Of a stretch of DNA of 45,476 bases, positions 1 through 45,476 are shown one piece after another. The notes below the pieces were generated by a model. That model was not told the origin of the DNA. It did no database searches and worked only from the letters and a program-made list of their open reading frames with translations. Position 1 is the first letter of the stretch. The number at the start of each line of letters is the position of its first letter. The position numbers were made by a program, and so were the translations under genes. The stretch lies in the sequence record PQ429079.1. The stretch is one strand, 5' to 3'. Origin of the DNA: Escherichia phage vB_VIPECOTPH05A.

Positions 1-585
1 TCATTCCTCTACCTCACCCATGTTCGTTGTTACAATTTTACCTACAGGCTCCGCAACACTGAAAATAATCTCAGTCGGTGCCGTTTCTTCGGCGGATTCA
101 ACTGGTTTCTCTTTGCCAAGGCCAAGTTTCGCAGCGGCAAACGTAGCAGAGATACCTGCGGCCCCTGTCTCAGTGAAGTATGCCTCTTCCAATGCCTGTG
201 CTGTCTCATAGGCTTCGGCAAATGCGGGAATCTCACGCAGCCACAGCTTAATAATCGGGATAGTGACGCCGATGTGTAGGGCGAAGCGGGCCAGTGACGG
301 TGGCTTATCCTGAATCAGCGGGCGTTCGTCACCCTTAGACGTGGGCGCAAGTTCCCATGACGTGCGGTCGAAGAACTCGATTAACGCGTCGCAATAGTCC
401 GGGTCCCACAACGCGGCGGAATTACGGGACGATTGATAAAGGCTCTGTTTACCGCGCGGTCGTTTACGGCGACGGTTTGCGCTAACAGCTTCTTCATGTG
501 CAGCTTGCACCACCTCTGGCGATGGCTGCTTGAGTTTCAGCTTCATAGAATCCCCTTGCGTATGCGTCTGACCATCAGAGCGCAT
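1..585 (-). CDS. terS: terminase small subunit (putative)
   Basis: 194-aa ORF whose TGA stop sits at positions 1-3 and overlaps (ATGA) the start of the large-terminase ORF running off the other window edge; HTH-like segment PSLARFALHIGVTIPIIKLW; likely true start at internal Met (546..544) preceded by AAGGGGA RBS. Confidence 0.6.
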   Translation of the reverse strand: MRSDGQTHTQGDSMKLKLKQPSPEVVQAAHEEAVSANRRRKRPRGKQSLYQSSRNSAALWDPDYCDALIEFFDRTSWELAPTSKGDERPLIQDKPPSLARFALHIGVTIPIIKLWLREIPAFAEAYETAQALEEAYFTETGAAGISATFAAAKLGLGKEKPVESAEETAPTEIIFSVAEPVGKIVTTNMGEVEE

Positions 586-611
586 CAGACGCGCCCTACG
601 CGTCTAAAGGG

Positions 612-641
612 ATTATATAGGGGGATTGGGTGGGATGTACA
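612..641 (-). promoter_or_regulatory. sigma70-like promoter (TGTACA-N18-TATAAT) upstream of terS
   Basis: perfect TATAAT -10 on minus strand (612-617) with weak -35 (636-641), just downstream of a hairpin. Confidence 0.3.
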
Positions 642-644
642 GAA

Positions 645-664
645 AAGCCCTCCGTAGAGGGCTT
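645..664 (-). terminator. putative hairpin terminator
   Basis: stem AAGCCCTC/GAGGGCTT with 4-nt loop; flanking U-tract is weak. Confidence 0.3.
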
Positions 665-756
665 GTATCAGTTATACAGGCCGTGTCGTGGTGCTCTTTT
701 ACCATCGCCGCCGTAATGGTTGTTAGCTACAGCGATAGCCCAGACGTTAGGGATGA

Positions 757-999
757 TTAGTAGCCGCATTCGTTCTCCTCTTTAGCAATACGTTGCTCGG
801 TTTTAGTGATACCGCGGCGCGTGAATAACACCGGGCTTGTCTTAACGTGTGTCATTAGACGATTGTTATAAATTACATGGCGCTCACATTTCACGTCTTT
901 GCTGTACTTAGCAATCGTCATTTCGTTGAGGCCAGTTTGTCGGCATGTCTCCGCCATCGTGCCGAATTCTTTAATCAGGTTAGGAATGCTGGTAATCAT
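757..999 (-). CDS. small HTH DNA-binding protein
   Basis: ORF 757..1023; probable start MITSIPN at 999 (ATGA overlap with an upstream micro-ORF); HTH-like TMAETCRQTGLNEMTIAKYSKDV. Confidence 0.45.
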   Translation of the reverse strand: MITSIPNLIKEFGTMAETCRQTGLNEMTIAKYSKDVKCERHVIYNNRLMTHVKTSPVLFTRRGITKTEQRIAKEENECGY

Positions 1000-1168
1000 C
1001 CTAAGAAATTCCTCGTTGACCACATCGCATTCGGATATTTGTTATCCCGGTCCTGCACTACGGCAATCATGTTACCGCGTTGCACGAGGCAAAAGTGCCG
1101 CTGTTGCTCGCCGTTATAGCGCCGCCATATTGCTTCTTCGATTGCTGCGTTGATGTCACTGAACATAA

Positions 1169-1435
1169 TCACCCCACTACCTCATCGCCAAGCCACGCCG
1201 TTTCTCGTATATCACCGACCACACACGCGGCGTGCTCACGGCTAATTGCAAAAATGTAGAAGCTAAACTTCTTCCCGTCGGCGTCGATGTGGTTAACCGA
1301 GTAGGGTTTCCACAGGACGCCATCAATTACTACTGGCTTAGGCGACTCCATACGCTTCACCACATTTAATGCACGTGGCTCGATGTAACCCGCCAACCAC
1401 ATGTAAGTAGTAGTCATGCGCACAAGGCTTTTCAC
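1169..1435 (-). CDS. hypothetical protein
   Basis: 88-aa ORF with globular-looking sequence (VVIDGVLWKPYSVNHIDADGKKFSFYIFAISREHAACVVGD); overlaps 3' end of ORF 1338..1817 in another frame. Confidence 0.45.
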   Translation of the reverse strand: MKSLVRMTTTYMWLAGYIEPRALNVVKRMESPKPVVIDGVLWKPYSVNHIDADGKKFSFYIFAISREHAACVVGDIRETAWLGDEVVG

Positions 1436-1817
1436 CCTCTTTCAACTTATCAAGCAACAACTTAAATGCCTCCAGTTGAAACTCACCGTTAATCGACAGT
1501 TGCCCGCTTAACGTCTGTTTCTCCGGCTCAAGCACCAGAATACGGCGCTCGAGTGACGCGATTGTGATTTTAGGCATTATTCGGCCCCCCCCCTCATAAA
1601 AATCTCCATTTCGGTAATCCCCATCGAAATCGTCAGAAATAGCGCACCCCTTGTTCAGGTTGAAGCGGTTAATCAGTTCACGGCGAGTCTCGTAAAGCGA
1701 CTCTACCATTTGCTCCGCTACTGCGATTTTAGTATTCAGGACGTGCATCACGTGGCTTACGTCTACGCCGCCGTTAACGGCCTCTACCATCATCTTTTCG
1801 TATTCACGGTCAGTCAT
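1338..1817 (-). CDS. hypothetical protein (contains G9 homopolymer; may be two genes)
   Basis: 159-aa ORF; a 9-nt G run (plus-strand C9 at 1585-1593) lies in frame and also resembles an SD for an internal start MPKITIAS. Confidence 0.35.
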   Translation of the reverse strand: MTDREYEKMMVEAVNGGVDVSHVMHVLNTKIAVAEQMVESLYETRRELINRFNLNKGCAISDDFDGDYRNGDFYEGGGRIMPKITIASLERRILVLEPEKQTLSGQLSINGEFQLEAFKLLLDKLKEGEKPCAHDYYLHVVGGLHRATCIKCGEAYGVA

Positions 1818-2114
1818 TCTTTACGCTCTCCCCACATGCGATTGAGATACTTGTTCTTGTCCGGCCCCGGGAAACTGTTACGTTTCATCAGCTCCTCGCG
1901 TGTCGGGAACGGGGTGTGACTGACTTTACGGCCTACTCGTAACGGTTGGCTTACTTGACCTTGTTCGCTCATTTCTTCTCTCCTGCATACGCAGATTTCA
2001 GTGCCTTCATCGCTGCGGCCCAGAACGAATCCGCGGGAATGCTTCCACCCAGGTTACTAACGGCGATGCGTGCCATCAGTTGCGCGTCTTCGAATGCTTC
2101 GATATCTGTGATTT

Positions 2115-2303
2115 TCATTTTACATCCCCATAAAACGCCAGAACCTGCTCAACAATAGTCATAAAATCATCCAGGCTCATATTAACATTAGCTGATTCGT
2201 CGCTATCACCGTCGGTACAAGTTATAAGTAATGACCCGTCCCTGCACTTATCTATCTCCAGGAAATCGCCCCAATTATCGGTATGCTTAATCTTAGTCAC
2301 CAT
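2115..2303 (-). CDS. hypothetical protein
   Basis: 62-aa ORF; ATG at 2303 preceded by conserved leader AACGAGAGGAGAGACAGAGA and a TTGACT-N17-TATATT promoter. Confidence 0.5.
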   Translation of the reverse strand: MVTKIKHTDNWGDFLEIDKCRDGSLLITCTDGDSDESANVNMSLDDFMTIVEQVLAFYGDVK

Positions 2304-2335
2304 TCTCTGTCTCTCCTCTCGTTGTCGATGGAGTA

Positions 2336-2364
2336 AATATAATAGGTGTCAGAGTAATAGTCAA
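2336..2364 (-). promoter_or_regulatory. sigma70-like promoter (TTGACT-N17-TATATT)
   Basis: -35 at 2359-2364 and -10 at 2336-2341 on minus strand, upstream of ORF 2115..2303. Confidence 0.45.
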
Positions 2365-2382
2365 CTAGTCATTACAGAAAAT

Positions 2383-2418
2383 AGATAAAAAAAATCCCGG
2401 CTGGGTCAGGGCCGGGAG
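2383..2418 (-). terminator. rho-independent terminator
   Basis: GC stem TCCCGGC...GCCGGGA followed on minus strand by a U8 run (plus A8 at 2386-2393). Confidence 0.6.
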
Positions 2419-2488
2419 AAACAGAGAGCAGAGGGATGATACAGGAGGTTGGAGAAACCAGTATGCCTTTAGCGCCTGGTGCCGTCAA

Positions 2489-2526
2489 TGGGCAAAATAA
2501 AACCCGGATTCGCGGTCCGGGTTTCA
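2489..2526 (-). terminator. rho-independent terminator
   Basis: stem AAACCCGGA/TCCGGGTTT followed on minus strand by UUAUUUUG; lies downstream of the lysis cassette. Confidence 0.55.
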
Positions 2527-2562
2527 GGGTGGTGCAAGCACAAACAGCGTAGGGTAATTATA

Positions 2563-2655
2563 TCAACGGCCTTTCAACCCGTCAAAGCATCCCCAGAAGG
2601 CCCCAACCACCGCGCCAGCACCGATAGCCAATAAGATGAAATCAATCTCTGTCAT
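2563..2655 (-). CDS. 30-aa hydrophobic peptide (possible lysis accessory)
   Basis: MTEIDFILLAIGAGAVVGAFWGCFDGLKGR; start overlaps endolysin stop (ATGA); below ORF-track size cutoff. Confidence 0.3.
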   Translation of the reverse strand: MTEIDFILLAIGAGAVVGAFWGCFDGLKGR

Positions 2656-3137
2656 TTAACAGCCCTCCCGATAGCAACCGCCTCTTGCCACGGTTTACCG
2701 TCGAACAGTGCCAGACGCCCGGCGGTACGTCGGCGCAGTCCAAGTAACGGTTTACCATTCTGGTTGATGAACAGTGCCAGCTTAGCCCGTAGCGTCTGCG
2801 CATCACCAGCGCGCAGCGCCTTACCCGTTCCGGTAGTAGCTGCGATTACGCCAGCGCCCGCGTTAAACACCAGGTCGCACACCGCATCGAACTGACCCTG
2901 CGTCAGCGAGTGATGCGCTGCGGCGTCAACGGCAGATACGGCCTTAGCCATGTCACGATTGAGTAACAGGAGGCCCTGACCTGGCGTGATGGTCTGCCCT
3001 GGCTTAACATCAGCACCGTAATGCCCGTAGCCTATAGTCAGGTACTTCTCGTCCGGCGTAGCGCGATACGCAGTTCCGCGGAAGCCCTCGAACGCAGCGC
3101 AGAAATGCAGTCCATTATCTGAAATATTTCGAGACAC
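2652..3137 (-). CDS. endolysin, GH24 (T4/lambda-type) lysozyme
   Basis: catalytic pattern E..D..T in FEGFRGTAYRATPDEKYLTIGYGHY; likely GTG start at 3137 with GGAGG RBS 8 nt upstream; ORF track gives 2652..3188. Confidence 0.8.
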   Translation of the reverse strand: MSRNISDNGLHFCAAFEGFRGTAYRATPDEKYLTIGYGHYGADVKPGQTITPGQGLLLLNRDMAKAVSAVDAAAHHSLTQGQFDAVCDLVFNAGAGVIAATTGTGKALRAGDAQTLRAKLALFINQNGKPLLGLRRRTAGRLALFDGKPWQEAVAIGRAVK

Positions 3138-3387
3138 GCTTATGTCCTCCGTACGACAGCCACGCCTGACGAATCTGGCGCAGCGCAACTAATGTGATTA
3201 ATGTCTCAGGCAACGCAGGCGACATGCTGCCCTGTAACAGGTGGATACATCCGGCGGCGCAAACGATAGCTGTCAGGATATAGAGCACCCGACCAAATAG
3301 CCCGTCGTCCACACTGGGGTGGTATACGTTAAACAGCGATGCGCCCTCAATTGCGAGCATACCGCCAAACCAGAATAATTCATTCAT
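3115..3387 (-). CDS. holin/antiholin-like membrane protein
   Basis: ORF 3115..3480; start MNELFWFGGMLAIEG at 3387 with GGAGGTGG RBS; two hydrophobic segments; overlaps both neighbours. Confidence 0.5.
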   Translation of the reverse strand: MNELFWFGGMLAIEGASLFNVYHPSVDDGLFGRVLYILTAIVCAAGCIHLLQGSMSPALPETLITLVALRQIRQAWLSYGGHKRVSKYFR

Positions 3388-3688
3388 TACCACCTCCGCG
3401 ACGTGCGATGTATTCTCCGGCGACAATGCCAGAGAGACGGGAATAAATCGGCATCCAGAGAATAGCAATGATGAACCCAAGGCCTGCTATTTCGCGTTCA
3501 CCTGCGATACCGAACCATTGAGCGGCAAGAGGTGCACCGAATACGGCGCACGCAAATCCAGTGGCGAGAAAACAGAGAGCATCGACAGGACCAGTAATAG
3601 TGGCTTTGTGTTGTCGTAAGCCTATTACCCCGCCAGCTAGTGAGGCAGCCAGAAGCCAGCCCGTCACTGTTTCAGTAAATTTATCCAA
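3380..3688 (-). CDS. holin-like membrane protein
   Basis: 102 aa with three hydrophobic helices (WLLAASLAGGVIGL, FLATGFACAVFGAPLAA, GLGFIIAILWMPIY); immediately upstream of endolysin. Confidence 0.55.
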   Translation of the reverse strand: MDKFTETVTGWLLAASLAGGVIGLRQHKATITGPVDALCFLATGFACAVFGAPLAAQWFGIAGEREIAGLGFIIAILWMPIYSRLSGIVAGEYIARRGGGNE

Positions 3689-3747
3689 GATGAATCCTCC
3701 AGGTGCGTATTAAGTATGCAGTAACTGGAGGATACCACGGGTAGGAA

Positions 3748-4188
3748 TTATCCTAATAGTTGTTTGGTAATAATCTTGCCGCCGGTGTTAGTGTCGAACT
3801 TCGAGGCAACTGCTACCCCACCATGCGCCGAATACCCACATTCCATCGCCGCCAGTGCATAAGGAGAACCGGAACCTACGGCGGCAAAGCTATCAGCAAT
3901 CGGAATAACCGAACTTAGCGCACAATCCCATGATTTATAGAACGCGACTTTATACACCTGTTCGGTGTCTTTCACGAACACCAGGGCTTCGAAATTGAAG
4001 TCGTAAGGCTGTGGTCGAAGAATACCCGGGCAATCGATAAGCATAGTGCCTGCCCCCGCATCACCAGCCACCCCGATAACAGCAAAATCATTCTCGTATA
4101 TCTTTGTGTCTGTGTTGTAGCAGTTACTCCCGCACACAACACGGGTGTCACAGGCCATTGTCTTTCCGTCAAACGCGATAGTAGTCAT
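3748..4188 (-). CDS. Ntn-hydrolase, proteasome beta/HslV-like peptidase
   Basis: N-terminus MTTIAFDG (Thr directly after Met, as in HslV TTIV) and AVGSGSPYALAAMECG resembling HslV GSGGxYALAAA. Confidence 0.5.
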   Translation of the reverse strand: MTTIAFDGKTMACDTRVVCGSNCYNTDTKIYENDFAVIGVAGDAGAGTMLIDCPGILRPQPYDFNFEALVFVKDTEQVYKVAFYKSWDCALSSVIPIADSFAAVGSGSPYALAAMECGYSAHGGVAVASKFDTNTGGKIITKQLLG

Positions 4189-4478
4189 TTGTGTCTCCAG
4201 ATGTATTGTCGTCTCTGCGGTTTTGTCGGAATATCATCGTACCCCAGCGATTTCCAGTAATTAAATAACCGATTAGCGATTGCTGCGCGTTCCTTTGTTT
4301 TAAACTCACCGAGGTTCACGGCCTTCCCATTCTGGAATCCACAGGCGCGGACAGCTTTGCGTCTGGCCTGAATCTCAGGGAACAGCGCATTACGGCGGCG
4401 CTTGTATATCTGTGTTTTAGCTCTCGGCGACAGCGGCGCAAGGCCGCTTCGTTTCAGGATGTCAGTTGCAAGGCTCAT
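4185..4478 (-). CDS. AP2-domain DNA-binding protein
   Basis: ORF 4185..4523; likely start MSLATD at 4478; GFQNGKAVNLGEFKTKERAAIANRLF resembles the AP2 domain found in homing endonucleases; no HNH motif. Confidence 0.4.
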   Translation of the reverse strand: MSLATDILKRSGLAPLSPRAKTQIYKRRRNALFPEIQARRKAVRACGFQNGKAVNLGEFKTKERAAIANRLFNYWKSLGYDDIPTKPQRRQYIWRHK

Positions 4479-4669
4479 ATTCCGAGAATCTCGCGGGCCA
4501 TTTCTTCTGTAACTTTCGAACAAGGTTCGTATATTACCTGTTCAGCGAATTCACGTAACTTTGCTTCCAGTTTAAGATAAGCGTCGTATTCTACATAATC
4601 GCCGTATGCGTACTCAGCCATCTCAGGCTCTGGCAGGCCCCATTTTTCCACCTCATACCTCTGTACCAT
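4475..4669 (-). CDS. hypothetical protein (MVQRY paralog A)
   Basis: ORF 4475..4714; likely start MVQRYEVEKWG at 4669; tandem paralog of the adjacent gene. Confidence 0.45.
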   Translation of the reverse strand: MVQRYEVEKWGLPEPEMAEYAYGDYVEYDAYLKLEAKLREFAEQVIYEPCSKVTEEMAREILGI

Positions 4670-4872
4670 CACTCCACCCCTTCCAAATGTGTAACTGACC
4701 CACAGTTCGCGCACTCTACGTAATCAGGGAACTGGTCTTTGTATTTCTGTAACTCGGCTTCAACTTCCAACAGCTTGTGGTCAAGATTCTGGTAGTCCTC
4801 AAACTTAACCCACGCCCCGTGACGGTCCCCGAAATGGTTGTCAGACCCATACTTAGAGTATCTCTGTACCAT
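4669..4872 (-). CDS. hypothetical protein (MVQRY paralog B)
   Basis: ORF 4669..4878; ATG at 4872 with AGGAG RBS; starts MVQRYSKYG. Confidence 0.45.
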   Translation of the reverse strand: MVQRYSKYGSDNHFGDRHGAWVKFEDYQNLDHKLLEVEAELQKYKDQFPDYVECANCGSVTHLEGVE

Positions 4873-4874
4873 AA

Positions 4875-5078
4875 TCACTTCTCCTGTTTACCAAGTCGCT
4901 TAGGTGAGCAGATAGCGCGTACCTCTGAGTCGTTGGGCTTGTCACCCTGAAACAGAAAGTGCGCGTTCTCTGCGGCGCGTGCCGCTGACTGGCACGCCTC
5001 CATCGAATAAAACGTTTCTGATGCCGCTAGCTGCATCTGGCCTGCGGACAATACCCAGATAAATAATATGCTGGTCAT
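4875..5078 (-). CDS. small protein with N-terminal signal-peptide-like segment
   Basis: ORF 4875..5093; likely start MTSILFIWVLSAGQMQLAAS at 5078 (GGGGTGA RBS). Confidence 0.4.
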   Translation of the reverse strand: MTSILFIWVLSAGQMQLAASETFYSMEACQSAARAAENAHFLFQGDKPNDSEVRAICSPKRLGKQEK

Positions 5079-5149
5079 TTGATCACCCCGCATTTAGAGC
5101 ACTGCTGTAAGTCGCTACACCACAGAACCAAACGATAGTCATGTTCACA

Positions 5150-5599
5150 TTACTGTGTGTCAATCTTGTATTCCACTATGTCTGCGTATGTTCCATCCCA
5201 AATCCACGACCGCTTTTCTGCTGCTACACTGTGTTTCGGCTCCTCCCCGTTGCGATACCGGATAAATACCATAGTCCCATCCGGAACAGGTTGTCGTGCA
5301 CCATAATGCGGCCTCCAGGCGTTGTACTGAGTATCTTCCTTACGGCAACCAGATTGCTCCGTGGCATCGATGTATTCTCCAATGTCACCGGTAGACTTAG
5401 CTATCTCTTTACGCAAACGAACGACGGTGCTATTGGCGATATCAAGTTCTTTCTGTAACTCAGCCACCAGCGCCGACGCATCACGTAACTGATTCTTGAG
5501 TGACAACACCTCGTGCGCCAGGTCTTCGCACCGGTTGCTAGTTACCTGCTGCCGTAGCTGGTCAATCAGGTACTCGAATACTTCGTTTTTGTTACTCAT
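5150..5599 (-). CDS. hypothetical protein (coiled-coil N-terminus)
   Basis: ORF 5150..5689; likely start MSNKNEVFEYLIDQLRQQ at 5599. Confidence 0.45.
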   Translation of the reverse strand: MSNKNEVFEYLIDQLRQQVTSNRCEDLAHEVLSLKNQLRDASALVAELQKELDIANSTVVRLRKEIAKSTGDIGEYIDATEQSGCRKEDTQYNAWRPHYGARQPVPDGTMVFIRYRNGEEPKHSVAAEKRSWIWDGTYADIVEYKIDTQ

Positions 5600-5810
5600 C
5601 TTCTGGCTCCTCCCCGTTATATTCTTCAAACACAAAGTCATCGTCTGCGGATAGCGCCCATCGACCATACCCCATGTAGTAGACATCAAGTTCAGTGCCG
5701 TTGTCGTCTATTACGTAGCAGCGGCTCTCGTCGCCGTCTTCTTTGAGGTGGTATAAGTCGTTTTTGGTCAGTGCCCAATAGTCATCATAGGATTTGCATT
5801 CCAGGAACAT
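5592..5810 (-). CDS. hypothetical acidic protein
   Basis: ORF 5592..5837; likely start MFLECKSYDDYW at 5810 preceded by conserved leader AACGAGAGGAGAGACAGAAG. Confidence 0.45.
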   Translation of the reverse strand: MFLECKSYDDYWALTKNDLYHLKEDGDESRCYVIDDNGTELDVYYMGYGRWALSADDDFVFEEYNGEEPEDE

Positions 5811-5829
5811 CTTCTGTCTCTCCTCTCGT

Positions 5830-6102
5830 TTACTCAACAGCGCCGGTTATCGCTATAAGCCCGGTATTACCACGGCGGCGATACTTACGAATCACAGTTT
5901 TAAGTTCTTCATTACTACTCTGATGCCCAAAAGTGATCGGCAACTCTTCGCCGCCGGACATCCCGAACTCAGTGTCTGTCGGTTTGTTCCTCCATCCCTG
6001 GATAAAACCTAAACGGTCGCGAGTTATATACCGGTAGTTGTTGGGGAGGGGCAGCTCCAGCCCCTCAAAATCAACGGTAACGGTGTAACTGTTAAAATTC
6101 AT
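5830..6102 (-). CDS. hypothetical protein
   Basis: ORF 5830..6108; likely ATG start MNFNSYTVTVDFEG at 6102. Confidence 0.45.
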   Translation of the reverse strand: MNFNSYTVTVDFEGLELPLPNNYRYITRDRLGFIQGWRNKPTDTEFGMSGGEELPITFGHQSSNEELKTVIRKYRRRGNTGLIAITGAVE

Positions 6103-6271
6103 AGTCAATTACCCCGAACTCGTTGATGATTTGCGCCTTGTAGAAGTTGCCGTTTGATGCCAGGTGATACGCCTGCGCCATAGTCATCTCGCGATAAGTT
6201 GCTGCGCTGTTTTCGAATTCCATAACCATCAAAGTAACCATCTTCTGTCTCTCCTCTCGTTTGTGTAAATG

Positions 6272-6300
6272 AATAGTAGCCTATTCTATCTTAGTGTGCA
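6272..6300 (-). promoter_or_regulatory. sigma70-like promoter (TTGCAC-N17-TACTAT)
   Basis: -35 at 6295-6300 and -10 at 6272-6277 on minus strand, followed by conserved leader AACGAGAGGAGAGACAGAAG-ATG. Confidence 0.5.
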
Positions 6301-6530
6301 AGTAAATTTTATTGGTGTTTTAACGATAATTGTTCACCGCGAATACAGTAGTACCTCGGGCGTCTCGCCCACTGACGCCATCGCATAACACGGTACTTGT
6401 TGCCGTCTGACGCAACAATAAGCCTGAATCGCTTTTCTCCGTTTCTACCAGTCCAGGTTACGATGTCATTCAGTTTCATTGTTGCATCTCCTGCAATAGT
6501 CGCTTCGATTGTTGCGTTTGGTGAAATAGA

Positions 6531-6570
6531 ACAAAAATGAGAAAAATGATACGCTGCTGTGTAGCAGCGT
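6531..6570 (-). terminator. rho-independent terminator
   Basis: stem ACGCTGCT/AGCAGCGT followed on minus strand by AUCAUUUUUCUCAUUUUU. Confidence 0.5.
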
Positions 6571-6612
6571 AAGTCACTCAGTAAAATCCCAAACTATTGT
6601 TACAATATAACA

Positions 6613-6813
6613 TCACACTTCTGACGGCTCTGGTAACGGCATCCAGTGTGTCACGTACTTATCATAGTGATTCCAGAACGGCTTTCTCCCGTCATCAGGA
6701 ACGATGTAATAGTCGTGCTGAACTGCGTTATTCAACGTTTCATACACCAGAAACTCTTTATCAGTACTTCCGTTACCTGGTAGCATCTCACTACACTTAA
6801 TCCACTCGCTCAT
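6613..6813 (-). CDS. DUF551-like phage protein
   Basis: 66 aa; C-terminal THWMPLPEPSEV matches the characteristic DUF551 ending. Confidence 0.5.
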   Translation of the reverse strand: MSEWIKCSEMLPGNGSTDKEFLVYETLNNAVQHDYYIVPDDGRKPFWNHYDKYVTHWMPLPEPSEV

Positions 6814-6967
6814 AAATCACCTCTCTTTTCGAATGCACCAGCCATTACATTCGCACCAGCTTTCCACGCCCGCCACGCGAGACGCGTCTTAACGTTCAGG
6901 TACTCTTTCTTTGGCCCCTTGTTAACCGGCAGACCCTCGACGATGGCCCACCGTTCGAATGCTTCTC

Positions 6968-7123
6968 TCATACCAGAACCTCGCATTCATCCCGATACAC
7001 GAACAATAACGACCCTTTGTACTCAATCATAAAACCATAATGGTTGCTGCTGAACGCCATAAAAACATCACCTACCGAGATACCGAAATCTACAAGCCCG
7101 CGGTCAGTTATACGGATTCTCAT
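6968..7123 (-). CDS. hypothetical protein (MRIRI paralog, 51 aa)
   Basis: not in ORF track (below cutoff); MRIRITDRGLVDFGISVGDVF... parallels the adjacent 66-aa protein. Confidence 0.4.
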   Translation of the reverse strand: MRIRITDRGLVDFGISVGDVFMAFSSNHYGFMIEYKGSLLFVYRDECEVLV

Positions 7124-7183
7124 ACCAACCCCCGCAACGCGTGCGCCACATAAACGGCGCTGATGATTAAAATGAACGGGTAA

Positions 7184-7384
7184 TTATTCATAGATAATCT
7201 CCGCCTCTCTGTTACGAATAAACAGTTCTTCACCATCCTTTTCTACAAGATACCCGTAGTCGTTGCGGTAAGTAATATCAAACTCATCGCCTATCGAAAC
7301 ACCAAAGTGGCGCAAAGAATGGTCACCATACCTCGGCGGCAGCACATAATCGACATCAATTATTCGAATTCTCATTAACGGCAA
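7184..7384 (-). CDS. hypothetical protein (MRIRI paralog)
   Basis: 66 aa; MRIRIIDVDYVLPPRYGDHSLRHFGVSIGDEF. Confidence 0.45.
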   Translation of the reverse strand: MPLMRIRIIDVDYVLPPRYGDHSLRHFGVSIGDEFDITYRNDYGYLVEKDGEELFIRNREAEIIYE

Positions 7385-7629
7385 CCTCCCTCAGAGTCGT
7401 CGGCACGAGCATCATGATTCGATGCCGTTCTGAATGTTACCGCTGGTGTGCCCAGGACATTCACGGTAAAGGCTTCACCATGTGATTGCTCTAAATCCCA
7501 CTCATCACCTTCCTCGTCTAAAACGTAGAGACGACCGTCGTAGTGTACTTTCAACGAATACTCGTTGCCTTTTATAAACCAACCGCCCATTTCTGCTTTA
7601 GACTCAATACAAATTAATTCTTCCATCAC
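7375..7629 (-). CDS. hypothetical protein
   Basis: 84-aa ORF in the early leftward operon, overlapping neighbours by a few nt. Confidence 0.4.
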   Translation of the reverse strand: MMEELICIESKAEMGGWFIKGNEYSLKVHYDGRLYVLDEEGDEWDLEQSHGEAFTVNVLGTPAVTFRTASNHDARADDSEGGCR

Positions 7630-7826
7630 TTCGCCCCTTTGAATTTAAAATTGTTGCCGATGAGCTTCATTTCATACTCTCGGTAATACGCCGTGGAACT
7701 TAACCCGTGCTCCCTGAGTAAGCTAACGACATAAGAACTTCGGTACACTGTCGATTTCTTTTCAATAATACCTAAGCTACCGTACATCGTTTTCACCAAC
7801 TGACCCTTCCTAAACATAACCCTCAC
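7626..7826 (-). CDS. hypothetical protein
   Basis: first ORF of leftward operon; GTG at 7826 or ATG at 7817; downstream of promoter at 7852-7880. Confidence 0.4.
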   Translation of the reverse strand: MRVMFRKGQLVKTMYGSLGIIEKKSTVYRSSYVVSLLREHGLSSTAYYREYEMKLIGNNFKFKGAK

Positions 7827-7851
7827 TCATCTGTCTCGTTTCGATAAGTGA

Positions 7852-7880
7852 ATAGTATCCTATTATGTTGGGGCGTGCAA
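7852..7880 (-). promoter_or_regulatory. sigma70-like promoter (TTGCAC-N17-TACTAT), leftward
   Basis: -35 at 7875-7880 and -10 at 7852-7857 on minus strand. Confidence 0.5.
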
Positions 7881-8251
7881 GAGAATAGTTACGTTGCCGT
7901 TGTGATTCTTCAGGTAGGGTTGTGCCTTTATTCTTATTACTTGGTAACTAAAGGGCAGGCCCTAAGCCTGCCCAATAATCGTTACATTTTTACGGTTGCG
8001 AATCTACGGCACATTAAGAAAATCAGATACTTAAGAGATATGCCGCCGATGAGAATATAGCTTGCCCAGGGCAACCGGAGATACTTAGGAAGGAAAGTTA
8101 CAATAATTCTCGTGTTCAGTAAGCCTGCTGCTTAACCCTTTGCTTAACGCACGGGTTAAGCATTCTTACAAGGTGAACAGGAATCAAAGTAACTAAGATA
8201 TAGAAGCATCTTAAACGAAGATTTTCATAATGTCAATAGGTGCAATTATGT

Positions 8252-8280
8252 TTGATTTCCCATTATTCGCAATGTATACT
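8252..8280 (+). promoter_or_regulatory. sigma70-like promoter (TTGATT-N17-TATACT), rightward
   Basis: in AT-rich divergent intergenic region 8061-8311; drives the plus-strand replication operon. Confidence 0.45.
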
Positions 8281-8311
8281 TTGTTTCGTTAACTGATAAT
8301 GGGGTTTGAGA

Positions 8312-8482
8312 ATGACGCAGAATGAGGTAGCTGAGCGCATCGGGGTTACCCGTCGCACGCTGAATAACTGGTTAAAGAGTGGGAAGTTCCCGGATTGTTG
8401 TATTCGCATTATGGGCCGTCGTCAGCCAGGTACGTTTGACCCGGAGAAAGTGGAAGCGTGGATTAAGGAGAATGTAAAATGA
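8312..8482 (+). CDS. small HTH DNA-binding protein (56 aa)
   Basis: MTQNEVAERIGVTRRTLNNWLKSGKFP is a clear helix-turn-helix; below ORF-track cutoff; stop overlaps next start (ATGA). Confidence 0.55.
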   Translation: MTQNEVAERIGVTRRTLNNWLKSGKFPDCCIRIMGRRQPGTFDPEKVEAWIKENVK

Positions 8483-8712
8483 CCGAGTTTCAGTCCCGCG
8501 TATTTACGGCTGTAGTTTCGTTAACGCGTAAAAAAGGGTCGTGCAGCGTTATGGACTTGCGCCGTAGTTATTTTAAGTACTATAGTTCCGCCATTATTGA
8601 AGGGTCGTTGAAGGTACTGGTTAAATCGGGTGTCGTGAAAAACGTTGGTGGGAAATATAGTGCTGTTGCTGAAGTTCGCGGAATGGCTGCTACTTTAGAA
8701 GACCTGGAATAA
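8479..8712 (+). CDS. hypothetical protein with acidic C-terminal tail ...LEDLE
   Basis: 77-aa ORF; C-terminus ends LEDLE like the primase/helicase-like protein and the exonuclease. Confidence 0.5.
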   Translation: MTEFQSRVFTAVVSLTRKKGSCSVMDLRRSYFKYYSSAIIEGSLKVLVKSGVVKNVGGKYSAVAEVRGMAATLEDLE

Positions 8713-8770
8713 AAGAAAGCCCCGACGCGGTGAACGCCGAGGCCAAATTACTTGCTGAAGGAAATACAAC

Positions 8771-11038
8771 ATGTCCGATGTAATTTTATCCTACTCGTGG
8801 TCACGTCGCAACGCGCGGGCGGAGAAAAAGGATATAAACGTCAGAACCACACACACGGCAACACTGGACGACCTGAAAGAGCTAATCCAGCCGCTCTATG
8901 CCGTTCGTGACGGGATTAACCCTAAGACCGCACCGGGGTATATCACCGCCGCGTGCGATTTGACACACAGCACCGTAAAAGACCCGGAAACCGGCGACTT
9001 TAAGCAAGCGCGTAAAGGCTTTTTCTATCGCTGCGACGCGTCTGTAAGCAAATCGTCGCTGGCGTACCTGGACTTCGACAGCGCAACACCGGAAGAGTAT
9101 CAGGAAGCTGTGCGCCTGGTTAAGCGCAGCCGCCTGGCTATGTGCCTCTACACCACGGCATCCCATACCGATGAGTCACCACGCTTTCGCGTCGTCATGC
9201 CGCTGGGCCGCCCGGTTGAAGGCGGAGACATCATCCGTGTTCGCCATGGATTGCTGGAACACTTCTTCAAAGGCATGGGCGCGGACCGCAGCGGTTTCAC
9301 TCTGTCGCAGCCTATGTACCTGCCGCCGGTTGGCTCTACCGTTATCTGGTCGCGCCGAAACGACCTGATTGACCCGGAAGAGTTACTGGAAGGCATCCCG
9401 GATTACGAGGTGAGCAGCGCATCTGACTACCAGATACCAGAAGAACTGCGTACCGCGTTTACTGATGCGTTTGAGGCGCTGGCGTTTGAGTACGGCGGTG
9501 TTATGACGCCCCGCGGCCTTAAGATGCCAGCTACGCCGGAACATGCAGAAAATTACAGCGACCCTACGCCGCGCCCGGACGACTTCCTGCTGTGCTTCCC
9601 GCGCGAGGGCTACGAAGCGCCGAACGTAACCATGATCCACGACACTGACATTACGGCAACCGAAGGCATGTCGCCGAAAGAGGTGTGGAAATATGCGTGC
9701 GATGCGACCGGGCTTCCGTTCAGTGAAGTTGCAGAGGCAATCGGTTGGGGTACGCGTGGGTCAGTTTCATGCAGCCTGGACGACCTGGAAGACGATGAGG
9801 ACTCAGAGGAGGGCGAGCTACCGGAACCGGTAAAGGCTGATTTCGTCGTTGAAGGGTACATGCCGTCGGATTGTATCTGGGATATCGTCGGGGAATCTGG
9901 CACGTACAAATCGTTCTATACGCTGGGGATGATGTATCTCAGCGCCGCCGGATACCGGTTTGCGGGGGCGGATACCCAGCGTTGCCATCACTTCTATATT
10001 GATGGTGAGGGTGGCGCGGCCACACGTACGCGTATTGACGCGCTCGCGGCTAAATACGGTGCGGAAGGTAAAGATTACGTACACGTCATCGATATGGGTG
10101 AAGTCGGCAAACTGAAAAGCCTGATTAAGTTGATGCGTGAAACTGCGGGCGATGAACCTATCGGCATGGTCGCGTTCGACACCCTTAACCAGACCCTGGC
10201 CCTGACGATTGATAAGTTTGACGAGAACAGTTCATCAACGGCAATCGGTATGGGTAAAGTTATCGCCATCCTGAAAGAAGTGCGTGACGCAACTAAAGCC
10301 GCGGTGGGCGTCGTTCACCATACGCCGAAGGGGGGAAAGAAAGCCCGTGGTAGTGGCGCTCTGTATGCGGGGGTCGATGTGGAACTGACAATCGAACGCG
10401 CCACCGACCGACAGATAAACGTATATCACTCGAAATTCAAGCACGGGCCTCAGCAGAAGACGGTTGGCATGGTACTGGAGTCTGTACAGTTCCGCGAAGC
10501 ACCACCTCCGAAAGAGTACCGCGCGGTTGAGTTCGTCGGTAACACAGAGGAATACGGCGCAATCGTAAACCTGGACCTGCCTGAGCCGCACAAGGCGCTT
10601 GTGCTGATGCCGTGGGGCTTCGAGCCGTTCAAAACTGACGAGGAGAAAGAGCGGGAAGAAGGGCTGACAAAAGAAGGTAAAGAAAACGTACGTAAAACCG
10701 TAGAGAACGCAGTCAATAGTTCAGAAGCCACGATACTTGCCGCGTTTGAACTGGCGGAAGGAACCTACAACGGCAACGAAGGTATCACGGTAGCCGCAGC
10801 GAATAAGCTGGCACGGTCCGACCCTAACGCGAAGGCGTTTAACTCCAAAGAAGCCATAGAACGCGGGAAGATTAAGAAAATGGTTGAGGCGGGGTATCTT
10901 GTGCCAGGGACCGACGAAAACAATCAGATAATACCTGGCCGCTACAGGCTTAACACCAGGATAACGGATAACAAGATTCCGAAGACAATATACGAGCCGA
11001 ATGAGATGCTGGTGGTGACAGAGGAGGATTTGGAATAG
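8771..11038 (+). CDS. primase/helicase-like replication protein (RecA-like AAA ATPase domain)
   Basis: 755 aa; Walker A GESGTYKS, Walker B-like MVAFD, arginine-finger region; N-terminal primase-like region; ends EEDLE. Confidence 0.65.
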   Translation: MSDVILSYSWSRRNARAEKKDINVRTTHTATLDDLKELIQPLYAVRDGINPKTAPGYITAACDLTHSTVKDPETGDFKQARKGFFYRCDASVSKSSLAYLDFDSATPEEYQEAVRLVKRSRLAMCLYTTASHTDESPRFRVVMPLGRPVEGGDIIRVRHGLLEHFFKGMGADRSGFTLSQPMYLPPVGSTVIWSRRNDLIDPEELLEGIPDYEVSSASDYQIPEELRTAFTDAFEALAFEYGGVMTPRGLKMPATPEHAENYSDPTPRPDDFLLCFPREGYEAPNVTMIHDTDITATEGMSPKEVWKYACDATGLPFSEVAEAIGWGTRGSVSCSLDDLEDDEDSEEGELPEPVKADFVVEGYMPSDCIWDIVGESGTYKSFYTLGMMYLSAAGYRFAGADTQRCHHFYIDGEGGAATRTRIDALAAKYGAEGKDYVHVIDMGEVGKLKSLIKLMRETAGDEPIGMVAFDTLNQTLALTIDKFDENSSSTAIGMGKVIAILKEVRDATKAAVGVVHHTPKGGKKARGSGALYAGVDVELTIERATDRQINVYHSKFKHGPQQKTVGMVLESVQFREAPPPKEYRAVEFVGNTEEYGAIVNLDLPEPHKALVLMPWGFEPFKTDEEKEREEGLTKEGKENVRKTVENAVNSSEATILAAFELAEGTYNGNEGITVAAANKLARSDPNAKAFNSKEAIERGKIKKMVEAGYLVPGTDENNQIIPGRYRLNTRITDNKIPKTIYEPNEMLVVTEEDLE

Positions 11039-11041
11039 GTA

Positions 11042-11066
11042 AAAAGAAAGGGGCGTTAAGCCCCTT
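11042..11066 (-). terminator. hairpin terminator between convergent genes
   Basis: stem AAGGGGC/GCCCCTT; U-run on minus-strand side only. Confidence 0.4.
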
Positions 11067-11271
11067 CACCGAACGCCAGCCACTTGGCGTCTACTTCCAG
11101 CACTTCCGCCAGCTTGAACAGCGTCACCGGGCGGACGTCCTGAGTTACCCCGAGCGCAAGCTGGTTAATTGCGCCCTGGGAAACTCCAGTCAGGACAGCC
11201 AGACGGCGCTGGGAGATGCCAAGTTCTTTACGGCGTTGTTCTACGCGAATGCCTAGTTCAGATGGTTGCAT
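11056..11271 (-). CDS. XRE-family HTH transcriptional regulator (Cro/CI-like)
   Basis: 71 aa; RKELGISQRRLAVLTGVSQGAINQLALG is a typical XRE HTH; opposite strand inside the replication module. Confidence 0.7.
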   Translation of the reverse strand: MQPSELGIRVEQRRKELGISQRRLAVLTGVSQGAINQLALGVTQDVRPVTLFKLAEVLEVDAKWLAFGEGA

Positions 11272-11335
11272 GCCAGTTACTCCTTAGTTAGTTGATATGT
11301 GAATAGTACCATATTAATTATTTTAGAAAAGCCCA

Positions 11336-11364
11336 TTGACACATGAATAGTTCGCTATTATAGT
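11336..11364 (+). promoter_or_regulatory. sigma70 consensus-like promoter (TTGACA-N17-TATAGT)
   Basis: followed by conserved leader AACGAGAGGAGAGAAACGT-ATG at 11396. Confidence 0.6.
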
Positions 11365-11395
11365 TAGCCCATACCAAACGAGAGGAGAGAAACGT

Positions 11396-11653
11396 ATGCG
11401 GTTAATTGACTTGCTGCTTAAAGAACTACCTAAGTATGGTGGTTGGCCTGCAGGCGCTACGGAATGTATTCGGTTTGTAGATGAAGCGACGATTGACTTC
11501 TACGACTCTACCGGAAACTGGCCGTACGATTGTGCAGAGATATATGGCGAGATAGCATCCGGTCTGGTGTGCGAGCCGTCTAGACCGCTTGAAAGTGAAG
11601 TAGTTTACTACGAAGACTATAAAAATGTGCTAAATAAACAGGAGAACAAATAA
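11396..11653 (+). CDS. hypothetical protein
   Basis: 85-aa ORF with strong RBS. Confidence 0.5.
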   Translation: MRLIDLLLKELPKYGGWPAGATECIRFVDEATIDFYDSTGNWPYDCAEIYGEIASGLVCEPSRPLESEVVYYEDYKNVLNKQENK

Positions 11654-12123
11654 TGTTAGAACAATTCTTAAAATTACTGGAACGTTTCGTAGTCGCACAT
11701 GAACAGATTGCTGCGAACAGCGAGAAACAGGTTGTCGTTGCTGAAACTGCAACAATCGCGCCTACTGTTGCAAAAGAAGCAACAAAAGAAATCCCGGTCG
11801 AAGGTGAAGACATCGTTGACACTAAACCAGCAGAAGAAGAGAAGCCGAAACGCAAGCCGCGTAAAGCTAAAGTAGAGGAACCGACAACAGAGCTGGAAGA
11901 AGAGAAGGAAGAGGTAGACTACCAGTCTCTGCGTGACCAGATTCGGGCTATCGACGATGCGATTAACGAAGGCCCGAGCGATGCCGCGTGCGACGATTCT
12001 GATGAACTTCTGGAAGAGTTCACCGGTAAGAAGATGAAGATTGCCGCGATTAAAGACGAAGACCTGGCTGAATACCTGGAACGCCTGACAGCAATCAAGA
12101 ACAAGTATTTCGAAGAAGAATAA
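11653..12123 (+). CDS. hypothetical acidic protein
   Basis: 156 aa, Glu/Lys-rich (EEEKPKRKPRKAKVEE...). Confidence 0.5.
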   Translation: MLEQFLKLLERFVVAHEQIAANSEKQVVVAETATIAPTVAKEATKEIPVEGEDIVDTKPAEEEKPKRKPRKAKVEEPTTELEEEKEEVDYQSLRDQIRAIDDAINEGPSDAACDDSDELLEEFTGKKMKIAAIKDEDLAEYLERLTAIKNKYFEEE

Positions 12124-12166
12124 TTACCCAGCGGCCTTCGGGCCGCTTTAACTGAGGGTCGGAATT

Positions 12167-12502
12167 ATGAACTACGAGAATTTAACAGACATAGAAATTA
12201 ATGCACGTGTCAGCCGCGCGCTATACGGTGATGTTTCGCGAGGGCATCAGATGGAATTGGCTTCTGGAATAGTAGACTATTGTAACCGTATAGATGACGC
12301 ATGGCCTATCATCACCGGTAACAACATCTCGATTGTAGCTACAGATTTAGAATGGATTGCTTTACCGGATAATGCGGTTATCGACGGTATTACCGGAGAC
12401 GCAACCAGTATGATTTACGTAGATGACTCATGTGTTATTGGTAAAAACCCTCTACGCGCCGCTATGATTGTCTTCTTGAGAACGCATGAGGTGGATAAAT
12501 GA
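12167..12502 (+). CDS. hypothetical protein
   Basis: 111-aa ORF. Confidence 0.45.
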   Translation: MNYENLTDIEINARVSRALYGDVSRGHQMELASGIVDYCNRIDDAWPIITGNNISIVATDLEWIALPDNAVIDGITGDATSMIYVDDSCVIGKNPLRAAMIVFLRTHEVDK

Positions 12503-12771
12503 TTTACCAACTCTACCGCGCCGTCGACAGGCGGGACAACACAGATGCACTATGGCTGTTGCGTGCGCCGTCAGGAGCGCACCAGATGGAAGAGATGGCG
12601 TACTTAGGCAAAGTACCGCGGCCTAAAGATATAGGCCGTCACGTGTCGCAGATTAAGCGCACGACTTTCGCCAAACCTGACTTTTATGTCTTCGAGTCGA
12701 TGTACGGGTGGGCCATGCATTGCCATCACCAGACACGACATTTAATTGACCAGTGGGGGAGCAGGGTATGA
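12499..12771 (+). CDS. hypothetical protein
   Basis: 90-aa ORF, ATGA-coupled to neighbours. Confidence 0.45.
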   Translation: MIYQLYRAVDRRDNTDALWLLRAPSGAHQMEEMAYLGKVPRPKDIGRHVSQIKRTTFAKPDFYVFESMYGWAMHCHHQTRHLIDQWGSRV

Positions 12772-13115
12772 CGGATAAATGGTGGCTTAATTTGCGCAGC
12801 GGTGACAAGGTTTACACCGTCGGTGACCGCAGAAAGAACAGCGGCGTAGCTACTGTGTTACAAAACGGCAAAAAGTACATCCACATTGCGCATGAAGCCC
12901 GGGCGCTCCGCGTGAATAAATCTTCTGGTAGGCTTGAGGATTACCTGAAAACATTAATATACAAAAGTGAAAAGCATCACATGGCCGCTGTTGACGCAAG
13001 ACGTCAGTTCGCAGGAATGTTGCAACAGTTAAGCGACTTACATCGCGATGATTCTTTCACCCCCTCAGAAGAACAGCTACAGGCATTAAACTTGTATTTG
13101 GAGAGTTTACGATGA
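12768..13115 (+). CDS. hypothetical protein
   Basis: ORF 12753..13115; likely ATG at 12768 overlapping previous stop. Confidence 0.45.
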   Translation: MTDKWWLNLRSGDKVYTVGDRRKNSGVATVLQNGKKYIHIAHEARALRVNKSSGRLEDYLKTLIYKSEKHHMAAVDARRQFAGMLQQLSDLHRDDSFTPSEEQLQALNLYLESLR

Positions 13116-14353
13116 TTCTAAAAGAACGCGGCGGCAATAACGATGTTCACGCCTTACTTTCGCCGTCAGGTGCTAAAAAATGGCTGTCATGCGCTGCATC
13201 ACTGGCCTGTGAAAAAGATATTCCTAACACGTCGGGTAAATCCGCCGTTACGGGGACAGCGTGCCACACCATAGCTGAAGTCCATCTCAACGCCTATATC
13301 CGCGGCACTGCGTTGCCGTTAGAGCGTGAAGTTGGCGCTTACGTGCCGGATGAGGGTAAAGGCCAGATTAAGGCGCTAATCAGCCCGATGAAAGGCGCGG
13401 TACTGATTACGGCGGACATGATTGAGCAGGTGCGCAAGTACACCGACTACTGCAAAGCGATTATAGACGTAGCGACTTATGCCAAGCTCGAGATGCGGGT
13501 AAATCTTACTGAGGTGTTGCATCCTGGTTACGAAGGCGTTGAGACGTTCGGAACCGCTGACCTTGTTGCCGTTCAGGAACTGGCAAACACTGGCGAGCAT
13601 ATGCTCCTTATCGGCGACCTTAAAACAGGACGGCATCGTGTTGAAGCGAAAGAAAACAAGCAGCTTATGCTCTACGCTCTCGGTGTTTATCGCCGACTCA
13701 AGAGACGTTATAACATCACCGCGGTTCGTCTGGCCATCTTTCAGCCATACGCTGGCGGCGCGTCGGAGTGGGACATCTCGGTTGAAGGTCTGGAACTGTT
13801 CGCTAAGTTTGCGCAGAAACGGGCGCTGTTAGCTCTTGATGCGTATTTCCGTGGTAAAAAGAACCTGAAAGCGTCGGACTTCAGGCCGTCTGTCGACGGT
13901 TGCCAATGGTGCCGTTTCTCAGAGCAGTGCGCCGCGCGTACAAAAACCGTCAACGCGGTGCTGGCGGAAGAACTGGAGGACGACTTTGCGCTGGAACTGA
14001 CGCCGGAGCAACTCGTCGCTGAGTATGAGAAGCTGCCGCTGTTGCGCCAGCACATCGATAAGGTTGAGAAAGCTATGGCTGCTGCGTTGCATTCCGGTAA
14101 GAAAGTTCCTGGGTACAAGCTGGTTGAAGGTAAGATGGGCAATCGTGCGTGGAAAGACGCGGAGAAAGTAACAGAACTCTACGGCGACAAGCTGACTAAA
14201 GAAGTGCTCATGACGCCAACCGAAGCTGTTAAAGTGATACCGGAAGAAGAACTGAAAGACTTCATCACACGTAAGCCAGGTGCCCCATGCATCACAACGG
14301 CAGACGACAAACGGCCTGAGTGGAATCAGGTTAGTGAAGAAGATTTGGAATAA
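13112..14353 (+). CDS. PD-(D/E)XK exonuclease, Cas4/RecB-like (DUF2800-type)
   Basis: N-terminal HALLSPSGAKKWLSCAASL, GDLKTG, C-terminal cysteine cluster CQWCRFSEQC; ends EEDLE. Confidence 0.6.
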   Translation: MILKERGGNNDVHALLSPSGAKKWLSCAASLACEKDIPNTSGKSAVTGTACHTIAEVHLNAYIRGTALPLEREVGAYVPDEGKGQIKALISPMKGAVLITADMIEQVRKYTDYCKAIIDVATYAKLEMRVNLTEVLHPGYEGVETFGTADLVAVQELANTGEHMLLIGDLKTGRHRVEAKENKQLMLYALGVYRRLKRRYNITAVRLAIFQPYAGGASEWDISVEGLELFAKFAQKRALLALDAYFRGKKNLKASDFRPSVDGCQWCRFSEQCAARTKTVNAVLAEELEDDFALELTPEQLVAEYEKLPLLRQHIDKVEKAMAAALHSGKKVPGYKLVEGKMGNRAWKDAEKVTELYGDKLTKEVLMTPTEAVKVIPEEELKDFITRKPGAPCITTADDKRPEWNQVSEEDLE

Positions 14354-14357
14354 AGTG

Positions 14358-14386
14358 TTGACACCTGAATAGTTAGCTATTATAGT
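14358..14386 (+). promoter_or_regulatory. sigma70 consensus-like promoter (TTGACA-N17-TATAGT)
   Basis: near-identical to the promoter at 11336. Confidence 0.6.
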
Positions 14387-14441
14387 TCTAATCACTGGCC
14401 GGGCAGCTCCCGGAGTAAACTGAAAACTGAGGAATCGAGAA

Positions 14442-15068
14442 ATGGGGCTGAAATTAAATCTGCGTAAAGTAAACACTGCCTGGGTTAACGTATTCGAACG
14501 CGAAAAAGACCGTGAAAATGATGATGGTTCAATCACTAAAGGTCAGTACAGTGCGACTATTATCCTGCCGTCCGACCACGCGCAAATCGACGCGCTCTAC
14601 GACACCGTTTACGCTGTAGTTGAAGAAGCGTTAGGTGCAGCCGCCGCTGAGAAGTGGATGAAGTCTAACTACGGCGAAGGTAAGCACATGGATAAATGTG
14701 CGATTAAAGACATTGCTGAGCGTGACAATCCGTTTGAAGACTTCCCGGAAGGCTTCTACTTCAAAGCGAAGGCACAGAAACAGCCGCTGATTGTTACCTC
14801 TAAAAAAGGTGAGACTCAGGTAGAGCAGGACTTCAATGTAGACGGCGAACAGATTGAAGGTGAACAAGTTTACAGCGGCTGCGTCGCTAACGTAAGCGTC
14901 GAAATCTGGTTCAGCCAGAAATACAAAGTCCTCGGCGTTAACCTGCTGGCTATTAAATACGTAGGCGAAGGTAAAGCGTTCGGCGGTTCTAAAGTCGCCG
15001 CAAGCGTCAATGACCTGGAAGATGACGAAGAAGATGAAGCACCGCGCCGCGAACGTCGCCGCCGCTAA
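14442..15068 (+). CDS. ssDNA-binding protein (DUF2815/T7 gp2.5-like, acidic C-terminus)
   Basis: 208 aa; C-terminal NDLEDDEEDE tail; sits between exonuclease and polymerase. Confidence 0.55.
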   Translation: MGLKLNLRKVNTAWVNVFEREKDRENDDGSITKGQYSATIILPSDHAQIDALYDTVYAVVEEALGAAAAEKWMKSNYGEGKHMDKCAIKDIAERDNPFEDFPEGFYFKAKAQKQPLIVTSKKGETQVEQDFNVDGEQIEGEQVYSGCVANVSVEIWFSQKYKVLGVNLLAIKYVGEGKAFGGSKVAASVNDLEDDEEDEAPRRERRRR

Positions 15069-15087
15069 TATCTGAATGAATTTAACT

Positions 15088-15110
15088 AAGGCCCTTCATT
15101 GGGCCTTTTT
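15088..15110 (+). terminator. rho-independent terminator
   Basis: stem AAGGCCC/GGGCCTT followed by TTTTT. Confidence 0.6.
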
Positions 15111-15122
15111 ACCGGAGTCAGA

Positions 15123-15596
15123 ATGGAACATATAAAAGATTTTCTTAGCTATAACCGAGAAACCGGAATATTCACATGGATACAACCTACATACAGACGA
15201 GGGAAACCTGGAGACATCGCAGGATGCATCAATAGTAGTGGATACTGGCGAATACCTTATATGGGTAGATATTACATGGCCCACAGGCTCGCTTGGTTTT
15301 TCGAGTACGGTGAATGGCCCGAGGGTCCTCTTGACCACATAAACCGTGACAGGTTAGACAATAGGATTTCTAACCTAAGGAAAGCAACCACCGCAGATAA
15401 TGTGCGAAACGCTAAAAATAAGGGGGCTAGAACGGGAGTTAAGGGAGTAGTTAAAACCGGCAACCGATTTTATGGGCGGGTACATTTTAACTACAAAAGT
15501 TATAATGCGGGTAGCTACGGAACTCTTGAAGAAGCAGAAAGCGCTGTAAAGAAATTAAGAGAAAAATTGCATAAGGAATTTTATTGCCATGGCTAG
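15123..15596 (+). CDS. HNH homing endonuclease with AP2 domain
   Basis: ORF 15099..15596; likely ATG at 15123; HNH motif LDHINRDRLDNRISNLR, AP2-like C-terminus; stop overlaps polymerase start. Confidence 0.75.
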   Translation: MEHIKDFLSYNRETGIFTWIQPTYRRGKPGDIAGCINSSGYWRIPYMGRYYMAHRLAWFFEYGEWPEGPLDHINRDRLDNRISNLRKATTADNVRNAKNKGARTGVKGVVKTGNRFYGRVHFNYKSYNAGSYGTLEEAESAVKKLREKLHKEFYCHG

Positions 15597-17787
15597 TTTA
15601 TTATACCTGGATACCGAGACATTCTCCGAAGCGGACTTAAAGAAAGTCGGGTCGTATGCGTATGCGGAGCACCCAACGACAGAGGTTATAATTTGTACAT
15701 ATGCCGTTGATGATGGCCCTGTAGAAATATGGGATTGCACTTCCGAACCTGTAATGCCGATAAGCCTCTGTGTGGCTCTCCGTAATGTTATGCGTGGGCG
15801 TATGAAAATCGTGGGCCATAACTTTTTAATGTTCGACAGGCTCGTCATGAAACACTGCTGGGGCTTTGATATTCCGGTAAGCAACACCATTGATACGATG
15901 ATTTGGGCGTTTCGTCACGCGCTGCCGGGTTCACTTGATGCCTTGTGCGAAGTGTTGGGCGTATCAGCAGACAATGCGAAAGATAAACGCGGCAAGGCGC
16001 TGATTCAGCGTTTCTCTAAACCGACGCCGAAGAACTACAAAATCCGCCGTTACACTGCCGAAACGCACCCGGACGAGTGGGCGCTGTTTATCAAATACGC
16101 CGTGAGCGACATCACTGCGATGCGTGAGGTCTTCCATAAGCTGCCGCGTTGGGGTAACTCAGAGTTCGAAGACCGTGTACTGGAACTGGACCAGTTAATC
16201 AACGACCGCGGGTTTAAGGTCGACGTTGCGCTGGCAGAAGCCGCGATTGAAGCCGTGGAGAAACACAAAGCGCAGTTACAAGAAGAAACCCAACGTAAAT
16301 ACGGTGGCTCTCTTACCGGTAAAGACTTTCTGCCGATTCTGCGTGAACTGGCGCCTGCGCATCGCATCCACAACGCGCAGAAGTCTACGCTTAACGACCT
16401 GCTGGCGGACGATGATTTACCGGACGACGCCCGCGCGATTATCGAAATGCGCCTTGGAGCCGCGTCGACAGCGTCTACGAAATATAACCCGCTGCTGCTG
16501 GGACGCTCGTCGGACGACCGCCGTCGTGGTTGCTTGCAGTACGGCGGGGCGAAACGCACTCTGCGATGGGCGGGTAAAGGCTTCCAGCCGCAGAACCTGG
16601 CACGCGGGTATTATCACGATGATGAGCTGGATAAAGGCATTTCTGCGTTACTTAAGGGTCGCGCTCATCGCCGTTTTGACGTAGCCAAACTAACGGCATC
16701 GACGGTTCGTAGCTGCATCATACCGGAAGCTGGGCACAAGTTTGTCGTCGCCGATTACTCTAACGTTGAAGGCCGTGGGCTTGCGTGGCTGGCGGGAGAA
16801 GAAACTGCGCTGGATACGTTCCGTGCAGGGCTGGATATTTACTGCGTAACCGCAGGTAAGATGTTCGGCATGGACCCCGACGATATTAAGAAAAACTTCA
16901 AGGAAATCAGACAGATAGGCAAGGCTTGCGAGCTTGGCCTCGGCTATGAGGGCGGAGTCGGAGCGTTCGTTACGTTCGCCAAAAACTTAGGTCTTGACCT
17001 TATTGAGATGGCAAAAACAATGGATGGTACATTCCCTGACCACATCTGGTCAGCCACCGCGAGAGGATATGAATGGGCGCGCATCCAGGAAGCCAAGCGA
17101 CCCCCGCATCCAGGTGAAAAGGACGACAGACCATCATATATTCTGGACAAGAAAGTGTGGCGCACATGCGACGCAATCAAACGTATGTGGCGTGAGTCAC
17201 ACCCTGAAACAGTAGCGTTCTGGCGTGACCTTAAAGACGGAATTTTAGCCGCTGTTCGTAATCCTGGTCGTGAATTTTGGGCGGGGGCGCACTTGCGCAG
17301 GAATGGGGAAAGGGCCATCCGCGTATGGCGTACGGTAGAATTTGATTCGTCGGGCAGGAAGGTTCCCGGTTGGTGGCTTTGTATGGAGTTGCCGTCAGGC
17401 CGTATCCTCTCGTATCCGGGAATCGGCGTTAGCGTGACAAAGGAAACCGACGAAGACGGACGGGTAAATACGAATGTGCGAATCAAGTATCAGGGCGAAA
17501 ACCAGTTAACCCGTCAGTGGACTACCCTGCACACACACGGCGGCAAAGCCTGTGAAAACCTGGTCCAAGCGCTGTGCCGTGATTTACTTGCGTATGCGAT
17601 GATTAACGTTGAGCGCGGTGGGTACCCTATCGTACTTTCGGTACATGATGAACTGGTATGTGAAACTCCAGATACGCCCGATTACACGGTACCTGATCTG
17701 GAAAAATTAATGTGTGCGTTGCCAGAGTGGGCGGAGGGGTTCCCTCTTGTAGCGGAAGGTAGCGAAATGTACAGATATGCTAAATGA
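15589..17787 (+). CDS. DNA polymerase, family A (T7-like) with 3'-5' exonuclease domain
   Basis: Exo motif YLDTETFS; pol motif A DYSNVEGR, motif B KACELGLGYEGG, motif C VHDELV. Confidence 0.85.
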   Translation: MASLLYLDTETFSEADLKKVGSYAYAEHPTTEVIICTYAVDDGPVEIWDCTSEPVMPISLCVALRNVMRGRMKIVGHNFLMFDRLVMKHCWGFDIPVSNTIDTMIWAFRHALPGSLDALCEVLGVSADNAKDKRGKALIQRFSKPTPKNYKIRRYTAETHPDEWALFIKYAVSDITAMREVFHKLPRWGNSEFEDRVLELDQLINDRGFKVDVALAEAAIEAVEKHKAQLQEETQRKYGGSLTGKDFLPILRELAPAHRIHNAQKSTLNDLLADDDLPDDARAIIEMRLGAASTASTKYNPLLLGRSSDDRRRGCLQYGGAKRTLRWAGKGFQPQNLARGYYHDDELDKGISALLKGRAHRRFDVAKLTASTVRSCIIPEAGHKFVVADYSNVEGRGLAWLAGEETALDTFRAGLDIYCVTAGKMFGMDPDDIKKNFKEIRQIGKACELGLGYEGGVGAFVTFAKNLGLDLIEMAKTMDGTFPDHIWSATARGYEWARIQEAKRPPHPGEKDDRPSYILDKKVWRTCDAIKRMWRESHPETVAFWRDLKDGILAAVRNPGREFWAGAHLRRNGERAIRVWRTVEFDSSGRKVPGWWLCMELPSGRILSYPGIGVSVTKETDEDGRVNTNVRIKYQGENQLTRQWTTLHTHGGKACENLVQALCRDLLAYAMINVERGGYPIVLSVHDELVCETPDTPDYTVPDLEKLMCALPEWAEGFPLVAEGSEMYRYAK

Positions 17788-17802
17788 TGAGGGGTGCGTA
17801 TT

Positions 17803-18301
17803 ATGAGAGACCTAATTAATTGGCACGACCATTTTCTACTACGAACCCGACACGGGGAAGATACGATGGAAGTATTCCCCGAGACACAGTATAAACGCCG
17901 GAGACGAAGCCGGCAGCCCAAGTAAGAGGGGCTACATCTGTATCGTCGTCAGAGGGGTTAGTTACAGGGCTAATCGCATCGCGTGGGAGATGCATAACAA
18001 TGAACGTTTAGGGACTGATGATGAAGTAGACCATATAAATCACATCCGGGATGATAATCGTGCATGCAACCTTCGTAAAGTATCTCGTACTGATAACAAC
18101 CGAAACGCATCTCGGAGAAAAGATAACAAATCAGGTCTCACAGGTGTGCACTGGAACGCACGGGCGGCTAAATGGAAAGCATGTATATTTGTTGGTGGTA
18201 AACTTATATTCCTGGGCCATCATGACAATATATTTGACGCGGCTTGTGCGCGGAAATCTGCGATTATTCGCTACGTCTTTCATGAGAATCACGGAGGTTA
18301 G
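17803..18301 (+). pseudogene. HNH homing endonuclease, apparently frameshift-disrupted
   Basis: ATG at 17803 opens a 39-aa frame; the HNH body (VDHINHIRDDNRACNLR) is in the +1 frame from about 17816 to 18301 with no start codon of its own. Confidence 0.55.
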
Positions 18302-18302
18302 A

Positions 18303-18434
18303 ATGCTAAGTAAACTGATTATCGCGGTACTGGCAGGATTCGCCGCCGGTGTCTACTGCCACGAGGGGCAATACGGCATGATTGTCGCCGTATTAGGTAT
18401 GTTCATCGCAATTTATCTGTGGGTGCTGGAATGA
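18303..18434 (+). CDS. small membrane protein (43 aa)
   Basis: MLSKLIIAVLAGFAAGVYCHEGQYGMIVAVLGMFIAIYLWVLE; ATGA-coupled. Confidence 0.35.
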   Translation: MLSKLIIAVLAGFAAGVYCHEGQYGMIVAVLGMFIAIYLWVLE

Positions 18435-18516
18435 AAATTTACTGGTTCTACGAAGAAGACCGCCGAATCTGTCCGCGCTGTGGGATTGAGCATACGAAAC
18501 GCGAGGGGTGCGTGTT

Positions 18517-18669
18517 ATGACAATGCTTGTATTTTGGACGATAGTAGCCATGCTCGCACTGTTACTCGGTGCAGGAATAGCCGCGATGTTCTGTTACGGC
18601 CTGTTCTTTAAGTTTGCCGGTGTCGCCGTTCTAGGCGGGGCTTTCATTACCTGGATTCTGCGCTCATGA
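18517..18669 (+). CDS. small membrane protein (50 aa)
   Basis: MTMLVFWTIVAMLALLLGAGIAAMFCYGLFFKF...; preceded by a 29-aa CxxC peptide ORF at 18431..18520. Confidence 0.35.
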   Translation: MTMLVFWTIVAMLALLLGAGIAAMFCYGLFFKFAGVAVLGGAFITWILRS

Positions 18670-18950
18670 CTAAAGAGGGGCGCATCCAGAAATACGCAAA
18701 AGAGCGATTCGAGGCTATCGGCGGCCTCGTTCGTAAGCTCTCCTACGAAGGACGTTCCGGCGCTCCTGACCTGCTGGTAATTCTCCCCGGCGGCATAGTC
18801 TGGTTCGTCGAGGTTAAGAAAGACGAAAACACGAAGCCGGACCCGCACCAGTTACGAGAGCACGAGCGTATGCGTAAACGTGGTGCTAATGTTTTTGTCG
18901 TTGGTTCGTTCAAACAGGTTGACGACCTAATAGCGAACTATTATAGTTAG
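18666..18950 (+). CDS. VRR-NUC domain nuclease
   Basis: PD-(D/E)XK core GAPDLLVILPGG...WFVEVKKDE. Confidence 0.65.
   Translation: MTKEGRIQKYAKERFEAIGGLVRKLSYEGRSGAPDLLVILPGGIVWFVEVKKDENTKPDPHQLREHERMRKRGANVFVVGSFKQVDDLIANYYS
18919..18947 (+). promoter_or_regulatory. sigma70 consensus-like promoter (TTGACG-N17-TATAGT)
   Basis: embedded in the 3' end of the VRR-NUC gene; same architecture as promoters at 11336 and 14358. Confidence 0.5.
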
Positions 18951-18980
18951 CCATACACCAACAATATAAGGAATTGAGAA

Positions 18981-19175
18981 ATGAAACACGAATATGACCG
19001 CAAGCCAGCACGTGACATCGTACCTGGCGACATGATTTTCAACGTTAAGACCCGCCAGCCTGTTGCCGTTGATACTGTGTTCGTCGAGTCAAACGGTAAA
19101 CTGGTTATCGAAGATGTAACAGGCAACGTTACTGCGTTCGGGCGTAAAGAGCTGGTACTCTACGTTAAGGATTGA
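18981..19175 (+). CDS. hypothetical protein
   Basis: 64-aa ORF with RBS AAGGAATTGAG. Confidence 0.45.
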   Translation: MKHEYDRKPARDIVPGDMIFNVKTRQPVAVDTVFVESNGKLVIEDVTGNVTAFGRKELVLYVKD

Positions 19176-21643
19176 ACATGTCTAAATTTATCCGTCGAGG
19201 GTACCAGAAGCTCATGACTTCGTTCATGCTGCAACACCCGCGCTGTAATATCTGGGCCAGTATGGGTAGCGGCAAGTGCCTGAAACGCGGGACTGAAGTT
19301 ATTATGTTTGACGGTACGACCAAGAAAGTAGAAGACGTCATCGTCGGTGACGTGCTTATGGGGCCGGATTCGACGCCTAGAAATGTACTGTCTCTCGGTA
19401 GAGGCCGGGAGATGATGTACGAGGTTAAACCGCGAAAAGGAGAGTCGTATACGGTCAACGAAAGCCATATATTATCCCTGCGAACTACTACAGGGATCGC
19501 AAAAGGTTCATGGCCAGATAATACCGTTTTCGACATAAGCGTCCGCGACTGGCTTAAGTTGCCGAAATATGTAACCGGACCTAATGGGTATCTTAAGGGT
19601 TGGCGGGTACCTGTCGATTTTACAAGGAAAGAGCAGGACGAGGCTTTATTGCCTCCGTACCTTATGGGGTTATGGCTGGGTGACGGTACTTCGTCGTCGG
19701 GGGCCATAACATCAGGAGAGAACGAAAAGGAAATAAGGGCTTATCTTGAGTCGTACGCAGCACGTAATGGGATGCAAATACGAAAAGAAGGACTTACATG
19801 GAGTATATCTTACGGCAACACAGGTCATAAGAAGCACGGGTTTACGCACGCGCTGAAATCGGCGGGTGTCCTGAACAATAAGCATATACCGCATAGTTAC
19901 AAATGCGGCGACCGGCGACAGCGGTTAGAATTGCTGGCGGGGCTTCTGGATAGTGATGGTTACTGCGATTTGTCTAAAGCGGGTTTTGACTGGATTTCGG
20001 TAAGCGAGCGACTTGCTGATGATTTTTGTTATCTATGCCGTTCTCTTGGTTTTGCTGCTTACAAGAAGAAAACTCGTAAGCGTTGCGCAAACACTGATGT
20101 TTGGGGTGACTACTTCCGTGTGTCGGTATCTGGCGATTTTTCTGAGGTACCTTTCGTGCGAGGACGCCACCAGAATTTACCGAAGCGTAATATTAATAAG
20201 AACGTGCTTAACGTTGGGATAGAATCCATAACCCCGGTCGGCGTAGATGATTATTTTGGCTTCACTATCGACGGTGACAGTAGGTTTTTATTGGGGGACT
20301 TCACTGTCACGCACAATACAAGCTCAACGTTGTGGGTTCTCAACCGCCTGTTCCGTAATGGGCAACTTAATGACGACGACCGCGTGTTAATCCTCGCCCC
20401 GTTGCGTGTTGCGTCTGGCACGTGGCCTGCGGAACAGGCACGTTGGGGTTTCCCGTGCCTGCGTGTCGTAGATGCAACTGGTTCAGAGAAGCGCCGCATC
20501 GCGGCGCTGGAGTCGGACGCTAACGTGGTGTGCACTAACTACGAAGTTATCGAATGGCTTATTGACTACTACGGCAAAGACGACTGGCCTTTTACAGTTA
20601 TTGTCGCCGATGAAAGCACGAAGCTGAAATCGTTTCGCAGCCGTTCAGGTGGTAGCAAGCGTGCAAAGGCGCTCAGCAAAGTGGCGTTTGGTAAGGTTAA
20701 GCGTTTTATCAACCTGACCGGTACGCCGTCACCAAACGGCCTCAAAGACTTGTGGGGGCAGAACTGGTTTATAGACGCAGGCGAGCGACTTGGTTCTTCG
20801 TACACGGCATTCACTGACCGCTGGTTTAACTCGGTGCAGAAAGGGAAGTCCGCGATGGCGCGCGAGTATCACGCACGACCGGGTGCAGATAATGAAATTC
20901 ATCAGAAGATGAAGGATATCAGTCTCACTATCGATGCCGCAGAGTGGTTCGGTTGCGAAGCGCCGATTATCGTTCCTGTTGAAATAGACCTGCCGAAGAA
21001 AGCGCGTCAGGCGTACATCGATATGGAGGAGAAGTTATTTGCGGAACTCGAGAGCGGAGAAGTCGAAGCGGCTAATGCCGCGGCGAAGACGTCGAAGTGT
21101 TTGCAGATTGCATCCGGTGCCGTATATGTGTCAGGGCCAGATGGCGAAGCAACAAAAGACTGGGAGAAAGTGCACGACACGAAACTGGATGCGCTCGAGT
21201 CGATTGTTGAGGAGTTACAGGGTGCGCCGTTACTGGTAGCCTATCAGTTTAAGCACGAACTGGAGCGTATCCTTAAGCGATTCCCGCAAGCGCAGGCGTT
21301 TGCCAAAGGCGCTAAGGGTAATAAGCAGATGGAAGCGTGGAACCGTGGGGGAATCGAAATCTTATGCGTTCACCCCGCGTCAGCGGGCCATGGTTTGAAT
21401 TTACAGGACGGTGGACATCATCTGGTATTCATATCGCAAGGCTGGAACCTTGAGCACTATTTGCAGGTTGTCGAGCGCATAGGCCCCGTACGCCAGAAAC
21501 AGGCGGGGCATGAGCGCCCGGTGTTCCTTTATCACATCGTTGCTAAAGACACGCTGGATGAGGTTGTTGCCGCGCGTACAGACGAGAAGAAATCGGTCCA
21601 GGAAGAGTTGCTTAATTACATGAAGAGACGAGGTAAGAAATGA
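19172..21643 (+). CDS. SNF2-family helicase, intein-containing
   Basis: extein has Walker A GSGK|T (split by intein), DEST box VADESTKL, LTGTPSPNGLKDLW, HPASAGHGLNLQ, Q..G...R. Confidence 0.75.
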   Translation: MNMSKFIRRGYQKLMTSFMLQHPRCNIWASMGSGKCLKRGTEVIMFDGTTKKVEDVIVGDVLMGPDSTPRNVLSLGRGREMMYEVKPRKGESYTVNESHILSLRTTTGIAKGSWPDNTVFDISVRDWLKLPKYVTGPNGYLKGWRVPVDFTRKEQDEALLPPYLMGLWLGDGTSSSGAITSGENEKEIRAYLESYAARNGMQIRKEGLTWSISYGNTGHKKHGFTHALKSAGVLNNKHIPHSYKCGDRRQRLELLAGLLDSDGYCDLSKAGFDWISVSERLADDFCYLCRSLGFAAYKKKTRKRCANTDVWGDYFRVSVSGDFSEVPFVRGRHQNLPKRNINKNVLNVGIESITPVGVDDYFGFTIDGDSRFLLGDFTVTHNTSSTLWVLNRLFRNGQLNDDDRVLILAPLRVASGTWPAEQARWGFPCLRVVDATGSEKRRIAALESDANVVCTNYEVIEWLIDYYGKDDWPFTVIVADESTKLKSFRSRSGGSKRAKALSKVAFGKVKRFINLTGTPSPNGLKDLWGQNWFIDAGERLGSSYTAFTDRWFNSVQKGKSAMAREYHARPGADNEIHQKMKDISLTIDAAEWFGCEAPIIVPVEIDLPKKARQAYIDMEEKLFAELESGEVEAANAAAKTSKCLQIASGAVYVSGPDGEATKDWEKVHDTKLDALESIVEELQGAPLLVAYQFKHELERILKRFPQAQAFAKGAKGNKQMEAWNRGGIEILCVHPASAGHGLNLQDGGHHLVFISQGWNLEHYLQVVERIGPVRQKQAGHERPVFLYHIVAKDTLDEVVAARTDEKKSVQEELLNYMKRRGKK
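19277..20317 (+). mobile_element. intein with LAGLIDADG homing endonuclease domain (347 aa)
   Basis: begins Cys (CLKRGTEVIMFDG) right after GSGK, ends ...THN followed by Thr; two LAGLIDADG-like blocks LMGLWLGDGT and LLAGLLDSDGY. Confidence 0.75.
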
Positions 21644-21777
21644 ACATCATAGCCCCGATTCCAGCATTGCAAAAACGTATCAAGGAACTCGAAGAAGAGG
21701 TTCTACGCCTTCGTCAGCAAAGAGACGCCGCTAATGTGCAACTGGCGTTTGTACTGGAGAAGTTAGCAGAAGAGTAG
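21640..21777 (+). CDS. hypothetical coiled-coil peptide (45 aa)
   Basis: ATGA overlap with helicase stop; below ORF-track cutoff. Confidence 0.3.
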   Translation: MNIIAPIPALQKRIKELEEEVLRLRQQRDAANVQLAFVLEKLAEE

Positions 21778-21809
21778 AGAAAAGGCCCCTTTCGGGGCCT
21801 TGTTTATTT
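21776..21809. terminator. bidirectional rho-independent terminator
   Basis: stem AGGCCCC/GGGGCCT flanked by A-run and T-run, at convergence of the replication and structural modules. Confidence 0.7.
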
Positions 21810-24144
21810 AACTGTTTGTCAGGGTAGCCACTAATGTCTCAAGCGCTATAATCCTTTTCTCTAACTGAGCTGCTTTACGTCGCTGTAACGCAGCCTCTAA
21901 TATCAATACCTCATCATAACGAATACCATACCGCTCCCCTGCCGCCGTAGCTTTTGTTAATACTTCCCCAGATTCCTCATCAATAATTTCCGGAGACGCT
22001 TCCCACTTATCGTAGCACAGGAAACCGTACTTAGTCGCGTCCAACCCGTGCCGGGTAAACGCCTCAATTGCTCGTTGGGCTACTACTCCAAAGTGCCACC
22101 TAGCTGCATCCTCCCCCTTCTCTGCAACCCTATCCAGGTACTTATATTGAACTAAATTAACTTCAGCCCAAGCGTCTAACATAGCGTCAGTTAATTCCAG
22201 GGGTAGTGTCTTGGCTCTCTCGTCAGACGTAACCGTAAACGCTGTTTGAGTGAATCCGCCGGACAAAGCGAGACTTGCCGACCCGATAGCGACGGTGTTT
22301 GCACTGGATGGTGTAATAGCCGTCGGTGCTATTTGAATATACGCCAATGTGTCAGAGGCTAAGCGTAAATTACCATTAACCAGAGAAATAGTTCGAGAAG
22401 TACCATTAGATGTGAGTAATTTTATCTGAGAGGTCGTACCTCCACCAATAGCCAAAGATGTAGCCCCATCGGAAATTAGTCTGAATTTATCAGCTGTCAC
22501 AAAACGCAATGCAGAAGTATCTATATACTTAGTGAACCACTCAAACCTACCGGACATGGACCCTATGTATTGTCCTATAGCGGGGGCGTGTACCACGTTA
22601 CTGGTGGTAGTACCATCAATGCTAGAGACCCCGGTTATAGTAGATAGTGAACTAAGAAGACTGTTCTTGGGTCCAGGGTGCTTTACTTCCACAAAGTTAC
22701 GGGTAGTCCCTGTCTCTAGTGTAACAACCCCGGAAGCACTATACATAGGGAAAACCGATGCGTAGTTATTACTAGCTCCGTCTAAAAACCTAATAGAAGT
22801 CGCGGTTTGCGTTTGCCCTAAACTATTAGTTCCGCTGCACCCAACCATTAGAATATTATCAGCGGCATTATAGTTGCCTTGTAATGTAACGCCGTGTGCT
22901 TGCGTGGCCTCGGAGGAGGAGTAATCAGCTACAACATTTGACACCAGATTACCTGAACCCTTGCCGGTGACCACAGCGGCGTACTTAGCGTTATTAGCAA
23001 CAACATTACTGATAATATTACTGCTAGGGGCATTGGTCGTCTCGGTGCCATTATAAACAACGTGCTGACAGCTTTGCCCAATGACGCCACTAACAACATT
23101 ACATTTAGCATCTGTTTTCAACTCAACCGCCCCGAATTGGGGGTAGTTTCGGGCGATAACATCGTTGATTATAGTATTACTTGCGGACTCAAACAGCACG
23201 CACCCCGCTGTTTTATTTGTAGCATACCCGGAGTAGTCGCCCCGTATGCCGCTTACAATGTATCCAGACGGACCCCCATCACTAGGGTATGCTATTAAAC
23301 TAAATCCAGTTCCCTTTGCATTTTTAAAATCAATACCTTTAATAGTAACGTCCTGCCCACCGGCGAAGGAAACCTGCTGACCCTGTGTGAAGTCCGTTGC
23401 CTTATTTCCTACAATACTCAGGGTGCTAAGTAGCCCTCCTGCAGGTTTATCAAAGATTAAGTGGTTTCCAGAATCGTTTGATTGTTTTAAAACCCCACCC
23501 CCTGTTCCGAATAGAGAGCATGTCGGGTGGGAGAGTAGCGACGTACTATACTCCCCTTGCGGTACAAGCACCCCGTTACTAGCTGTAAGCGCTCGGTTAA
23601 GGGCGTTTGTGTAATCAGGGTCAGTACCTAAATAGAAGTCCAGAACGGAAACTACTTCTCTATTTTTATCGTGTTGCGTCCTGCCGACAGCGTCGGTAAA
23701 TGGTTGTCGGACGCCGACCATGGCATCACCTAATGTCGCATTGTCTGTGCTGGATAAATCATTGCGCAAATCCGGGTCAGTACGCGGCTCCCAGTTAGCG
23801 TTACCTACGGGATTAAAACTCGCGGGAACTGTAACTGGTAACGTCCCCGCGTACGAGTACCACGTTTTACTTACAGGGTCGTACACCACTTTGTCGCGGT
23901 CATTAACTGTTAACGTACCGCCAGAGGAGAAATCCCACGATACAGGAGAAAAACCAGCATCACGCAACACGGCGGGTAACGTCTTCTGTGTCTGCCCTGT
24001 AACCTGGTTTGTTGCGTAATCAATATCGGCTCCGCCAGCGACACCGCCGGATTTGCCAGTGATAACCTCGGCTTCGAAAATCTGGTGTTTCTTGGCGGTT
24101 TGTAAATCCGCCAGGCTTAAAACGTCACCGCATCCGCTTGACAT
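21808..24144 (-). CDS. tailspike/tail fiber with beta-helix (depolymerase-like) domain and C-terminal intramolecular chaperone
   Basis: 778 aa; repetitive beta-helix-like middle; C-terminal region around TSDERAKT resembles the auto-cleaving chaperone (S74) domain. Confidence 0.7.
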   Translation of the reverse strand: MSSGCGDVLSLADLQTAKKHQIFEAEVITGKSGGVAGGADIDYATNQVTGQTQKTLPAVLRDAGFSPVSWDFSSGGTLTVNDRDKVVYDPVSKTWYSYAGTLPVTVPASFNPVGNANWEPRTDPDLRNDLSSTDNATLGDAMVGVRQPFTDAVGRTQHDKNREVVSVLDFYLGTDPDYTNALNRALTASNGVLVPQGEYSTSLLSHPTCSLFGTGGGVLKQSNDSGNHLIFDKPAGGLLSTLSIVGNKATDFTQGQQVSFAGGQDVTIKGIDFKNAKGTGFSLIAYPSDGGPSGYIVSGIRGDYSGYATNKTAGCVLFESASNTIINDVIARNYPQFGAVELKTDAKCNVVSGVIGQSCQHVVYNGTETTNAPSSNIISNVVANNAKYAAVVTGKGSGNLVSNVVADYSSSEATQAHGVTLQGNYNAADNILMVGCSGTNSLGQTQTATSIRFLDGASNNYASVFPMYSASGVVTLETGTTRNFVEVKHPGPKNSLLSSLSTITGVSSIDGTTTSNVVHAPAIGQYIGSMSGRFEWFTKYIDTSALRFVTADKFRLISDGATSLAIGGGTTSQIKLLTSNGTSRTISLVNGNLRLASDTLAYIQIAPTAITPSSANTVAIGSASLALSGGFTQTAFTVTSDERAKTLPLELTDAMLDAWAEVNLVQYKYLDRVAEKGEDAARWHFGVVAQRAIEAFTRHGLDATKYGFLCYDKWEASPEIIDEESGEVLTKATAAGERYGIRYDEVLILEAALQRRKAAQLEKRIIALETLVATLTNS

Positions 24145-24156
24145 ATAGAGTCCTCT

Positions 24157-26703
24157 TTAATTAAAACCATTGCTGAATCCGTCGGAGAAACCGCTACCGT
24201 ATGGAGCGACGCCGTCGTATTTATAGAATCCGTCGTCATAGTTGTAGCCTGTAATCTTGACCGTGCGGTCGTCGCCCGGGTCGATTGAAGAAACAACTAT
24301 CTTCTGTGCATTATGCCTTGCTTCGTTGCCGAATGAAAACTCAGTTTTTAGTGCGCTATTCCCCGTGTATATTGCTTCCCCCGGCGCGGAGAGCATAATC
24401 ACTTCGCGGTCGTGGTTTCCTTTGATAACAGAAATACTCTGCACGGAGCCATCGCGCTTCTTGAGGATGATGGAGTGGTCATCGCCGGGGGTAAACGTAA
24501 CCGGCTGTGACAGTGTCAGCGTAAGCCCATTAACGGCAACAACATAGCCATCCTGCGGCGCGATACGCGAGCCTTTAACGACACTGATTACGCCGCCCGG
24601 TGTAGCGAGTGCCCCCTCTTCGGTAGCTTCGAACTCTACGACAACTTTACTTAACGCATTGCGCTGATAGCGACGCCACGCCAGCCAGTACGCCTGCTGA
24701 TAGTTGCGCACGCCTTTCGATTCGTATTCCTCAGTGTTTGCACCGAGTTCTTCCGGGATATAAATAGTTTCCTGTACGTTTGTATCCGGGTCGATGTACG
24801 AGAACGACAGGCTATCGTAGGTAGTAGAATCGTTGAATGTGCGCGTCCATTTCTCTGTACCGGTAGTTTTACTGCGGTGGGTGAACACCATTTCAGGACC
24901 AGCAACCGGACGGTCGAAGCGCAACATAATATCCGCGCCTTTACGGTACGCGGTACAAAACACGGCTTCCGCTATGGTCTGAACAATGTCCTGCATCGTT
25001 GTATCATAATCATCAAACGTGTAGCAGAACTGCCCGGCTAACTCGCTGCCAAAATAGGACTCAATCTCTTCCTGCACAGCAAGTAACTTGTCCATGTTTG
25101 CGGTTGTCAGTTCTAAGTTACCTACCGCCGGGTCGCGGGCCAGTCGAATTAGTGATTGCACCGCCTGCGTATTAGGTGTCATTACCGTATCAAATACCCC
25201 ATTTCCGAGGTATTTGTAACACATCTCAGTCGCAATCATGCGCAGTTCAGGGTTGTCAATACTAGCGGCCCGCGGTGTCTGTTTACGGGCGCAATGTACT
25301 GTTGTCCGGTTGCCGTAGTGCGGGGTTGTGTCCAGAGACTGCCCGTACAGGTTGATGAATGTTATCTCATCGCTTACGGTACCGTCGTAGTCCTTATCAA
25401 AATTCGTTATACGACGCATACGGGCGCGGAAACGCGATGCAGTAGGCAATTGCCCGTAGATAGACGTGCCAACGTAATCCGTGCTATTACCGGTAACGGT
25501 GCCTTGTACGGTGTAGATATCACCAATCGGGTTACGCTGAGAATCTATCATCTGGTACTGGAGTTCTACGGTTACATTGGCTCGGCTATAACCGCCGTCG
25601 TATTTGTAGAGGCCGTTCTGCCCGGCAACGTTAGCAAGCACCCGGTCAACTTCTCCGCGCACCATGTAATACCAGTCGGTCAGGGATACGTCGTAGGTGT
25701 CTCTAGGACCAATGAAAGTATCAGAACGCTCTGTTAAGGTATACGTCTGCCCACTGGTTAACGCGTCCCAATTAGAAGCACCATTCACCGCCAGTCTTAC
25801 TTCGAAGTCATCGACATATAAAACCTCAAACGAGCCGTTAAGATTAGTGACGCCTGCAACGTCAAAGTTGCTCAGCACCGCGACATCACCGACGCTAAGA
25901 AACTCAGAAAAAGCGGAGTTACCCGACGGGTCATAGATGTAGCCGGTGTTTGAAATACGTTTCGCGGTGCCATCGGCGCTTGGGTTAGCCCCGATGTCGT
26001 TTGGCGCTTTCAGTACAATACCGTCAACGTCGTCGTTGGAGTATGTCACATAGAGTTTCTGGTCAATGACGTCCCCGATTTGTAGCTGCGGAGATGTGGT
26101 GTTGTTCGGGGAGGTATATGGCGCATACACGGCAACAGAGGAGCCTGTGATGTCACTTATCAGGGTATCGCCCTCTGTGACCCCATCAGCCTCAATATGT
26201 AGATGCCCTCGCCCGGCGTCATAGTACGAGTATTCTAGTAAATTCCCGATATTGTCGAACGCCTTATACGTCTGCATCAGGTCATTAGGGATTGTCTGCA
26301 CAGTCCCGCAGATGTCATAGGAGCGCTCGTAAGGACGCGGCTTGTTGGAGCGGTCAGTAAGGCTGTTATTAGCGGATTTTGCTTGGTTATTTGTCGCTGT
26401 TACCGCCAGATTCGGTTTCTTAGTTAGTAAAACCGTAGCCGCGACGACGACCAACGCAACAAGCGCACCTACTACAAGTGCACCCCCACCAGCTCCTTCT
26501 ACTATGTGATACACCGCGTCTTCGTCTTTAAGCGCTTCGAAGTCGTCCGTTACGTCTGTATCATCACCAATTTCGCCGAGGTAGACGCGCACCGGCACGC
26601 CGTCAGGAATACGGTTAACGACAAACTCCATCGGCATCCCGACGTGTTTTGTGCGGTCGAAAACACCGTTAGCATTTCGCGTGTAGTGCAGGATTATCGC
26701 CAA
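24157..26703 (-). CDS. tail tip/central fiber protein (lambda J-like)
   Basis: 848-aa protein directly after K/L/M-like genes; N-terminal hydrophobic stretch GAGGGALVVGALVALVVVAATVLL. Confidence 0.6.
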   Translation of the reverse strand: MAIILHYTRNANGVFDRTKHVGMPMEFVVNRIPDGVPVRVYLGEIGDDTDVTDDFEALKDEDAVYHIVEGAGGGALVVGALVALVVVAATVLLTKKPNLAVTATNNQAKSANNSLTDRSNKPRPYERSYDICGTVQTIPNDLMQTYKAFDNIGNLLEYSYYDAGRGHLHIEADGVTEGDTLISDITGSSVAVYAPYTSPNNTTSPQLQIGDVIDQKLYVTYSNDDVDGIVLKAPNDIGANPSADGTAKRISNTGYIYDPSGNSAFSEFLSVGDVAVLSNFDVAGVTNLNGSFEVLYVDDFEVRLAVNGASNWDALTSGQTYTLTERSDTFIGPRDTYDVSLTDWYYMVRGEVDRVLANVAGQNGLYKYDGGYSRANVTVELQYQMIDSQRNPIGDIYTVQGTVTGNSTDYVGTSIYGQLPTASRFRARMRRITNFDKDYDGTVSDEITFINLYGQSLDTTPHYGNRTTVHCARKQTPRAASIDNPELRMIATEMCYKYLGNGVFDTVMTPNTQAVQSLIRLARDPAVGNLELTTANMDKLLAVQEEIESYFGSELAGQFCYTFDDYDTTMQDIVQTIAEAVFCTAYRKGADIMLRFDRPVAGPEMVFTHRSKTTGTEKWTRTFNDSTTYDSLSFSYIDPDTNVQETIYIPEELGANTEEYESKGVRNYQQAYWLAWRRYQRNALSKVVVEFEATEEGALATPGGVISVVKGSRIAPQDGYVVAVNGLTLTLSQPVTFTPGDDHSIILKKRDGSVQSISVIKGNHDREVIMLSAPGEAIYTGNSALKTEFSFGNEARHNAQKIVVSSIDPGDDRTVKITGYNYDDGFYKYDGVAPYGSGFSDGFSNGFN

Positions 26704-27059
26704 AATTCAATCTCCGTGTACAGGTCGCTCAGGTCAACAAGCCGGTCTAGCCGTACCTGACGGGAGGCCATCTCGCAATGACTCACCATTCCGTCAAAGT
26801 AGACCCCGGCGTGCCACACGATTCTGCCGCCGCGGCGCCTACCCATAAGAACCGCGCACAAGTTCTCAGGCTTATCAATTTTCGTAAGCCCCTTCGTGTT
26901 GCGATGCCCTTCGTCAAACGCGTCGTTAATTGCCGTTGGGCTTGTAGCGTCGAACGCCGGTGTGGCTAACCCGGCATCCGCACGGACAATACGCACGTGA
27001 TGCCAGCAATTGCGTTTGCGAAAGTCGTAAGGTATCCCCGTGTAGTCGTTAATGTTCAT
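26694..27059 (-). CDS. tail assembly protein, NlpC/P60 domain (lambda K-like)
   Basis: 121 aa with Cys and His residues (NCWHHV...WHAGVY) in an arrangement consistent with NlpC/P60; position in the tip operon. Confidence 0.5.
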   Translation of the reverse strand: MNINDYTGIPYDFRKRNCWHHVRIVRADAGLATPAFDATSPTAINDAFDEGHRNTKGLTKIDKPENLCAVLMGRRRGGRIVWHAGVYFDGMVSHCEMASRQVRLDRLVDLSDLYTEIEFWR

Positions 27060-27586
27060 GTGATTAACAGGCCGCGTAATAAAGGTATCTCTTTAGGTGT
27101 CATGAGTATACCAGTGCTTCGTTGGTTAAGCATAGGTGTCCCTAAATTAGCGGAGAATCGCCCCTTGTCCTGAGCTATGGTCTGCGCCTCGTATGCCACA
27201 GGGCCGTCTGCCGGGTAAGACAGGTCGGTGCTGACATAACGGCGAAATATGAACTTCGGCAACTCAGTACTATCCATCGGAATATTATCCAGTTCATCGT
27301 CCAGTAAATTTCCGACGTCAGGAAGTGTAAACGTCGTCGTCTGGTCCATGTCGTTATTGTTAGCGGCTCCCGACGCTTCCATCGGTGTTGGCTCGAACGT
27401 GATTGTTTCGCCTGTCTCCAGTGTTGCCGTAAGTTCCTGTAGCCCTCGAACAAGATAGTACGTCTTCGACAGCAACGGGTGGCTGATTTGCAACGTGATG
27501 TAGTCCATCTCGCCGTCGGGATTCGAGGCCAGCTTACGGCGATAGGCGGCTTCTACTGATTCCTGGCTCATTGCATCGGGTCCCAA
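27056..27586 (-). CDS. minor tail protein (lambda L-like position)
   Basis: 176-aa ORF between M-like and K-like genes. Confidence 0.45.
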   Translation of the reverse strand: MGPDAMSQESVEAAYRRKLASNPDGEMDYITLQISHPLLSKTYYLVRGLQELTATLETGETITFEPTPMEASGAANNNDMDQTTTFTLPDVGNLLDDELDNIPMDSTELPKFIFRRYVSTDLSYPADGPVAYEAQTIAQDKGRFSANLGTPMLNQRSTGILMTPKEIPLLRGLLIT

Positions 27587-28068
27587 ATTCGTGGAAACGT
27601 TGATTGCGCGGTTCCGTAGGCTTTAAGGAAGCAATTAAGCCCGTCGCCATAACAACCATACAAATCCGGCAGATTGCTAACAAGGCACTGGTTATATTCA
27701 TCCTGGAACGGCGATTTCTCGGCGGTTGCCGTGAAGGTAATCGTCCAGTTAATGCCGTCTTCGGTGGACTCCGCGATGGTGGATGTAATTGTTACCTGGT
27801 AATCCTCAATGCCCATGCCGAAGTCGTGCGCCATCCAGAAACTTGAAGCACCACCATCGACTTTCTCAATGAACGACAGAAACGCCTGTCGCCCTAGTGC
27901 TGAGGTAATCAGGGTTACGCTTATCGGGAACACGTCGTAATACGTGTCACGGCCCTGACGCACCCCGCCACCGGCTAAATCTACACTCCAGACGTTGTTA
28001 CGTCTGGTCATTGAGTAGCCTTTTGATACCACCGGCTTAAGGCTACGTGGAAAGTATAAGTCGCTCAT
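27568..28068 (-). CDS. minor tail protein (lambda M-like)
   Basis: FLSFIEKVDGGASSFWM resembles lambda gpM ESFLEEHGGWKSFLW; follows tape measure. Confidence 0.5.
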   Translation of the reverse strand: MSDLYFPRSLKPVVSKGYSMTRRNNVWSVDLAGGGVRQGRDTYYDVFPISVTLITSALGRQAFLSFIEKVDGGASSFWMAHDFGMGIEDYQVTITSTIAESTEDGINWTITFTATAEKSPFQDEYNQCLVSNLPDLYGCYGDGLNCFLKAYGTAQSTFPRIWDPMQ

Positions 28069-30395
28069 TATTTAAACCCCGGCGCATTTCTTGTGGCCTT
28101 GCGGGCCTTGCTAATCTTACTGTTGCTGTTCTGCAAAGAGGCAGCCACCTGCTCTTCTATGATGATGCGCAAACGGCCTTCGTCATCCTGCTCGGTAGAT
28201 ACGTTGCCAATCTGACTCGATGTGTTATTTACAATGGTAACATTAGATGGGCCAGAAGAAGACCCATTTTGCCCCATAATTTCTTTCATCTGCTGCGCAG
28301 TTCGTACGCGCGATGCACCAGCAGGCATGATAACTTCTGGTTTACCGCGTTCGGCGATGGTGGAAGCCTGCCCCGCAGATAACTGACCGCCCTGTTCACG
28401 TGCGGACCTGATAGCGGAAACCTGCGCCATACCTGCCCCAACGGCAGCGGCAGCGGCTACAGGGGCCAGGAACGGGCCAACTACAGGGATAGCCGCCGTG
28501 GACTTGTATGCCTCAATAGCTGCGGTGTACGTGGCTATAGTGGCCTGTACGATAGCGAATGCCTTATACGCGCCAGAAGCCTCACCCAACGCAGACCCGA
28601 TGTTTGAGGCCATGTTGCCAAAGGCCGTTGCCGTTGCGTCGGCGCGCTTCGTAGCATACTGCTCATTGATAGCGTTAAGCGCCGCCTGATACTGTTCCTC
28701 GTTAATAAGCCCCTGTTCACGGTATTTATCTGCGACCGCCAGTTTCTGCTGTTCCTGGATGTCGAGAAGCTCAAGCTCAGCGGCGTTCTGGCCCATAATC
28801 TGAGCCATGAAGTCGTCGCCTTTCTGCTGCTTTTCCTGCTGCTCTTTTCTTTTCTTATCCAGTTCTTCCTGTCTGGCCTGCTCGGCTGTGAGCATAATTT
28901 GAGTTTTGGCGTTTTCATACTGCTGCTGGCTTATCGTTCCGGCGCGGTTGAACTCCTCCAGTTTCGCCAGTTTCTGTTCTTCTGCCGCCGTGATACGAGA
29001 AATTTCGTCTCCAGTAGTGCGGTCGACAGTAGCCAGGAAATCTTCGGCGGCTTTCTTCTGACGTTGCGCCGCCGTTTCTTCACGTTTGGCCTGCGCCGCC
29101 AGACGTTTCTCGTTCGATTTAGCCTCGCGGTCTGCCTTCGCTTTTTCGGTAGCGTCGATGCGGGCGATGTCTTGCTGCGCTTCCGCGTCACGGGCAGCGT
29201 TATACGCGGCTATCTGTTCTTTGGTGACAGCTTCACGTTTAGCGAACGCCTGCTTATCCAGTTCAGCTTGTGCCCGGATGCGCTCACGGTCGCTTAAGAT
29301 GGCAATTTGCTGATTCTTGACGATAGCTTCGTTCTGCTCCTGGAACCTCTGTGTGGTTGAGTTAACGTTACGTCCAAGATTCTTTTGGGCCTCTGCCGCC
29401 GCGTTTGCTGACTTCTCTGCGTTCTCCAGTGCCGTGGCGTTCTTATTGGCATTGTCAGTCAGGCGGATAAGTTCCGGGTTCAACTGTTTTGTGTTACCGA
29501 GCCAGTCGGTAAACACATCGGCGATACGACGGGCATTCTCGGCGGTTGGTTCTTTGTTAAACGCACTCTGCGCCGCTATCATCTCCAGCGCCTGGTCACG
29601 GTTAACTCCGAACTTACTGCTAAGCTCCGCGATATTCTGCGCCAGCATGTTGACGCCCACGATGTTACCTTCGTAAGTGCCGCCGAGTTTTTCTAACGTG
29701 TCGCCTACATCCGCACCCTTAGATACCAGTGCATCGTACTGACTAATAGCCGATGTCGTGGAGGCTTTCCACGTTTCCCACGATTCGGCATCTTCACGAA
29801 CAGCTTTAGCGGTTTGCTGTGCGATAAGGTCCGCGTTAGCCTTAGCCAGAGCAAGCTGAGTCTCCGCCGCCTCCCTACTGATTTGGGTAAGCTGGATAAG
29901 GCCGTCTGTCAGTTCGAGGGAGCCAGATGCCGTTTGCTGGAAAGTATCTTTTAACTGTTTCTGTGCGGCTTCGAGGTCTTTTGAACTGCCTTCTGCTTCG
30001 GTTAGCGATTTGTACAGTACCCCGCCAACAGCCGACGCTAGCGCGATTACCGCTCCAAGTACAGCACCCCCCGGTCCGAAGGCACCTGCAAGCTGGGAGC
30101 CTTGTTGCCCTATCGCTACGAATGCGGACGTGCCGGACTGCAACTGGACGACCATGTCCTGTACCTGGAAGCCCACCTGCCCGGCGGCGTTACGGAACTT
30201 GGCAAAACCGTCGGACGCGGCTTTAGAGGTAGCGGTGTTAACTTTATTAACATCCGGAGTTAGTTTGTTTACAGATGCGTCCGCCCGGTCTGCGGATGCC
30301 GCCATAGCGTCAAGCTGTTTGGCGGCGACGTCAGCCCCTTCAGTTTTTACTCTGGCGATTAGGGAAGCCGTATCAGCCATCTTCTCTGCCCTCAA
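28068..30395 (-). CDS. tail tape measure protein
   Basis: 775 aa, Ala/Gln/Glu-rich coiled-coil; C-terminal hydrophobic/Gly-rich region; downstream of G/GT chaperones. Confidence 0.8.
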   Translation of the reverse strand: MRAEKMADTASLIARVKTEGADVAAKQLDAMAASADRADASVNKLTPDVNKVNTATSKAASDGFAKFRNAAGQVGFQVQDMVVQLQSGTSAFVAIGQQGSQLAGAFGPGGAVLGAVIALASAVGGVLYKSLTEAEGSSKDLEAAQKQLKDTFQQTASGSLELTDGLIQLTQISREAAETQLALAKANADLIAQQTAKAVREDAESWETWKASTTSAISQYDALVSKGADVGDTLEKLGGTYEGNIVGVNMLAQNIAELSSKFGVNRDQALEMIAAQSAFNKEPTAENARRIADVFTDWLGNTKQLNPELIRLTDNANKNATALENAEKSANAAAEAQKNLGRNVNSTTQRFQEQNEAIVKNQQIAILSDRERIRAQAELDKQAFAKREAVTKEQIAAYNAARDAEAQQDIARIDATEKAKADREAKSNEKRLAAQAKREETAAQRQKKAAEDFLATVDRTTGDEISRITAAEEQKLAKLEEFNRAGTISQQQYENAKTQIMLTAEQARQEELDKKRKEQQEKQQKGDDFMAQIMGQNAAELELLDIQEQQKLAVADKYREQGLINEEQYQAALNAINEQYATKRADATATAFGNMASNIGSALGEASGAYKAFAIVQATIATYTAAIEAYKSTAAIPVVGPFLAPVAAAAAVGAGMAQVSAIRSAREQGGQLSAGQASTIAERGKPEVIMPAGASRVRTAQQMKEIMGQNGSSSGPSNVTIVNNTSSQIGNVSTEQDDEGRLRIIIEEQVAASLQNSNSKISKARKATRNAPGFK

Positions 30396-31151
30396 ATATT
30401 CCGTCTAAGCCCATGATAACCTCGGCTTCGAACAAACTTATGCCGTAACCGGCGACATCGCGAAACGCAGCCAAATCTTGCCATTTGAGCGCATCGCGCG
30501 GGATTATAACGATAGTATCATCTGTTTCGCGCTGTAGGAATTTAATGGCCCGGTATTTCTCGAACACGTCGATAAGAGAAACGGGGCATTCCGGCCCCGT
30601 CGCTTCTTTCATCTGCGGTTCTTTAATCACGCCCATTGCAATCAAAGCCGCCTGGTGTCCCGCCGCGATGTCGTCGAATTGCTTACGTTTGTGGCGGTCG
30701 ACAAAGCACCATTGCGCAAATTCATACAGCGCTTTTACTTTTCCGAGAGTTTCTCGCGGCTATCGGTGTGGTGCTTAACTACAGCCTCCGCCAACCCACT
30801 GTACTGGTCGAACAGGTTAGCCAGCGCCTCTTTACTGAACGGCTCATCGAAGGACCAACCGGTGACGATTTCCACGGCGAGCTGCTTGTTCAGGTCCATA
30901 ACCCGCCAGCCCTTCTCATCGTTATAGCGCGCCCAGTTATTCAATGCCTCACACTCTTTATCTAACGGCGCAAGTTCTTCCGTAAGGCGTCGAATTGCCG
31001 TTGTGTAGGCGCGGCCTGCTCGAACGCCCGCATCGCAATCGGGGCCAATGACCTGCAGCCATTCGCCAGAGTCTTTTCCGCTAGGCAGAAGGATTGGCAT
31101 TTTAGTACCGGCGGCGTGACGGTCGGCAAAATAGAAATCAGAAAGTTTCAT
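30373..31151 (-). CDS. tail assembly chaperone frameshift product (GT-like, via -1 frameshift near 30738)
   Basis: -1 frame is open from the G stop region through 30373; ORF-track 30373..30645 is its 3' part. Confidence 0.5.
30735..31151 (-). CDS. tail assembly chaperone (G-like)
   Basis: 138-aa ORF upstream of tape measure, ends ...SEK at slippery GAA-AAG-TAA. Confidence 0.6.
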   Translation of the reverse strand: MKLSDFYFADRHAAGTKMPILLPSGKDSGEWLQVIGPDCDAGVRAGRAYTTAIRRLTEELAPLDKECEALNNWARYNDEKGWRVMDLNKQLAVEIVTGWSFDEPFSKEALANLFDQYSGLAEAVVKHHTDSREKLSEK

Positions 31152-31258
31152 TCTTTAGTCCTTTGGTTAAGAGGTTACTGGTTATGGTTAATGCGCCAGG
31201 CGGGAACCACCCGCTTTTCGTGTGCGACACTAGGCGCAAACTTATTCTAACACACTAC

Positions 31259-31287
31259 TTGCACACCCCAATATAATAGGGTACTAT
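31259..31287 (+). promoter_or_regulatory. sigma70-like promoter (TTGCAC-N17-TACTAT) for opposite-strand island
   Basis: drives plus-strand genes from 31316 inside the minus-strand tail operon. Confidence 0.5.
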
Positions 31288-31315
31288 TCACCCGTAACTT
31301 ACTGAGGAAACAATT

Positions 31316-31642
31316 ATGCGTAAATTAGTATTAGCTCTGGGGTTTATGTCTTTTGCTACTTTTGGGACTCCGTGTGAACAGGTATTTAGCGAATCTGTTC
31401 TTATGACTTCTGGTGTGCTTGAGAAAGCCGACCCTACTATTGTAAAGGCATTTAAGGACTCTACCGTTCGCGAGTGTGAAGCCGCCGTAGAGGTTGGTAA
31501 ATCTGGTCTACCTCCGCAAGCAGTAACATACACGGTGATACGTTCGGTAGAGAAAAACGGAGACGCGTTTTACAGCCTGCTGACAGCCACCCGCCTGCAA
31601 ATGGTAATGGCTGGATGGGCGATAGGCGCGGAAAGTAAATAG
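31316..31642 (+). CDS. secreted/periplasmic small protein (signal peptide)
   Basis: N-terminus MRKLVLALGFMSFATFG is signal-peptide-like; RBS GAGGAAA. Confidence 0.55.
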   Translation: MRKLVLALGFMSFATFGTPCEQVFSESVLMTSGVLEKADPTIVKAFKDSTVRECEAAVEVGKSGLPPQAVTYTVIRSVEKNGDAFYSLLTATRLQMVMAGWAIGAESK

Positions 31643-31708
31643 TCGCCTTTATTTAAAGGAACGCACTGTGGTTAAATAGGACAAATCCTAAACGCGAGGA
31701 AGTAAAGC

Positions 31709-32839
31709 ATGGCCCAGATTAAAATAACCGACGAACAGTTACAGGAAGAATTGAACGCCGGAACAAAGATTATCGACATATCCCGTAAATACGGCATCTC
31801 AGACCGAGTTATTCGTATCCGTAAAGCGAAGCTGGCGAAGAAAGGCGTAGGTCACGGTCGTGACGTTAGCCATCTTGTCCCGGACGGCTACAAGATTAAA
31901 GGCACGTCGTCACTTGTTGACGAGTTCGGCAACACTAAACTGCAATGGGTTAAGACTGATACCGACGCCGAACGTCAGGTTGAATTGATGAAAGCCGTAA
32001 TTGAAGGCATGAAGTCAGAGATTACGCCCGTTGCGCCTGTTAAAGCTGTTCGCGCCAAACGCGACGACAAGCTACTCAATCTTTACACGGTATCTGATTT
32101 CCATCTCGGTATGCTGGCATGGGCTGATGAGAGCGGAGACGACTGGGACATGAAGATTGCAGAAGACCTGTTCTCCCGATGGTTCGACGCGGCGTTCCAG
32201 AAAGCACCGGATGCAGGAACAGGAGTTATTAACCTTCTGGGCGACCTCGCTCACTTCGATAGTCTGGATGCGGTTACACCTGCAAGTGGTCATGTTCTTG
32301 ACGCGGACACGCGCTATCAGAAACTTGTACGCTACATGATTCGTATGGTCCGCCGTGTCGTTGATATGGCTCTGGTTAAACATAAAAATGTTCGCTTGCT
32401 TATCGTGCAAGGGAATCACGACGAAAGTGGCATGATTTGGTTGGCTGAGATGTTCAGCACGCTGTACGACAATGAGCCGCGTGTGTTCGTCGATACGTCG
32501 CCGGATGTTTACAAGATGGTGCAACACGGCAAAACGACGCTGTTCTTCCATCACGGACATAAAGCACGCTTCGACGCTATCGAACCGGTTATGATTGCCA
32601 AGTTCCGCAAAGCGTTCGGCGAGAGCGTTTATAGCTACGCCCACGTAGGCCACCTGCACCACCAGAAAATTGTAGAAAGCCGTAACATGATTGTTGAGCA
32701 ACACCGCACCCTGGCGGCTAAAGACGCCTACGCCTCTCGCGGCGGATGGATGTCAGGTCGTAGTGCAAATGTAATTACTTATAGCGCCGAATATGGTGAG
32801 GTCGCACGTTTAACTATTTCACCGGAGATGCTGGGATGA
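31709..32839 (+). CDS. HTH-fused calcineurin-like metallophosphoesterase
   Basis: N-terminal HTH (IIDISRKYGISDRVIRIRKAK); phosphoesterase motifs SDFHLG, GDLAHFD, QGNHDE, HHGH, GHLHH. Confidence 0.6.
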   Translation: MAQIKITDEQLQEELNAGTKIIDISRKYGISDRVIRIRKAKLAKKGVGHGRDVSHLVPDGYKIKGTSSLVDEFGNTKLQWVKTDTDAERQVELMKAVIEGMKSEITPVAPVKAVRAKRDDKLLNLYTVSDFHLGMLAWADESGDDWDMKIAEDLFSRWFDAAFQKAPDAGTGVINLLGDLAHFDSLDAVTPASGHVLDADTRYQKLVRYMIRMVRRVVDMALVKHKNVRLLIVQGNHDESGMIWLAEMFSTLYDNEPRVFVDTSPDVYKMVQHGKTTLFFHHGHKARFDAIEPVMIAKFRKAFGESVYSYAHVGHLHHQKIVESRNMIVEQHRTLAAKDAYASRGGWMSGRSANVITYSAEYGEVARLTISPEMLG

Positions 32840-33036
32840 AAGACATGTATGAATGCACCGAGGTAAGTCCGTATGCAGAGAAAAATGGGTTCGAAGTAGG
32901 TGCGGTGTACGAAGGAGTCACCCTAGAGAATGGCGATGTAAGAATGTATTCGCCTAAATATCGCAGCTTCTTTGAAATAGGCAACATTAACGAGTCAGGC
33001 ATAGCCAGATTTAAGAGAGTTAACAGTGACAAATAA
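32836..33036 (+). CDS. hypothetical protein
   Basis: 66-aa ORF, ATGA-coupled to the phosphoesterase gene. Confidence 0.4.
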   Translation: MKDMYECTEVSPYAEKNGFEVGAVYEGVTLENGDVRMYSPKYRSFFEIGNINESGIARFKRVNSDK

Positions 33037-33256
33037 ATACAACCGCACAATGACAAACACCTACGGCAGCACTATGACTGTAGACGTTTACGATGTACTA
33101 CGCGCATTCGATATACGCGACCCGGCGTTACAGCACGCATTGAAGAAGTTATTGTGCATGGGTCTTCGCGGCCACAAAGATACCGGGACAGACTTAGCGG
33201 AAGCAATTGAAAGTCTGGAGAAGTTACGGGAGTACAGGAGTAATATTGATGAGTAA
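33026..33256 (+). CDS. hypothetical protein
   Basis: 76-aa ORF. Confidence 0.4.
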   Translation: MTNKYNRTMTNTYGSTMTVDVYDVLRAFDIRDPALQHALKKLLCMGLRGHKDTGTDLAEAIESLEKLREYRSNIDE

Positions 33257-33422
33257 GAATGTAATGAAAACAATATACATAATCCGCGTATACGACAAAG
33301 AATGGGACGAGTGGAATGATATCTATGCTGTAAGTAGCCGGGAAGATGCGTTAGATGAATATTCACGGCTTCGGGATAAAGGAGAACTCGTTAACTTCTA
33401 CCCTATGCAATTGAAGGAATAA
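33249..33422 (+). CDS. hypothetical protein (57 aa)
   Basis: ORF 33207..33422; likely ATG at 33249 with AGGAG RBS. Confidence 0.4.
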   Translation: MSKNVMKTIYIIRVYDKEWDEWNDIYAVSSREDALDEYSRLRDKGELVNFYPMQLKE

Positions 33423-33452
33423 GAAAAAGGCCCCGTTAGGGGCCTTAGTTTT
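33422..33452. terminator. bidirectional rho-independent terminator
   Basis: stem AGGCCCC/GGGGCCT flanked by A5 and T-rich runs, between island and major tail gene. Confidence 0.7.
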
Positions 33453-34617
33453 ATACGTAACTAATACGTTGAATTACGATGGACGACTGGTACTGATTGC
33501 CTGTGGACTGTCCTTCTATGCTCTGAGTGATTGACTCAGGCCCGCCAATCTCTGGCGTAACCGCCGTAAGTTCCGCACGTTTCAAACTGAAAGACATAGC
33601 CCCGTTTACCCCCGCCAGAATAGAGTTAATCTCTACCTGCTGTTCGTTGATAAACTTCTGAATCATCACCATGTCGTACAGCTTGCCGGAGATAGAGAAG
33701 GTGTTAGCCGCGCGTCCACGTTCCACGAACGCCACGCTACTGTTGCCGAGTTCGAACTGCGCGGATGCGCTGTTGTCGTTGGTGATGGTCAGAGTATCGC
33801 AACGCAACGGCGTAGAACCGTCGAACACAGACACATCTACGGATGAGAACGGCTCGTCACCAAACGTAACAGAGGAGAAGTCGGAACCAGACGGCGCCGC
33901 GGTAAGAATCTCCTGGCTGCGCCCGATGAACGGGAAGCTGCCCGTCACCATCGCGTTAACGGCCTGTTCAACAGTGAAACCAGAAACTTCCACGCCTTTG
34001 GTAAGCGTGTACGCGTCTGTCCCGCCGCACTGGCCCTTGTACCAGGTGAGAATAGAGAACGTCTTACACTGGCTGCCTGTTTCCAGTTTGTCGCCGGTCT
34101 TAGCCGCGGTAGTAGCAGTCTCGGTGATCAGAGTGTGTTGAATACCTGCACCAGTTACCACCAGTGCCTCTACCGCAGTAACAATAAACGGTTTAGCGTT
34201 ATCGCCGGTTAAGCCAGTAAACGCAATCAGGTCGCCTACTTCCACACCGTCAGTAATAAAGCTACCTTCGGCACGGGTGAACGTCTTGCCCACCGGTGCG
34301 ACGGTAATCGACAGCCCCGACAGAGAAACACCGGATTGCCACGTAGAGCCTAAAGCACCCGCCAGCCAGTCGTCCTGGCTTTTAGAGCTAAGCTCGACCG
34401 CGTATTCACCGCTAACCTGTTTGTTACCGGTTCGAATGGATGTAGTTTCACGGCTGCCGTCGAGTTCGTTGGAGGTCAGCGCATCGCGGGTTACCGCAGG
34501 AACACCGCCCGTATTGCGCAGCGGCGACCAGGCAGGGTTGGCTGGGGTTACGCCCGGGGTCACTTCCGCCACATAGAATTGCGCTGTATTCGCGCCCTTA
34601 AAAGGAGTTGTAGCCAT
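33451..34617 (-). CDS. major tail protein
   Basis: 388-aa Thr/Ser/Gly-rich protein between tail-terminator-like and chaperone genes. Confidence 0.6.
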   Translation of the reverse strand: MATTPFKGANTAQFYVAEVTPGVTPANPAWSPLRNTGGVPAVTRDALTSNELDGSRETTSIRTGNKQVSGEYAVELSSKSQDDWLAGALGSTWQSGVSLSGLSITVAPVGKTFTRAEGSFITDGVEVGDLIAFTGLTGDNAKPFIVTAVEALVVTGAGIQHTLITETATTAAKTGDKLETGSQCKTFSILTWYKGQCGGTDAYTLTKGVEVSGFTVEQAVNAMVTGSFPFIGRSQEILTAAPSGSDFSSVTFGDEPFSSVDVSVFDGSTPLRCDTLTITNDNSASAQFELGNSSVAFVERGRAANTFSISGKLYDMVMIQKFINEQQVEINSILAGVNGAMSFSLKRAELTAVTPEIGGPESITQSIEGQSTGNQYQSSIVIQRISYV

Positions 34618-34619
34618 AT

Positions 34620-35036
34620 TTACAGCCTCTTGGTGAATGCAATAAAGTTAATTGACAATGGTCGTTTGGCCCATCCGTTTTCTACAATCAGCGGCCCCAG
34701 GCTTACCGATTGAACCTCGGCGCAGATGTCGTTACGTGAAAATGACTTACCTGCTTTAAATGCCGTGTTAAGTAAGTCTGCCATTTTATTGATTGGCGCG
34801 CTACCTTTCACCGATGCGTAGTTAATGTCGACCTGATAAACACCTGAGCGTTGTTCTGTGAAGAACAAATCCGCCTGTTCTGTATCCGCAAGTAACATGT
34901 AACTTGCCAGATACGGCGTATCGGTTGACGTCGGCGCGTCGATGTTTTCAAGCGAGACCTTGATGCCGTTGGTTGTTCCGAAGGCTACCAGCGGCACATC
35001 AAATGCTTTGGTTAAGTCCTCAAAGTAGCCCATCAT
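34620..35036 (-). CDS. tail terminator / tail completion protein (putative)
   Basis: 138-aa ORF immediately upstream of major tail protein (gene order). Confidence 0.45.
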   Translation of the reverse strand: MMGYFEDLTKAFDVPLVAFGTTNGIKVSLENIDAPTSTDTPYLASYMLLADTEQADLFFTEQRSGVYQVDINYASVKGSAPINKMADLLNTAFKAGKSFSRNDICAEVQSVSLGPLIVENGWAKRPLSINFIAFTKRL

Positions 35037-35428
35037 TTCACCTTGTTGGCTTCTTCGTTAATGAGTTGCTGGAAGCGGGACACATTCACCCGGACAAATC
35101 CTTGTGGCGCTTGCTGCGACCAGCCATACTCCAGCCGTTGTGCATACGGCAGATTATTTGTCAGCGTGAACTCGTGCCAGTCTGCGGCTTTCAGTACGAA
35201 ACTTGTAGCGTTTCCGGTTGCCGTGTTTCCTGATTTATCCGTAGCATCTGTAACCCCGGAAGCAGGAGTACCGCCAGATGCCATCCAGTTCATACGAAAG
35301 CGGCCTGTATCTACCGGACTCGCCTTTATGATAGCGGAAAACAGCTTAATAGACACCTGACGCATCACCTTCTCAGGATTCTTCTTCGCCTTTTCCACGA
35401 ACTTAGAGACATCAAGCGCGAAACTCAT
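35033..35428 (-). CDS. neck protein, HK97 gp10-like
   Basis: PVDTGRFRMNW matches the HK97 gp10-family signature. Confidence 0.55.
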   Translation of the reverse strand: MSFALDVSKFVEKAKKNPEKVMRQVSIKLFSAIIKASPVDTGRFRMNWMASGGTPASGVTDATDKSGNTATGNATSFVLKAADWHEFTLTNNLPYAQRLEYGWSQQAPQGFVRVNVSRFQQLINEEANKVK

Positions 35429-35784
35429 TTTCTCACCTGAATAAAATACGCCACGACATCATCGTTAACCATCTTCTTCTCGATACCTACGACAGACCAT
35501 TGCTCGCCGCCGAATTGTACCTTGTCTTCCATCTTCGGTACGACGCTGCAATCGGCTTTAACAATCACGTCTCCCGCCTGAATCGTCGTACCGTTCACCA
35601 GTCCTGCGTTAACAGGAACCGGAACAGCTTTCAACGGCAGCACTTCATCCGCGGACCGGACATACTCCCCGAGAACTTCATCCCACACTTTCGAGCCAGC
35701 GCGAACAAGAGATACCGTGCTACCGAATTTGGTTAGCAGGCGTGTACCGACGCCTTGCATACGTTTACTGAAAGCGGTGCTCAT
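35425..35784 (-). CDS. head closure / head-tail adaptor protein (putative)
   Basis: ORF 35425..35865; likely start MSTAFSK at 35784 with AAGAGGTG RBS. Confidence 0.45.
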   Translation of the reverse strand: MSTAFSKRMQGVGTRLLTKFGSTVSLVRAGSKVWDEVLGEYVRSADEVLPLKAVPVPVNAGLVNGTTIQAGDVIVKADCSVVPKMEDKVQFGGEQWSVVGIEKKMVNDDVVAYFIQVRK

Positions 35785-35878
35785 TTTAGCACCTCTTGCA
35801 GCGTCAAAAGAACACCGTAACTGTGCAAGGCTACCGCGGTAAGAAAACCAAAAACTACACCACATGTGAACTTATTCA

Positions 35879-36493
35879 TCAGGCGGCCTCCAGTCTCGAA
35901 ATAACCAATAGCGCGGACGGCGCTGTACCCCATGCAGTTACGGTAGCGGCTTGTGGGTATACGCCGCCGAAGTTACTCCCGGCGCTATCCCGCATAATCT
36001 GAACGGCAAACGTCTGGCCTGCGGTCGGGTTAATAGCAACACGAGACTCAATAGGAATTGTAGTATCCGCGCTTACCAGTTTCGTAGCGGCTGGCGAGCC
36101 GTATTGTGCGCCATTAACCACAATACGCGATAGCAAGATAGAGGTTCCGCTAGCACCAGTGCGGCCTGCCTGTAACTTGATGCGAACGGCGTAGTTACCC
36201 GCGGTGTTGAACGTAACCGACCCCGCAGCATTAATCATTACCGGGTCAGATGCACTACCCTGAGCAGAGCCGAACGATACCTGCAACGCCGTATCTACTG
36301 CGGTAGGCGCTTGCGCTACTGTCGACGCAGCGCGGAGAACTTCAACCTCTTTAACACCCGGAGTGGCGTAAATAGGTGAGTCAGCCATCTGGGTTAATAC
36401 CCCGCGCAACTTCGCAGGCGTAATAAGTCCGGTCGTGTTGTCCGGTAGCTCGGAACCGATTAGCGTGAATATCTCTGATTTAGTCTTCGCCAT
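35879..36493 (-). CDS. hypothetical structural protein
   Basis: 204-aa Ala/Thr/Gly-rich protein in the head-neck region. Confidence 0.45.
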   Translation of the reverse strand: MAKTKSEIFTLIGSELPDNTTGLITPAKLRGVLTQMADSPIYATPGVKEVEVLRAASTVAQAPTAVDTALQVSFGSAQGSASDPVMINAAGSVTFNTAGNYAVRIKLQAGRTGASGTSILLSRIVVNGAQYGSPAATKLVSADTTIPIESRVAINPTAGQTFAVQIMRDSAGSNFGGVYPQAATVTAWGTAPSALLVISRLEAA

Positions 36494-36495
36494 TT

Positions 36496-37008
36496 TTAAC
36501 CCCGGTACACGTTAAACGAGAAACCATTGTTAAGACCACCACACAATAACGGGCGTAAAGCGTCGTCAGCAGCGGTAATCGCGGTCGTAGCGCCACTGTT
36601 GCCATTGTTGAAGTAGGTCACTGTTACCGCACCCTCGACACGCTCAGTCTGCACGGCGCGGCCGTCTGAGTTAGCCCGGACTTCGGTGCCCTCGCCATAT
36701 GTAGCGGCAGCGATTACCTGCGCAAGAATCACCTGTTTCGGAATGGCGTTGTTGGCCACCGGGAACCCGTTTAACGTAACGCCGGTGCGGGGGTATGCAA
36801 GAGACTGTTCGGCGGATACTCGACGACCGCACATCTGCGGTTCTGCAAGCCCTACATAAGTAGCACCGTTGCGTAAGGCCACCTCTGCTGCGGTATCGTC
36901 TTCCGGCAGCTCAAGGCCATAATTAGCCGCTAACGCGCGGGCGTCAGCCAGACTAATGTAACTGTCGGCATTTGGGACGATCACCCCAGTTTCCACGATT
37001 AGCGGCAT
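36496..37008 (-). CDS. head-tail connector protein (gp6-like, putative)
   Basis: 170-aa ORF downstream of capsid cluster (gene order). Confidence 0.45.
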   Translation of the reverse strand: MPLIVETGVIVPNADSYISLADARALAANYGLELPEDDTAAEVALRNGATYVGLAEPQMCGRRVSAEQSLAYPRTGVTLNGFPVANNAIPKQVILAQVIAAATYGEGTEVRANSDGRAVQTERVEGAVTVTYFNNGNSGATTAITAADDALRPLLCGGLNNGFSFNVYRG

Positions 37009-37227
37009 AAATTATTCCTCTGACTTACGGCGACGACGCTTAGTACCACCGCCGTTGTTGTGCGCTTCTTCGTTGTCCGGTTGAGCCGCAACCAGTTCAT
37101 CCGCTTCTACAACACCGCGAACCGGCATTACCTGACCGTCAACAACATCAACGTGGGTGTATTTTTCGCGGATTACATAATTATCTGCCATGACCTTTCC
37201 TTATTACGGCCCCGAAGGGCCGTCGCA

Positions 37228-37581
37228 TTAAGACACAGTTGCTACAGTGCTGCTGGAGATAATATTACCATATACATCCTGAACAACCACTTTATACGTA
37301 CCAGAATCGGTAGATGCGACAGTGGTAGATTTGGTGTACGTAGCTGCGGTAGCGCCTGCGATGGCGTTGTTATCCTTGAACCACTGATAGGAGTACGGTT
37401 CGGCCCCGCCGGTTACCGCAACGGTCAGGGTCAATGCCGCGGGTGCGGTAACAGCGGTAGTAGCCGCCAGCACGGAAGAGAAAGATGCTGGAGAAATATT
37501 CTCCATATCGATTTCTACCTGCCCATCAGCAGGAGAATCATCAGACACACCTACAATACGACGTTTGATTACATCAACCAT
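37228..37581 (-). CDS. Ig-like domain protein (possible capsid decoration)
   Basis: YSYQWFKDNNAIAGATAATYTKSTTVASTDSGTYKVVVQD looks like a bacterial Ig-like domain. Confidence 0.5.
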   Translation of the reverse strand: MVDVIKRRIVGVSDDSPADGQVEIDMENISPASFSSVLAATTAVTAPAALTLTVAVTGGAEPYSYQWFKDNNAIAGATAATYTKSTTVASTDSGTYKVVVQDVYGNIISSSTVATVS

Positions 37582-37591
37582 TTTAATCCCC

Positions 37592-37846
37592 TTATGATTC
37601 GATTACACCAGCGGCGCGGAGTTGCGCCAGAAGTGCGTTTAGTTTAGTGCCTACGGCGTTAACCGCAGTCTGTGCGGACGTAGCAACCGCGGCGGCGTCT
37701 TCACCCGTAACGGTTTGCGAGCCGATATTGGTTACCGCAGCACCTTTCTTAACCAGTCCAGCGGTTTCTGCCGTTGTGTCAGGCACAACACTACTGAAAT
37801 CGGTGTTCTCAAGGCTGCGAGGCAAGCCTTTTCCGGTCTTAGCCAT
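37592..37846 (-). CDS. hypothetical protein
   Basis: 84-aa ORF directly downstream of the capsid terminator. Confidence 0.4.
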   Translation of the reverse strand: MAKTGKGLPRSLENTDFSSVVPDTTAETAGLVKKGAAVTNIGSQTVTGEDAAAVATSAQTAVNAVGTKLNALLAQLRAAGVIES

Positions 37847-37855
37847 AATTTACCT

Positions 37856-37889
37856 CTTAGTAAAAGAAAAGAGGGACCGAAGTCCCTCT
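37856..37889 (-). terminator. rho-independent terminator downstream of capsid gene
   Basis: stem AGAGGGAC/GTCCCTCT followed on minus strand by UUUCUUUUAC. Confidence 0.6.
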
Positions 37890-37905
37890 CGATTATAGCT
37901 TAACC

Positions 37906-38955
37906 TTAAGCACCGACACCAGTTACCAGGAAGGCAATCGGTACATGCTTACGCTCAACAACGCGGTTCCAGTTGGAGGCGTTCGCCAGGTCCTGCCATG
38001 AAGCAGAACGTGCGACGGTCTCGGTGCCGTTACCGGTGATTACTGCGCTGGTAAAGCTGTAGCCCAGTGGGTGCAGCAACCAGGTCTTACGGGTCCACAG
38101 GGTTTCTACCCCACCGCCGTTGCCGCGAGACGCTTCGCGCTCGTATTCCAACGGGTTGGACGGAGAACCTTCACCGTAACCGATAGCGCCGTTACCGAAG
38201 ATAATGGAGATGAACTTACGGCTAGAGTCGGTGCTGACTACGGTCATGCTGTCGTCAACAATCACGCGGTAACCCTGGTAGGTGGCGAACAGTGTGTCGT
38301 TGTCGGCGTCTTTGATGAAGTCAATAAGCTGCTGCTTACGGGCCTGCGCATAAACGAAGCTGTGCATCGCGATAGCACCCAGCACTTCTCCGCCGTTGCC
38401 CATCAGCGCATCACCCATAGTCTGGGTGGCGTCGATGAACGCACCTGCGTCGAAGCCCAGAGTAGCAGACACGTCTACAACCATGTCATTCTGCTCGTGG
38501 TATGCGTCGGTAGCGGCTACGTTGTCATTGTACAGACCGAGCGCGGTAGCGATCAGACGGCGTTGCGCCTGGCGCTGCCAGAAGTTATCCAGACGGGACG
38601 CTACGGATTGCAGCGGGTTCTGGCTGGTCAGTTCGACAGTCAGGTCCGCCTGGCCAAAACCTTCGTTCAGGTATGCAACGCGCGCCATCATCTCGCCGGT
38701 TTGCACGTTACGCGGGGTAGCGATGTCCTGGTATACGTCGTTCGAGTAGTTAGGCTCGATAGAAGTATCAATCGCTTTCCAGAAAGGAATGTTAGCGACG
38801 TTGGACGGGCCGCGGGCAATCTCGGCGGCGTACGGAGTAGGGGTAAGAATACCGGACTGGAAGAACGCGGTTTTTTCTACCGGGTCCTCGGTCATATAAG
38901 ACGCCAGGACCGGGATGTTGCCAGTTACGATATCGCCGATAGTGGTAATTGCCAT
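37906..38955 (-). CDS. major capsid protein
   Basis: 349-aa protein immediately after the scaffold gene and followed by a strong terminator. Confidence 0.7.
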   Translation of the reverse strand: MAITTIGDIVTGNIPVLASYMTEDPVEKTAFFQSGILTPTPYAAEIARGPSNVANIPFWKAIDTSIEPNYSNDVYQDIATPRNVQTGEMMARVAYLNEGFGQADLTVELTSQNPLQSVASRLDNFWQRQAQRRLIATALGLYNDNVAATDAYHEQNDMVVDVSATLGFDAGAFIDATQTMGDALMGNGGEVLGAIAMHSFVYAQARKQQLIDFIKDADNDTLFATYQGYRVIVDDSMTVVSTDSSRKFISIIFGNGAIGYGEGSPSNPLEYEREASRGNGGGVETLWTRKTWLLHPLGYSFTSAVITGNGTETVARSASWQDLANASNWNRVVERKHVPIAFLVTGVGA

Positions 38956-38957
38956 TA

Positions 38958-39659
38958 TTATTTCCTCAGGGCTTTAAGTTGCCGTTCAAATTCGGCAGGG
39001 TTCGATTTATACAGAGCTAAACGCTCCGCTTCACTCATGTCTTTAAACGCTGGTGCGGCCCCGCCGCCTTTGCCACCGGAAGCCCCGCCGCCGGAAGCTG
39101 CATTTGCTTTAATCAAATGCGAAAACGCTTTGTGTTCGCGCAGGTATTTGCGGAACTGTTCAGGGTCAGTCGTGATTACACCGCCGTCTGGCCCAACAAA
39201 CTTAGTAACCACATCATCACCTTCGAACTCAGTCTTAACGAACGGAGCAAGAATGTCTACTGCTTCCGGGGTAATAAAGTCACCTGCGAAAGAGCCTAAC
39301 ACCGCTTTACGTTCGCTGCCGAGGATGCGCTCAGCCATTTTGGTTATGCGACCATCTTTCTCGGCTAACACCGGGTCATACTGGCTACGAATCGTCTTTT
39401 CGAACTCGTCCATCTTGCCGGCGGCTTTTAGCGCCTCCTGGTGCGCACGCTGACGTTCCTCTTCGGCCTCTTTTGCTTTACGGGCGGCTTCTTTCTTCTC
39501 CGCCAGCAATGCTTCCTGATTGGCCTTAAGTCCGGCAACTTCTTTCTCAATCATCGCCTGAACTTCTTCAGCGGTGAACATTTTTGGAGCGTCGCCACCG
39601 CTAGATTTATCTTCTGCCCCAGCTTCTTCCTGGAACGGATAGTGTAAAAAACGATTCAT
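38958..39659 (-). CDS. scaffolding protein
   Basis: ORF 38958..39713; likely start MNRFLHY at 39659; long Ala/Glu/Lys coiled-coil and Gly-rich C-terminus. Confidence 0.6.
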   Translation of the reverse strand: MNRFLHYPFQEEAGAEDKSSGGDAPKMFTAEEVQAMIEKEVAGLKANQEALLAEKKEAARKAKEAEEERQRAHQEALKAAGKMDEFEKTIRSQYDPVLAEKDGRITKMAERILGSERKAVLGSFAGDFITPEAVDILAPFVKTEFEGDDVVTKFVGPDGGVITTDPEQFRKYLREHKAFSHLIKANAASGGGASGGKGGGAAPAFKDMSEAERLALYKSNPAEFERQLKALRK

Positions 39660-39741
39660 AGTCAGTATGTCCCCTGGACGTTGGAATCCGGGCCTCCCGG
39701 ATTTACATGTCAAGAATAAATTATTCCAACATGCAAGGCAA

Positions 39742-40005
39742 CTATTCCAGAATATTCCTCACGTAATCCTGCAACATGAACACTTTCAGTCTCAGTTGCC
39801 GTACACATTCGGCGTTCTGAACGTCGATAGCTAAATCCTCGTCTGCGTCGCTACTTGGCAGTGCCAGTTTGCACGGCGGCTGCATCATCGGCATACCCGG
39901 GGATGGAATTGGCGTTTGCGACGGCGCGGGACTTGAGCTGCACCCGCTCAGGGTCAAAAGTGCACACGCTGCGGCCAGGCGTTTTAATGTACTTAACGAC
40001 TTCAC
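39742..40005 (-). CDS. outer-membrane spanin lipoprotein (Rz1-like)
   Basis: lipobox LTLSGC, Pro-rich mature region; overlaps Rz-like gene in another frame. Confidence 0.6.
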   Translation of the reverse strand: MKSLSTLKRLAAACALLTLSGCSSSPAPSQTPIPSPGMPMMQPPCKLALPSSDADEDLAIDVQNAECVRQLRLKVFMLQDYVRNILE

Positions 40006-40237
40006 GGGTTATCACCTCTGATTTCGTTTTGCCTTCGTTGTCAGCGGCGGCGGCCTTTGATTCATCCTGCTGCTGCCGTTGTGTTTTCTTCGCGAACTCA
40101 GCCTGTGCTTTCTGCTGTTGCTGCGAAACGAGATTAGCACGGCCTTCACCCCAGCCGCTGCGGTATTGATAGATGCCGTGTGCGTAGGCCAGGACGACGA
40201 AACATGCTCCGGCTACGACAGTTGCTTTAAGATTCAT
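39851..40237 (-). CDS. inner-membrane spanin (Rz-like)
   Basis: N-terminal TMD ATVVAGACFVVLAYA followed by Gln/Ala/Lys-rich predicted helix. Confidence 0.6.
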   Translation of the reverse strand: MNLKATVVAGACFVVLAYAHGIYQYRSGWGEGRANLVSQQQQKAQAEFAKKTQRQQQDESKAAAADNEGKTKSEVITREVVKYIKTPGRSVCTFDPERVQLKSRAVANANSIPGYADDAAAVQTGTAK

Positions 40238-40488
40238 GTTTCCCCTTTCTCGATAAGTAAAGCCCCGCCTTAAAGCGGGGCGCTAGTCCTTATCATTTAA
40301 ACATAGAAACGGCGTAATCTCAGTAAACCAGTTACTTTTTACACAAGCAATAGAGTATGGCCCTTCCGAACGCGTCAGCGTAACTACACTCAGGACTTAC
40401 GTCCCGCTCCGTTACCTGCCCGCGCCGCGGTCGCTTGTTCATACTTCACAAGCTCAGGTGGAGCTTATCATATTTTCAGTGAAAAGTC

Positions 40489-40504
40489 AACTATTCGAAT
40501 AGTT
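40489..40504. promoter_or_regulatory. perfect 16-bp palindrome AACTATTCGAATAGTT (operator-like)
   Basis: exact inverted repeat about 55 bp upstream of promoter at 40557; half-site ACTATTC recurs in -10/start regions of other promoters. Confidence 0.45.
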
Positions 40505-40556
40505 TATTCCAACGTTTACAATTGAGTGGAATAACTGGAATACGTAAATAAATAGT

Positions 40557-40585
40557 TTGCGCGCACCAACATAATAGGGTACTAT
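40557..40585 (+). promoter_or_regulatory. sigma70-like promoter (TTGCGC-N17-TACTAT)
   Basis: same -10/start context (GGGTACTATTCA) as promoter at 31259. Confidence 0.5.
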
Positions 40586-40612
40586 TCAGTTAACTTAAAC
40601 AGGAGATGAGAA

Positions 40613-41134
40613 ATGATTACTACAGTAATTACTTTCCCTGCGTATGTAGGGGCGAAAATATGCAGGGCTAAAAATGATGTGCGCTACTATTTGAACGCTT
40701 TTTACATAGACCCTGAAGGATTGATAGTGTCTACGGACGGTCATAGATTGTTCTGCGACAATGTGAAGACCAACGTTGAGAAAGGGACTCTCATAGACAT
40801 CAAAGGGAGAGAGCCTTCTAAATTTAACTACGCGGAGGTAAACCACGACAACGGCAGTGTATCTTTCTATGACGATAATCGTGCGCTTATATGTACACTT
40901 CCGGTAGATGTTGTAGAAGGAAACTTTCCTGACTGGAGACGCGTGGTGCACATCACACCGGGTGTTGTCGATAGTATAGGGTTCACTCTGCGCTATTTGG
41001 CAGACGCGTACAAGATTTCTAAGGCATACAAAAATGAAATTGCTCGTTTCGATTTCCAGGACCAAACCAGAGGATGCAAAATACAATTTTCAAACACGGC
41101 CTTTATGGTGTTAATGCCCGCGCGATTTAAATAA
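40613..41134 (+). CDS. hypothetical protein (opposite-strand moron)
   Basis: 173-aa ORF with AGGAG RBS, own promoter and terminator; possible PD-(D/E)XK-like pattern STDGHRL...IDIKGRE (weak). Confidence 0.55.
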   Translation: MITTVITFPAYVGAKICRAKNDVRYYLNAFYIDPEGLIVSTDGHRLFCDNVKTNVEKGTLIDIKGREPSKFNYAEVNHDNGSVSFYDDNRALICTLPVDVVEGNFPDWRRVVHITPGVVDSIGFTLRYLADAYKISKAYKNEIARFDFQDQTRGCKIQFSNTAFMVLMPARFK

Positions 41135-41137
41135 AAC

Positions 41138-41166
41138 TAAGGCCCCATATGGGGCCTTTTATCATT
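41138..41166. terminator. bidirectional rho-independent terminator
   Basis: stem AAGGCCCC/GGGGCCTT with T4 run. Confidence 0.7.
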
Positions 41167-41623
41167 CTGGTTTAGAGACCTTCGCCGCTTTGCTTACGGC
41201 CTCTGCACCATCGGCATCGGTAACTTTAACGAAGTATTCGCCCGCCGCATTAACCGTCAGAGACAGCGCCTCTTCAGGGGCATTTACCACTTCCTTCCCG
41301 TCTTTGTACCAGGTCAGTACATACGGCGCTTTACCCGCCTTAACTTCGACGGTGATGGTGGCGCTACCGTCGACCAGCTCGGTGTCTTTCGGCTGCACAG
41401 AGAAATACACATCACCAGCGTCCGCCAGATACGGAATCTCATAAAGCATACCCGCCGCGGGTAACGCAATACCGGTTTTATCTGCAAATGGCATATCATC
41501 CACTGGTGTACCGAGTACACTTTCATCTCCAATAAACACCACGTTCTCGCCGGAACCAGACACTCGGGCGTACTGGACTACTCGACGTGACGGTACATCA
41601 GTTACTTTGAAAAAGCCCATCAT
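41162..41623 (-). CDS. Ig-like domain protein (putative structural/decoration)
   Basis: C-terminal PYVLTWYKDGKEVVNAPEEALSLTVNAAGEYFVKVTD resembles an Ig-like domain. Confidence 0.45.
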   Translation of the reverse strand: MMGFFKVTDVPSRRVVQYARVSGSGENVVFIGDESVLGTPVDDMPFADKTGIALPAAGMLYEIPYLADAGDVYFSVQPKDTELVDGSATITVEVKAGKAPYVLTWYKDGKEVVNAPEEALSLTVNAAGEYFVKVTDADGAEAVSKAAKVSKPE

Positions 41624-42699
41624 TATTCCCCTTTCAGATAATCAGCAACACGTTTATCGAGTTCCGCCATCTGCTTAAGCGTGAGCGGATTCCCGAAACC
41701 ATCTACAGATATTACGCGAAACTCTTCCGGCGATATACCGCTGTTACGGAAAATCTTACCGCGGGTCGGCCCGAGTGCTTCGTCCACGAACCACGCCGGT
41801 TGTTGTTCCAGGAACTCGTAGTAAGTGGTGTCTGCGCTTACCTGAGTACCTCCGTCCGCGCCCTTAGCCGCACGTTTTGCACCTTTATCGAGGAAGTCGA
41901 ACTCTGAACTGATTACAGGTGCCGTGGTACTTCGGCACCCAAAATGGGCCGGGGGTATCGGCCCCTTACCGATTTCCCACGTCATTCCGTCTCTGGCCCT
42001 ACAAATCGTACTGGTACGGCTGTCTAGCGTTGACACCCACTCGTACTTCTCGATGATGTCGTCGTTCTGGCGGTACGTCTCGTTACGGGCCTCGTTGGAT
42101 ACATGAGACAGCGCGGTGCGGATTACCGTAGCTGCGTTACGCTCGGAGATGTCCGCCAAACCACCAGCACCAACAACATTCTTAACAATCTGCCGTGTTG
42201 TCTTACCCTGAACAAAGCCCATCTTAACGCCGGTTACGAGACGTGCTACTTCGGTTTCGCCCCATCCCGACATCAGCTTAGTGAAATCAACAGGCTTGTC
42301 GCTTAATGATAAGGGTTGAAACTCGGCAGCGGACCACACCTGTTCGGCGGTAGGCGTAACAAATTCCGCATCTACGTTGGTGGTCAGTGTCTTTACATTC
42401 CACTCGGCCTCATACGCCGCCAGTTCCATAAGGTCTTCTGTCAGCTTTGTTTGCCAGTCACCGGTAAGCGCGGTAAGTGCTTCTTCAAGGTCGCGTAACA
42501 GTTTATTCAGTCGCGCGGTGCTTCGCCCGTCGTCGCCGAATAACAGCACCTGCCGTTTTATTTCGTCCCGCATCTCCTTAATGAACGGCGCGAGGTCTTT
42601 CACCTCACCGGATGCAGTGCGTTGCAGCCATATCTGGTGGCTGATTAGAGATGTAAGTAAGCTCATAGATAAACCCTGTGGCGCTAAAGTTAATAGCAT
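41623..42699 (-). CDS. head morphogenesis protein (SPP1 gp7 / Mu F-like)
   Basis: WVSTLDSRTSTICRARDGMTWEIGKGPIPPAHFGCRSTT fits that family; real start may be Met at 42666. Confidence 0.65.
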   Translation of the reverse strand: MLLTLAPQGLSMSLLTSLISHQIWLQRTASGEVKDLAPFIKEMRDEIKRQVLLFGDDGRSTARLNKLLRDLEEALTALTGDWQTKLTEDLMELAAYEAEWNVKTLTTNVDAEFVTPTAEQVWSAAEFQPLSLSDKPVDFTKLMSGWGETEVARLVTGVKMGFVQGKTTRQIVKNVVGAGGLADISERNAATVIRTALSHVSNEARNETYRQNDDIIEKYEWVSTLDSRTSTICRARDGMTWEIGKGPIPPAHFGCRSTTAPVISSEFDFLDKGAKRAAKGADGGTQVSADTTYYEFLEQQPAWFVDEALGPTRGKIFRNSGISPEEFRVISVDGFGNPLTLKQMAELDKRVADYLKGE

Positions 42700-42735
42700 A
42701 CTATAAGAAAGCCCCTTTCGGGGCTATATGTGAAC

Positions 42736-44217
42736 TTACTGCTGAGTGACATCTTGTTGCTGCGCCGACTGCGGAATCTCTCCTGCCACCTGAGTAACCG
42801 CACCTAACGGCAGAGGTGCGCCCTCAATAGCGTTCTGAATATCCTCGTCGGTCCAGTCAGTCACCCCTGCTTTACGCAACGCGGAGTAGTATGCGGTCGC
42901 TGGCAGCAGACCGGCATTAATGTCCGCCATCCACTGAGCGCGGTCCTGAGCGGTCATCGGTTGCAGGAAGAACTCCATGTTAAGTTTGAACTCAATCTCT
43001 GTGCCTTCACGCAACCCTAGCATCGCAGCCACCCAGCGCAACGCATCGGTATACGCCATGCTTACGTTACGTGCGATTGTCGCCATAACGGACGTGTCAG
43101 CACCACGTTGCAGGCGGGCCGATTCAGCGGTGATTTGCTGCGTCGGGGTGATAAGCTGCGCACCAATCTGGATGGCCTGATTCTCTTTATCCAGCATGTT
43201 CTGCTTGGCCAGGTTATTCTCTCCGGCCTGGACCAGAAACGCATTGCCGCCGTAGCCGATGTTATGACCTGAACGCGACCCCATGCGCACACCGTGTGGG
43301 TTAGCCTCTTTCCACTGTTCCATGCTCATGTTCTCACCCGGGGCGATGAACAGAGTTGGCTGACCTACAACGAAGCTGGATTCCTCATTGTCTGCGCTGT
43401 TGCGGAAATGCCCGATATTAAGCTCGGCCAACGGCAGCAAAGGCGCATCGTCAATGGTCGCGTCGTTATTGCTTGCGCCGATAAACGTGAACGGGATTTT
43501 GCCGCGCAACTGTTCGCCAAGTTCCGGGAATATTTCGATTACTTCATCCTGGGCACCACCTTCGGCATCGAAGCGGTAAATGCGCTGGCGGTAGCGCCCA
43601 TCAATCAGGTCAAGGACGCGGTATTGCTCGCCGAACTTTGTTTCGAACTCTGCACCAGGTTCTGAGTATTCCCATATCTCACGTAATACAACCATCGTCA
43701 CGCGGTTCACTGAACCGACGCGAGCCAGTCGCCAGTTGATGATGTTCTCCGCGGTATAGAATGCGATGACCGGGTTTAATAGCCCTGCGTTCTGCTCGGC
43801 TGCCGTTGCTGCAGCTGTCTCAGGGGCATCCACCAGCAACCCGCCGCGGCCCACCGAATCAATCTCCATCAGCGTATCCTGCGCGTGCTGCCACAGCCCG
43901 ACACCGGAACCGTCGGCATTACGTAACAGGTACTCAAGTTCAGGCGGGATAATCTGCTCTGGGTCTTTGCACATCACTGACCCAACCATCCCCGCCAGGG
44001 TACGTTTGGTGAAGTTGTAGCAGATAGCGCCGTTCTCGTATTCTTCCTGGCGCTGGTCTGCGTATTTCTGGTCTGGCTCATTCTTCCCGACATTTCGAAG
44101 ATAGCGAATAAGGTCGCCTTCCAGCGCGTGGCGCACCTTCTGCCATTTATTGAAGTGATGCAGCCATTCCCGGTGTTTTGTCTTAACACCCTGATTCTGA
44201 CCGTTCATAGTTAACAT
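42736..44217 (-). CDS. portal protein
   Basis: 493-aa protein between large terminase and head morphogenesis genes. Confidence 0.7.
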   Translation of the reverse strand: MLTMNGQNQGVKTKHREWLHHFNKWQKVRHALEGDLIRYLRNVGKNEPDQKYADQRQEEYENGAICYNFTKRTLAGMVGSVMCKDPEQIIPPELEYLLRNADGSGVGLWQHAQDTLMEIDSVGRGGLLVDAPETAAATAAEQNAGLLNPVIAFYTAENIINWRLARVGSVNRVTMVVLREIWEYSEPGAEFETKFGEQYRVLDLIDGRYRQRIYRFDAEGGAQDEVIEIFPELGEQLRGKIPFTFIGASNNDATIDDAPLLPLAELNIGHFRNSADNEESSFVVGQPTLFIAPGENMSMEQWKEANPHGVRMGSRSGHNIGYGGNAFLVQAGENNLAKQNMLDKENQAIQIGAQLITPTQQITAESARLQRGADTSVMATIARNVSMAYTDALRWVAAMLGLREGTEIEFKLNMEFFLQPMTAQDRAQWMADINAGLLPATAYYSALRKAGVTDWTDEDIQNAIEGAPLPLGAVTQVAGEIPQSAQQQDVTQQ

Positions 44218-44229
44218 TGAATAATCCTC

Positions 44230-45476
44230 TTAAAGTGCGAAAGTTACCGGGATGTTGATTACTGGTTTAACCACCGGCATCTCATAAACTACAGGATAGC
44301 CGAGAGCATCCGCCATATGGTCAATGACGCCGTCTTTAGCAGGCTCTCCGTTATCATCATATGCCTGCTGCTCCAGCGTCTTCGCTATCTCAGGGCATAA
44401 GTGGTCGTTAACCCACAGCTTACCTTTTTCCAGCGCGGTATTCACGGCTAAAACACGGTCTTTAACCGGTGGGTTGGCGGATTTAGCGCGAACATCAAAA
44501 CCAGCCTGCTGTAGTAAGGCGATATCGGAGATTGATGCTGAGTTGGTTTTGCGGTTCTTGCCGCTGGCGTCCGGGTAAACGACGATGCGGTGGCCTTGCG
44601 ACTTCCACTTCTCGGTAATCACACGCACGGTATCTGGCGTATCGAACAGGCCCTTCAGTTCTGCTACCGCGTGCCAGCCGTCTTTACGTTGCACATACAC
44701 GGCGCTGGCGTTCTTCGTAACGTTGAAGTCCTGCCCGATGTACAGCGTGTCGCCCGGTTGGATTGTCTCTTTGCTGCGATGCTTACGTCGGTCGTAGGCG
44801 TAGTATACGCTGCCGGATGTCAGGTTAACGAACTCCCCATTCAGGTACGCGTTAATCAGTTGCGCTGGGTAAGTCTCGGTCAGCGAGCTAATGTAGTCAG
44901 GCGGCAGGAATCGCGCGTTCTCGTGGGTGGAAGCCTGCACCATTGAGTAACTCGGTGTCGGGTTCTCTTTGAACTTGGCGTAGACGAACTTGAACCCTTC
45001 CGGCGTCGTGGTGACGGAGATGTGGTTGGTTACACCAGGGATAACCAGACGCATACGGGCGACGATTTTGTTCCATGCCAGTTCAGCTTTTTCTCGGCTC
45101 AGTACGTCCAGTTCATCCACGACCGCGGCGGCGATTTTGAAACCCACAATCGAACCGGGGTTATCCATAGAACGACAGATAACCGTTCCGAGCACCGTCT
45201 TACCGCGAGTAACCACGACCTCTTTGTCTCCGGATTTAACCAGCACATCAAGGCCGAGCAGGTTAGCCGCTTCCTCGAATGTCGGGTAGAAGATGTCACG
45301 GATGGCGGGATAGGTGGGGCCGAAGTAGCCCAGGCGCGTACCGGGATGCTTGAGCATAAACGTAAGCAGGTCAAGGCAGCCGACAAACGTCTTGCCACTA
45401 CCGAAGCCGCCTACGTAGGCCTTGTATTTGTTGTCACAATTCAGGAACAGTGCCTGCGGCGCGGATAGCTGAATAC
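44230..45476 (-). CDS. terL: terminase large subunit (5' end at/through window edge)
   Basis: Walker A YVGGFGSGKTF near the window end; frame stays open to the edge and, if circular, joins an ATG at positions 4..2. Confidence 0.8.
   Translation of the reverse strand, partial: IQLSAPQALFLNCDNKYKAYVGGFGSGKTFVGCLDLLTFMLKHPGTRLGYFGPTYPAIRDIFYPTFEEAANLLGLDVLVKSGDKEVVVTRGKTVLGTVICRSMDNPGSIVGFKIAAAVVDELDVLSREKAELAWNKIVARMRLVIPGVTNHISVTTTPEGFKFVYAKFKENPTPSYSMVQASTHENARFLPPDYISSLTETYPAQLINAYLNGEFVNLTSGSVYYAYDRRKHRSKETIQPGDTLYIGQDFNVTKNASAVYVQRKDGWHAVAELKGLFDTPDTVRVITEKWKSQGHRIVVYPDASGKNRKTNSASISDIALLQQAGFDVRAKSANPPVKDRVLAVNTALEKGKLWVNDHLCPEIAKTLEQQAYDDNGEPAKDGVIDHMADALGYPVVYEMPVVKPVINIPVTFAL

Follow-up and report, generated by a model that had tools for sequence, protein, structure and literature searches.

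What does a small Cro/CI-like regulator do in a phage with no lysogenic cycle? The window, by which we mean the whole stretch of 45,476 nucleotides analysed here, spans a complete-length genome, about 45.5 kb, of a siphophage of the Kagunavirus type (Guernseyvirinae, K1G-like) that shows 90-93% identity to many E. coli phages. A Pfam scan of every open reading frame (ORF) of at least 190 aa in the window found replication, recombination, structural and packaging domains only, and no integrase, recombinase or RNA polymerase. Equally, the closest collinear relative, PQ423993, has 76 annotated genes, none of them for an integrase, CI or RNA polymerase. Both surveys agree with the initial annotation, which had seen no integrase or other lysogeny gene, and the phage is strictly virulent. 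Non-coding DNA makes up 8% of the genome, and an Rfam search of the window returned no match.

The regulator gene, hereafter the XRE gene, and the signals around it are as follows.

8771-11038, + strand: helicase-primase gene, one flank of the XRE gene
11047..11067, - strand: intrinsic terminator of the XRE transcript, overlapping the stop codon, with a U-run in the - direction only
11056..11271, - strand: XRE/434-Cro-like regulator gene, ATG start, 71 aa, single HTH domain
11280..11285, - strand: Shine-Dalgarno sequence AAGGAG, 8 nt 5' of the XRE ATG, read from the sequence
11308..11303, - strand: -10 TACTAT of the inferred XRE promoter, with TG at 11311..11310 (extended -10, no good -35)
11336..11364, + strand: rightward promoter TTGACA-17-TATAGT, 11/12, joint best in the window
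From 11396, + strand: 85-aa ORF without assigned function, the other flank and divergent neighbour of the XRE gene

Since both flanking genes lie on the + strand, the XRE gene is indeed transcribed against the surrounding operon, as first proposed, and the strong rightward promoter that had been placed at 11336 in the divergent region 11272-11395 was recovered as TTGACA-17-TATAGT. This promoter heads the 85-aa ORF, a 156-aa ORF and the NinX-like, ProQ-C-like and DUF2800 exonuclease genes. For the XRE gene itself, the promoter was read from the sequence by eye and was missed by the consensus scan. The gene is monocistronic and ends in a terminator of its own; its AAGGAG is invariant across three genera (alignment A2), and ribosome-binding site, start and terminator are all kept across genera. 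Because the U-run exists only in the - direction, the terminator is probably leaky for the converging helicase-primase transcript, and some antisense read-through of that transcript into the XRE gene is possible.

The reading frame called earlier as a 71-aa Cro/CI-like HTH gene held up under domain searches. Its product matches Pfam HTH_3 (PF01381) over residues 11-65 (E = 1.1e-11, 45 bits against a cut-off of 23), and the HTH_19 and HTH_31 models likewise score above their cut-offs. By sequence, its closest relative of solved structure is phage 434 Cro, to which it aligns end to end (phmmer E = 4e-6, residues 6-68). An AF2 model of moderate confidence (pLDDT 77) has five helices, at residues 5-17, 21-28, 32-39, 48-57 and 62-66, and no second domain. 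Foldseek matched this model to SinR-N, C.AhdI, 434 repressor/Cro, P22 C2, HipB and CapH, with TM values of 0.72-0.75 to 2cro and 3cro; SinR-N, C.AhdI, the 434 repressor, 434 Cro, P22 C2 and HipB are palindrome-binding homodimers. The protein is thus an HTH_3 member of the 434 Cro-type single-domain class (about 65-75 aa, five-helix lambda-repressor-like fold).

GenBank records of many relatives name the gene "transcriptional repressor", "DicA" or "cro". The DicA label found in several of them is not justified and cannot be transferred, because the protein scores 42.1 bits in the DicA subfamily model (NCBIfam NF007257), far under the curated cut-off of 101. The two proteins share an N-terminal HTH_3 domain, but DicA has 135 aa and a further C-terminal region. 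A cleavable repressor of the CI/LexA type was also rejected, the XRE protein being HTH-only at 71 aa and lacking a C-terminal S24 peptidase/oligomerisation domain.

The XRE gene is real and under strong purifying selection: its dN/dS is 0.03-0.08 in Kagunavirus and comparable in Jerseyvirus. It was found by tblastn in 555 phage records and is kept in three genera. The initial annotation had offered, as one explanation, a remnant of a temperate ancestor, which in its strict form would be an inert Cro gene with no present function. Outside the subfamily, the nearest relatives do come from temperate lambdoid phages, as proteins of the Cro slot or as Cro or CI; in one such phage, GZ7 of Klebsiella, a homologue with 43% identity occupies precisely the Cro slot, between CI and CII. 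The failure to find a CI or integrase partner among the ORFs of at least 190 aa or in the annotated PQ423993 would also suit a remnant. However, a decaying gene is hard to reconcile with these dN/dS values, with signals for translation and termination conserved across genera, or with so many records. No recent prophage source was seen either, as a scan of about 186,000 species-representative bacterial genomes found no close copy, only generic XRE matches of at most 49% identity, the best of them in an unrelated MAG. In viral contigs, scanned with single proteins, the only matches were close relatives of the Jersey and Cornell types. We therefore regard an inert remnant as extremely improbable: the XRE protein is a maintained functional regulator and not a relic, and descent from a temperate ancestor stands in the evolutionary sense only.

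Gene order bears on that descent. In Cornellvirus and TS6 the XRE gene lies directly upstream of the helicase-primase gene in the same orientation, a layout that mirrors the lambdoid one from cro to the replication genes. Kagunavirus and Jerseyvirus have a different helicase-primase module, which brings a second small HTH gene (HTH2) and converges on the XRE gene. The XRE protein is plausibly of Cro ancestry.

Two palindromes, 44 bp apart, bracket the XRE control region; here and below, palindromic sites are listed without a strand.

11302..11315: candidate left operator AATAGTACCATATT, one mismatch, 19.6 bits by position weight matrix (PWM), over the inferred XRE -10
11346..11359: candidate right operator, perfect AATAGTTCGCTATT with dyad AATAGttcgCTATT, in the promoter spacer, centred at about -18.5

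The mismatch of the left copy is also kept in the relatives L002, L045 and L046. An unbiased scan of the window for all 5+5 palindromes with gaps of 0-8 put the same 14-bp element, AATAG-N4-CTATT, at the top with 8 perfect copies against a null maximum of 3, the runners-up being GC-rich terminator hairpins. With up to one mismatch allowed there are 12 copies against 1.33 expected, a number that none of 100 shuffles reached, and the copies are concentrated in the 8% of DNA that is non-coding (9/12, P = 2e-8). The extended form is (G/T)AATAG-N4-CTATT(C/A), with seven copies of the extended half-site TGAATAGT against 1.17 expected; as a synthetic duplex the palindrome reads TGAATAGTTCGCTATTCA. 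By PWM, nine sites score at least 19.6 bits and three weaker ones about 14-16 bits, over a background of at most 10.8. The half-sites are invariant and high in information, the inner 4 nt variable and low, a profile characteristic of a site bound by a dimer, which duplicated cassettes would not show. The right half-site coincides in part with -10-like sequence (TACTAT, CTATTAT), and some of its conservation may be promoter-derived. Contigs of this phage family alone were found to carry the composite of promoter plus palindrome in multiple copies; elsewhere there are 38 single matches, which have no -35 at the proper distance and appear to be chance matches.

Away from the XRE gene the palindrome, or a close match to it, occurs at the following places.

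2356..2369: one-mismatch site on the -35 of the leftward promoter TTGACT-17-TATATT (2364..2336)
6272..6285: perfect, over the -10 of leftward TTGCAC-17-TACTAT, small early leftward genes
7851..7864: perfect, over the -10 of leftward TTGCAC-17-TACTAT, small leftward genes from 7826..7375 onward
12268..12281: perfect, inside the NinX-like gene, with no promoter context
14368..14381: perfect, in the spacer of TTGACA-17-TATAGT (14358-14386), ssDNA-binding protein and DNA polymerase genes
18929..18942: perfect, in the spacer of TTGACG-17-TATAGT (18919-18947), a small gene and the SNF2 helicase gene
31275..31288: perfect, over the -10 of rightward TTGCAC-17-TACTAT
40482..40504: half-site cluster, made up of a one-mismatch site (40482-40495) and a perfect 16-bp palindrome (40489-40504)
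40573..40586: perfect, over the -10 of rightward TTGCGC-17-TACTAT, rightward RusA-like island
42692..42705: one-mismatch match, 16.1 bits, over the head-morphogenesis start codon and beside a terminator, doubtful

The site at 31275 heads a rightward island (a 108-aa ORF and a metallophosphoesterase/exonuclease gene) within the tail gene block. The promoter at 2364..2336 heads small genes followed by the terminase genes, and the variant at 2356 also occurs in Jerseyvirus. In the cluster, the site at 40482-40495 has its centre at the -35, TTGACT, of a weak promoter that points leftward to the spanin and head genes. The initial annotation had pointed to a palindrome at 40489, and this exists as a perfect 16-mer, AACTATTC/GAATAGTT (100% complementary), built from the half-site of the AATAG palindrome in the opposite arrangement. 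The copy at 12268, whose role is uncertain, is missing from the relative L002.

The promoter-associated sites fall into three registers.

Class A: TTGACA/G-17-TATAGT, 10-11/12, palindrome in the spacer at about -18.5 (11346, 14368, 18929)
Class B: conserved TTGCRC-17-TACTAT, palindrome over the -10 at about -12.5 (31275 and 40573 on the + strand, 6272 and 7851 on the - strand, and 11302 with one mismatch)
Class C: TTGACT as -35, one-mismatch site on the -35 at about -33.5 (2356 and 40482, both - strand)

Class A promoters head the recombination and replication operons, and their left half-site lies within the spacer, a stretch of the promoter not read by sigma-70. Measured against the sigma-70 consensus, class B elements are weak (7-8/12); in the copy at 11302, which is missing a good -35, the mismatch creates a TGn extended -10. 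Total sigma-70 consensus matches in the window are not above shuffles, and only top-scoring, non-coding matches that point at genes are informative. Four promoters in the window score 10-11/12, are non-coding and face protein-coding genes; three of these carry the palindrome and the fourth a one-mismatch copy. The palindromes overlap the sigma-70-type promoters of most early and middle units, including both promoters beside the XRE gene. That the overlap falls on the core promoter in all three registers speaks for repression by occlusion. The earlier suggestion that the protein regulates internal promoters thus gains support in silico and a wider scope than first proposed, with palindromes over both adjacent promoters and at about nine other places, mostly promoters.

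The repeated element has been reported before under another reading. In phage fBC-Eco01, whose XRE protein is 100% identical to that of the window, PHIRE found seven copies with the consensus tgAATAGTa-ccTATTat-T, which were described as phage promoters (PMC9825357), and seven PHIRE promoters are listed for phage Golestan (PMC7203180); neither paper ties the motif to an HTH protein. Under the published reading (PMC9825357) the element would be a phage-specific promoter for a phage-encoded or phage-modified RNA polymerase, and the seven copies in each phage would suit this, as would the fact that the copies at gene heads all face genes. Yet no RNA polymerase gene was found among the ORFs of at least 190 aa in the window or in annotated relatives. 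The element is a dyad that takes three registers relative to good sigma-70 hexamers, its inner 4 nt are unconstrained, and one perfect copy is intragenic and has no promoter context. We judge the phage-promoter explanation to be very unlikely.

Could the XRE protein instead act only locally, or form half of a toxin-antitoxin, defence or controller pair, the genome-wide palindrome being unrelated to it? Weak matches to capH (E = 1.5e-5), to restriction-modification (R-M) control proteins (E = 1.4e-3) and to HipB/DicA-type models would allow this, and C.AhdI, HipB and CapH are among the Foldseek matches. Every NCBIfam match, however, is far under its cut-off (DicA at 42 bits against 101, for example). 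Assignment as an XRE-type antitoxin (HipB/HigA/MqsA) or CapH was rejected on the monocistronic, separately terminated gene and on a HipB-type score of 30.6 against a cut-off of 71.65. Moreover, the neighbouring ORFs have no defence or toxin match (padloc, NCBIfam), and the palindrome of the dispersed sites is found at both promoters adjoining the gene, too. A purely local or paired role is, in our estimation, improbable.

The most serious competitor for the palindrome is another phage protein, chiefly HTH2.

8312-8482: HTH2, 56 aa, HTH_17/excisionase-like, at the head of the helicase-primase operon

If HTH2 bound the palindromes, the XRE protein would have a narrower role or a different target. 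The AATAG palindrome and HTH2 are found together, in the same 442 genomes. HTH2 is 87.5% identical between Kagunavirus and Jerseyvirus, which share the AATAG core, and missing from Cornellvirus and TS6, where the core is missing; the XRE protein is merely about 50% identical between Kagunavirus and Jerseyvirus. Presence and absence do not separate the two candidates, which occur in essentially the same Kagunavirus and Jerseyvirus genomes, so we compared their recognition helices in rarer lineages.

Between Kagunavirus and Jerseyvirus the XRE helix changes from SQGAINQ to SQSLITH, while the HTH2 helix, TRRTLNNWL, is identical in both. The base that flanks the core at orthologous sites also differs, being G in 8/16 half-sites in Kagunavirus (a mix of G and T) and T in 8/8 in each of two Jerseyvirus genomes, a difference that the identical HTH2 helix does not account for. 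The reverse case is provided by two metagenomic Kagunavirus-like lineages, L045 and L046. Their XRE protein is 78-79% identical with an unchanged helix and their palindrome is unchanged, including the G/T flank, but the HTH2 helix has become TRQTINNWI in one and STMTLNRWL in the other. In Cornellvirus SP-031 and TS6, the XRE protein is about 41% identical with the helix TQSAISH, and AATAG-N4-CTATT is missing. These genomes, which have no HTH2, are nevertheless enriched in another promoter-embedded palindrome, TATTA-N6-TAATA: three copies are perfect, where 30 resamples yielded none, and 7-9 copies are counted once a single mismatch is allowed, against 0.9 on average and at most 3. This palindrome, too, lies over core promoters, at orthologous positions, and no enrichment of it was found in the window or in Ent1.

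Two further points weigh against HTH2. No palindrome was found at the promoter of its own helicase-primase operon (8252-8280), and we know of no obvious dimerisation element in HTH_17/excisionase-type proteins of 56 aa. Recognition of the palindromes by HTH2 or another phage protein in place of the XRE protein is accordingly unlikely, if less so than the other alternatives.

The same comparison bears on recognition by a host DNA-binding protein. Jerseyvirus and Cornellvirus share one host, Salmonella, and have different palindromes, whereas Kagunavirus (E. coli) and Jerseyvirus (Salmonella) have different hosts and one core; we give a host factor almost no weight. Across lineages we favour the interpretation that the palindrome tracks the XRE recognition helix, and neither HTH2 nor the host, in a co-variation that is not clean and that rests on three or four independent lineages. 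The XRE helices of Kagunavirus and Jerseyvirus differ at 4/7 positions, yet the 5+5 core is identical and only the flanking base changes. Also, the Jerseyvirus helix is closer to that of Cornellvirus than to that of Kagunavirus, though the Jerseyvirus and Cornellvirus palindromes differ.

Among known systems, 434 Cro has the length (71 aa) and the five-helix HTH_3 fold of the XRE protein and is 37-40% identical to it in sequence, and the XRE protein would likewise bind a dyad of about 14-16 bp over promoters and turn down early transcription. Unlike 434, this phage lacks a CI partner and a tripartite OR/OL and makes no lysis-lysogeny decision. The 434 operator is ACAA-N6-TTGT, whereas the putative XRE operators read AATAG-N4-CTATT and are dispersed over about 9-12 places in the genome. 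A lambdoid CI/Cro immunity region was rejected as a description of the locus: the divergent neighbour encodes an 85-aa protein, there are two sites and not three, and integrase and CI are missing.

Many operators across a genome, at or near promoters and served by one repressor, are known from P1 C1 and from the 'stoperators' of mycobacteriophage L5 gp71. Those repressors are larger, are unrelated or distantly related to the XRE protein, bind asymmetric sites and maintain lysogeny; the phage studied here, in contrast, is virulent and its sites are palindromic. R-M controllers of the C.AhdI type are similarly small XRE dimers (about 70-80 aa) with a closely matching fold, and C proteins set the timing of expression by means of graded-affinity operators at the promoter of their own gene. 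The XRE gene differs in having no adjacent R-M genes and many target promoters instead of one.

Taken together, the XRE protein is probably a Cro-type homodimeric repressor that turns off the early and middle promoters of the phage and regulates itself. In this proposal, where we infer dimerisation, DNA binding, the sign of regulation and its timing, host RNA polymerase would fire all sigma-70 promoters of the phage on entry, and the XRE protein would be made early by the same polymerase from its own weak leftward extended -10 promoter. The dimer would then occupy (G/T)AATAG-N4-CTATT(C/A) and, because each palindrome overlaps a promoter spacer, -10 or -35, block RNA polymerase there. Early and middle units, namely the small leftward genes, the genes for recombination and replication and the rightward islands, would thereby be turned down in a delayed negative feedback, similar to what Cro does to early transcription in the lytic growth of lambda and 434. 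At a higher XRE level the weaker, one-mismatch site over its own -10 would also be filled, limiting further synthesis. Two other modes of action were considered and set aside. For activation of the leftward promoter by the right operator, as by lambda CI at P_RM, the centre would lie at about -56.5 from the inferred start, no known activating position, and for MerR-like twisting of the spacer, the spacers already have the optimal 17 bp.

A more speculative extension, which we put forward tentatively and hold to be the less likely outcome, is that through graded operators the XRE protein sets a large part of the timing of gene expression, with late expression spared, in a virulent phage that brings along neither an RNA polymerase nor a sigma factor or CI. 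Perfect sites would lie at early and middle promoters, and conserved one-mismatch sites at the XRE promoter and at the two leftward packaging/head/lysis promoters. Autoregulation through the weak site might then hold the XRE protein at a level that silences promoters with perfect sites and spares those with weak sites, that is, the late ones.

No transcriptome, footprint or operator study for Guernseyvirinae was found in the literature. A Jerseyvirus paper states that CI and Cro are missing (PMC5217580), the XRE gene is not discussed in PMC5582158, and PMC12538581, considered as a relevant study, was set aside as it concerns Staphylococcus phage K. What is new here is the link between the "repressor" gene and the published "phage promoters" motif. 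The protein family and the mechanism are ordinary; a CI-less, genome-wide regulon in a virulent phage is unusual.

Kagunavirus and Jerseyvirus phages are widely isolated and have been proposed for therapy and food biocontrol, and in their records the labels "repressor", "DicA" and "cro" can pass for a sign of a temperate lifestyle. Reading the gene as what it most likely is, a regulator of the lytic cycle, removes that ambiguity, and it also corrects the published interpretation of the motif as promoters for a phage RNA polymerase, since these phages encode no such polymerase. The two or three natural specificities of repressor, operator and promoter may serve as compact parts for phage engineering. 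For the phages themselves, a "hypothetical regulator" becomes a circuit that can be tested directly, in which one protein would act on about 9-12 targets through a single 14-16-bp site. If the graded interpretation were true, the Kagunavirus, Jerseyvirus and Cornellvirus specificities would act like immunity types without lysogeny.

The genome paper of fBC-Eco01, a phage whose XRE protein is identical to that of the window, invoked a "phage-encoded RNA polymerase" to account for the repeated motif (PMC9825357). Contrary to that reading, no RNA polymerase gene was found in this phage group, as judged by Pfam for the window ORFs of at least 190 aa and from an annotated relative. Several of the palindrome-bearing promoters share a conserved leader, AAACGAGAGGAGAG, which lies 3' of them and includes the Shine-Dalgarno sequence.

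Copies of the leader AAACGAGAGGAGAG:
11376-11389
downstream of the promoter at 6272, minus strand
downstream of the promoter at 2356, minus strand

The NinX-like gene contains, at 12268-12281, a perfect copy of the palindrome that is not set in a promoter. L002, a close relative, lacks this copy, which could have arisen by chance, be the scar of a recombination event or serve as a roadblock.

The second small HTH protein, HTH2, is a rival but less probable candidate for binding the palindrome. It was found in Kagunavirus and Jerseyvirus only, and its recognition helix differs between Kagunavirus-like lineages. Immediately 5' of the operon that it opens, no credible ORF was found over ~430 nt (7880-8310), and this stretch holds several inverted repeats together with a leftward promoter. 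It could specify a non-coding RNA or form a replication origin region.

HTH2 and the region upstream:
8312-8482, plus strand: HTH2, 56 aa, HTH_17/excisionase-like, first gene of the helicase-primase operon
8236..8208, leftward: promoter TTGACA-17-TAAGAT, aimed at the terminator 7973..7953

Two tandem promoter-terminator units occupy 2385-2585 on the minus strand, flanked by the endolysin gene on one side and the palindrome-bearing promoter at 2364 on the other. In each, ~55-65 nt of non-coding DNA separate a strong sigma-70 promoter from an intrinsic terminator. An Rfam search returned no match for these units, which may give rise to small RNAs or to decoy transcripts.

Promoters of the tandem units:
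2585..2557, minus strand: TTGACG-17-TATAAT with extended -10
2488..2460, minus strand: TTGACG-17-CATACT

The window also carries four near-identical GC-rich hairpins, AAGGCCCC-N4-GGGGCCTT, three of which stand at strand-switch points and are predicted to act as bidirectional terminators. A SNF2-type helicase gene contains an intein; in relatives, inteins occur in the helicase and the DNA polymerase.

GC-rich hairpins and intein-bearing gene:
15089-15106: hairpin
21783-21800: hairpin
33428-33445: hairpin
41140-41157: hairpin
19172-21643, plus strand: SNF2-type helicase with intein (Hint and LAGLIDADG homing endonuclease domains)

The XRE gene is placed differently in Cornellvirus-type phages, where the helicase-primase gene lies directly 3' of it and both are co-directional.

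XRE gene in Cornellvirus-type phages:
TS6, 3874-4095
SP-031, 11098-11313

This order corresponds to a cro-to-replication-gene layout, whereas the window has a converging layout instead.

Follow-up and report, generated by a model that had tools for sequence, protein, structure and literature searches.

Two probable HNH-AP2 homing endonuclease genes, one intact and one frameshifted, at the ends of a Kagunavirus DNA polymerase gene

Why does the DNA polymerase gene of Escherichia phage vB_VIPECOTPH05A stand between two genes for HNH-type nucleases, and what would those genes do there? The window analyzed here is the whole 45,476-nucleotide stretch of record PQ429079.1, a Kagunavirus (Guernseyvirinae) genome from a phage of E. 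coli; the region is 93% identical to that of Escherichia phage vB_VIPECOMC04, in which both HNH genes are annotated. The most probable answer, and one held with good confidence, is that the upstream gene (HNH-1) and the downstream gene (HNH-2) are free-standing homing endonuclease genes of the HNH-AP2 family, each resident at its own end of the polymerase gene, with target cleavage, conversion and carrier immunity as their likely behavior. Both lie in the replication and recombination module, near an exonuclease, the ssDNA-binding protein (ssb) and a VRR-NUC resolvase. The polymerase gene itself is intact and has no intein, matching the vB_VIPECOMC04 polymerase over its full length in a single frame. 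The features are collected in Table 1.

Table 1. Features of the polymerase locus and the neighboring helicase gene, in window positions.
Feature	Position	Strand	Basis or remark
ssDNA-binding protein gene (Enc34/gp2.5-like)	14442..15068	+	Pfam Enc34_ssDNA-bd E=6.6e-16; left flank of the HNH-1 insertion site
GC hairpin and T-run (AAGGCCC TTCATT GGGCCTTTTT)	15088..15112	+	alignment of HNH-1-plus and HNH-1-less phages
HNH-1, intact free-standing HNH-AP2 endonuclease gene, 157 aa	15123..15596	+	Pfam, PHROG, family profile, structure model
HNH-1-linked polymerase 5' haplotype, first 80 codons, ExoI to start of ExoII	15589..15828	+	fixed differences
Family A DNA polymerase gene, N-terminal 3'-5' exonuclease, 732 aa	15589..17787	+	Pfam DNA_pol_A, DNA_pol_A_exo1
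First ATGCTAA copy, polymerase 3' end	17777..17783	+	alignment, junction listings
HNH-2, HNH-AP2 gene, 165 codons once corrected, +1-nt frameshift	17803..18301	+	orthologue alignments
Frameshift site, one extra T (TTTT)	17832..17835	+	TTT in intact vB_VIPECOMC04 and vB_EcoS_XY2 orthologues
ORF of the C-terminal 103 codons of HNH-2	17990..18301	+	DH..N..N and AP2 part kept
43-aa hydrophobic ORF (PHROG 10404 in relatives)	18303..18434	+	right flank of the HNH-2 insertion
SNF2-type helicase gene containing an intein	19178..21643	+	Pfam SNF2-rel_dom, Helicase_C; alignment with intein-less orthologues
Intein, 347 aa, Hint and LAGLIDADG	19277..20317	+	Hom_end_hint E=2e-21, LAGLIDADG_3 E=7e-7

The upstream gene is confirmed as an I-HmuI-like HNH_3 nuclease core followed by a C-terminal AP2 fold, the latter on family-level evidence, and the first-pass annotation was right to place an HNH-AP2 gene there. 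In particular, its protein matches Pfam HNH_3 (E=2.3e-15; 56.4 bits against a cut-off of 24.8) and PHROG 99 'HNH endonuclease' (E=8e-59). The HNH_3 core spans residues 51-95 (nt 15273-15407) and contains D71, H72, N84 and N93, which are invariant in the 45-sequence HNH-1 family and correspond in alignment to VDH..NLR..N of I-HmuI; in the structure model, strands 70-72 and 85-87 and helix 90-95 form the beta-beta-alpha arrangement of the metal core. The AP2-fold domain occupies residues ~107-153 (nt 15441-15581). Pfam AP2 gave no match to the single HNH-1 sequence, and single-sequence searches of the PDB were weak (I-HmuI E=0.4; ApiAP2 E=0.9), so the AP2 assignment was settled only through the family profile and the structure model. 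The 45-member profile matches the plant AP2 domains of WRI1 (E=8e-9), TEM1 (E=1e-5) and ERF096 (E=0.006) as well as I-HmuI (1u3e; E=1e-6). The AlphaFold model (pLDDT 91.8) has the AP2 domains of TEM1 and AtERF1 as its top Foldseek matches in the PDB (rmsd 0.9 A, probability 1.00); I-HmuI was not retrieved by Foldseek with the whole model. Further, a precomputed PF00847 match is present in many homologues. As had also been described, the gene overlaps the polymerase start: its stop codon (15594-15596) lies inside the polymerase ORF, giving an 8 nt overlap with the polymerase ATG, and an SD-like AAGGA for the polymerase gene sits within its 3' end.

A paralogous HNH gene directly downstream of the polymerase had likewise been proposed. 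It is present, but the ORF at 17990..18301 is only the 3' part of a frameshifted gene of 165 codons, whose ATG lies at 17803, 16 nt past the polymerase stop, and whose uncorrected first ORF terminates at the TAA at 17923-17925. The 103-aa fragment lacks the N-terminal beta-sheet domain and scores 23.9 bits against Pfam HNH_3, under the 24.8 cut-off. Correction of the frame raises the HNH_3 match to 31.8 bits (E=1e-7), with PHROG 99 at E=2e-59 and a full-length alignment to the HNH-1 family profile (hhalign 99.9%). The profile search whose failure the first-pass annotation had named as refuting its reading thus sustains the HNH motif for HNH-1 and corrected HNH-2, but leaves the fragment alone just below threshold. 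Pfam AP2 is also sub-threshold on HNH-2 (E=0.002; 18.9 vs 33.3 bits); the catalytic motif of HNH-2 reads EVDH..CNL..DNN. HNH-1 and HNH-2 share 37% aa identity over 107 residues, a paralogy that is real but distant, with no recent duplication. The gene caller of the source assembly placed no gene at HNH-2, and an exact-sequence look-up found neither HNH-2 fragment in the protein collection.

Comparison with relatives lacking the genes, which had been suggested as the way to define the insertion sites, was carried out and yielded precise junctions for both. The whole region matches 461 records, more than 100 of them Escherichia phages or Kagunavirus; HNH-1 DNA occurs in 5 phage records, HNH-2 DNA in 2 and the two together in just one, and each gene is absent from over 95% of related genomes, which are viable isolates. 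Alignments of carriers against empty genomes give the junctions exactly. On the left, the ssb gene is 86-100% identical across relatives whether HNH-1 is present or absent, and the hairpin and T-run that follow it are common to HNH-1-plus and HNH-1-less phages, the two groups parting from 15113 on. This hairpin element carries a terminator annotation in fBC-Eco01; it was not picked up by a simple terminator scan of 14900-18700, and the promoter and terminator counts of that scan were not above those of shuffled sequence. On the right, HNH-2-less phages have a single ATGCTAAGTAA, within which the polymerase gene stops and the next ORF starts; in the window, a second ATGCTAA copy (18303-18309) begins the 43-aa ORF. 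At its C-terminus the polymerase has GSEMYRYAK where HNH-2 is present and GAEMKRYAK where it is absent.

The same sites recur at a distance. The distant phage contigs L012, L014 and L015 have orthologues of HNH-1 (64-73% aa), again placed between the ssb and polymerase genes and running over the polymerase start, and L014 also has a 59% aa orthologue of HNH-2 overlapping the polymerase stop. Moreover, the family occupies at least 6 different intergenic sites in relatives, and the polymerase 3' site can instead house an unrelated nuclease (an EndoVII-like gene). Small ORFs at the ssb/polymerase site of fFiEco02 and HSE2 were considered as decayed HNH copies and rejected, being unrelated to HNH. 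Annotated orthologues of the same genes at the same sites are vB_VIPECOMC04 gp35 and gp37, fBC-Eco01 gp45c, P AB-2017 P_57 and vB_EcoS_XY2 GT372_00022, all labelled 'HNH endonuclease' (91-99.6% nt for HNH-1, 93-94% nt for HNH-2); among these copies, the extra T is found only in that of PQ429079.1. A repeat search of the region found nothing beyond short two-copy repeats. Two of these, an 18-nt SD/start repeat with copies at 17789 and 18503 and a 16-nt match between 15276 and 15829, the latter being the right edge of the HNH-1-linked block, were taken as probable chance matches.

The presence of HNH-1 is tied to the sequence of the polymerase gene beside it. A comparison of HNH-1-plus (n=6) with HNH-1-less (n=5) phages gives 70 fixed differences within nt 1-240 of the polymerase gene and 0 within nt 241-570; HNH-1 and the polymerase 5' block travel as one cassette of ~715 bp (15113-15828). 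Among 281 matching records, the haplotype exceeds 92% identity in 5 HNH-1-plus records only, and the HNH-1-less records listed reach at most ~73%. None of these 281 is an HNH-1-less genome bearing the HNH-1-linked haplotype (an immune empty site), and carrier immunity is for that reason inseparable from linkage. For example, the polymerase of phage P AB-2017 is 96% identical to that of PQ429079.1 over its first 80 aa and 99% identical to that of the HNH-less phage K1G over the remainder, and the flank upstream matches K1G at ~99.7%; it looks like a chimera, a K1G-like phage after gaining the HNH-1 cassette. Likewise, PQ429079.1 and vB_VIPECOMC04 agree at 99-100% over ssb, HNH-1 and the polymerase 5' end and at 86-93% beyond, and two very different polymerase 3' halves occur among HNH-1 carriers. 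Considered as a possible source of the 5' block, the polymerases of L012, L014 and L015 are no closer to it overall (51-59% aa), and they share with it the DTET motif and a 2-codon deletion. The first-pass reading of the genes as selfish homing endonucleases gains support from this combination: sporadic presence, exact recurrent sites and a linked haplotype are the footprints that free-standing homing endonucleases with co-conversion would be expected to leave, with endonuclease activity and homing as predicted properties.

The proposed mechanism would run as follows. In a mixed infection, the enzyme would nick or cut the allele of a relative without the gene, near the insertion site, and recombinational repair from the endonuclease-carrying genome would copy in the endonuclease gene and adjacent sequence. 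For HNH-1, the co-inherited tract would cover ~240 nt at the 5' end of the polymerase gene, where the many differences from the empty allele would shield carriers from self-cleavage. HNH-1 takes over the ribosome-binding region that the polymerase gene uses in empty genomes, and gives the polymerase gene another SD in return, with a start codon that overlaps HNH-1. HNH-2 was inserted exactly at the overlap of the polymerase stop and the next ORF start; by duplicating ATGCTAA, the insertion leaves the polymerase gene and the next ORF both intact. The decay of HNH-2 would then be the usual fate of a homing gene after fixation.

Other readings of the two genes have been weighed against homing. 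The linkage of HNH-1 to the polymerase 5' end could go back to one import in an ancestor, with ordinary recombination after it, instead of to repeated endonuclease-driven homing. A function useful to the phage, with the HNH proteins serving as packaging factors of the HK97 gp74 type or as accessory nucleases of replication and recombination, is very improbable. The genome paper of fBC-Eco01 does suggest for the HNH proteins of that phage that they 'may promote the packaging process' (PMC9825357), and the location in the replication/recombination module would suit an accessory nuclease. Against such roles, over 95% of related genomes manage without each gene as viable isolates, the same family sits at 6 or more different intergenic sites in relatives, and an unrelated nuclease can take the polymerase 3' site. 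Neither adjacency to terminase nor group-wide conservation is found, the terminase genes being ~15 kb or more away and most relatives lacking the HNH genes; the packaging HNH proteins, reportedly described by Kala et al. in 2014, are said to be small, single-domain, next to the terminase and devoid of AP2, which also counts against packaging. It is just as improbable that the polymerase gene and both flanking HNH genes move together as one 'HEG island' with the polymerase as cargo, even though homing genes bracketing essential genes match the published definition (PMC10448857) and both flanking genes recur in contig L014. The two genes have separate distributions (5 vs 2 records, together in one), the polymerase 3' halves of HNH-1 carriers differ greatly, and such an island, with cargo more than 90% conserved between dissimilar phages (Barth et al. 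2023), was rejected on the finding that, between the two genomes with both genes, the polymerase interior (86-93%) is less conserved than the left flank (99-100%).

The frameshift in HNH-2 raises a question of its own. One extra T splits the gene, which makes HNH-2 either a pseudogene or the victim of an assembly error, and the frameshift rests on one assembled contig; the one other contig that carries this HNH-1 allele stops short of HNH-2. If the assembly is right about the extra T, the copy here is most likely inactivated, with a presumed loss of function. An assembly or sequencing error, which would leave a true HNH-2 of 165 aa and two functional flanking endonucleases, is a less likely but serious alternative. 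It is favored by the single base within a homopolymer, by the origin of the contig, which was assembled from public reads (SRR30791125), by the CR01 and M01 records, which suggest sequencing errors in the group (their polymerase genes are fragmented in a pattern of that kind), and by coding that is otherwise well kept (93-94% nt to intact orthologues, all catalytic residues). It is disfavored by the shortness of a 4-base run for a homopolymer error and by an assembly that looks clean, since HNH-2 is the sole gene split across frames against all 76 vB_VIPECOMC04 proteins. Moreover, fixed homing genes commonly decay, and HNH-AP2 genes are among the described cases (PMC2248197; PMC10448857). Programmed +1 ribosomal frameshifting at UUU-CUA, which would keep a potentially toxic endonuclease low, has a negligible chance of being right. 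With the Phe codon of CAU UUU CUA in the P site, tRNA-Phe could slip and pair with UUC in the +1 frame; the Leu codon CUA, then in the A site, is rarely used by E. coli, and a shift at exactly this place restores the full orthologous HNH-2. Against this, the site lacks conservation, since both orthologues have TTT and an unbroken reading frame, and there is neither a stimulatory element nor a known precedent in the HNH-AP2 family.

The claim of an intein in the next large gene, and with it of three selfish elements within about 5 kb, holds as made: the elements span 15123-20317, ~5.2 kb. The intein has Hint and LAGLIDADG domains, lies in a conserved host motif, the Walker A of the helicase (GSGK|C...THN|T), and has an N-terminal Cys and a C-terminal His-Asn followed by Thr. 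It is the SETP3-type helicase intein of Jerseyvirus, annotated in SETP3, Shashou and Sciku; the copy here, which sits in Walker A exactly as theirs do, is 99.4% nt identical to those of Shashou and Sciku and 95-96% to those of Salmonella phages. The intein is rare in Escherichia-infecting relatives (3 Escherichia-phage records in 186 matches). As selfish elements independent of one another, HNH-1, HNH-2 and the helicase intein have gathered in the replication module.

Several known systems resemble this locus. I-HmuI, I-HmuII and I-BasI of the Bacillus phage SPO1 group (PDB 1U3E) share the HNH_3-type His-Me core, in which DH..N..N can be aligned, are likewise small monomer-sized proteins, and have phage DNA polymerase as their target class. 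They are encoded within group I introns of polymerase genes, whereas HNH-1 and HNH-2 are free-standing and intergenic; their C-terminal DNA-binding modules are helical or NUMOD-type rather than of AP2 fold, and I-HmuI nicks DNA, an activity that is putative for HNH-1 and HNH-2. The HNH-AP2 family (Magnani et al. 2004) combines an N-terminal HNH with a C-terminal AP2 as here, and includes the 'HNN-AP2' genes of Xanthomonas phages Xp10, OP1 and Xop411 (PMC2248197) and the 'IPA-HNH' genes of ICP1-like phages (PMC10448857). Its members occur in multiple free-standing copies per genome, sporadically, often decayed (including by frameshifts) and enriched beside polymerase genes. HNH-1 and HNH-2 differ in belonging to another phage lineage (Guernseyvirinae) from earlier carriers and in matching canonical Pfam HNH_3 directly, which IPA-HNH genes do not; their sites are strictly the same in distant relatives, in contrast to the Xanthomonas phage study, which concluded that insertion does not depend on sequence. 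In T4, mobE and the Seg endonucleases (PMC2790892, PMC2988022) are also encoded by intergenic homing genes beside essential conserved genes, with a co-inherited flanking tract and, close to the site, sequence differences between carrier and empty alleles. Their cleavage sites and homing frequencies have been measured, whereas those of HNH-1 and HNH-2 are predicted from comparative footprints, and Seg enzymes are GIY-YIG rather than HNH.

Overall, paired HNH genes at the polymerase ends are an ordinary and already annotated feature of this phage group. HNH-AP2 homing genes near polymerase genes, homing genes that bracket essential genes and frameshifted HNH/AP2 copies are all known (PMC10448857; PMC2248197), and the feature is not novel, since it matches these published patterns. 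A bolder proposal is that HNH-1 is an active weapon in competition between phages, carrying the first 80 polymerase codons (ExoI-ExoII, in the proofreading domain) as obligate cargo, so that co-infecting rival Kagunaviruses would be converted to a chimeric polymerase, and that HNH-1 and the polymerase 3'-site nuclease (HNH-2 or EndoVII-like) would drive allelic turnover of this essential enzyme; this is speculative and unlikely. The finding matters little beyond correct annotation, the proper model of HNH-2 being a frameshifted gene of 165 codons and not a 103-aa ORF. Within that scope, both ends of the Kagunavirus polymerase gene are documented as recurrent landing sites for homing genes, in a genus under development for therapy against E. 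coli, and the natural near-isogenic pair of K1G and P AB-2017 would ease the mapping of the HNH-1 target and the measurement of homing.

The window is a contig assembled from a public sequencing run and, by its sequence matches, a Kagunavirus-type genome. A nucleotide search with positions 14400-19200 returned 461 phage records; the best match is Escherichia phage vB_VIPECOMC04 (Guernseyvirinae, Kagunavirus; coverage 99%, identity 93%), in which an 'HNH endonuclease' is annotated at both sides of the DNA polymerase gene.

Gene order in and around the polymerase region (window positions)
Feature	Position	Strand	Remark
DUF2800/PD-(D/E)XK exonuclease	13112-14353	+	
ssb, Enc34/gp2.5-like ssDNA-binding protein	14442-15068	+	
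HNH-1	15123-15596	+	
Family A DNA polymerase	15589-17787	+	
HNH-2	17803-18301	+	
orf43, 43-aa hydrophobic ORF	18303-18434	+	more small ORFs follow
VRR-NUC	18666-18950	+	
SNF2 helicase with intein	19178-21643	+	

A DNA methyltransferase gene is missing from window 18981-19178, between a 64-aa ORF and the helicase gene; K1G, vB_VIPECOMC04 and XY2 carry it at that place, while fBC-Eco01 is also without it. Further downstream, window 28931-31676 (most of the tape-measure gene and two ORFs upstream) has zero nucleotide similarity to vB_VIPECOMC04. Nor are the two tape-measure proteins significantly similar, although the tail genes on either side show 97-100% identity, a pattern that points to mosaic replacement in the tail module.

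The first-pass annotation had placed an HNH-AP2 gene directly upstream of the polymerase and overlapping its start, and the profile searches bear this out. In particular, HNH-1 is a 157-aa ORF that matches Pfam HNH_3 above the cut-off (E=2.3e-15) and PHROG 99 'HNH endonuclease' (E=8e-59), and its TAG stop lies 8 nt within the polymerase ORF. Every family member has D71, H72, N84 and N93, and these residues line up with the I-HmuI motif VDH..NLR..N. The evidence supports the AP2 label at the family level: a single-sequence scan gave no support for Pfam AP2 in HNH-1; many homologues at 40-48% identity have precomputed AP2 and HNH_3 matches; and a 45-sequence family profile retrieves both the AP2 domains of WRI1 (E=8e-9), TEM1 (E=1e-5) and ERF096 (E=0.006) and the HNH homing endonuclease I-HmuI (E=1e-6). 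Moreover, in an AlphaFold model of HNH-1 (pLDDT 91.8), residues 109-153 form a three-stranded sheet and a helix that superimpose on the AP2 domains of TEM1 and AtERF1 with 0.9 A rmsd.

The claim of a second, paralogous HNH gene downstream stands as to its adjacency to the polymerase and its kinship, but the ORF assigned to it (17990-18301, 103 aa) is the C-terminal fragment of a frameshifted gene, HNH-2. Upstream, the frame of this ORF stays open as far as 17816 and specifies the N-terminal half that the fragment lacks (FYYEPDTGKIRWK...), with no start codon there; an ATG with a good SD, at 17803, lies in a different frame, and its product begins MRDLINWHDHF. Alignment with both intact orthologues (vB_VIPECOMC04 and vB_EcoS_XY2) locates the frameshift, where the window has CCATTTTCTAC and the orthologues have CCATTTCTAC. 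Without the extra T, HNH-2 encodes 165 aa with matches to HNH_3 (E=1e-7), PHROG 99 (E=2e-59) and, below threshold, AP2 (E=0.002), and aligns to the HNH-1 family profile over 149 columns (hhalign 99.9%). HNH-1 and HNH-2 are 37% identical, which makes them old paralogues and not products of a recent duplication; a third copy of the HNH gene is absent from the window.

HNH-2 is the only gene split across frames when the window is compared with all 76 vB_VIPECOMC04 proteins, and the source assembly's gene caller called zero genes there; the frameshift thus reflects either a true mutation that inactivates the gene or an assembly error confined to this site. In the GenBank records of CR01 and M01 the polymerase gene is broken into 3 and 6 annotated pieces without being any longer, most likely through sequencing-error frameshifts; a frameshift in this group need not be biological. 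The SD and start codon of HNH-2 lie in one copy (window 17789-17806) of an 18-nt direct repeat, GAGGGGTGCGT(A/G)TTATGA, and those of a small membrane ORF 700 nt downstream lie in the other (18503-18520); the repeat may be due to chance or to a common translation-initiation module.

Nucleotide searches found HNH-1 DNA in just five phage records (vB_VIPECOMC04, EM1, KMB36, fBC-Eco01 and P AB-2017) and HNH-2 DNA in just two (XY2 and vB_VIPECOMC04); the surrounding region matches more than 100 Escherichia/Kagunavirus records. The comparison with relatives lacking the HNH genes, proposed in the first-pass annotation, defined both insertion junctions. In HNH-1-empty genomes (K1G, XY2), ssb is followed by a hairpin with a T-run and then by the SD and polymerase ATG. 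In carriers, divergence begins at 15113, directly past the hairpin; the HNH-1 start occupies the expected polymerase-gene start, and the polymerase ATG sits within the last codons of HNH-1. In HNH-2-empty genomes, ATGCTAAGTAA is the overlap of the polymerase stop and the orf43 start. Carriers have two ATGCTAA copies (17777-17783 and 18303-18309) with HNH-2 in between, which leaves the genes on both sides undisrupted.

Orthologues of HNH-1 (64-73% aa identity) also lie between ssb and polymerase in three metagenomic phage contigs, overlapping the polymerase start by 8-11 nt, and one of the three has an HNH-2 orthologue (59% aa) that starts inside the last polymerase codons. The polymerases of these contigs are only 67-71% identical to that of the window past the first 80 residues; orthologues at the same sites in such distant contigs imply that each lineage has long been associated with its own polymerase end. 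Relatives also have members of this protein family in four or more further intergenic positions of the replication module, namely upstream of the exonuclease gene, of ssb, of VRR-NUC and of the helicase or methylase gene. In fFiEco02 (1226-1381) and HSE2 (1227-1505), the ssb/polymerase site holds small Cys-rich ORFs of 51 and 92 aa, unrelated to HNH-1, and the polymerase 5' haplotype is of the HNH-less type. Two nuclease genes of vB_VIPECOMC04 are absent from the window: a PHROG 99 HNH gene between the spanin genes (38038-38544) and a 459-aa gene whose DUF4379, CapR and REase-like matches are weak, between the portal and terminase genes (43020-44399).

The polymerase gene carries footprints linked to both HNH genes. 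Over polymerase nt 1-240 (window 15589-15828), 70 fixed differences, a 2-codon indel included, separate HNH-1 carriers from non-carriers; over nt 241-570 there are none. A search with the nt 1-240 segment gave >92% identity solely in the same five carriers; among the matches listed, HNH-1-less records reach at most ~73% identity in that segment and ~90% deeper in the gene. This block occurs on differing genetic backbones. For example, the first 80 residues of the P AB-2017 polymerase are 96% identical to the window, the remainder is 99% identical to HNH-less K1G, and the 1.3 kb upstream differs little from K1G, which is the trace expected of homing into a K1G-like genome. Likewise, identity between the window and vB_VIPECOMC04 is 99-100% from ssb to polymerase nt ~250, and 86-93% beyond.

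The HNH-2-linked differences all fall in the final ~25 nt of the polymerase gene (GSEMYRYAK versus GAEMKRYAK). The GSEMYRYAK end is also present in GertrudWoker_Bas73, where the same polymerase/orf43 site holds an unrelated EndoVII-like nuclease gene (1638-2333; 231 aa, Cys-rich, 'endonuclease VII'), and, by DNA match, in Bas72, Bas74 and KMB35. Ro145c2YLVW combines the GSEMYRYAK end with an empty, de-overlapped junction and a 12-nt spacer (1560-1573), and may be an empty allele that resists the nuclease.

Within the window, 15276-15291 (HNH-1, MAHRLA) and 15829-15844 (polymerase ExoII region, MFDRLV) are similar at 13 of 16 bases; the second copy begins exactly at the end of the HNH-1-linked block, and the similarity is probably a coincidence. 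The 1031-aa polymerase of vB-Eco-KMB36 (4467-7562) has a 299-aa insertion in motif B with intein-like ends (IGKA/CLHR...VAHN/CELG), in which a Pfam intein domain was not detected; a third selfish element can thus strike the polymerase gene of this genus.

The evidence best supports reading HNH-1 and HNH-2 as free-standing homing endonuclease genes. By analogy with I-HmuI and T4 mobE (PMC2790892), we infer cleavage, homing and immunity of carriers: the enzyme would introduce a nick or a cut in the empty allele close to the insertion site, with the AP2 domain providing sequence recognition; repair templated by the carrier genome would copy in the HNH gene together with its adjoining tract; and differences in the co-copied tract would shield carriers from self-cleavage. 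A role of HNH proteins in packaging, as floated for fBC-Eco01 (PMC9825357), fits poorly, since the HNH genes are dispensable in most relatives and remote from the terminase genes. Judged by sequence, the two homing genes are independent of each other, because their distributions differ and the polymerase interior that they enclose shows no unusual conservation; they do not form an 'HEG island' as described in PMC10448857.

Counting the helicase intein, the replication module was said to carry three selfish endonuclease elements within ~5 kb, which is correct (15123-20317), with one of the three frameshifted. The 347-aa intein (19277-20317) has Hint and LAGLIDADG domains and interrupts the helicase Walker A motif (GSGK/C...HN/T). 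It is of the SETP3 type and shares 99.4% identity with the annotated inteins of Escherichia phages Shashou and Sciku, and 95-96% with those of ~177 Salmonella phage (Jerseyvirus) records; only 3 Escherichia-phage records have it. The surrounding exteins are ordinary Kagunavirus sequence, which suggests that the intein was transferred across genera.

Overall, the HNH-flanked polymerase is real but ordinary, and already known from prior descriptions and annotated orthologues. Phage HNH-AP2 homing genes were described in 2004 by Magnani et al., as cited in PMC2248197, and their multiplicity and decay were described in Xanthomonas phages (PMC2248197). In ICP1-like phages, they are enriched beside polymerase genes (29% of neighbourhoods), homing genes bracket essential genes, and a frameshift-split HNH/AP2 gene occurs (PMC10448857). 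GenBank orthologues of both HNH genes are already annotated at 91-99.6% identity. What is added here is the corrected HNH-2 gene model together with the insertion-site and linkage analysis, the latter of which pinpoints natural phage pairs fit for mapping the HNH-1 target.

Follow-up and report, generated by a model that had tools for sequence, protein, structure and literature searches.

A probably inactivated free-standing HNH homing endonuclease gene, split by a one-base insertion, beside the DNA polymerase gene of Escherichia phage vB_VIPECOTPH05A

The homing endonuclease I-TevIII of phage T4 is disabled by truncation. It is discussed in PMC2790892 and exemplifies phage homing endonuclease genes that have become defunct, and the locus analysed here resembles it in three respects: a selfish nuclease sits in a phage replication-gene region, is patchily distributed among relatives and is disabled in one genome. 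I-TevIII is intron-encoded, whereas the gene of Escherichia phage vB_VIPECOTPH05A is intergenic, involves no intron or intein and carries a single-base frameshift at codon 11. The sequence at this frameshift recalls another set of described cases, in which UUU_Ynn has been characterised as especially prone to +1 slippage (PMC5009743). As in bacterial UUU_Y +1 frameshifting, for example in Yersinia YopN-TyeA, a UUU codon is followed by a pyrimidine, which here opens a rare codon, and, as with the 'savior indel' of herpesvirus thymidine kinase (PMC5009743), slippage would restore the ancestral protein. Unlike the YopN-TyeA and thymidine kinase cases, the arrangement in this phage is unconserved and is accompanied by no upstream Shine-Dalgarno-like or downstream structural stimulator that we could find. 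The closest counterparts of the gene itself are its orthologues in the phages vB_EcoS_XY2 (QIG59289.1) and vB_VIPECOMC04 (XHV08323.1), members of PHROG 99 whose proteins are 93-95% identical to the vB_VIPECOTPH05A HNH protein and share with it a 165-aa core, the HNH_3 motif and an AP2-like tail. They lie at the equivalent position, with the DNA polymerase gene on one side and a small gene of phrog_10404 on the other, and consist of one continuous open reading frame, whereas the gene of vB_VIPECOTPH05A is split.

We analysed the whole 45,476-nt stretch of record PQ429079.1 (the window) from this phage, a Kagunavirus (Guernseyvirinae) for which Escherichia phage vB_VIPECOMC04 is the nearest record (~93% identity across 85% of the first 25 kb); features of the window lie on the plus strand unless marked otherwise. 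Translation from ATG 17803 reads MRDLINWHDHFLLRTRHGEDTMEVFPETQYKRRRRSRQPK and defines a 5' fragment of the HNH gene in its original frame, 40 codons plus TAA (17803-17925). Its last sense codon ends at 17922, where a preliminary description of the locus had placed the end of this frame, and the TAA at 17923-17925 follows. Only the first 11 codons of the fragment (MRDLINWHDHF) are authentic protein, with an N-terminus identical to that of the intact orthologues; the other 29 are out of frame and begin LLRTRHGEDTMEVFPETQYKRRRRSRQPK after MRDLINWHDHF, and the zero-frame product from ATG 17803 includes DLINWHDHFLLR. The HNH body, recognised by translation, Pfam and phrog_99, continues in the +1 frame from TTC TAC TAC GAA to TAG (17834-18301). 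This frame is open from 17816 to the TAG at 18299-18301; it encodes ...FYYEPDTGKIRWKYSPRHS...VDHINHIRDDNRACNLR... and can also be followed as ...IFYYEPDTGKIRWKYSPRHS...VDHINHIRDDNRACNLR...HENHGG up to the TAG. The first ATG, GTG or TTG within it is ATG 17990, in agreement with the earlier observation that the body, at about 17816-18301, has no start of its own. The complete HNH domain set is thus not contained in a single uninterrupted frame in vB_VIPECOTPH05A, which makes this copy a disrupted member of its family (a pseudogene).

The break is a one-base insertion that converts a run of three T (the T3 allele) into a run of four (the T4 allele) at 17832-17835, between codons 10 and 12, as seen in DNA alignments, a pattern scan and the Logan contig described below. 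The codons at the break are CAT (17830-32), TTT (17833-35) and CTA (17836-38). vB_VIPECOTPH05A has CCATTTTCTAC at this position, while five independent relatives have CCATTTCTAC with the T3 run: vB_VIPECOMC04, vB_EcoS_XY2, an IMG/VR gut contig (ENA OYVX01000170), ERZ1643246.617 and CYGL01001533.1, all with an intact gene except CYGL01001533. In DNA alignments with these relatives the extra T is the sole difference that breaks the frame of the vB_VIPECOTPH05A gene, and deleting one T from the run produces a 165-aa open reading frame that is collinear with the orthologues and of the same length. A pattern accepting either T3 or T4 returned T3 only from viral and metagenome collections. The preliminary description had predicted that a single-nucleotide indel near 17830-17845 would restore a protein of about 165 aa and had pointed to intact orthologues as the comparison; that prediction holds and can now be pinned to the T run, with T3 and an intact 165-aa gene in relatives and T4 here.

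The repaired 165-aa protein matches Pfam HNH_3 (PF13392) with 31.8 bits (cut-off 24.8) and phrog_99, 'HNH endonuclease', over residues 5-164 (E 2.3e-59), and since the latter match spans the break, the split arrangement cannot be put down to chance. The body comprises a beta-rich N-terminal region, the HNH_3 motif VDHINHIRDDNRACNLR and an AP2-like C-terminal domain, the last of which is reflected in a weak C-terminal Pfam hit to AP2. Among solved structures, a sequence search with the HNH protein returned nothing significant (best E 0.032, unrelated), along with a weak AP2 match (E 0.94), and no characterised close relative was found by sequence. In an alignment of 21 homologues reaching down to 58-65% identity, residues M1, I5, W7, F11 and Y13, which lie on both sides of the break, are invariant, and the break itself falls between two invariant residues. 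Because M1, I5, W7 and F11 are invariant, the 11 residues preceding the break can be regarded as real protein sequence. The motif residues D76, H77, N79, H80, D84, N85 and N89 are likewise invariant in the 21 homologues and are kept in vB_VIPECOTPH05A, whose VDHINHIRDDNRACNLR contains the catalytic His and Asn residues. The family is large: the cluster at 90% identity comprises 137 sequences, of which 40 were read; among 15 listed members, 14 are 165 or 171 aa long and one is 182 aa, and several of these occur on many contigs. A homologue is present in 722 phage records and is full length in 712 of them.

Flank alignments of relatives delimit the gene as a free-standing homing endonuclease cassette of 517 nt (17788-18304), situated between the stop of the DNA polymerase gene and the start of a small downstream gene. 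The DNA polymerase A gene (15589-17787, 732 aa; from the ORF list, the annotation of relatives and Pfam DNA_pol_A) ends with TGA at 17785-17787, and an alignment of the junction shows its last codons to be unlike those in phages without the cassette. On the other side lies a gene for a small hydrophobic protein (18305-18436, 43 aa; from the sequence and the annotation of relatives, where it is phrog_10404), which is intact in the two relatives checked, CYGL01001533.1 among them, and whose Shine-Dalgarno sequence GGAGG falls within the 3' end of the HNH gene. The sequence of the cassette itself contains a Shine-Dalgarno-like GAGGGG (17789-17794) 8 nt 5' of ATG 17803, and a scan of 17300-18700 for a promoter or terminator belonging to the cassette did not rise above shuffles. 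Of 76 phage records that match the surroundings of 17788-18304, only 2 cover the cassette, the remainder aligning to the flanks only. The two carriers are vB_VIPECOMC04 and vB_EcoS_XY2, in which an intact HNH endonuclease is annotated at the same place; in fBC-Eco01, which has no cassette, the DNA polymerase stop overlaps the start of the small gene. The element is therefore present patchily at one fixed locus among close relatives, and it is intergenic, equipped with its own Shine-Dalgarno sequence and ATG, and outside any intron or intein. Based on this patchy, intergenic and self-contained arrangement, we assign the cassette as a free-standing homing endonuclease gene and predict its protein to be a homing nuclease that targets the junction between polymerase and small gene in alleles lacking the cassette. 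Alignment with the cassette-less fBC-Eco01 further reveals that ATGCTAA is repeated at both cassette junctions, on the left within TATGCTAAATGA (17770-17790) and on the right within ATGCTAAGTAAACTG (18300-18320). At its end, the DNA polymerase gene encodes SEMYRYAK in carriers, compared with AEMKRYAK in fBC-Eco01. The repeats and the changed polymerase end may represent the insertion or target site and a co-conversion tract.

Pairwise dN/dS values among six alleles of the gene range from 0.02 to 0.13, which indicates purifying selection on the family and, presumably, a functional protein. The changes private to vB_VIPECOTPH05A comprise 6 synonymous and 4 non-synonymous substitutions (P71T, L82R, V155I and G158V), compared to a neutral expectation of ~79% non-synonymous (P(<=4 of 10) = 0.008). 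As these private changes are mostly synonymous, most of the divergence of the lineage appears to predate the break, which must then be recent. The G158V change (codon 158, 18274-18276) lies in RYGFHENHG at a position occupied by G in all 20 other aligned homologues, and it may be an early sign of drift or relaxed constraint after the frameshift. A frame-breaking change of another kind occurs in CYGL01001533.1, which has the T3 run at the position equivalent to 17832-17835. At ~1262-1273 of this contig an extra A (A3 to A4) gives CATATAAAATCA where the others have CATATAAATCA, and this insertion shifts the frame within the catalytic motif (VDHI|NH), while the flanks, consisting of the polymerase end and the small gene, are intact. 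On the evidence of its sequence, CYGL01001533.1 represents a second, separate disruption of the same cassette.

A one-base change in homopolymer length is the classic error type of some sequencing platforms, and the T4 allele is found in one sequencing run and nowhere else. The phage could accordingly be truly T3 with an intact gene, the fourth T being a homopolymer miscall in the consensus. Several observations make this quite unlikely. Four T make a short run for such an error, and over 561 nt, TTTT included, the Logan assembly of SRR30791125 does not differ from PQ429079.1. The Logan contig encodes the exact DNA polymerase protein of vB_VIPECOTPH05A, with no gene called between DNA polymerase and the small gene; its length of 45506 nt equals 45476 + 30 and it is rotated relative to PQ429079.1, which suggests a clean circular k-mer assembly, unlike the product of noisy reads. 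Contig and record almost certainly stem from the same reads, so that they do not amount to independent sequencing and could share a systematic miscall. In ~39 kb aligned to the genome PQ423993, a nucleotide indel scan found no other uncompensated frame-breaking indel in shared genes, the other frame-type gaps being compensated pairs, sums of three, intergenic or in a replaced gene, and a gene-by-gene check found every other annotated gene shared with PQ423993 to be full length and stop-free. (A tblastn screen of adjacent hits for frame changes, using all stop-to-stop ORFs of two relatives, gave only noise and missed even the HNH break, because its N-terminal piece is only 11 aa long.) Since the Logan TTTT agrees and no other shared gene is broken, an error-prone assembly is unlikely. 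With the insertion taken as real, one might look for a shorter active nuclease starting at the internal ATG 17990. The resulting 103-aa frame (17990-18301, from the ORF list) is the longest conventional one left in the HNH frame and keeps VDHINHIRDDNRACNLR and the AP2-like part, that is, the end of the HNH motif and the AP2-like domain, and a family of short HNH proteins, phrog_4578 (a 130-position profile), aligns to residues 60-164. This alignment begins only at profile position 18, however, and the members carry N-terminal residues that the fragment does not have. ATG 17990 is moreover the codon of an internal methionine, Met62, present in all relatives, and GGGAG abuts it with no spacer. 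The fragment scores 23.9 bits against HNH_3, below the cut-off of 24.8 and over profile positions 20-46 only, and is devoid of the conserved N-terminal 61 residues with the invariant W7, F11, Y13, W22, G43-Y44 and W61. An exact-sequence look-up of the 103-aa frame returned no record. Judged by these features it is probably not a functional product, and a truncated active nuclease made from it strikes us as extremely unlikely. We also considered and rejected a start at ATT 17819 or 17831 in the +1 frame, where the Shine-Dalgarno sequence is at least 24 nt away and ATT is in any case a very poor start codon, as well as transcriptional slippage at the T4 run, which is too short at four T given that RNA polymerase slips appreciably only on far longer runs.

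The insertion could also be real and leaky, such that some ribosomes shift by +1 and still make the wild-type 165-aa enzyme at a low level. In this scenario tRNA-Phe, positioned on UUU in the P site (17833-35) with the rare CUA in the A site, would slip to UUC (17834-36). A nuclease might need no more than this low level, which could even be advantageous if full expression were toxic. The codons at the site are CAU UUU CUA CUA CGA, the first three of which form a motif (CAU_UUU_CUA) known to be prone to +1 slippage; UUU and UUC are both read by tRNA-Phe, and UUU_C (17833-17836) is accordingly a shift-prone site that lets this tRNA re-pair while in the P site. After the slip, UAC UAC GAA... follows and gives exactly ...WHDHF-YYEPDTG..., as in the orthologues, with a trans-frame product that would span DLINWHDHFYYEPDTGK. 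In 14 large genes of the phage, CTA is used less than any other Leu codon (4.0 per 1000) and does not follow any of the 20 in-frame TTT_Y sites that these genes contain; the phage genome contains no tRNA genes. Because the slip gives the wild-type protein, CUA is rare and the phage supplies no tRNA, a trans-frame product is mechanistically plausible. The private substitutions of vB_VIPECOTPH05A, which still look selectively constrained, fit with continued expression, but a very recent break explains this pattern equally well. In the comparison with relatives, the T4 split is unique to vB_VIPECOTPH05A, 5 of 5 close relatives have T3, and the homologous proteins read (15 listed of the 137-member cluster and the homologues of 58-65% identity) are all encoded in a single frame. 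The two-frame arrangement is hence not conserved among homologues, and because the relatives all have the plain in-frame arrangement at the site, there is no sign of selection for frameshifting. In addition, the sequence just upstream of the shift site contains no Shine-Dalgarno-like stimulator, and the fold of the RNA downstream is unremarkable, no better than that of 10 among 200 shuffles (z = -1.8); without a stimulator, slippage at UUU_Y would be expected at only a few per cent or less. Overall, we hold leaky or compensatory +1 frameshifting to be unlikely, and a rescue that is functionally meaningful to be somewhat less probable still. That frameshifting is a selected, programmed event appears very unlikely, and we are equally sceptical of the idea that the extra T is a 'savior' indel through which +1 slippage keeps the exact wild-type nuclease at a strongly reduced dose; were this the case, the locus would show how, in nature, a single step can turn an ordinary gene for a toxic selfish nuclease into one whose expression depends on frameshifting.

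The HNH gene discussed so far is the second of its kind in this region. An intact first HNH gene (15123-15596, 157 aa; HNH_3 56 bits, phrog_99 E 8e-59) lies upstream of the DNA polymerase gene, with whose start it shares 8 nt, and the DNA polymerase gene is thereby flanked on both sides by homing endonuclease genes of one family. The first and the repaired second HNH protein have the PHROG 99/HNH_3 family and the architecture in common and are 37% identical over 107 residues, and the first gene is a distant paralogue of the second and not a recent duplicate. Further along, the product of an SNF2-type DNA helicase gene (19172-21643) is 823 aa long, whereas that of vB_VIPECOMC04 has 474 aa. The surplus residues lie near the N-terminus between CLKRGTEV... 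and ...VTHNT; they have matches to Hom_end_hint (E 2e-21) and LAGLIDADG_3 and resemble an intein that carries a homing endonuclease of its own. In a relative, phage fPoEco01 (MT711526.1, 27185-30283), the DNA polymerase gene measures 3099 nt, compared to 2199 nt in vB_VIPECOTPH05A, and its DNA_pol_A similarity is annotated as split between aa 373-446 and aa 950-1029; these values point to a 300-aa insertion, probably an intein, which adds to the signs that selfish elements have a hotspot in the polymerase region. vB_VIPECOTPH05A also lacks three genes of its nearest relative, PQ423993, namely a DNA methyltransferase gene (PQ423993 17999-18811), a gene for a 459-aa 'homing endonuclease' (PQ423993 43020-44399) and a third HNH gene located between the spanin genes (PQ423993 38038-38544), and the content of selfish elements differs strongly between near-identical phages. 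Elsewhere in the window, the tape-measure gene (28068-30395, minus strand) is mosaic but intact. Its 3' end of ~860 nt (28068-28931) belongs to a stretch 99.5% identical to PQ423993 DNA, the remainder being strongly diverged, and the tape-measure proteins of the two phages, compared by BLASTP without composition correction, match over their full length with 49% identity overall and an identical C-terminus. The tape-measure gene had been a candidate for a second broken gene because default BLASTP yielded a near-null match only, and was dismissed once uncorrected BLASTP aligned the full length.

Taken together, we conclude that this locus is probably a recently inactivated free-standing HNH homing endonuclease gene, a mobile cassette broken by a real one-base insertion. 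Among the three causes named in the preliminary description, a decaying homing endonuclease is thus the one retained, favoured because T3 dominates among relatives, the family is under purifying selection and a second relative has been frameshifted independently; a programmed frameshift finds no support and an assembly error is unlikely. According to this model, a PHROG 99 gene combining HNH_3 and an AP2-like domain forms a mobile cassette between the genes for DNA polymerase and the small membrane protein, and the T3 to T4 insertion has recently knocked the nuclease gene out of frame. Ribosomes starting at ATG 17803 would then make a 40-aa peptide, the last 29 residues of which are nonsense, and stop at 17925, leaving the nuclease body untranslated or translated at trace level only. 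The frameshift is consequently predicted to abolish nuclease activity, with the qualification that, owing to the +1-prone CAU_UUU_CUA site, 'inactive' may mean 'strongly down-regulated'. Loss of a selfish nuclease would cost the phage nothing and would be the expected degeneration step in the life cycle of a homing endonuclease gene. Both the kind of element and its state of decay are already well known, and the gene is an ordinary one; the mildly interesting point is that the mutation created a textbook +1-slippery context that could leak wild-type protein.

For annotation, the locus should be entered as an HNH homing endonuclease pseudogene disrupted by a frameshift, with the T4 run noted, instead of being listed as two hypothetical ORFs or left out. 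With two HNH genes, the apparent helicase intein and the probable polymerase intein of a relative, the polymerase region is crowded with selfish elements, and, together with the frameshifted copy in CYGL01001533, the gene provides a small snapshot of homing endonuclease decay in Kagunaviruses. Beyond annotation this matters little unless the improbable rescue by frameshifting is true, in which case the locus would be a useful natural example of frameshift-dependent expression arising in one mutational step.

Follow-up and report, generated by a model that had tools for sequence, protein, structure and literature searches.

The helicase gene and its insert

The stretch of DNA analysed here (the window) comprises 45,476 nt of Escherichia phage vB_VIPECOTPH05A (PQ429079.1) and contains, on the plus strand, a helicase gene that runs from an ATG at 19178 to a stop codon at 21643 and is interrupted within its Walker A motif. 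The ORF lister places the start of this gene at a TTG codon at 19172, but the ATG at 19178 is the likely initiation codon, because an AAGGA Shine-Dalgarno sequence lies 6 nt before it and intein-less homologues begin with the same MSKF. With this start, the N-extein of the SNF2-type helicase consists of 33 codons (19178-19276, plus strand), which encode the RGYQ Q-motif and, at 19265-19276, the GSGK that makes up the first half of Walker A. The C-extein (20318-21643, plus strand; 441 codons and the stop, as delimited by translation and Pfam) begins with TSST and harbors the rest of the SNF2-related domain as well as Helicase_C. Its first residue, Thr+1 (ACA, 20318-20320), is the Ser/Thr of Walker A and is predicted to double as the nucleophile of the splice junction.

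A preliminary description, made from the letters and the translated ORFs, had named a SNF2 helicase as the host protein, and the Pfam scores agree. SNF2-rel_dom (cut-off 24.9) reaches 37 bits on the precursor and 48.1 bits on the protein spliced in silico, in which the match is continuous across the P-loop and the predicted junction reads …SMGSGK-TSSTLWVLNR. On the spliced sequence, Helicase_C scores 19.2 bits, under its cut-off of 23.5, and NCBIfam yields weak matches to Snf2-type helicases. Classification as a SNF2-family (SF2) helicase/ATPase, with a SNF2-related ATPase domain carrying Walker A and a Helicase_C lobe, is supported by these profile matches.

The insert (19277-20317, plus strand) translates into 347 codons without a stop, from CLKRGTEV at its start to FTVTHN at its end, and its placement, GSGK / Cys1…His346-Asn347 / Thr, is in frame, exactly as the preliminary description had it. 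With regard to the signature of a self-splicing intein with a homing endonuclease, which was also claimed there, the insert alone matches Hom_end_hint (E 2.4e-22) and LAGLIDADG_3 (E 8.7e-8) in Pfam, far beyond chance. The PI-SceI-like intein class is defined by Hom_end_hint (PF05203) and Hom_end (PF05204) at the gathering threshold; the former scores 80.5 bits (cut-off 32.1), and the latter falls just under its cut-off (21.0 versus 21.1). None of the intein-specific NCBIfam models scored on the insert, the only match being a weak partial one to an intein-containing Tes model, and Pfam scans of 20 ORFs, mostly among the largest in the window, detected no further Hint domain.

The conserved residues were called from an alignment of the intein with 46 homologues (47 sequences), in which the insert satisfies 24 of the 24 invariant columns, including C1, H64, D136, D227, H346, and N347. 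The Cys1 codon (TGC, 19277-19279), which would supply the block A nucleophile, is invariant. Block B (N61-E-S-H64, 19457-19468) is an NxxH variant of TxxH, in which Asn replaces the consensus Thr; the His is invariant, conservation of the Asn across the family is at least 90%, and the block B of PI-SceI, we assume, carries the same variant. Both LAGLIDADG-like blocks of the preliminary description are present. The first, LMGLWLGDGT (intein residues 129-138; 19661-19690), contains invariant G131, W133, L134, G135, D136, and G137, aligns to LLGLWIGDG of PI-SceI, and provides a putative catalytic Asp136. The second, LLAGLLDSDGY (residues 219-229; 19931-19963), contains invariant A221, G222, D225, D227, and G228, aligns to FLAGLIDSDGY of PI-SceI, and provides a putative catalytic Asp227. 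Between them lies an NNKHIP segment (19874-19891), in which N201, K202, H203, I204, and P205 each reach at least 90% conservation and Lys202 is aligned to the lysine of the PI-SceI KNIP segment. Blocks F and G (DDYFGFTIDGDSRFLLGDFTVTHN, 20246-20317) end in His346-Asn347, and their Y326, G328, F329, D341, F342, V344, H346, and N347 are conserved or invariant. All of these features are on the plus strand.

The AlphaFold model of the intein (pLDDT 92.5) has PI-SceI as its best fold match (Foldseek E 3e-23; query-based TM 0.80), followed by TliVMA, PI-PfuI, Prp8 inteins, and I-DmoI, while PI-SceI is also the best solved relative in a search of PDB sequences (E 3.3e-16). The Hint part of the model additionally matches the gp41-1 and DnaB inteins and the Hedgehog Hint domain. 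The pseudo-dimeric alpha-beta-beta-alpha-beta-beta-alpha endonuclease fold matches the corresponding domains of PI-SceI and PI-PfuI, as well as the free-standing I-DmoI (E approximately 1e-5). On this model, a two-motif monomeric LAGLIDADG homing endonuclease is predicted, with one Asp ending each motif, which would split the Hint splicing domain.

The continuous loop that the preliminary description had expected of intein-less homologues is found, as GxGK[ST], in K1ind2 (GSGKSGSTLW), in vB_VIPECOMC04 (GAGKTGSVLW), and in 44 metagenomic alleles, which were collected with a loose P-loop pattern since Walker A varies (GAGK, GGGK). These alleles are shorter by exactly 1041 nt and have an intact Walker A. 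The insert shows in-frame insertion with exact boundaries, Cys1, block B, block G with Thr+1, and a Hint fold, as expected of a canonical class 1 intein; from sequence and modelled structure, it is very probably such an intein with a PI-SceI-type LAGLIDADG homing endonuclease. That it might instead be a stable accessory domain, a domesticated Hint/LAGLIDADG module kept in the mature helicase, deserves practically no credence. It divides Walker A between Lys and Thr, and most close homologues lack it with boundaries that are exact (in phages with helicases of about 87-91% nucleotide identity, it is either present or absent in this precise form); it retains every splicing nucleophile and the terminal HN, which are invariant.

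Relatives of the intein in phages and in other P-loop proteins

The same intein has already been annotated and published, at the same site, in closely related phages. In the Escherichia phages Shashou (MK931440) and Sciku (MK931439), the gene, the insertion site, and the length of 347 residues are the same, and both records annotate the insert as a mat_peptide 'intein'. Sequence comparison of the intein with that of Shashou revealed 100% identity in protein and 99.4% in DNA, whereas the exteins of the host helicase are only 91% identical in nucleotides (78% over the N-terminal 90 nt). In the Shashou record, the CDS begins at MGSGK and leaves a 5-residue N-extein, unlike the 33 residues found here, and this start is probably an annotation error. 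The presence of an intein in the helicase was also reported in the Shashou genome paper of 2019 (PMC6776780).

In Salmonella Jerseyviruses, which differ from this phage in genus and host, helicase inteins of the same site and length and 92-96% nucleotide identity occur in SETP3, SETP7, vB_SenS-Ent1/2/3, Shelanagig, and about 170 more. The annotation 'putative intein containing helicase' is used in SETP3, the Ent phages, Shelanagig, and others, and the helicase inteins of SETP3, SETP5, and SETP12 are listed in InBase. In total, 177 of the 186 intein-carrying records belong to Salmonella phages and three to Escherichia phages. These close relatives were taken from DNA collections; a large protein database search with the intein gave family-level context only (insertion sites and invariant residues), since the phage proteins of 92-100% identity are absent from the matches listed.

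PI-SceI, the VMA1 intein of Saccharomyces cerevisiae (PDB 1VDE, 1LWS, 1DFA), shares with the phage intein a Hom_end_hint type splicing domain, two LAGLIDADG motifs with Asp at the same positions, the K-x-I-P lysine, and a C-terminal …LL…VVHN. However, the two are only about 22% identical, the phage intein is 107 residues shorter, its +1 residue is Thr instead of Cys, and its host is a helicase P-loop instead of V-ATPase subunit A. In the sequence alignment, residues 54-126 of the phage intein (73 aa) face residues 54-208 of PI-SceI (155 aa), a stretch which we take to contain the DNA-recognition region of the latter; because of this shorter counterpart, target recognition may differ from that of PI-SceI.

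Insertion between the Lys and Thr of the P-loop has been termed the 'classic' P-loop insertion (PMC5050341), and the arrangement GSGK / intein / T, with Thr as +1, conforms to it. It was reported that the mycobacteriophage TerL1-a, DnaB-b, MCM-a, RFC-a, RadA, and Anaeramoeba cluster 1 inteins are likewise placed between the invariant Walker A Lys and a nucleophilic Thr/Ser (PMC5050341, PMC4760082, PMC10710043), albeit in other host proteins. Among the best 120 metagenomic relatives of the phage intein, which are at most 51% identical to it, nearly all occupy either GK/[ST] or the position one step before it, G/[ST]GK[ST], and their hosts are mutually unrelated P-loop NTPases (ResIII, DnaB, PhoH, AAA, thymidine and dTMP kinases, UvrD, and ABC).

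Selection on the intein and a co-conversion tract

Across seven intein-carrying phages, nucleotide identity is 95-99.4% in the intein but only 87-91% in the exteins. Synonymous divergence follows the same pattern, with a dS of 0.13 in the intein versus 0.63 in the extein, i.e., about five times lower. Both domains are under purifying selection, with a dN/dS ratio of 0.05 overall and of 0.07 for the endonuclease domain. In a distant clade (L050), the intein retains 72% amino acid identity and the extein 71%.

Three minus-strand ORFs in the intein region (19165-19707, 19160-19468, and 19712-19894) were considered as genes and are regarded as chance antisense ORFs, because the plus-strand frame is under this strong purifying selection and no matching record lists a minus-strand gene there.

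The closest whole genome, that of vB_VIPECOMC04, has no intein. Mismatches relative to Shashou, L039, and vB_VIPECOMC04 were mapped along the gene and combined with a best-neighbour scan. Identity to vB_VIPECOMC04 is complete over extein nt 361-600 and 661-750 and about 98% over nt 601-690, whereas nt 61-240 are 67-87% identical to vB_VIPECOMC04 versus 92-100% to Shashou, the match to Shashou being complete over nt 91-209. Hence, flanking extein of approximately 10-55 nt upstream and 110-260 nt downstream matches intein-carrying donors, and the rest of the gene matches the intein-less phage. The limits of the block lie between extein nt 43 and 91 upstream and between nt 210 and 358 downstream, so that its widest extent, intein and co-converted flanks included, is 19220-20576 (plus strand); it was apparently imported by homing. 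These DNA comparisons show that a co-conversion tract with sharp limits, centred on the insertion site, is present in this genome.

The genome documents recent movement of the intein across phage genera: the sharply delimited tract lies in a gene that otherwise matches that of an intein-less phage without a difference for several hundred nucleotides, and the intein is frequent among Salmonella Jerseyviruses but rarely seen in Escherichia Kagunaviruses.

Presumed splicing and homing, and the target site

Both splicing and DNA cleavage by the intein presumably occur. The helicase gene would be translated as an 821-residue precursor with an interrupted and presumably inactive ATP-binding loop. 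Cys1 would then undergo an N-S acyl shift, the N-extein would be transferred onto Thr+1, and cyclisation of Asn347 would free the intein, after which an O-N shift would yield a helicase of 474 residues whose GSGKT loop is intact. Once released, the intein of 347 residues would act as a site-specific DNA endonuclease, which in a mixed infection would cut intein-less helicase alleles at the P-loop codons, and repair off the intein-carrying genome would copy the intein together with short flanks (homing). A search of the open-access literature found no experimental study of splicing or cleavage by the SETP3/Jerseyvirus helicase intein.

The empty site reconstituted from the N-extein and C-extein DNA reads CCCGCGCTGTAATATCTGGGCCAGTATGGGTAGCGGCAAG up to the junction and ACAAGCTCAACGTTGTGGGTTCTCAACCGC beyond it. 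No intein-less allele matching this target was found among 50,697 phage records and the 44 metagenomic alleles, and the nearest ones are 86% identical (80 nt) or have 8 mismatches in 42 positions. Present-day opportunities for homing may therefore be rare, and the conservation of the intein could partly reflect selection for splicing, not cleavage.

Such distances are expected late in a homing cycle and would suit an intein that splices but has an inactive endonuclease, inherited vertically or spread by ordinary recombination and kept since imprecise loss destroys an essential P-loop. The near-equal divergence of intein and extein in the distant clade would also fit the long co-descent that this explanation implies. 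Nevertheless, we consider it rather unlikely: the endonuclease domain evolves at the low dN/dS given above and retains both catalytic Asp residues and the conserved Lys, the dS of the intein is far below that of its host gene, and general recombination is not expected to produce a sharply bounded tract centred on the intein.

It is also conceivable that the intein serves as a conditional switch, whose splicing responds to redox, metal ions, or DNA and thereby times the activation of the helicase during infection. Such a role has been proposed for the RadA and DnaB P-loop inteins. Conditionally splicing P-loop inteins described in earlier work occupy the same insertion site (PMC4760082; PMC5790916, PMC6195587), and the catalytic residue here is Cys1. 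This role is nevertheless very unlikely, as over half of the records of related phages (about 250 of 440) lack the intein, which has the evolutionary signature of a mobile parasite.

Among intein-less alleles, no part of the helicase varies more than the homing site. At least five intein-less haplotypes are observed, i.e., ASMGAGK-TGSVLW, CGMGGGK-TSSTMW, ASMGAGK-SSATMW, ASMGSGK-SGSTLW, and ASMGSGK-SVATLW. It is tentatively proposed, at somewhat less than even chances, that a contest between homing endonuclease and target is under way in the Walker A segment of Guernseyvirinae helicases, in which these haplotypes would be cleavage-resistant escape variants. Alternatively, co-conversion from different donors may have occurred repeatedly and left them as passive scars. 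If true, the interpretation as escape variants would explain why the motif that is usually the most conserved of a helicase is the most variable here, and why an empty site matching the flanks of intein-carrying genes is absent from sequenced phages.

The appropriate annotation of the gene is that of a helicase precursor containing an intein, with an N-extein of 33 residues, rather than an 823-residue helicase or two genes. Biologically, it is another copy of a well-documented selfish element and an ordinary find, of modest value as a clean natural example, in an Escherichia Kagunavirus, of an intein that is mostly carried by Salmonella Jerseyviruses. The family provides a tractable pair of phage systems, one in E. 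coli and one in Salmonella, in which intein homing and the resistance of target sites could be measured.

The helicase gene and its insertion point

A single long open reading frame lies on the plus strand at 19172-21643 (ORF listing), and the SNF2-type helicase gene within it (19178-21643) likely starts at ATG 19178, which follows an AAGGA Shine-Dalgarno sequence by 6 nt and encodes MSKF…, also the first residues of intein-less homologues at the same start position. Helicase residues 1-33 contain the Q-motif RGYQ and end in GSGK, after which come 347 codons (19277-20317), the first for Cys and the last two for His-Asn; Thr-Ser-Ser-Thr-Leu-Trp resumes directly 3′ of them. The preliminary description had proposed a LAGLIDADG intein in the Walker A motif, reading GSGK, Cys…His-Asn and Thr, and translation confirmed these boundaries exactly to the base. 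Removal of the insert in silico leaves a 474-residue protein, in which the Pfam match to the SNF2-related domain runs unbroken across the P-loop and scores 48.1 bits, versus 37 bits in the precursor, while Helicase_C is weakly matched (19 bits). The intein-less helicase of phage K1ind2 reads …ASMGSGKSGSTLWVLNRL… with no insert.

The insert separates the invariant Walker A Lys from the Ser/Thr, the "classic" position of P-loop inteins according to Kelley et al. (PMC5050341); the clustering of inteins in P-loops has been treated by Novikova et al. (PMC4760082). Thr+1 therefore acts as the nucleophile in splicing and is also essential to the ATPase. This dual role of the +1 residue is the usual reason why P-loop inteins resist imprecise loss. 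In the GenBank record of Escherichia phage Shashou, the helicase CDS (L001, MK931440, 2589-4970) begins at MGSGK, which gives a 5-residue N-extein and leaves out the Q-motif; the intein-less homologues and the AAGGA sequence argue for a true start 28 codons upstream, equivalent to ATG 19178.

Several neighbouring genes were also inspected. A DNA methyltransferase gene lies directly 5′ of the helicase in K1ind2 and in phage vB_VIPECOMC04 (loci L002 555-1484 and L071 3000-3812); in the window (18950-19178), as in Shashou, this interval holds only a 64-codon ORF (18981-19175) abutting the helicase start. Further upstream, an HNH-type endonuclease frame (17811-18301, plus strand; Pfam HNH_3 match at 17990-18298) is located between the DNA polymerase gene and the next endonuclease gene (VRR-NUC in the Shashou annotation). 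It is open upstream, where it resembles a conserved N-terminus (…YYEPDTGKIRW…), but with no ATG, GTG or TTG before Met 17990. This frame has no nucleotide match to the HNH gene that Shashou carries at this position, so the slot is used by different free-standing homing endonucleases. On the minus strand, the tailspike gene (21808-24144) encodes a protein with a Peptidase_S74 domain (endosialidase chaperone) at its C-terminus and a weakly matching Tail_spike_N; its Shashou counterpart is annotated as a tailspike endosialidase.

Identity of the intein and its homing endonuclease

The insert is an intein with a homing endonuclease, as the preliminary description had concluded; this reading is backed by profile matches, similarity to the yeast VMA1 intein PI-SceI, conserved residues and the predicted fold. 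The proposed comparison with intein profiles gave Pfam matches to Hom_end_hint (E 2.4e-22; 80.5 bits against a cut-off of 32.1) and LAGLIDADG_3 (E 8.7e-8), with Hom_end scoring just at threshold, and both dodecapeptide-like blocks quoted earlier are present, at intein residues 129-138 and 219-229. When the intein was aligned with 46 diverse homologues, the invariant columns included C1, H64 (block B), H346/N347, G131/W133/L134/G135/D136/G137 and A221/G222/D225/D227/G228, while N61 and N201-K202-H203-I204-P205 were kept in at least 90%; the window intein retains all of them. A confident AlphaFold2 model built from this alignment (mean pLDDT 92.5, pTM 0.92) was searched against the PDB with Foldseek, and ranks 1-11 were all PI-SceI structures (E 3e-23 to 4e-20, query TM 0.75-0.80); the next ranks went to the inteins TliVMA and PI-PfuI, to Prp8 inteins, to I-DmoI (a free-standing LAGLIDADG enzyme), to mini-inteins and to the Hedgehog Hint domain.

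PI-SceI is also the best solved relative by sequence (E 3.3e-16, PDB sequence search). The N-terminal 53 residues of the two align without gaps, and the two LAGLIDADG motifs, the K-x-I-P segment and the C-terminal …LL…V(V/T)HN are aligned in both. Residues 54-126 of the phage intein face PI-SceI residues 54-208, which we take to contain the DNA-recognition region, and the phage protein is some 80 residues shorter in that stretch.

Distribution and mobility

The element is already known. A megablast search of the phage collection matched the helicase gene in 440 Guernseyvirinae records, and in 168 of them the match, with the intein, extends over 80% or more of the query; the intein DNA alone is present in 186 phage records, including 177 Salmonella phages and 3 Escherichia phages. 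The best match, Shashou (intein DNA 99.4% and protein 100% identical), is annotated as "intein-containing helicase" with a mat_peptide "intein", and its genome announcement reports an intein in the helicase (PMC6776780). The same annotation occurs in SETP3, vB_SenS-Ent1/Ent2, Shelanagig, 5sent1 and others; annotation of the Salmonella-phage copies goes back a long time. PMC11162368 (2024) contrasts with the presence of the helicase intein in the window and in the 2019 records of Shashou and Sciku.

More distant copies were detected as well. Those of St162 and FSL SP-031 have about 70% DNA identity, and a distant clade (L050; extein protein 71% identical) carries at this site an intein of 345 residues that is 72% identical. 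Identity to the 120 best metagenomic relatives is 37-51%, and nearly all of these are inserted at GK/[ST] or one step before it, G/[ST]GK[ST] (slash, insertion point), in host proteins with unrelated Pfam domains (ResIII, DnaB_C, PhoH, AAA, thymidine kinase, thymidylate kinase, AAA_24, UvrD, ABC and SNF2); earlier work has described how related inteins spread among the P-loops of proteins that are not homologous (PMC10710043, PMC4760082). In Klebsiella phage YX3973 (NC_054652), positions 15800-15922, within the terminase large-subunit gene, weakly match intein nt 13-135 (71.5%) and may mark a relative of this intein in another P-loop protein.

Among metagenomic viral contigs, 51 distinct 1425-nt extein alleles were found, of which 7 have the intein, at exactly this site, and 44 lack it. 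By whole genome the window is closest to vB_VIPECOMC04 (93% identity, with 85% of the first 25 kb covered), whose helicase gene has 1425 nt and no intein. Across seven intein-carrying sequences, intein DNA is 95-99.4% identical versus 87-91% for the exteins, and mean synonymous divergence is 0.13 versus 0.63. By extein comparison (intein removed), the window gene is a mosaic: nt 361-600 and 661-750 are 100% identical to vB_VIPECOMC04 versus 83-100% to Shashou, and nt 601-690 about 98% versus about 83%, while nt 61-240, spanning the insertion site (99/100), are 67-87% identical to vB_VIPECOMC04 versus 92-100% to Shashou, with 0 mismatches at nt 91-209. A Salmonella-phage allele (L039) differs from the window by a single mismatch in nt 43-128, and the first 90 nt are nearest to an intein-less Kagunavirus allele (L007; 94% versus 82% for the best intein-carrying allele). 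This mosaic is the pattern expected if double-strand-break repair copied the intein and short flanks into a vB_VIPECOMC04-like gene, and the limits of the co-conversion tract fall within nt 43-91 upstream and nt 210-358 downstream.

Every part of the intein is under purifying selection (dN/dS 0.02 for the N-terminal Hint part, 0.07 for the endonuclease and 0.03 for the C-terminal Hint part), which argues that both activities are still maintained. As we infer from the family, the interrupted ATPase precursor, presumably inactive, would be translated first, autocatalytic splicing would then restore GSGKT, and the released endonuclease would perform homing; the conserved residues, fold, selection pattern and co-conversion tract support this mechanism.

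Target-site diversity among phages lacking the intein

Across the 44 alleles without the intein, no part of the gene varies more than the Walker A segment, which occurs as five haplotypes (window 19178-19276 and 20318-20440 compared with loci L002-L058 and L071-L073). Nucleotide diversity in 30-nt windows peaks at nt 79-129, and the top eight windows all overlap the insertion site (π 0.31-0.34 versus a gene mean of 0.136); the 20-codon block at nt 61-120 has the highest pN of the gene (0.18, versus 0.003-0.03 centrally) and the highest pN/pS (0.27). No empty site matching the intein-carrying flanks was found among the intein-less alleles, the closest having 8/42 mismatches, and the best contiguous 80-nt match to the reconstituted site in all 50,697 phage records is 86%. 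EM1 and LPSE1, the two inspected among the closest alleles, differ at 4/6 nt just 3′ of the insertion point (AAG/TCCGGG or AAG/TCGGGG versus AAG/ACAAGC).

This diversity may reflect target-site escape from the homing endonuclease, with selection of cleavage-resistant targets; just as well, it could be a side effect of repeated co-conversion or the outcome of selection for splicing that acts on residues +1/+2. The diversity statistics carry no correction for phylogeny or recombination, and target-site diversity is therefore a lead rather than a result. What is new here is modest: a clearly delimited co-conversion tract in the window genome and a diversity hot spot at the homing site.

Follow-up and report, generated by a model that had tools for sequence, protein, structure and literature searches.

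Among the closest described relatives of the tailspike considered here are the K5 lyases of coliphages, represented by KflA of coliphage K5A (crystal chain 2x3h) and gp46 of phage K1-5 (AAG59821.1). K5 lyases are among four phage protein families with an S74 autocleaving domain, ElmA also belongs to an S74-containing family, and endoNF and MyRF are cut N-terminal to the Ser of a Ser-Lys dyad (PMC8326128). ElmA appears in PMC3594737 as a K5 lyase borne on a prophage of E. coli K5. Within the genus Kagunavirus, whose tailspike locus has been described (PMC11990801), phage K1G carries an endosialidase tailspike and shares both its genus and a glycan-dependent infection strategy with the phage analysed here, while the K1F endosialidase has the C-terminal self-cleaving chaperone in common with our tailspike (3gw6). 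The catalytic domain of both K1G and K1F is, however, a sialidase, a hydrolase on the K1 capsule (polysialic acid), and not a β-helix lyase. Two phages with spikes nearly identical to ours have been the subject of papers, of which the one on fEg-Eco19 leaves the receptor open and the one on vKMB36 describes a spike without similarity to other depolymerases.

The window, that is, the whole stretch of DNA analysed, comprises 45,476 nucleotides from Escherichia phage vB_VIPECOTPH05A (PQ429079.1), and the features of the locus are collected in Table 1. It is very probable, in our judgement, that the gene under study codes for the one tailspike of a Kagunavirus-type siphovirus, and that this spike would be a trimeric, S74-autocleaved protein that attacks the K5 capsule as a β-elimination lyase. 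The first-pass annotation had placed a gene for a 778-aa protein here without naming its strand; the gene is real, and the ORF list gives a minus-strand reading frame of exactly 778 aa that starts at 24144 and ends at 21808. Its ATG is preceded by a Shine-Dalgarno-like AAAGAGGA 7 nt to the 5' side, and its product matches PHROG 14895 'tail spike protein' with E=1e-231. Sequence reading and a terminator scan reveal a GC-rich hairpin and then a T-run directly 3' of the stop codon; judged by its consensus, this hairpin is likely to terminate transcription in both directions between the tailspike and helicase genes, which converge here.

Table 1. Features of the tailspike locus, with positions counted in the window
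Feature	Position	Strand	Basis
Complete tailspike gene, 778 aa, 82.0 kDa precursor	21808..24144	-	ORF list; PHROG 14895 match
N-terminal virion-anchor module, aa 1-131	23752..24144	-	Nucleotide and protein matches in Kagunavirus/Guernseyvirinae
Neck/linker between anchor and β-helix, aa 132-175	23620..23751	-	P22/Sf6-family matches
Right-handed parallel β-helix lyase domain, aa 176-520	22585..23619	-	2x3h alignment, AlphaFold, Foldseek
Putative catalytic residues E341, K343, Y364	23122-23124, 23116-23118, 23053-23055	-	Alignment to KflA/gp46
C-terminal stalk, aa 521-639	22228..22584	-	Homology to KflA
Peptidase_S74 intramolecular chaperone, aa 640-778, 15.7 kDa	21811..22227	-	Pfam PF13884, PDB chaperone matches
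Ser-Lys dyad S640, K645	22225-22227, 22210-22212	-	Conservation
Palindromic GC-rich hairpin, T-runs on both sides	21782..21801		Sequence read directly; terminator scan
Upstream neighbour, 848-aa J-like central tail fibre/tail tip protein	24157..26703	-	ORF list

The tailspike gene is the last of a minus-strand structural/tail operon of a Kagunavirus-like siphovirus. It begins 12 nt downstream of the open reading frame for the 848-aa J-like protein, which has a weak Pfam match to Phage-tail_3 (E=1.3e-3, below cut-off), and in fEg-Eco19 a homologous J-like gene likewise lies directly upstream of the tailspike. With this neighbour immediately before it, the tailspike gene therefore occupies the canonical locus of a receptor-binding protein. 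The Mu-F-like protein of the window is 358 aa long, without a Hint domain.

The N-terminal part of the protein is what ties it to its own group of phages. The first 354-434 nt of the gene have matches of 81-96% in more than 200 Kagunavirus/Jerseyvirus records, and the remainder of the gene has no match in these same records. At the protein level, segments covering aa 1-131, 1-138, 1-170 or 1-202 are 74-92% identical to tailspikes with unrelated central domains, and many spikes on contigs of 43-45 kb combine the same anchor with other catalytic domains. A weak match to Pfam Tail_spike_N (aa 77-112) lies below the cut-off, and sequence comparison found no counterpart of aa 1-131 in K1-5 gp46. 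Judged by these matches, the first 131 residues are an anchor specific to Kagunavirus/Guernseyvirinae tailspikes, and they would fix the spike to the tail tip beside the J-like protein. Here lies one difference from KflA and gp46, whose N-terminal region is short, at about 40 aa, where our tailspike has 175 aa of Kagunavirus anchor and neck; we take this short region to dock on a podovirus adapter protein. The neck is of another affinity, as aa 132-187 match the equivalent stretch of Sf6 and P22-family tailspikes (7sg7, 4urr, 2vbe) with E of about 5e-9 to 1e-8. AlphaFold confidence is low in both the N-terminus and the neck of the monomer model.

From the end of the neck onwards, the lyase domain, stalk and S74 chaperone are collinear with those of KflA and gp46. 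Residues 176-640 align with the KflA chain 2x3h at E=9e-177, the 843-aa tail spike 9vvr is matched at E=3e-229, and K1-5 gp46, annotated 'K5 lyase', is 60% identical over aa 176-640, with 462 of the 465 residues aligned and almost no indels, and 57% identical over the chaperone. These identities are those given by BLAST and MAFFT (59-60% for aa 176-640); the alignment lines of the HMMER search of the PDB look about 75% identical, a higher value than BLAST and MAFFT support. AlphaFold2, run as a monomer with an alignment of 22 sequences (mean pLDDT 65.5), predicts short regular strands at pLDDT 80-97 over about aa 165-500, and our structural conclusions concern the parts of the model outside the N-terminus, the neck and aa 530-648. 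The best Foldseek match of the model is 2x3h itself (E=1.8e-40, TM 0.72 on the target); further β-helix tailspikes rank next. The match and fold statistics are far beyond chance, and according to the model the fold of aa 176-520 is a right-handed, single-stranded parallel β-helix, as in KflA. The first-pass annotation had described the middle of the protein as long, repetitive and of β-helix type, and had named structure prediction as a check. The fold is borne out by 2x3h, AlphaFold2 and Foldseek, the predicted β-helix being a confident one; 'repetitive' does not hold in the sense of tandem repeats.

Within this domain, E341 and K343 never vary, and 21 of the 22 family members have Y364, in an alignment that takes in outliers only 38-44% identical. 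We take the proposed catalytic residues of KflA to be Glu206, Lys208 and Tyr229, a numbering attributed to Thompson et al. 2010. Positions 206, 208 and 229 of K1-5 gp46 are E, K and Y and align with E341, K343 and Y364 of the tailspike, which supports this numbering but does not prove it, and long identical blocks surround the putative triad in the alignment with gp46. KflA and gp46 possess the same E-x-K and Y residues, as well as the Ser-Lys dyad discussed below. Since the tailspike belongs by its sequence to the KflA/ElmA family of K5 lyases, it is expected to be a lyase, acting by β-elimination, rather than a hydrolase.

A spike of this family might nevertheless bind K5 or heparosan without cutting it, as an adhesin. 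The tail fibre of phage ES17 is structurally similar to a K5 lyase, yet it is reported to bind heparan sulfate and to have shown neither lyase nor other depolymerase activity (10.1101/2020.07.20.212829). In that preprint, however, HHpred related ES17 to the K5 lyase only distantly and by structure (E=4e-12), and the match described here is much stronger; two of the three putative catalytic residues are invariant across the family and the third is nearly so; and plaques of vKMB36, whose spike is 97.7% identical to ours, have turbid halos according to the vKMB36 paper, haloed plaques being the usual sign of a diffusible depolymerase. Binding without cleavage is thus very unlikely, and a cleaving lyase is the reading that we carry forward.

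The probable substrate of this lyase emerges from a close relative. Kagunavirus PDP21_P8 (PDP21P8, OZ035783.1), with a tailspike 97.6% identical to that of the window, was isolated on the K5 strain PDP21 (supplements of preprint 10.1101/2023.11.22.567924). In the published matrix it is this relative, and not the window's phage, whose own spike has about 16-32 substitutions against those nearest to it, that scores above 0 on exactly 9 of about 400 strains, all nine of them typed K5 (10.1101/2023.11.22.567924). Given 19 K5 strains among 403, the chance of such an outcome is 1.3e-13. The susceptible strains are of types O10, O2, O25, O75, O18 and O17/O77 and represent three phylogroups; an O-antigen receptor was rejected on this spread over at least six O-types. 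The same K5-restricted pattern is seen in the matrix for podoviruses isolated on the same host, one of which, Kayfunavirus PDP21_P1, encodes a lyase of the KflA clade. PDP21_P8 scores low (1-2) on every susceptible strain except its isolation host, and it misses at least eight K5 strains (ECOR-55, IAI68, IAI79, IAI80, NILS12, NILS25, AN17 and T147), so the K5 capsule looks necessary but not sufficient for its infection.

The missed strains also lend something to the view that a protein of the same fold and family acts on another acidic polysaccharide, be it another group 2 capsule or an O-antigen, the link to K5 being indirect. Few substitutions can switch the specificity of a tailspike, and the lyase domain is just about 60% identical to the characterised K5 lyases, with 47% over aa 176-300, the first part of the helix. 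We nevertheless regard another substrate as very unlikely, since the restriction of PDP21_P8 to K5 strains of such varied O-type and phylogroup speaks against an O-antigen, and since the putative catalytic triad and its identical flanking blocks are conserved. The target of the tailspike is most likely the E. coli K5 (heparosan) capsule rather than an O-antigen. Of the earlier suggestion that the receptor is a capsule or an O-antigen, the former half is therefore retained; and the specificity, which had been thought unreadable from the sequence, can be narrowed to K5 as the probable target when homology, conserved active-site residues and the K5-only host range of the 97.6% identical relative are taken together.

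The C-terminal part of the protein would govern its maturation. The stalk (aa 521-640) is 59% identical to K1-5 gp46 and falls inside the 2x3h alignment; the homologous segment of KflA is presumably an intertwined trimer. A stalk that folds only as a trimer is expected to be modelled poorly as a monomer, and pLDDT is indeed below 50 for aa 530-648. The TSDERAKT motif, around which a chaperone-like region had been proposed at first reading, begins at residue 639, at the start of a Pfam PF13884 Peptidase_S74 match (aa 640-701, profile 1-58 of 58, E=1e-13, 51.7 bits with the cut-off at 22), and the proposal proved right, the chaperone being of the endosialidase type. The K1F endosialidase chaperone 3gw6 matches aa 608-769 at E=1e-21, and the released phi29-type gp12 chaperone 3gud matches at E=4e-25, its chain beginning at the residue aligned with S640. 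It is at this aligned residue that the mature chain of 2x3h ends. All 22 sequences compared have S640, D641 and K645, and the S-x4-K spacing of S640 and K645 equals that of S911/K916 in endoNF and S587/K592 in MyRF (PMC8326128). From this analysis, the cut is predicted between T639 and S640.

It could be argued that no autoproteolysis occurs and that the S74 domain stays in the mature spike, where it would serve as a chaperone or for trimerisation, because the long helices modelled by AlphaFold at 653-698 and 743-777 could form a stable coiled coil. We hold this to be extremely unlikely: the dyad and its adjacent Asp are invariant, the aligned Ser is exactly where the crystal chain of KflA stops and that of the phi29-type chaperone starts, and K5 lyases are themselves named among the families with an autocleaving domain (PMC8326128).

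Taking autocleavage as the preferred course, and reasoning from the homologues, the 82-kDa precursor would trimerise, the S74 chaperone would guide the folding of the intertwined C-terminal stalk, and it would then remove itself through the S640/K645 dyad, leaving a mature spike of about 66 kDa and the 15.7-kDa fragment. The anchored β-helix would bind the heparosan of the K5 capsule, [-4)-βGlcA-(1,4)-αGlcNAc-(1-], and would cut it by β-elimination as in KflA, via E341, K343 and Y364, with capsule cleavage opening a path to the outer membrane. Trimerisation, self-removal and lyase chemistry are the steps that we infer here, next to the observed gene, domain homologies, fold, conservation and host range of a relative; the cleavage chemistry and its products in particular are presumed from a lyase domain that is, across the clade, 59-63% identical to those of two other groups.

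The first of these is the KflA clade, whose proteins occur on five chassis (632, 755, 784, 843 and 1012 aa) and are 92-97% identical to one another and 58-60% identical to our tailspike. The second is an 820-aa tail protein of E. coli prophages (clusters P0003/P0004) with the same lyase and S74 architecture; its lyase domain, 62-63% identical, makes it by a small degree the closest clade, whereas its N-terminal module differs and its chaperone is just 45-47% identical to ours. Of 5426 complete E. coli genomes, 68 carry it on a temperate prophage, and its gene adjoins holin and endolysin genes. As we take ElmA to be 820 aa long, this protein is probably ElmA, the chromosomal K5 lyase. Around our tailspike itself, orthologues in fEg-Eco19, fFiEco02, fPoEco01, vKMB36, EF2-1, PDP21P8 and vB_VIPECOMC04 share 96-98% identity with it along the full 778 aa, and about ten deposited phages (10 Kagunavirus records) have an annotated tailspike in this range of identity. 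The orthologues lie at the same locus, 3' of the J-like gene, and differ by point substitutions only; the 18 differences from fEg-Eco19 spare all putative catalytic and dyad residues.

By sequence, then, the tailspike represents a third lineage of K5 lyases, which shares about 60% identity with both the KflA group and the probable ElmA prophage group and is carried by a siphovirus. Conceptually this adds nothing new, being a further case of modular receptor-binding domain exchange among phage chassis. Whether the third lineage is also functionally distinct, for example in the size of its products, in its processivity or in how far it tolerates modified heparan-like chains, is rather doubtful; if it were, it would offer a new tool for heparosan oligosaccharides, or for K5 typing and decapsulation from a siphovirus chassis. 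A third clade of heparosan lyases could, in addition, interest makers of heparosan and heparin precursors. Our literature searches found no paper linking Kagunavirus to K5, and the papers on two near-identical phages had overlooked the K5 target. The present assignment corrects records and papers that give just 'tailspike', a receptor unknown or a lack of similarity to other depolymerases. The K5 capsule is common among extraintestinal pathogenic E. coli, and the finding makes a siphovirus available as an option for phage cocktails directed at K5. With K5 as the target of a widespread Kagunavirus spike clade, the host range of these phages would become predictable from the genome.

The tailspike gene stands in the ORF list exactly as the first-pass annotation had it, and is preceded, 7 nt 5' of its ATG, by the ribosome-binding site AAAGAGGA. 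It closes the structural operon on the minus strand, which also encodes terminase, portal, Mu-F-like protein, tail tube and tape measure; it lies 12 nt downstream of the gene for an 848-aa J-like tail tip protein, and is convergent with a plus-strand replication module. Sequence reading and a terminator scan revealed, 3' of its stop codon, a perfect palindromic GC hairpin (AAGGCCCC-TTTC-GGGGCCTT) with T-runs on both sides. This hairpin separates the convergent genes for the tailspike and the helicase and probably serves as a terminator in both directions. The window is an essentially complete Kagunavirus-type (Guernseyvirinae) siphovirus genome, and its closest record is vB_VIPECOMC04, with 93% identity over 85% of the first 25 kb.

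Coordinates of the tailspike gene and of associated features in the window
Feature	Position	Strand	Details
Tailspike gene	21808-24144	-	778 aa; ORF list
GC hairpin	21782-21801		probable bidirectional terminator
SNF2-type DNA helicase gene	19172-21643	+	823 aa; adjoins tailspike gene
Helicase intein	19277-20317	+	347 aa (aa 36-382); Hint and LAGLIDADG homing-endonuclease domains; C...HN/T
Mu-F-like minor head protein gene	41623-42699	-	358 aa

The intein interrupts the Walker A motif of the helicase at GSGK/T, and the spliced product of 476 aa is collinear, without gaps and at 93.7% identity, with the intein-less helicase of the related Kagunavirus fEg-Eco19. The same intein occurs in 176 phage records at 90-99% nucleotide identity and is a known element, already annotated in Salmonella phages such as SETP3, to which group most of these records belong. 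No Hint domain was found in the Mu-F-like protein of the window, and the ~900-bp intein described in the Mu-F-like gene of another relative, vKMB36 (vKMB36 paper), is absent from it.

The tailspike was assigned to phrog_14895 (tail spike, E=1e-231) in PHROGs. The PDB sequences that matched it best were those of an 843-aa tail spike, 9vvr (E=3e-229), and of coliphage K5A's K5 lyase KflA, 2x3h (E=9e-177), the latter aligning with residues 176-640; residues 132-187 are similar to the neck found in spikes of Sf6 and the P22 family. The β-helix proposed in the first-pass annotation is indeed predicted, since an AlphaFold2 model built from a 22-sequence family alignment is confident over approximately residues 165-500 (pLDDT 80-97), and a Foldseek search of the PDB ranked 2x3h first (E=1.8e-40, 60% identity, TM 0.72 on target), followed by many β-helix tailspikes and pectate-lyase-fold enzymes. 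The N-terminus and residues 530-648 were modelled poorly, as would be expected of regions whose folding requires the trimer. The 9vvr entry is recent and contains 18 chains, and in length and sequence it fits the KflA-clade lyase in its Kayfunavirus (T7-like) form; thus, a K5-lyase spike appears to have been solved at full length, chaperone region included.

By comparison with known spikes, the protein follows the usual design, in which the anchor is conserved and the enzyme is swapped. The first 354-434 nt of the gene match more than 200 Kagunavirus/Jerseyvirus records and the remainder only ten, and residues 1-131, 1-170 or 1-202 share 74-92% identity with spikes bearing unrelated catalytic domains. 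The 'K5 lyase' gp46 of K1-5 is 60% identical over residues 176-640 (462 of 465 residues aligned) and 57% identical in the chaperone, whereas the first 175 residues of the tailspike are unrelated to it. The lyase domain forms three about equidistant clades, with between-clade identities of 58-63%: the KflA clade, with 92-97% identity among its members and no fewer than five chassis (632-aa Vectrevirus, 843-aa Kayfunavirus, 784-aa Gamaleyavirus, 755-aa and 1012-aa proteins); a prophage clade, consisting of an 820-aa protein that 68 of 5426 complete E. coli genomes encode next to lysis genes; and the Kagunavirus clade, which holds the present tailspike. In E. coli Ecol_AZ162 (NZ_CP019015.1; positions 8137-10599 of the stretch L004), the 820-aa prophage protein is annotated as a 'tail fiber domain-containing protein', and its gene adjoins holin and endolysin genes. 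Its lyase domain is 62-63% identical to that of the tailspike, and we take the protein to be probably ElmA, the chromosomal K5 lyase.

For KflA, Thompson et al. reportedly proposed Glu206, Lys208 and Tyr229 as catalytic residues in 2010. In K1-5 gp46, E, K and Y occupy positions 206, 208 and 229; their aligned counterparts in the tailspike, E341, K343 and Y364, are its putative catalytic residues. In the family alignment, which takes in outliers of only 38-44% identity, neither E341 nor K343 varies, and Y364 is present in 21 of the 22 sequences; S640, D641 and K645 are likewise invariant. The chaperone-like C-terminus around TSDERAKT, also suspected in the first-pass annotation, was borne out by Peptidase_S74 at residues 640-701 (Pfam, 51.7 bits, cut-off 22) and by matches to the released chaperone of a phi29-type gp12 (3gud) and to the K1F endosialidase chaperone (3gw6). 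The motif starts at residue 639; the deposited 2x3h chain stops, and 3gud starts, at the residue aligned with S640. K5 lyases are one of four phage families carrying an autocleaving C-terminal chaperone, in which cleavage occurs N-terminal to the serine of a Ser-Lys dyad (S911/K916 in endoNF, S587/K592 in MyRF; PMC8326128), and S640/K645 has the identical S-x4-K spacing. The predicted products have computed masses of ~66.3 kDa (residues 1-639) and 15.7 kDa (residues 640-778). By analogy with these homologues, the 778-aa precursor would trimerise with the aid of the chaperone, which would then release itself by cleavage at T639/S640; the spike would be held at the tail tip by its N-terminal module, and the β-helix would bind the heparosan of the K5 capsule and cut it by β-elimination, giving the virion access to the cell surface.

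Contrary to the view that specificity could not be read from the sequence, the probable target is the K5 capsule, to which homology, the conserved putative catalytic residues and the K5-only host range of the Kagunavirus PDP21_P8 (OZ035783.1), whose spike is 97.6% identical to the present one, all point. PDP21_P8 was isolated on strain PDP21, typed K5, and in an interaction matrix of ~400 strains (Supplementary Table 3, PDP21_P8 column; 10.1101/2023.11.22.567924) it scored above zero on exactly nine: ECOR-11, -49, -50, -51, -64, IAI81, NILS18, NILS27 and PDP21. All nine are typed K5 (P=1.3e-13, given 19 K5 among 403 strains), while they are spread over O10, O2, O25, O75, O18 or O17/O77 and phylogroups A, B2 and D. 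Podoviruses from the same host show an equally K5-restricted pattern, and one of them, the Kayfunavirus PDP21_P1, encodes a KflA-clade lyase. K5 is necessary, but not sufficient, for infection by PDP21_P8, which lysed nine of at least 17 K5 strains identified and left at least eight unlysed. Its scores are low, mostly of the lowest grade, except on the isolation host. Podoviruses isolated on PDP21 outscore it on the same strains, and the K5 strains AN17 and T147 (ST73, O6:H1) are resistant to every PDP21-derived phage. Infection is therefore limited by factors beyond the capsule.

K5-lyase tailspikes are a well-known kind, and near-identical genes have already been deposited. The spikes of vKMB36 (OR525703.1) and fEg-Eco19 (OL539727.1) are each 97.7% identical to the present one and clearly homologous to the K5 lyase. 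vKMB36 forms plaques with halos and has a very narrow host range, and its depolymerase was described as lacking similarity to any other (vKMB36 paper); fEg-Eco19 infects 2 of 137 strains, and its receptor was left open (fEg-Eco19 paper). A literature search found no paper tying Kagunavirus to K5. The present spike and its near-identical relatives thus belong to a third clade of K5 lyases, carried on a siphovirus.

What the first reader, a model, noticed from the sequence alone, without database searches (positions are those of the whole stretch)
30373..31151. Programmed -1 frameshift joining tail assembly chaperone G to T
The G-like ORF ends ...CTC TCG GAA AAG TAA (stop at 30735-30737). The -1 frame is open from there through 30373, so slippage on GAAAAG would give a fusion of about 259 aa. 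The position directly upstream of the tape measure gene matches the conserved G/GT arrangement of long-tailed phages.
Basis: partly seen in the sequence, partly recalled or inferred. Interest (0 to 1): 0.4.

Follow-up and report, generated by a model that had tools for sequence, protein, structure and literature searches.

The report
Tail chaperone G-T programmed frameshift
This is the usual -1 ribosomal frameshift that lets a long-tailed phage make a short and a long tail-assembly chaperone from one gene pair; it is already annotated in a sister phage, but it uses a minimal slip site beside the stop codon and what looks like an undescribed long-range RNA helix just downstream.

Summary
On the minus strand a 138-aa chaperone gene (31151..30735) ends CTC TCG GAA AAG TAA. 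The -1 frame is open from 30759 to a TGA at 30375-30373, which overlaps the tape measure start. A shift on A_AAG gives a 259-aa fusion.

- All 68 distinct relatives end N_NNA_AAG_UAR with about 120 open -1 codons.
- Codon-position variability switches frame exactly at the stop.
- The first 34 codons of the T part are conserved in protein sequence but have no conserved start codon.
- Pfam assigns both halves to tail-chaperone families, and PHROG 15027 is a 259-position profile that spans both.

The window is a Kagunavirus about 95% identical to phage K1H. RefSeq already joins the two K1H ORFs, so the frameshift itself is known, though untested, and most other records annotate two genes.

What seems new is the signal. 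The slip site is non-canonical and abuts the stop. Five nucleotides downstream begins a 16-position helix (14 Watson-Crick pairs, one G-U, one mismatch). Its 3' arm lies 172 nt away in this clade and about 115 nt away in Jerseyvirus-type relatives. The helix is supported by troughs in synonymous variation and by compensatory changes. Its role as a frameshift stimulator is inferred, not shown.

The parts
30735..31151 (-). Gene G: tail assembly chaperone, 138 aa, including its TAA stop (30737-30735)
   Evidence: ORF list and translation. Pfam PF08748 Phage_TAC_4, 35.9 bits against a cut-off of 21.1. Matches positions 1-138 of phrog_15027, E = 1.2e-65.
30738..30744 (-). Shift site G_GAA_AAG. The conserved core is A_AAG (30741..30738), the last sense codon of G.
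   Evidence: Sequence. AAAG followed by TA[AG] is invariant in 68 distinct relatives. The heptamers seen are GGAAAAG 47, CGCAAAG 9, AGCAAAG 5, GGTAAAG 4, GGCAAAG 2 and GGGAAAG 1. This is the only in-frame Z_ZZN motif in the overlap.
30738..30759 (-). Overlap window in which both the 0 frame and the -1 frame are open (22 nt). The shift must occur here.
   Evidence: In some relatives the window is only 16 nt.
30373..30738 (-). T segment, read in the -1 frame from GTA (30738-30736) to TGA (30375-30373). It is 121 aa and is made only as the C-terminal part of the 259-aa G-T fusion.
   Evidence: Translation. Pfam PF23812 Phage_TAC_18, 64.5 bits against a cut-off of 27. Matches positions 139-259 of phrog_15027, E = 4e-61. 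The protein is conserved from residue 1. There is no conserved start codon.
30717..30732 (-). 5' arm of the long-range RNA helix (GCGCUGUAUGAAUUUG). It starts 5 nt after the AAG codon.
   Evidence: Synonymous sites are invariant here. The helix appears in the minimum-energy and centroid folds. RNAalifold predicts it independently. Ensemble pairing probability is about 1.0.
30529..30544 (-). 3' arm of the long-range helix (UAAAUUCCUACAGCGC), 172 nt downstream, inside T codons 65-70
   Evidence: This is the second of the only two troughs in synonymous variation in the clade. CAGCGC is invariant in the first 16 clade-A sequences aligned and exact in 19 of the 21 clade-A representatives, the other two carrying a G-U or a single terminal mismatch. 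Duplex energy with the 5' arm is -18.3 kcal/mol.
28068..30380 (-). Tape measure protein gene (770 aa from the ATG at 30380). Its start overlaps the T stop by 8 nt.
   Evidence: phrog_1538, E = 3e-198. The layout is the same in K1H, Bas73 and Shashou.

Best explanation
Most ribosomes that translate gene G (31151..30738) terminate at UAA and release the 138-aa chaperone G. A minority slip back one nucleotide when tRNA-Lys decodes the last sense codon, re-pairing from AAG to AAA within G_GAA_AAG. They then read GUA AAA GCG CUG... in the -1 frame as far as the TGA at 30375-30373 and make a 259-aa G-T fusion. T has no start codon of its own and exists only as this fusion.

I infer two features that raise the slippage rate on this weak tetranucleotide site. 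The first is the stop codon immediately 3' of AAG, in a non-U +4 context, which should give a slow-to-decode A site. The second is a stable long-range RNA helix. Its 5' arm begins 5 nt after AAG, which places it at the ribosome's mRNA entrance when GAA and AAG occupy the P and A sites. Its 3' arm lies 172 nt downstream inside the T coding sequence.

By analogy with lambda gpG/gpGT (not tested here), the G part would coat the tape measure protein and the T part would recruit the tail tube protein. The frameshift frequency would set the G to G-T ratio needed for correct tail assembly.

Shown here: the sequence anatomy, its conservation, the frame switch, the family membership of both halves, and the covariation of the helix. 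Inferred: that slippage occurs and how often, that the helix and the stop codon stimulate it, and what the proteins do.
For: Anatomy.

The same holds for 68 distinct sequences after a motif scan and for Shashou, fBC-Eco01, SCS44, SETP7, Ent2 and Kenya-K26.

Frame switch: column entropy by codon phase is 0.57/0.51/1.35 before the stop and 0.60/1.32/0.62 after it. The wobble position therefore moves to the -1 frame at the stop.

No independent start: the T frame is conserved as V-x-A-L-Y-x-F/Y-A-x-W...FD-x-I..GH from its first codon. No start codon is conserved in its first 34 codons, and 5 of 30 representatives have none in the first 50.

Family: Phage_TAC_4 for G and Phage_TAC_18 for T. phrog_15027, 'tail assembly chaperone', is a 259-position profile matched at 1-138 by G and 139-259 by T. 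The tape measure gene follows directly. RefSeq NC_027994 (K1H, 94.6% nucleotide identity) annotates ORF19A plus a joined ORF19B. Distant G homologues at 30-35% identity carry in-frame canonical heptamers in the same overlap: T_TTT_TTC, A_AAT_TTT and T_TTG_GGC.

Precedent for the site: A_AAG is a documented -1 shift tetramer in E. coli, and NNA_AAG sites are used in B. subtilis cdd and IS1222 (PMC5009743).

Helix:
- Of 27 invariant residues that have four or more synonymous codons, only GTA, GCG and CTG just after the shift have invariant codons.
- The only two troughs in synonymous variation are the two arms.
- The helix is in the minimum-energy and centroid folds of the window sequence, z = -2.5.
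- RNAalifold finds it independently in both clades.
- In this clade 88.5% of cells are paired, against 19-51% for slid controls, and the covariation score exceeds all 500 shuffles.
- Ensemble pairing probability is about 1.0 in 18 of 21 representatives of this clade.
- Out-of-sample check: the Jerseyvirus/Shashou types changed the 5' arm to GCGUUGY and the partner at +128 to RCAACGC. One pair is C-G in 8 sequences and U-A in 5, with no mismatches. The covariation score is 0.317 against 0.172 +/- 0.027 for shuffles.
Against: There is no experimental evidence. I found no mass spectrometry, reporter assay or ribosome profiling for any member of this phage subfamily.

G_GAA_AAG is not a canonical X_XXY_YYZ heptamer. 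In relatives the 5' codon varies (GAA, GUA, GCA, GGA), so re-pairing of the P-site tRNA is not conserved. One genome paper states there is 'no canonical slippery sequence' in this subfamily (PMC6776780), and most GenBank records annotate two separate genes.

No local hairpin or pseudoknot is conserved within 85 nt downstream, and no upstream Shine-Dalgarno-like element is conserved (sequence block printed).

The helix closes a very large loop (172 nt). In the +128 clade it is thermodynamically less dominant, with probability of at least 0.7 in only 3 of 8 representatives. Its link to frameshifting rests on position and spacing alone.
Confidence: 0.88

Rival explanations
1. The frameshift is real but depends only on A_AAG plus the adjacent stop codon. 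The conserved long-range helix has another function, such as mRNA stability or processing, control of tape measure translation, or keeping the rarely translated T region folded.
For: Lambda G/GT is generally described as needing little beyond its slippery heptamer (my own knowledge). The loop is unusually large at 172 nt, and the partner position differs between clades. The helix is less dominant thermodynamically in the +128 clade. No experiment links the helix to frameshifting.
Against: In every clade the 5' arm starts exactly 5 nt after the shift codon, while the 3' arm has moved between about +128 and about +203. What is kept fixed is the helix base next to the shift site, at the spacing typical of bacterial -1 frameshift stimulators such as dnaX and the IS911 three-way junction (the latter is listed in the references of PMC4066793). 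A bare tetranucleotide site gives only marginal frameshifting without a stimulator (PMC4066793).
Confidence: 0.25
2. G and T are two separately translated genes. T would start at an internal codon (TTG 30645, ATG 30636 or GTG 30630) and give a protein of about 85-90 aa, as many GenBank records imply.
For: Bas73, phiSD1, Shashou, SETP7, Ent2 and others annotate a separate downstream CDS. An ATG at T codon 35 is present in most relatives.
Against: The 34 codons upstream of that ATG are strongly conserved as protein, and their wobble-position variation fits the -1 frame. Six of 30 representatives lack the codon-35 ATG, and 5 of those 6 have no start codon in the first 50 codons. Several of the annotated separate CDSs begin 6 nt after the G stop (locus 3672 in Bas73 and 1123 in L174-L179). 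In this window that position is CTG and in Shashou it is TTG, and the site is not conserved as a start codon across relatives. The PHROG family profile spans both halves contiguously.
Confidence: 0.05
3. The frame change arises from transcriptional slippage of RNA polymerase on the A run, or the locus is a sequencing error or a pseudogene of a single fused gene.
For: The window has four consecutive A residues at the junction.
Against: In many relatives the run is only three A residues (GCAAAG, GUAAAG), which is far shorter than the runs known to support transcriptional slippage (my own knowledge; review PMC5009743). The same two-frame arrangement with a stop at the same place occurs in 68 distinct sequences and more than 100 loci from independent assemblies. 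That rules out a sequencing error or a recent pseudogene.
Confidence: 0.02

Closest known systems
Phage lambda gpG / gpGT and the conserved tail-chaperone frameshift of long-tailed dsDNA phages (Levin et al. 1993; Xu et al. 2004; as summarised in PMC5009743)
   Same: Two overlapping ORFs lie immediately upstream of the tape measure gene. The second is in the -1 frame and has no start of its own. The shift occurs on a Lys AAG codon at the end of G. The short product is expected to be in excess and the long one rare. One relative (L042) even carries lambda's exact heptamer, G_GGA_AAG.
   Different: The heptamer here is G_GAA_AAG, which is not X_XXY_YYZ. The G stop codon directly abuts the shift codon in every relative. 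A long-range helix follows 5 nt downstream. A cassette on the opposite strand separates G from the tail tube gene. There is no detectable sequence similarity to lambda G or T; the Pfam families here are Phage_TAC_4 and Phage_TAC_18.
Escherichia phage K1H ORF19A / ORF19B (RefSeq NC_027994, APL42_gp22 / gp21)
   Same: It has 94.6% nucleotide identity over the locus, the same 417-nt G, and the same 779-nt span that is annotated as a two-part joined CDS called 'tail assembly chaperone'. This is the same feature in a sister phage.
   Different: It is only an annotation. No slip site, stimulator or experiment is recorded in what I could read. The original GenBank record (GU196278) and most related records do not carry the join.
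A_AAG tetranucleotide and NNA_AAG hexanucleotide -1 shift sites (B. subtilis cdd A_CGA_AAG; IS1222 G_CGA_AAG; synthetic constructs in E. coli)
   Same: The shift relies on tRNA-Lys re-pairing from AAG to AAA. The identity of the 5' codon modulates efficiency, and codons read by tRNAs with high wobble propensity favour it (PMC5009743). In this family the 5' codons are GAA, GUA, GCA and GGA.
   Different: Those cases use CGA as the 5' codon, and at least some have an upstream Shine-Dalgarno-like stimulator (my own knowledge). Here no such element is conserved, and the stop codon follows immediately.
E. coli dnaX and IS911 / IS3 -1 frameshift signals with 3' structures
   Same: The shift is on a Lys AAG codon in enterobacteria, followed after a 5-7-nt spacer by a stable RNA structure. 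The IS911 stimulator is a three-way junction, meaning a closing helix around internal stem-loops (Rettberg et al. 1999, listed in the references of PMC4066793).
   Different: The loop closed by the helix here is much larger (about 115 or 172 nt) and lies wholly within coding sequence. The slippery motif is a tetramer or imperfect heptamer rather than A_AAA_AAG. No upstream Shine-Dalgarno-like element was found.

Membership tests
Tail assembly chaperone G/GT programmed -1 frameshift of long-tailed phages | A pair of ORFs lies immediately upstream of the tape measure gene | tested here: met
   The T stop (30375-30373) overlaps the tape measure ATG (30380). The tape measure protein matches phrog_1538 with E = 3e-198.
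Tail assembly chaperone G/GT programmed -1 frameshift of long-tailed phages | The pair lies directly downstream of the major tail (tube) protein gene | tested here: not met
   The tail tube gene is 34617..33451. An opposite-strand cassette (about 31316..33056, containing an exonuclease/phosphoesterase homologue) and a 165-nt intergenic region lie between it and G. This is also the case in K1H, Bas73 and Shashou. It departs from the usual gene order but does not affect the mechanism.
Tail assembly chaperone G/GT programmed -1 frameshift of long-tailed phages | The second ORF is in the -1 frame, overlaps the end of the first, and has no start codon of its own | tested here: met
Tail assembly chaperone G/GT programmed -1 frameshift of long-tailed phages | A canonical X_XXY_YYZ slippery heptamer lies in the overlap | tested here: not met
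   The heptamer is G_GAA_AAG, and only the Z_ZZN tetramer A_AAG is present and conserved. Distant homologues do carry canonical heptamers. Xu et al. 2004 also accepted non-canonical sites (my own knowledge).
Tail assembly chaperone G/GT programmed -1 frameshift of long-tailed phages | The arrangement is conserved across relatives even though their sequences have diverged | tested here: met
   68 distinct sequences, with G identity down to 44%, plus 4 more distant homologues.
Tail assembly chaperone G/GT programmed -1 frameshift of long-tailed phages | Both halves belong to tail-assembly-chaperone protein families | tested here: met
   PF08748 and PF23812 both score above their gathering cut-offs. 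phrog_15027 spans both halves.
Tail assembly chaperone G/GT programmed -1 frameshift of long-tailed phages | Two products, G and G-T, are made at a fixed ratio; both are required for tail assembly and absent from virions | not testable with these tools
   This needs mass spectrometry or western blots of infected cells, plus genetics.
Bacterial -1 frameshift signals with a 3' RNA structure (dnaX / IS911 type) | A stable structure starts 5-9 nt after the shift site | tested here: met
   The helix starts 5 nt after AAG. Duplex energy is -18.3 kcal/mol, and ensemble probability is about 1.0 in the window sequence.
Bacterial -1 frameshift signals with a 3' RNA structure (dnaX / IS911 type) | The structure is maintained by compensatory changes | tested here: met
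   One pair is C-G in 8 sequences and U-A in 5, with no mismatches. Covariation scores exceed all 500 shuffles and all slid controls.
Bacterial -1 frameshift signals with a 3' RNA structure (dnaX / IS911 type) | An upstream Shine-Dalgarno-like stimulator is present | tested here: not met
   Positions -20 to -8 are variable and show no conserved GGAGG-like motif (sequence block printed).
Bacterial -1 frameshift signals with a 3' RNA structure (dnaX / IS911 type) | The structure increases frameshift efficiency | not testable with these tools
   This needs reporter assays with arm-disrupting and compensatory mutants.

The most novel reading that the evidence does not exclude
Guernseyvirinae (Kagunavirus, Jerseyvirus and relatives) may drive their G/GT frameshift with an undescribed type of signal. 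It would consist of a minimal A_AAG tetramer that is always the last sense codon before a UAR stop, and a long-range RNA helix whose 5' arm is fixed 5 nt downstream. The 3' arm has relocated during evolution between about +128 and about +203 within the T coding sequence. Because 0-frame ribosomes terminate at the shift site, the downstream RNA is mostly free of ribosomes and can hold such a large structure. This would also explain why annotators report 'no canonical slippery sequence' and why most of the roughly 500 related genome records split the gene.
Probability: 0.55. Interest if true: 0.5.

Novelty: already known. Interest (0 to 1): 0.3.

Why it matters
The frameshift itself is textbook biology for long-tailed phages. 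Its practical value here is for annotation. Most of the roughly 500 Kagunavirus and Jerseyvirus genome records, many of them phage-therapy candidates, list the T part as a separate 'hypothetical protein' with an implausible start. The evidence here says they should carry a joined 259-260-aa CDS.

For people who study recoding, the signal is moderately interesting. It is a natural, deeply conserved case of tetranucleotide A_AAG slippage beside a stop codon, paired with a covarying long-range helix whose partner has moved between clades. It would be easy to test in E. coli with reporters. It could also help frameshift predictors such as PRFect, which look for local structure within 50-100 nt and for a fixed list of motifs.

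Tried and rejected
- **Local stimulator:** RNAalifold on 98 nt from 16 diverse relatives, and a single-sequence fold (z = +0.29), found no conserved hairpin or pseudoknot within 85 nt of the site. This led to the search for distant partners.
- **Upstream Shine-Dalgarno-like stimulator:** none is conserved.
- **Rfam:** no family matches 30300-31200 at E <= 1.
- **PDB by sequence:** no relative of the fusion protein.
- **Large protein database searched with the fusion:** only G-length proteins were returned (142-181 aa, 53-54% query coverage). Gene callers do not make the fusion, so nothing was learned about T.
- **Literature:** there are no papers on a Kagunavirus or Jerseyvirus chaperone frameshift. 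The K1H/K1ind hit was irrelevant. The Jerseyvirinae proposal (PMID 25663216), cited in Shashou's CDS note, is not held in the library.
- **Motif scan of IMG/VR:** about 40% of the 119 hits were chance matches and had to be filtered by ORF architecture. Those loci were selected on GCGCTGT, so they say nothing about invariance of the 5' arm. The set found through the protein (45 of 45 with GCGCTGT) was itself biased towards two clades, as the Jerseyvirus variants later showed.
- **Rejected explanations:** +1 frameshift, because the +1 frame closes after 4 codons; reinitiation at the ATG 12 nt after the stop, because it is in the 0 frame; transcriptional slippage; and sequencing error.
- **Promoter and terminator scan of 30300-31700:** nothing above the shuffle expectation that bears on the finding.
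- **SS3e (L178):** its G region is broken in the record, so it was left out.
Full report
**What the window is.** The region is about 95% identical in nucleotide sequence to Escherichia phages AV104, SZH-1, K1H and the BASEL phages Bas70-76, and it matches 224 phage records overall. K1H is classified as Guernseyvirinae, genus Kagunavirus. The window is therefore a Kagunavirus-type siphophage genome.

**Checking the observation.** On the minus strand an ATG-initiated ORF runs from 31151 to 30735 (138 aa). It ends AAA CTC TCG GAA AAG TAA, with the stop at 30737-30735. In the -1 frame there is a TAG at 30762-30760, after which the frame is open from 30759 to TGA at 30375-30373. The two frames overlap for only 22 nt. 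The +1 frame closes after 4 codons. The T stop overlaps the ATG (30380) of a 770-aa protein that matches the tape measure family phrog_1538 with E = 3e-198. At this base composition, an open run of 128 codons has a probability of about 0.003. The only addition is that G is not next to the tail tube gene (34617..33451). A cassette on the opposite strand (about 31316..33056) and a 165-nt spacer lie between them. The gene order is the same in K1H, Bas73 and Shashou.

**Is the downstream frame translated as a fusion?** Four independent lines of evidence say yes.
- *Conservation.* A scan of IMG/VR with the G protein returned 50 loci. In all 44 that could be analysed and belong to this family (G identity 100% down to 44%), the gene ends NNA AAG TA[AG], the -1 frame stays open for 119-121 codons, and the +1 frame is closed. 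After a motif scan and filtering, 68 distinct sequences show the same arrangement. So do six GenBank phages fetched separately, including Jerseyvirus SETP7 and Ent2.
- *Frame switch.* Among 27 sequences clustered below 97% identity, column variability by codon phase is 0.57/0.51/1.35 bits in the body of G and 0.60/1.32/0.62 bits in the 90 nt after the stop. The wobble position therefore jumps to the -1 frame exactly at the stop.
- *No independent start.* The -1 frame is conserved as protein from its very first codon (V-x-A-L-Y-x-F/Y-A-x-W ... F-D-x-I ... G-H). No ATG, GTG or TTG is conserved in the first 34 codons. The common ATG at codon 35 is missing in 6 of 30 representatives, and 5 of those 6 have no start codon in the first 50 codons.
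- *Family.* G matches Pfam Phage_TAC_4 and the T part matches Phage_TAC_18, both above their curated cut-offs. PHROG 15027, 'tail assembly chaperone', is a 259-position profile that G matches at 1-138 and T at 139-259. The family was evidently built from fusion proteins with this same junction.

Four distant G homologues (30-35% identity) have the same G/-1 layout and carry textbook in-frame heptamers in the overlap: T_TTT_TTC, A_AAT_TTT and T_TTG_GGC. The wider family clearly uses -1 frameshifting.

**The slip site.** What is conserved is A_AAG followed immediately by UAA or UAG (27 and 41 of 68; UGA never occurs). The codon before it is G-N-A. The heptamers seen are GGAAAAG 47, CGCAAAG 9, AGCAAAG 5, GGTAAAG 4, GGCAAAG 2 and GGGAAAG 1. 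Only the last is canonical, and it is lambda's own heptamer. In some relatives the overlap is just 16 nt, which leaves A_AAG as the only possible site. A_AAG is a documented -1 shift tetramer in E. coli. NNA_AAG sites are used in B. subtilis cdd and in IS1222, and their efficiency depends on the wobble properties of the tRNA that reads the 5' codon (PMC5009743). Without a stimulator, such tetramers shift only marginally above background (PMC4066793). The base after the stop is A or C in 66 of 68 sequences. It is almost never U, and a U at that position reduces read-through of the stop in E. coli (abstract of PMC5289835, listed). The invariant adjacency of a stop in a non-optimal context fits the 'shifty stop' idea, in which a slowly decoded A site gives P-site tRNA-Lys time to slip. 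That is inference. Whether slippage happens with AAG in the A site (tandem, with GAA re-pairing to GGA through a G-U pair) or in the P site cannot be decided from sequence. The protein product is the same either way.

**A conserved long-range helix.** No local hairpin is conserved downstream. However, the seven bases GCGCUGU at +5 to +11 after the first base of the stop were invariant in all 45 distinct sequences found through the G protein. These bases include two wobble positions. Of 27 invariant residues that have four or more synonymous codons across G and T, only three have an invariant codon: GTA, GCG and CTG, all directly after the shift site.

A search for complements found UACAGCGC at +201 in the window and its clade, and at about +128 in a second clade. 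In the window the pairing is GCGCUGUAUGAAUUUG (30732..30717) with UAAAUUCCUACAGCGC (30544..30529). That is 15 pairs (one of them G-U) with one U-C mismatch, a duplex energy of -18.3 kcal/mol and a 172-nt loop. The helix closes both the minimum-energy and the centroid fold of the 226-nt region, with z = -2.5. Its ensemble probability is about 1.0 when +3 to +340 is folded freely, and this holds in 18 of 21 representatives of the clade. RNAalifold predicts the helix independently in both clades. In the window's clade (18 sequences below 95% identity), 88.5% of cells pair against 19-51% when the partner is slid. Three pairs show changes on both sides (U-A, C-G and G-C at one position), and the covariation score exceeds all 500 shuffles. 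A scan for synonymous-site variation finds only two troughs across the locus in that clade, and they are the two arms.

The best test came afterwards, from sequences that were not used to define the helix. Phage Shashou, fBC-Eco01 and SCS44 have GCGUUGC at +5, with the exact reverse complement GCAACGC at +128. Jerseyvirus SETP7 and Ent2 have GCGUUGU with ACAACGC at +128. In the combined alignment of 13 sequences, one pair is C-G in 8 and U-A in 5 with no mismatch. Five further pairs show double changes, and the covariation score is 0.317 against 0.172 +/- 0.027 for shuffles (0 of 500) and at most 0.115 for slid controls.

The helix is therefore a selected RNA structure. Its 5' arm always starts 5 nt after the shift codon, while the 3' arm sits at about +128 or about +203 depending on the clade. 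With GAA in the P site and AAG in the A site, the first base pair lies about 11-12 nt from the first P-site nucleotide, at the mRNA entrance of the ribosome. This is the geometry of the dnaX and IS911 stimulators (established knowledge; the IS911 stimulator is a three-way junction). That the helix stimulates frameshifting is my inference from position and spacing. No Rfam family matches the region.

**How it most likely works.** Most ribosomes terminate at UAA and release G. A few percent slip -1 on A_AAG and extend through T to give G-T, helped by the helix at the mRNA entrance and by the weak stop. The actual frequency is unknown. Because 0-frame ribosomes leave the message at the shift site, the T region is translated only rarely, which lets a structure spanning 120-190 nt form again between ribosomes. 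The roles of the proteins are taken from the lambda paradigm (PMC5009743) and were not tested here: G coats the tape measure protein, and the T domain recruits the tail tube protein.

**Comparison with what is known, and novelty.** This is a member of the conserved tail-chaperone frameshift system. RefSeq already annotates the same join in K1H (ORF19A and ORF19B), and PHROG 15027 encodes it. The frameshift is therefore already known, though only as an annotation. The annotation is inconsistent across records. Bas73, phiSD1, Shashou, SETP7, Ent2, fBC-Eco01 and SCS44 list a separate downstream gene, and the Shashou genome paper says there is 'no canonical slippery sequence' (PMC6776780). I found no description of the A_AAG-stop arrangement or of the long-range helix. 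The library is incomplete, however, and the Jerseyvirinae proposal cited in Shashou's CDS note could not be read.

**Verdict.** The finding is an ordinary, already annotated feature, so its interest is low to moderate. The moderate part comes from the non-canonical signal and the covarying long-range helix, which can be tested directly in E. coli.

Noticed in passing
window 31152-33450 (the region between G at 31151 and the tail tube gene at 33451..34617): The tail gene block on the minus strand is interrupted by a plus-strand cassette. It contains an unknown protein matching phrog_14165 (31316..31642), a homologue annotated variously as a DNA repair exonuclease or a phosphoesterase (31709..32839, phrog_704), and small ORFs up to about 33056. 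G, T and the tape measure gene therefore probably need their own promoter in the 165-nt spacer 31152-31315. A simple sigma-70 scan found none there. The layout is conserved in K1H, Bas73 and Shashou.
   Followed up: partly
window 30735-30737, and the same position in 68 relatives: The G stop is always UAA or UAG and never UGA, even though UGA would keep valine (GUG) as the first T codon. The base after the stop is A or C in 66 of 68 sequences. This suggests selection on the termination context or on the first -1-frame codon (GUA). No explanation was tested.
   Followed up: partly
window 30580-30601 (minus strand), inside the loop of the long-range helix: There is a strong hairpin, ACGGGGCC-GGAAU-GCCCCGU, followed by a U-rich stretch, and the terminator scan flags it. 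It encodes the conserved GPECP motif of T. It recurs in most relatives as GGGCCnGAnTGCCC, but it is absent from the SETP3-like lineage, which lacks that motif. It was not resolved whether it is an RNA element or only a by-product of the protein motif.
   Followed up: partly
L049, L051, L052, L053 (IMG/VR contigs; G homologues of 30-35% identity): Distant homologues of the same chaperone use canonical in-frame heptamers 7-58 nt before the G stop (T_TTT_TTC, A_AAT_TTT, T_TTG_GGC) instead of A_AAG next to the stop. The slip signal has therefore been replaced during the evolution of one protein family.
   Followed up: partly
L029, L151, L155 (relatives in the window's clade), about +334 from the G stop: In three relatives the thermodynamic ensemble prefers to pair the 5' arm with a site near +334, close to the end of T, rather than with the conserved +203 partner. 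This is probably a prediction artefact, but it was not examined.
   Followed up: no
L059 and L065, at +44, +122 and +203 from the G stop: These two relatives carry three copies of the CAGCGC partner hexamer inside T. One of them lies close to the +128 position used by the other clade. They could be an intermediate in the relocation of the 3' arm.
   Followed up: no
window 31288-31533 (minus strand): An 81-aa ORF with a hydrophobic, signal-peptide-like N-terminus overlaps the plus-strand gene 31316..31642 and has no PHROG match. Bas73 and Shashou annotate only a 30-aa ORF, on the strand opposite G, in the spacer upstream of G. It is probably not a gene.
   Followed up: no
L178 (Salmonella phage SS3e, NC_006940.2): In this older RefSeq record the G gene is split and truncated (annotated as 258 nt) and does not end at the family's A_AAG_UAR site. 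This probably reflects sequencing errors in the record.
   Followed up: no
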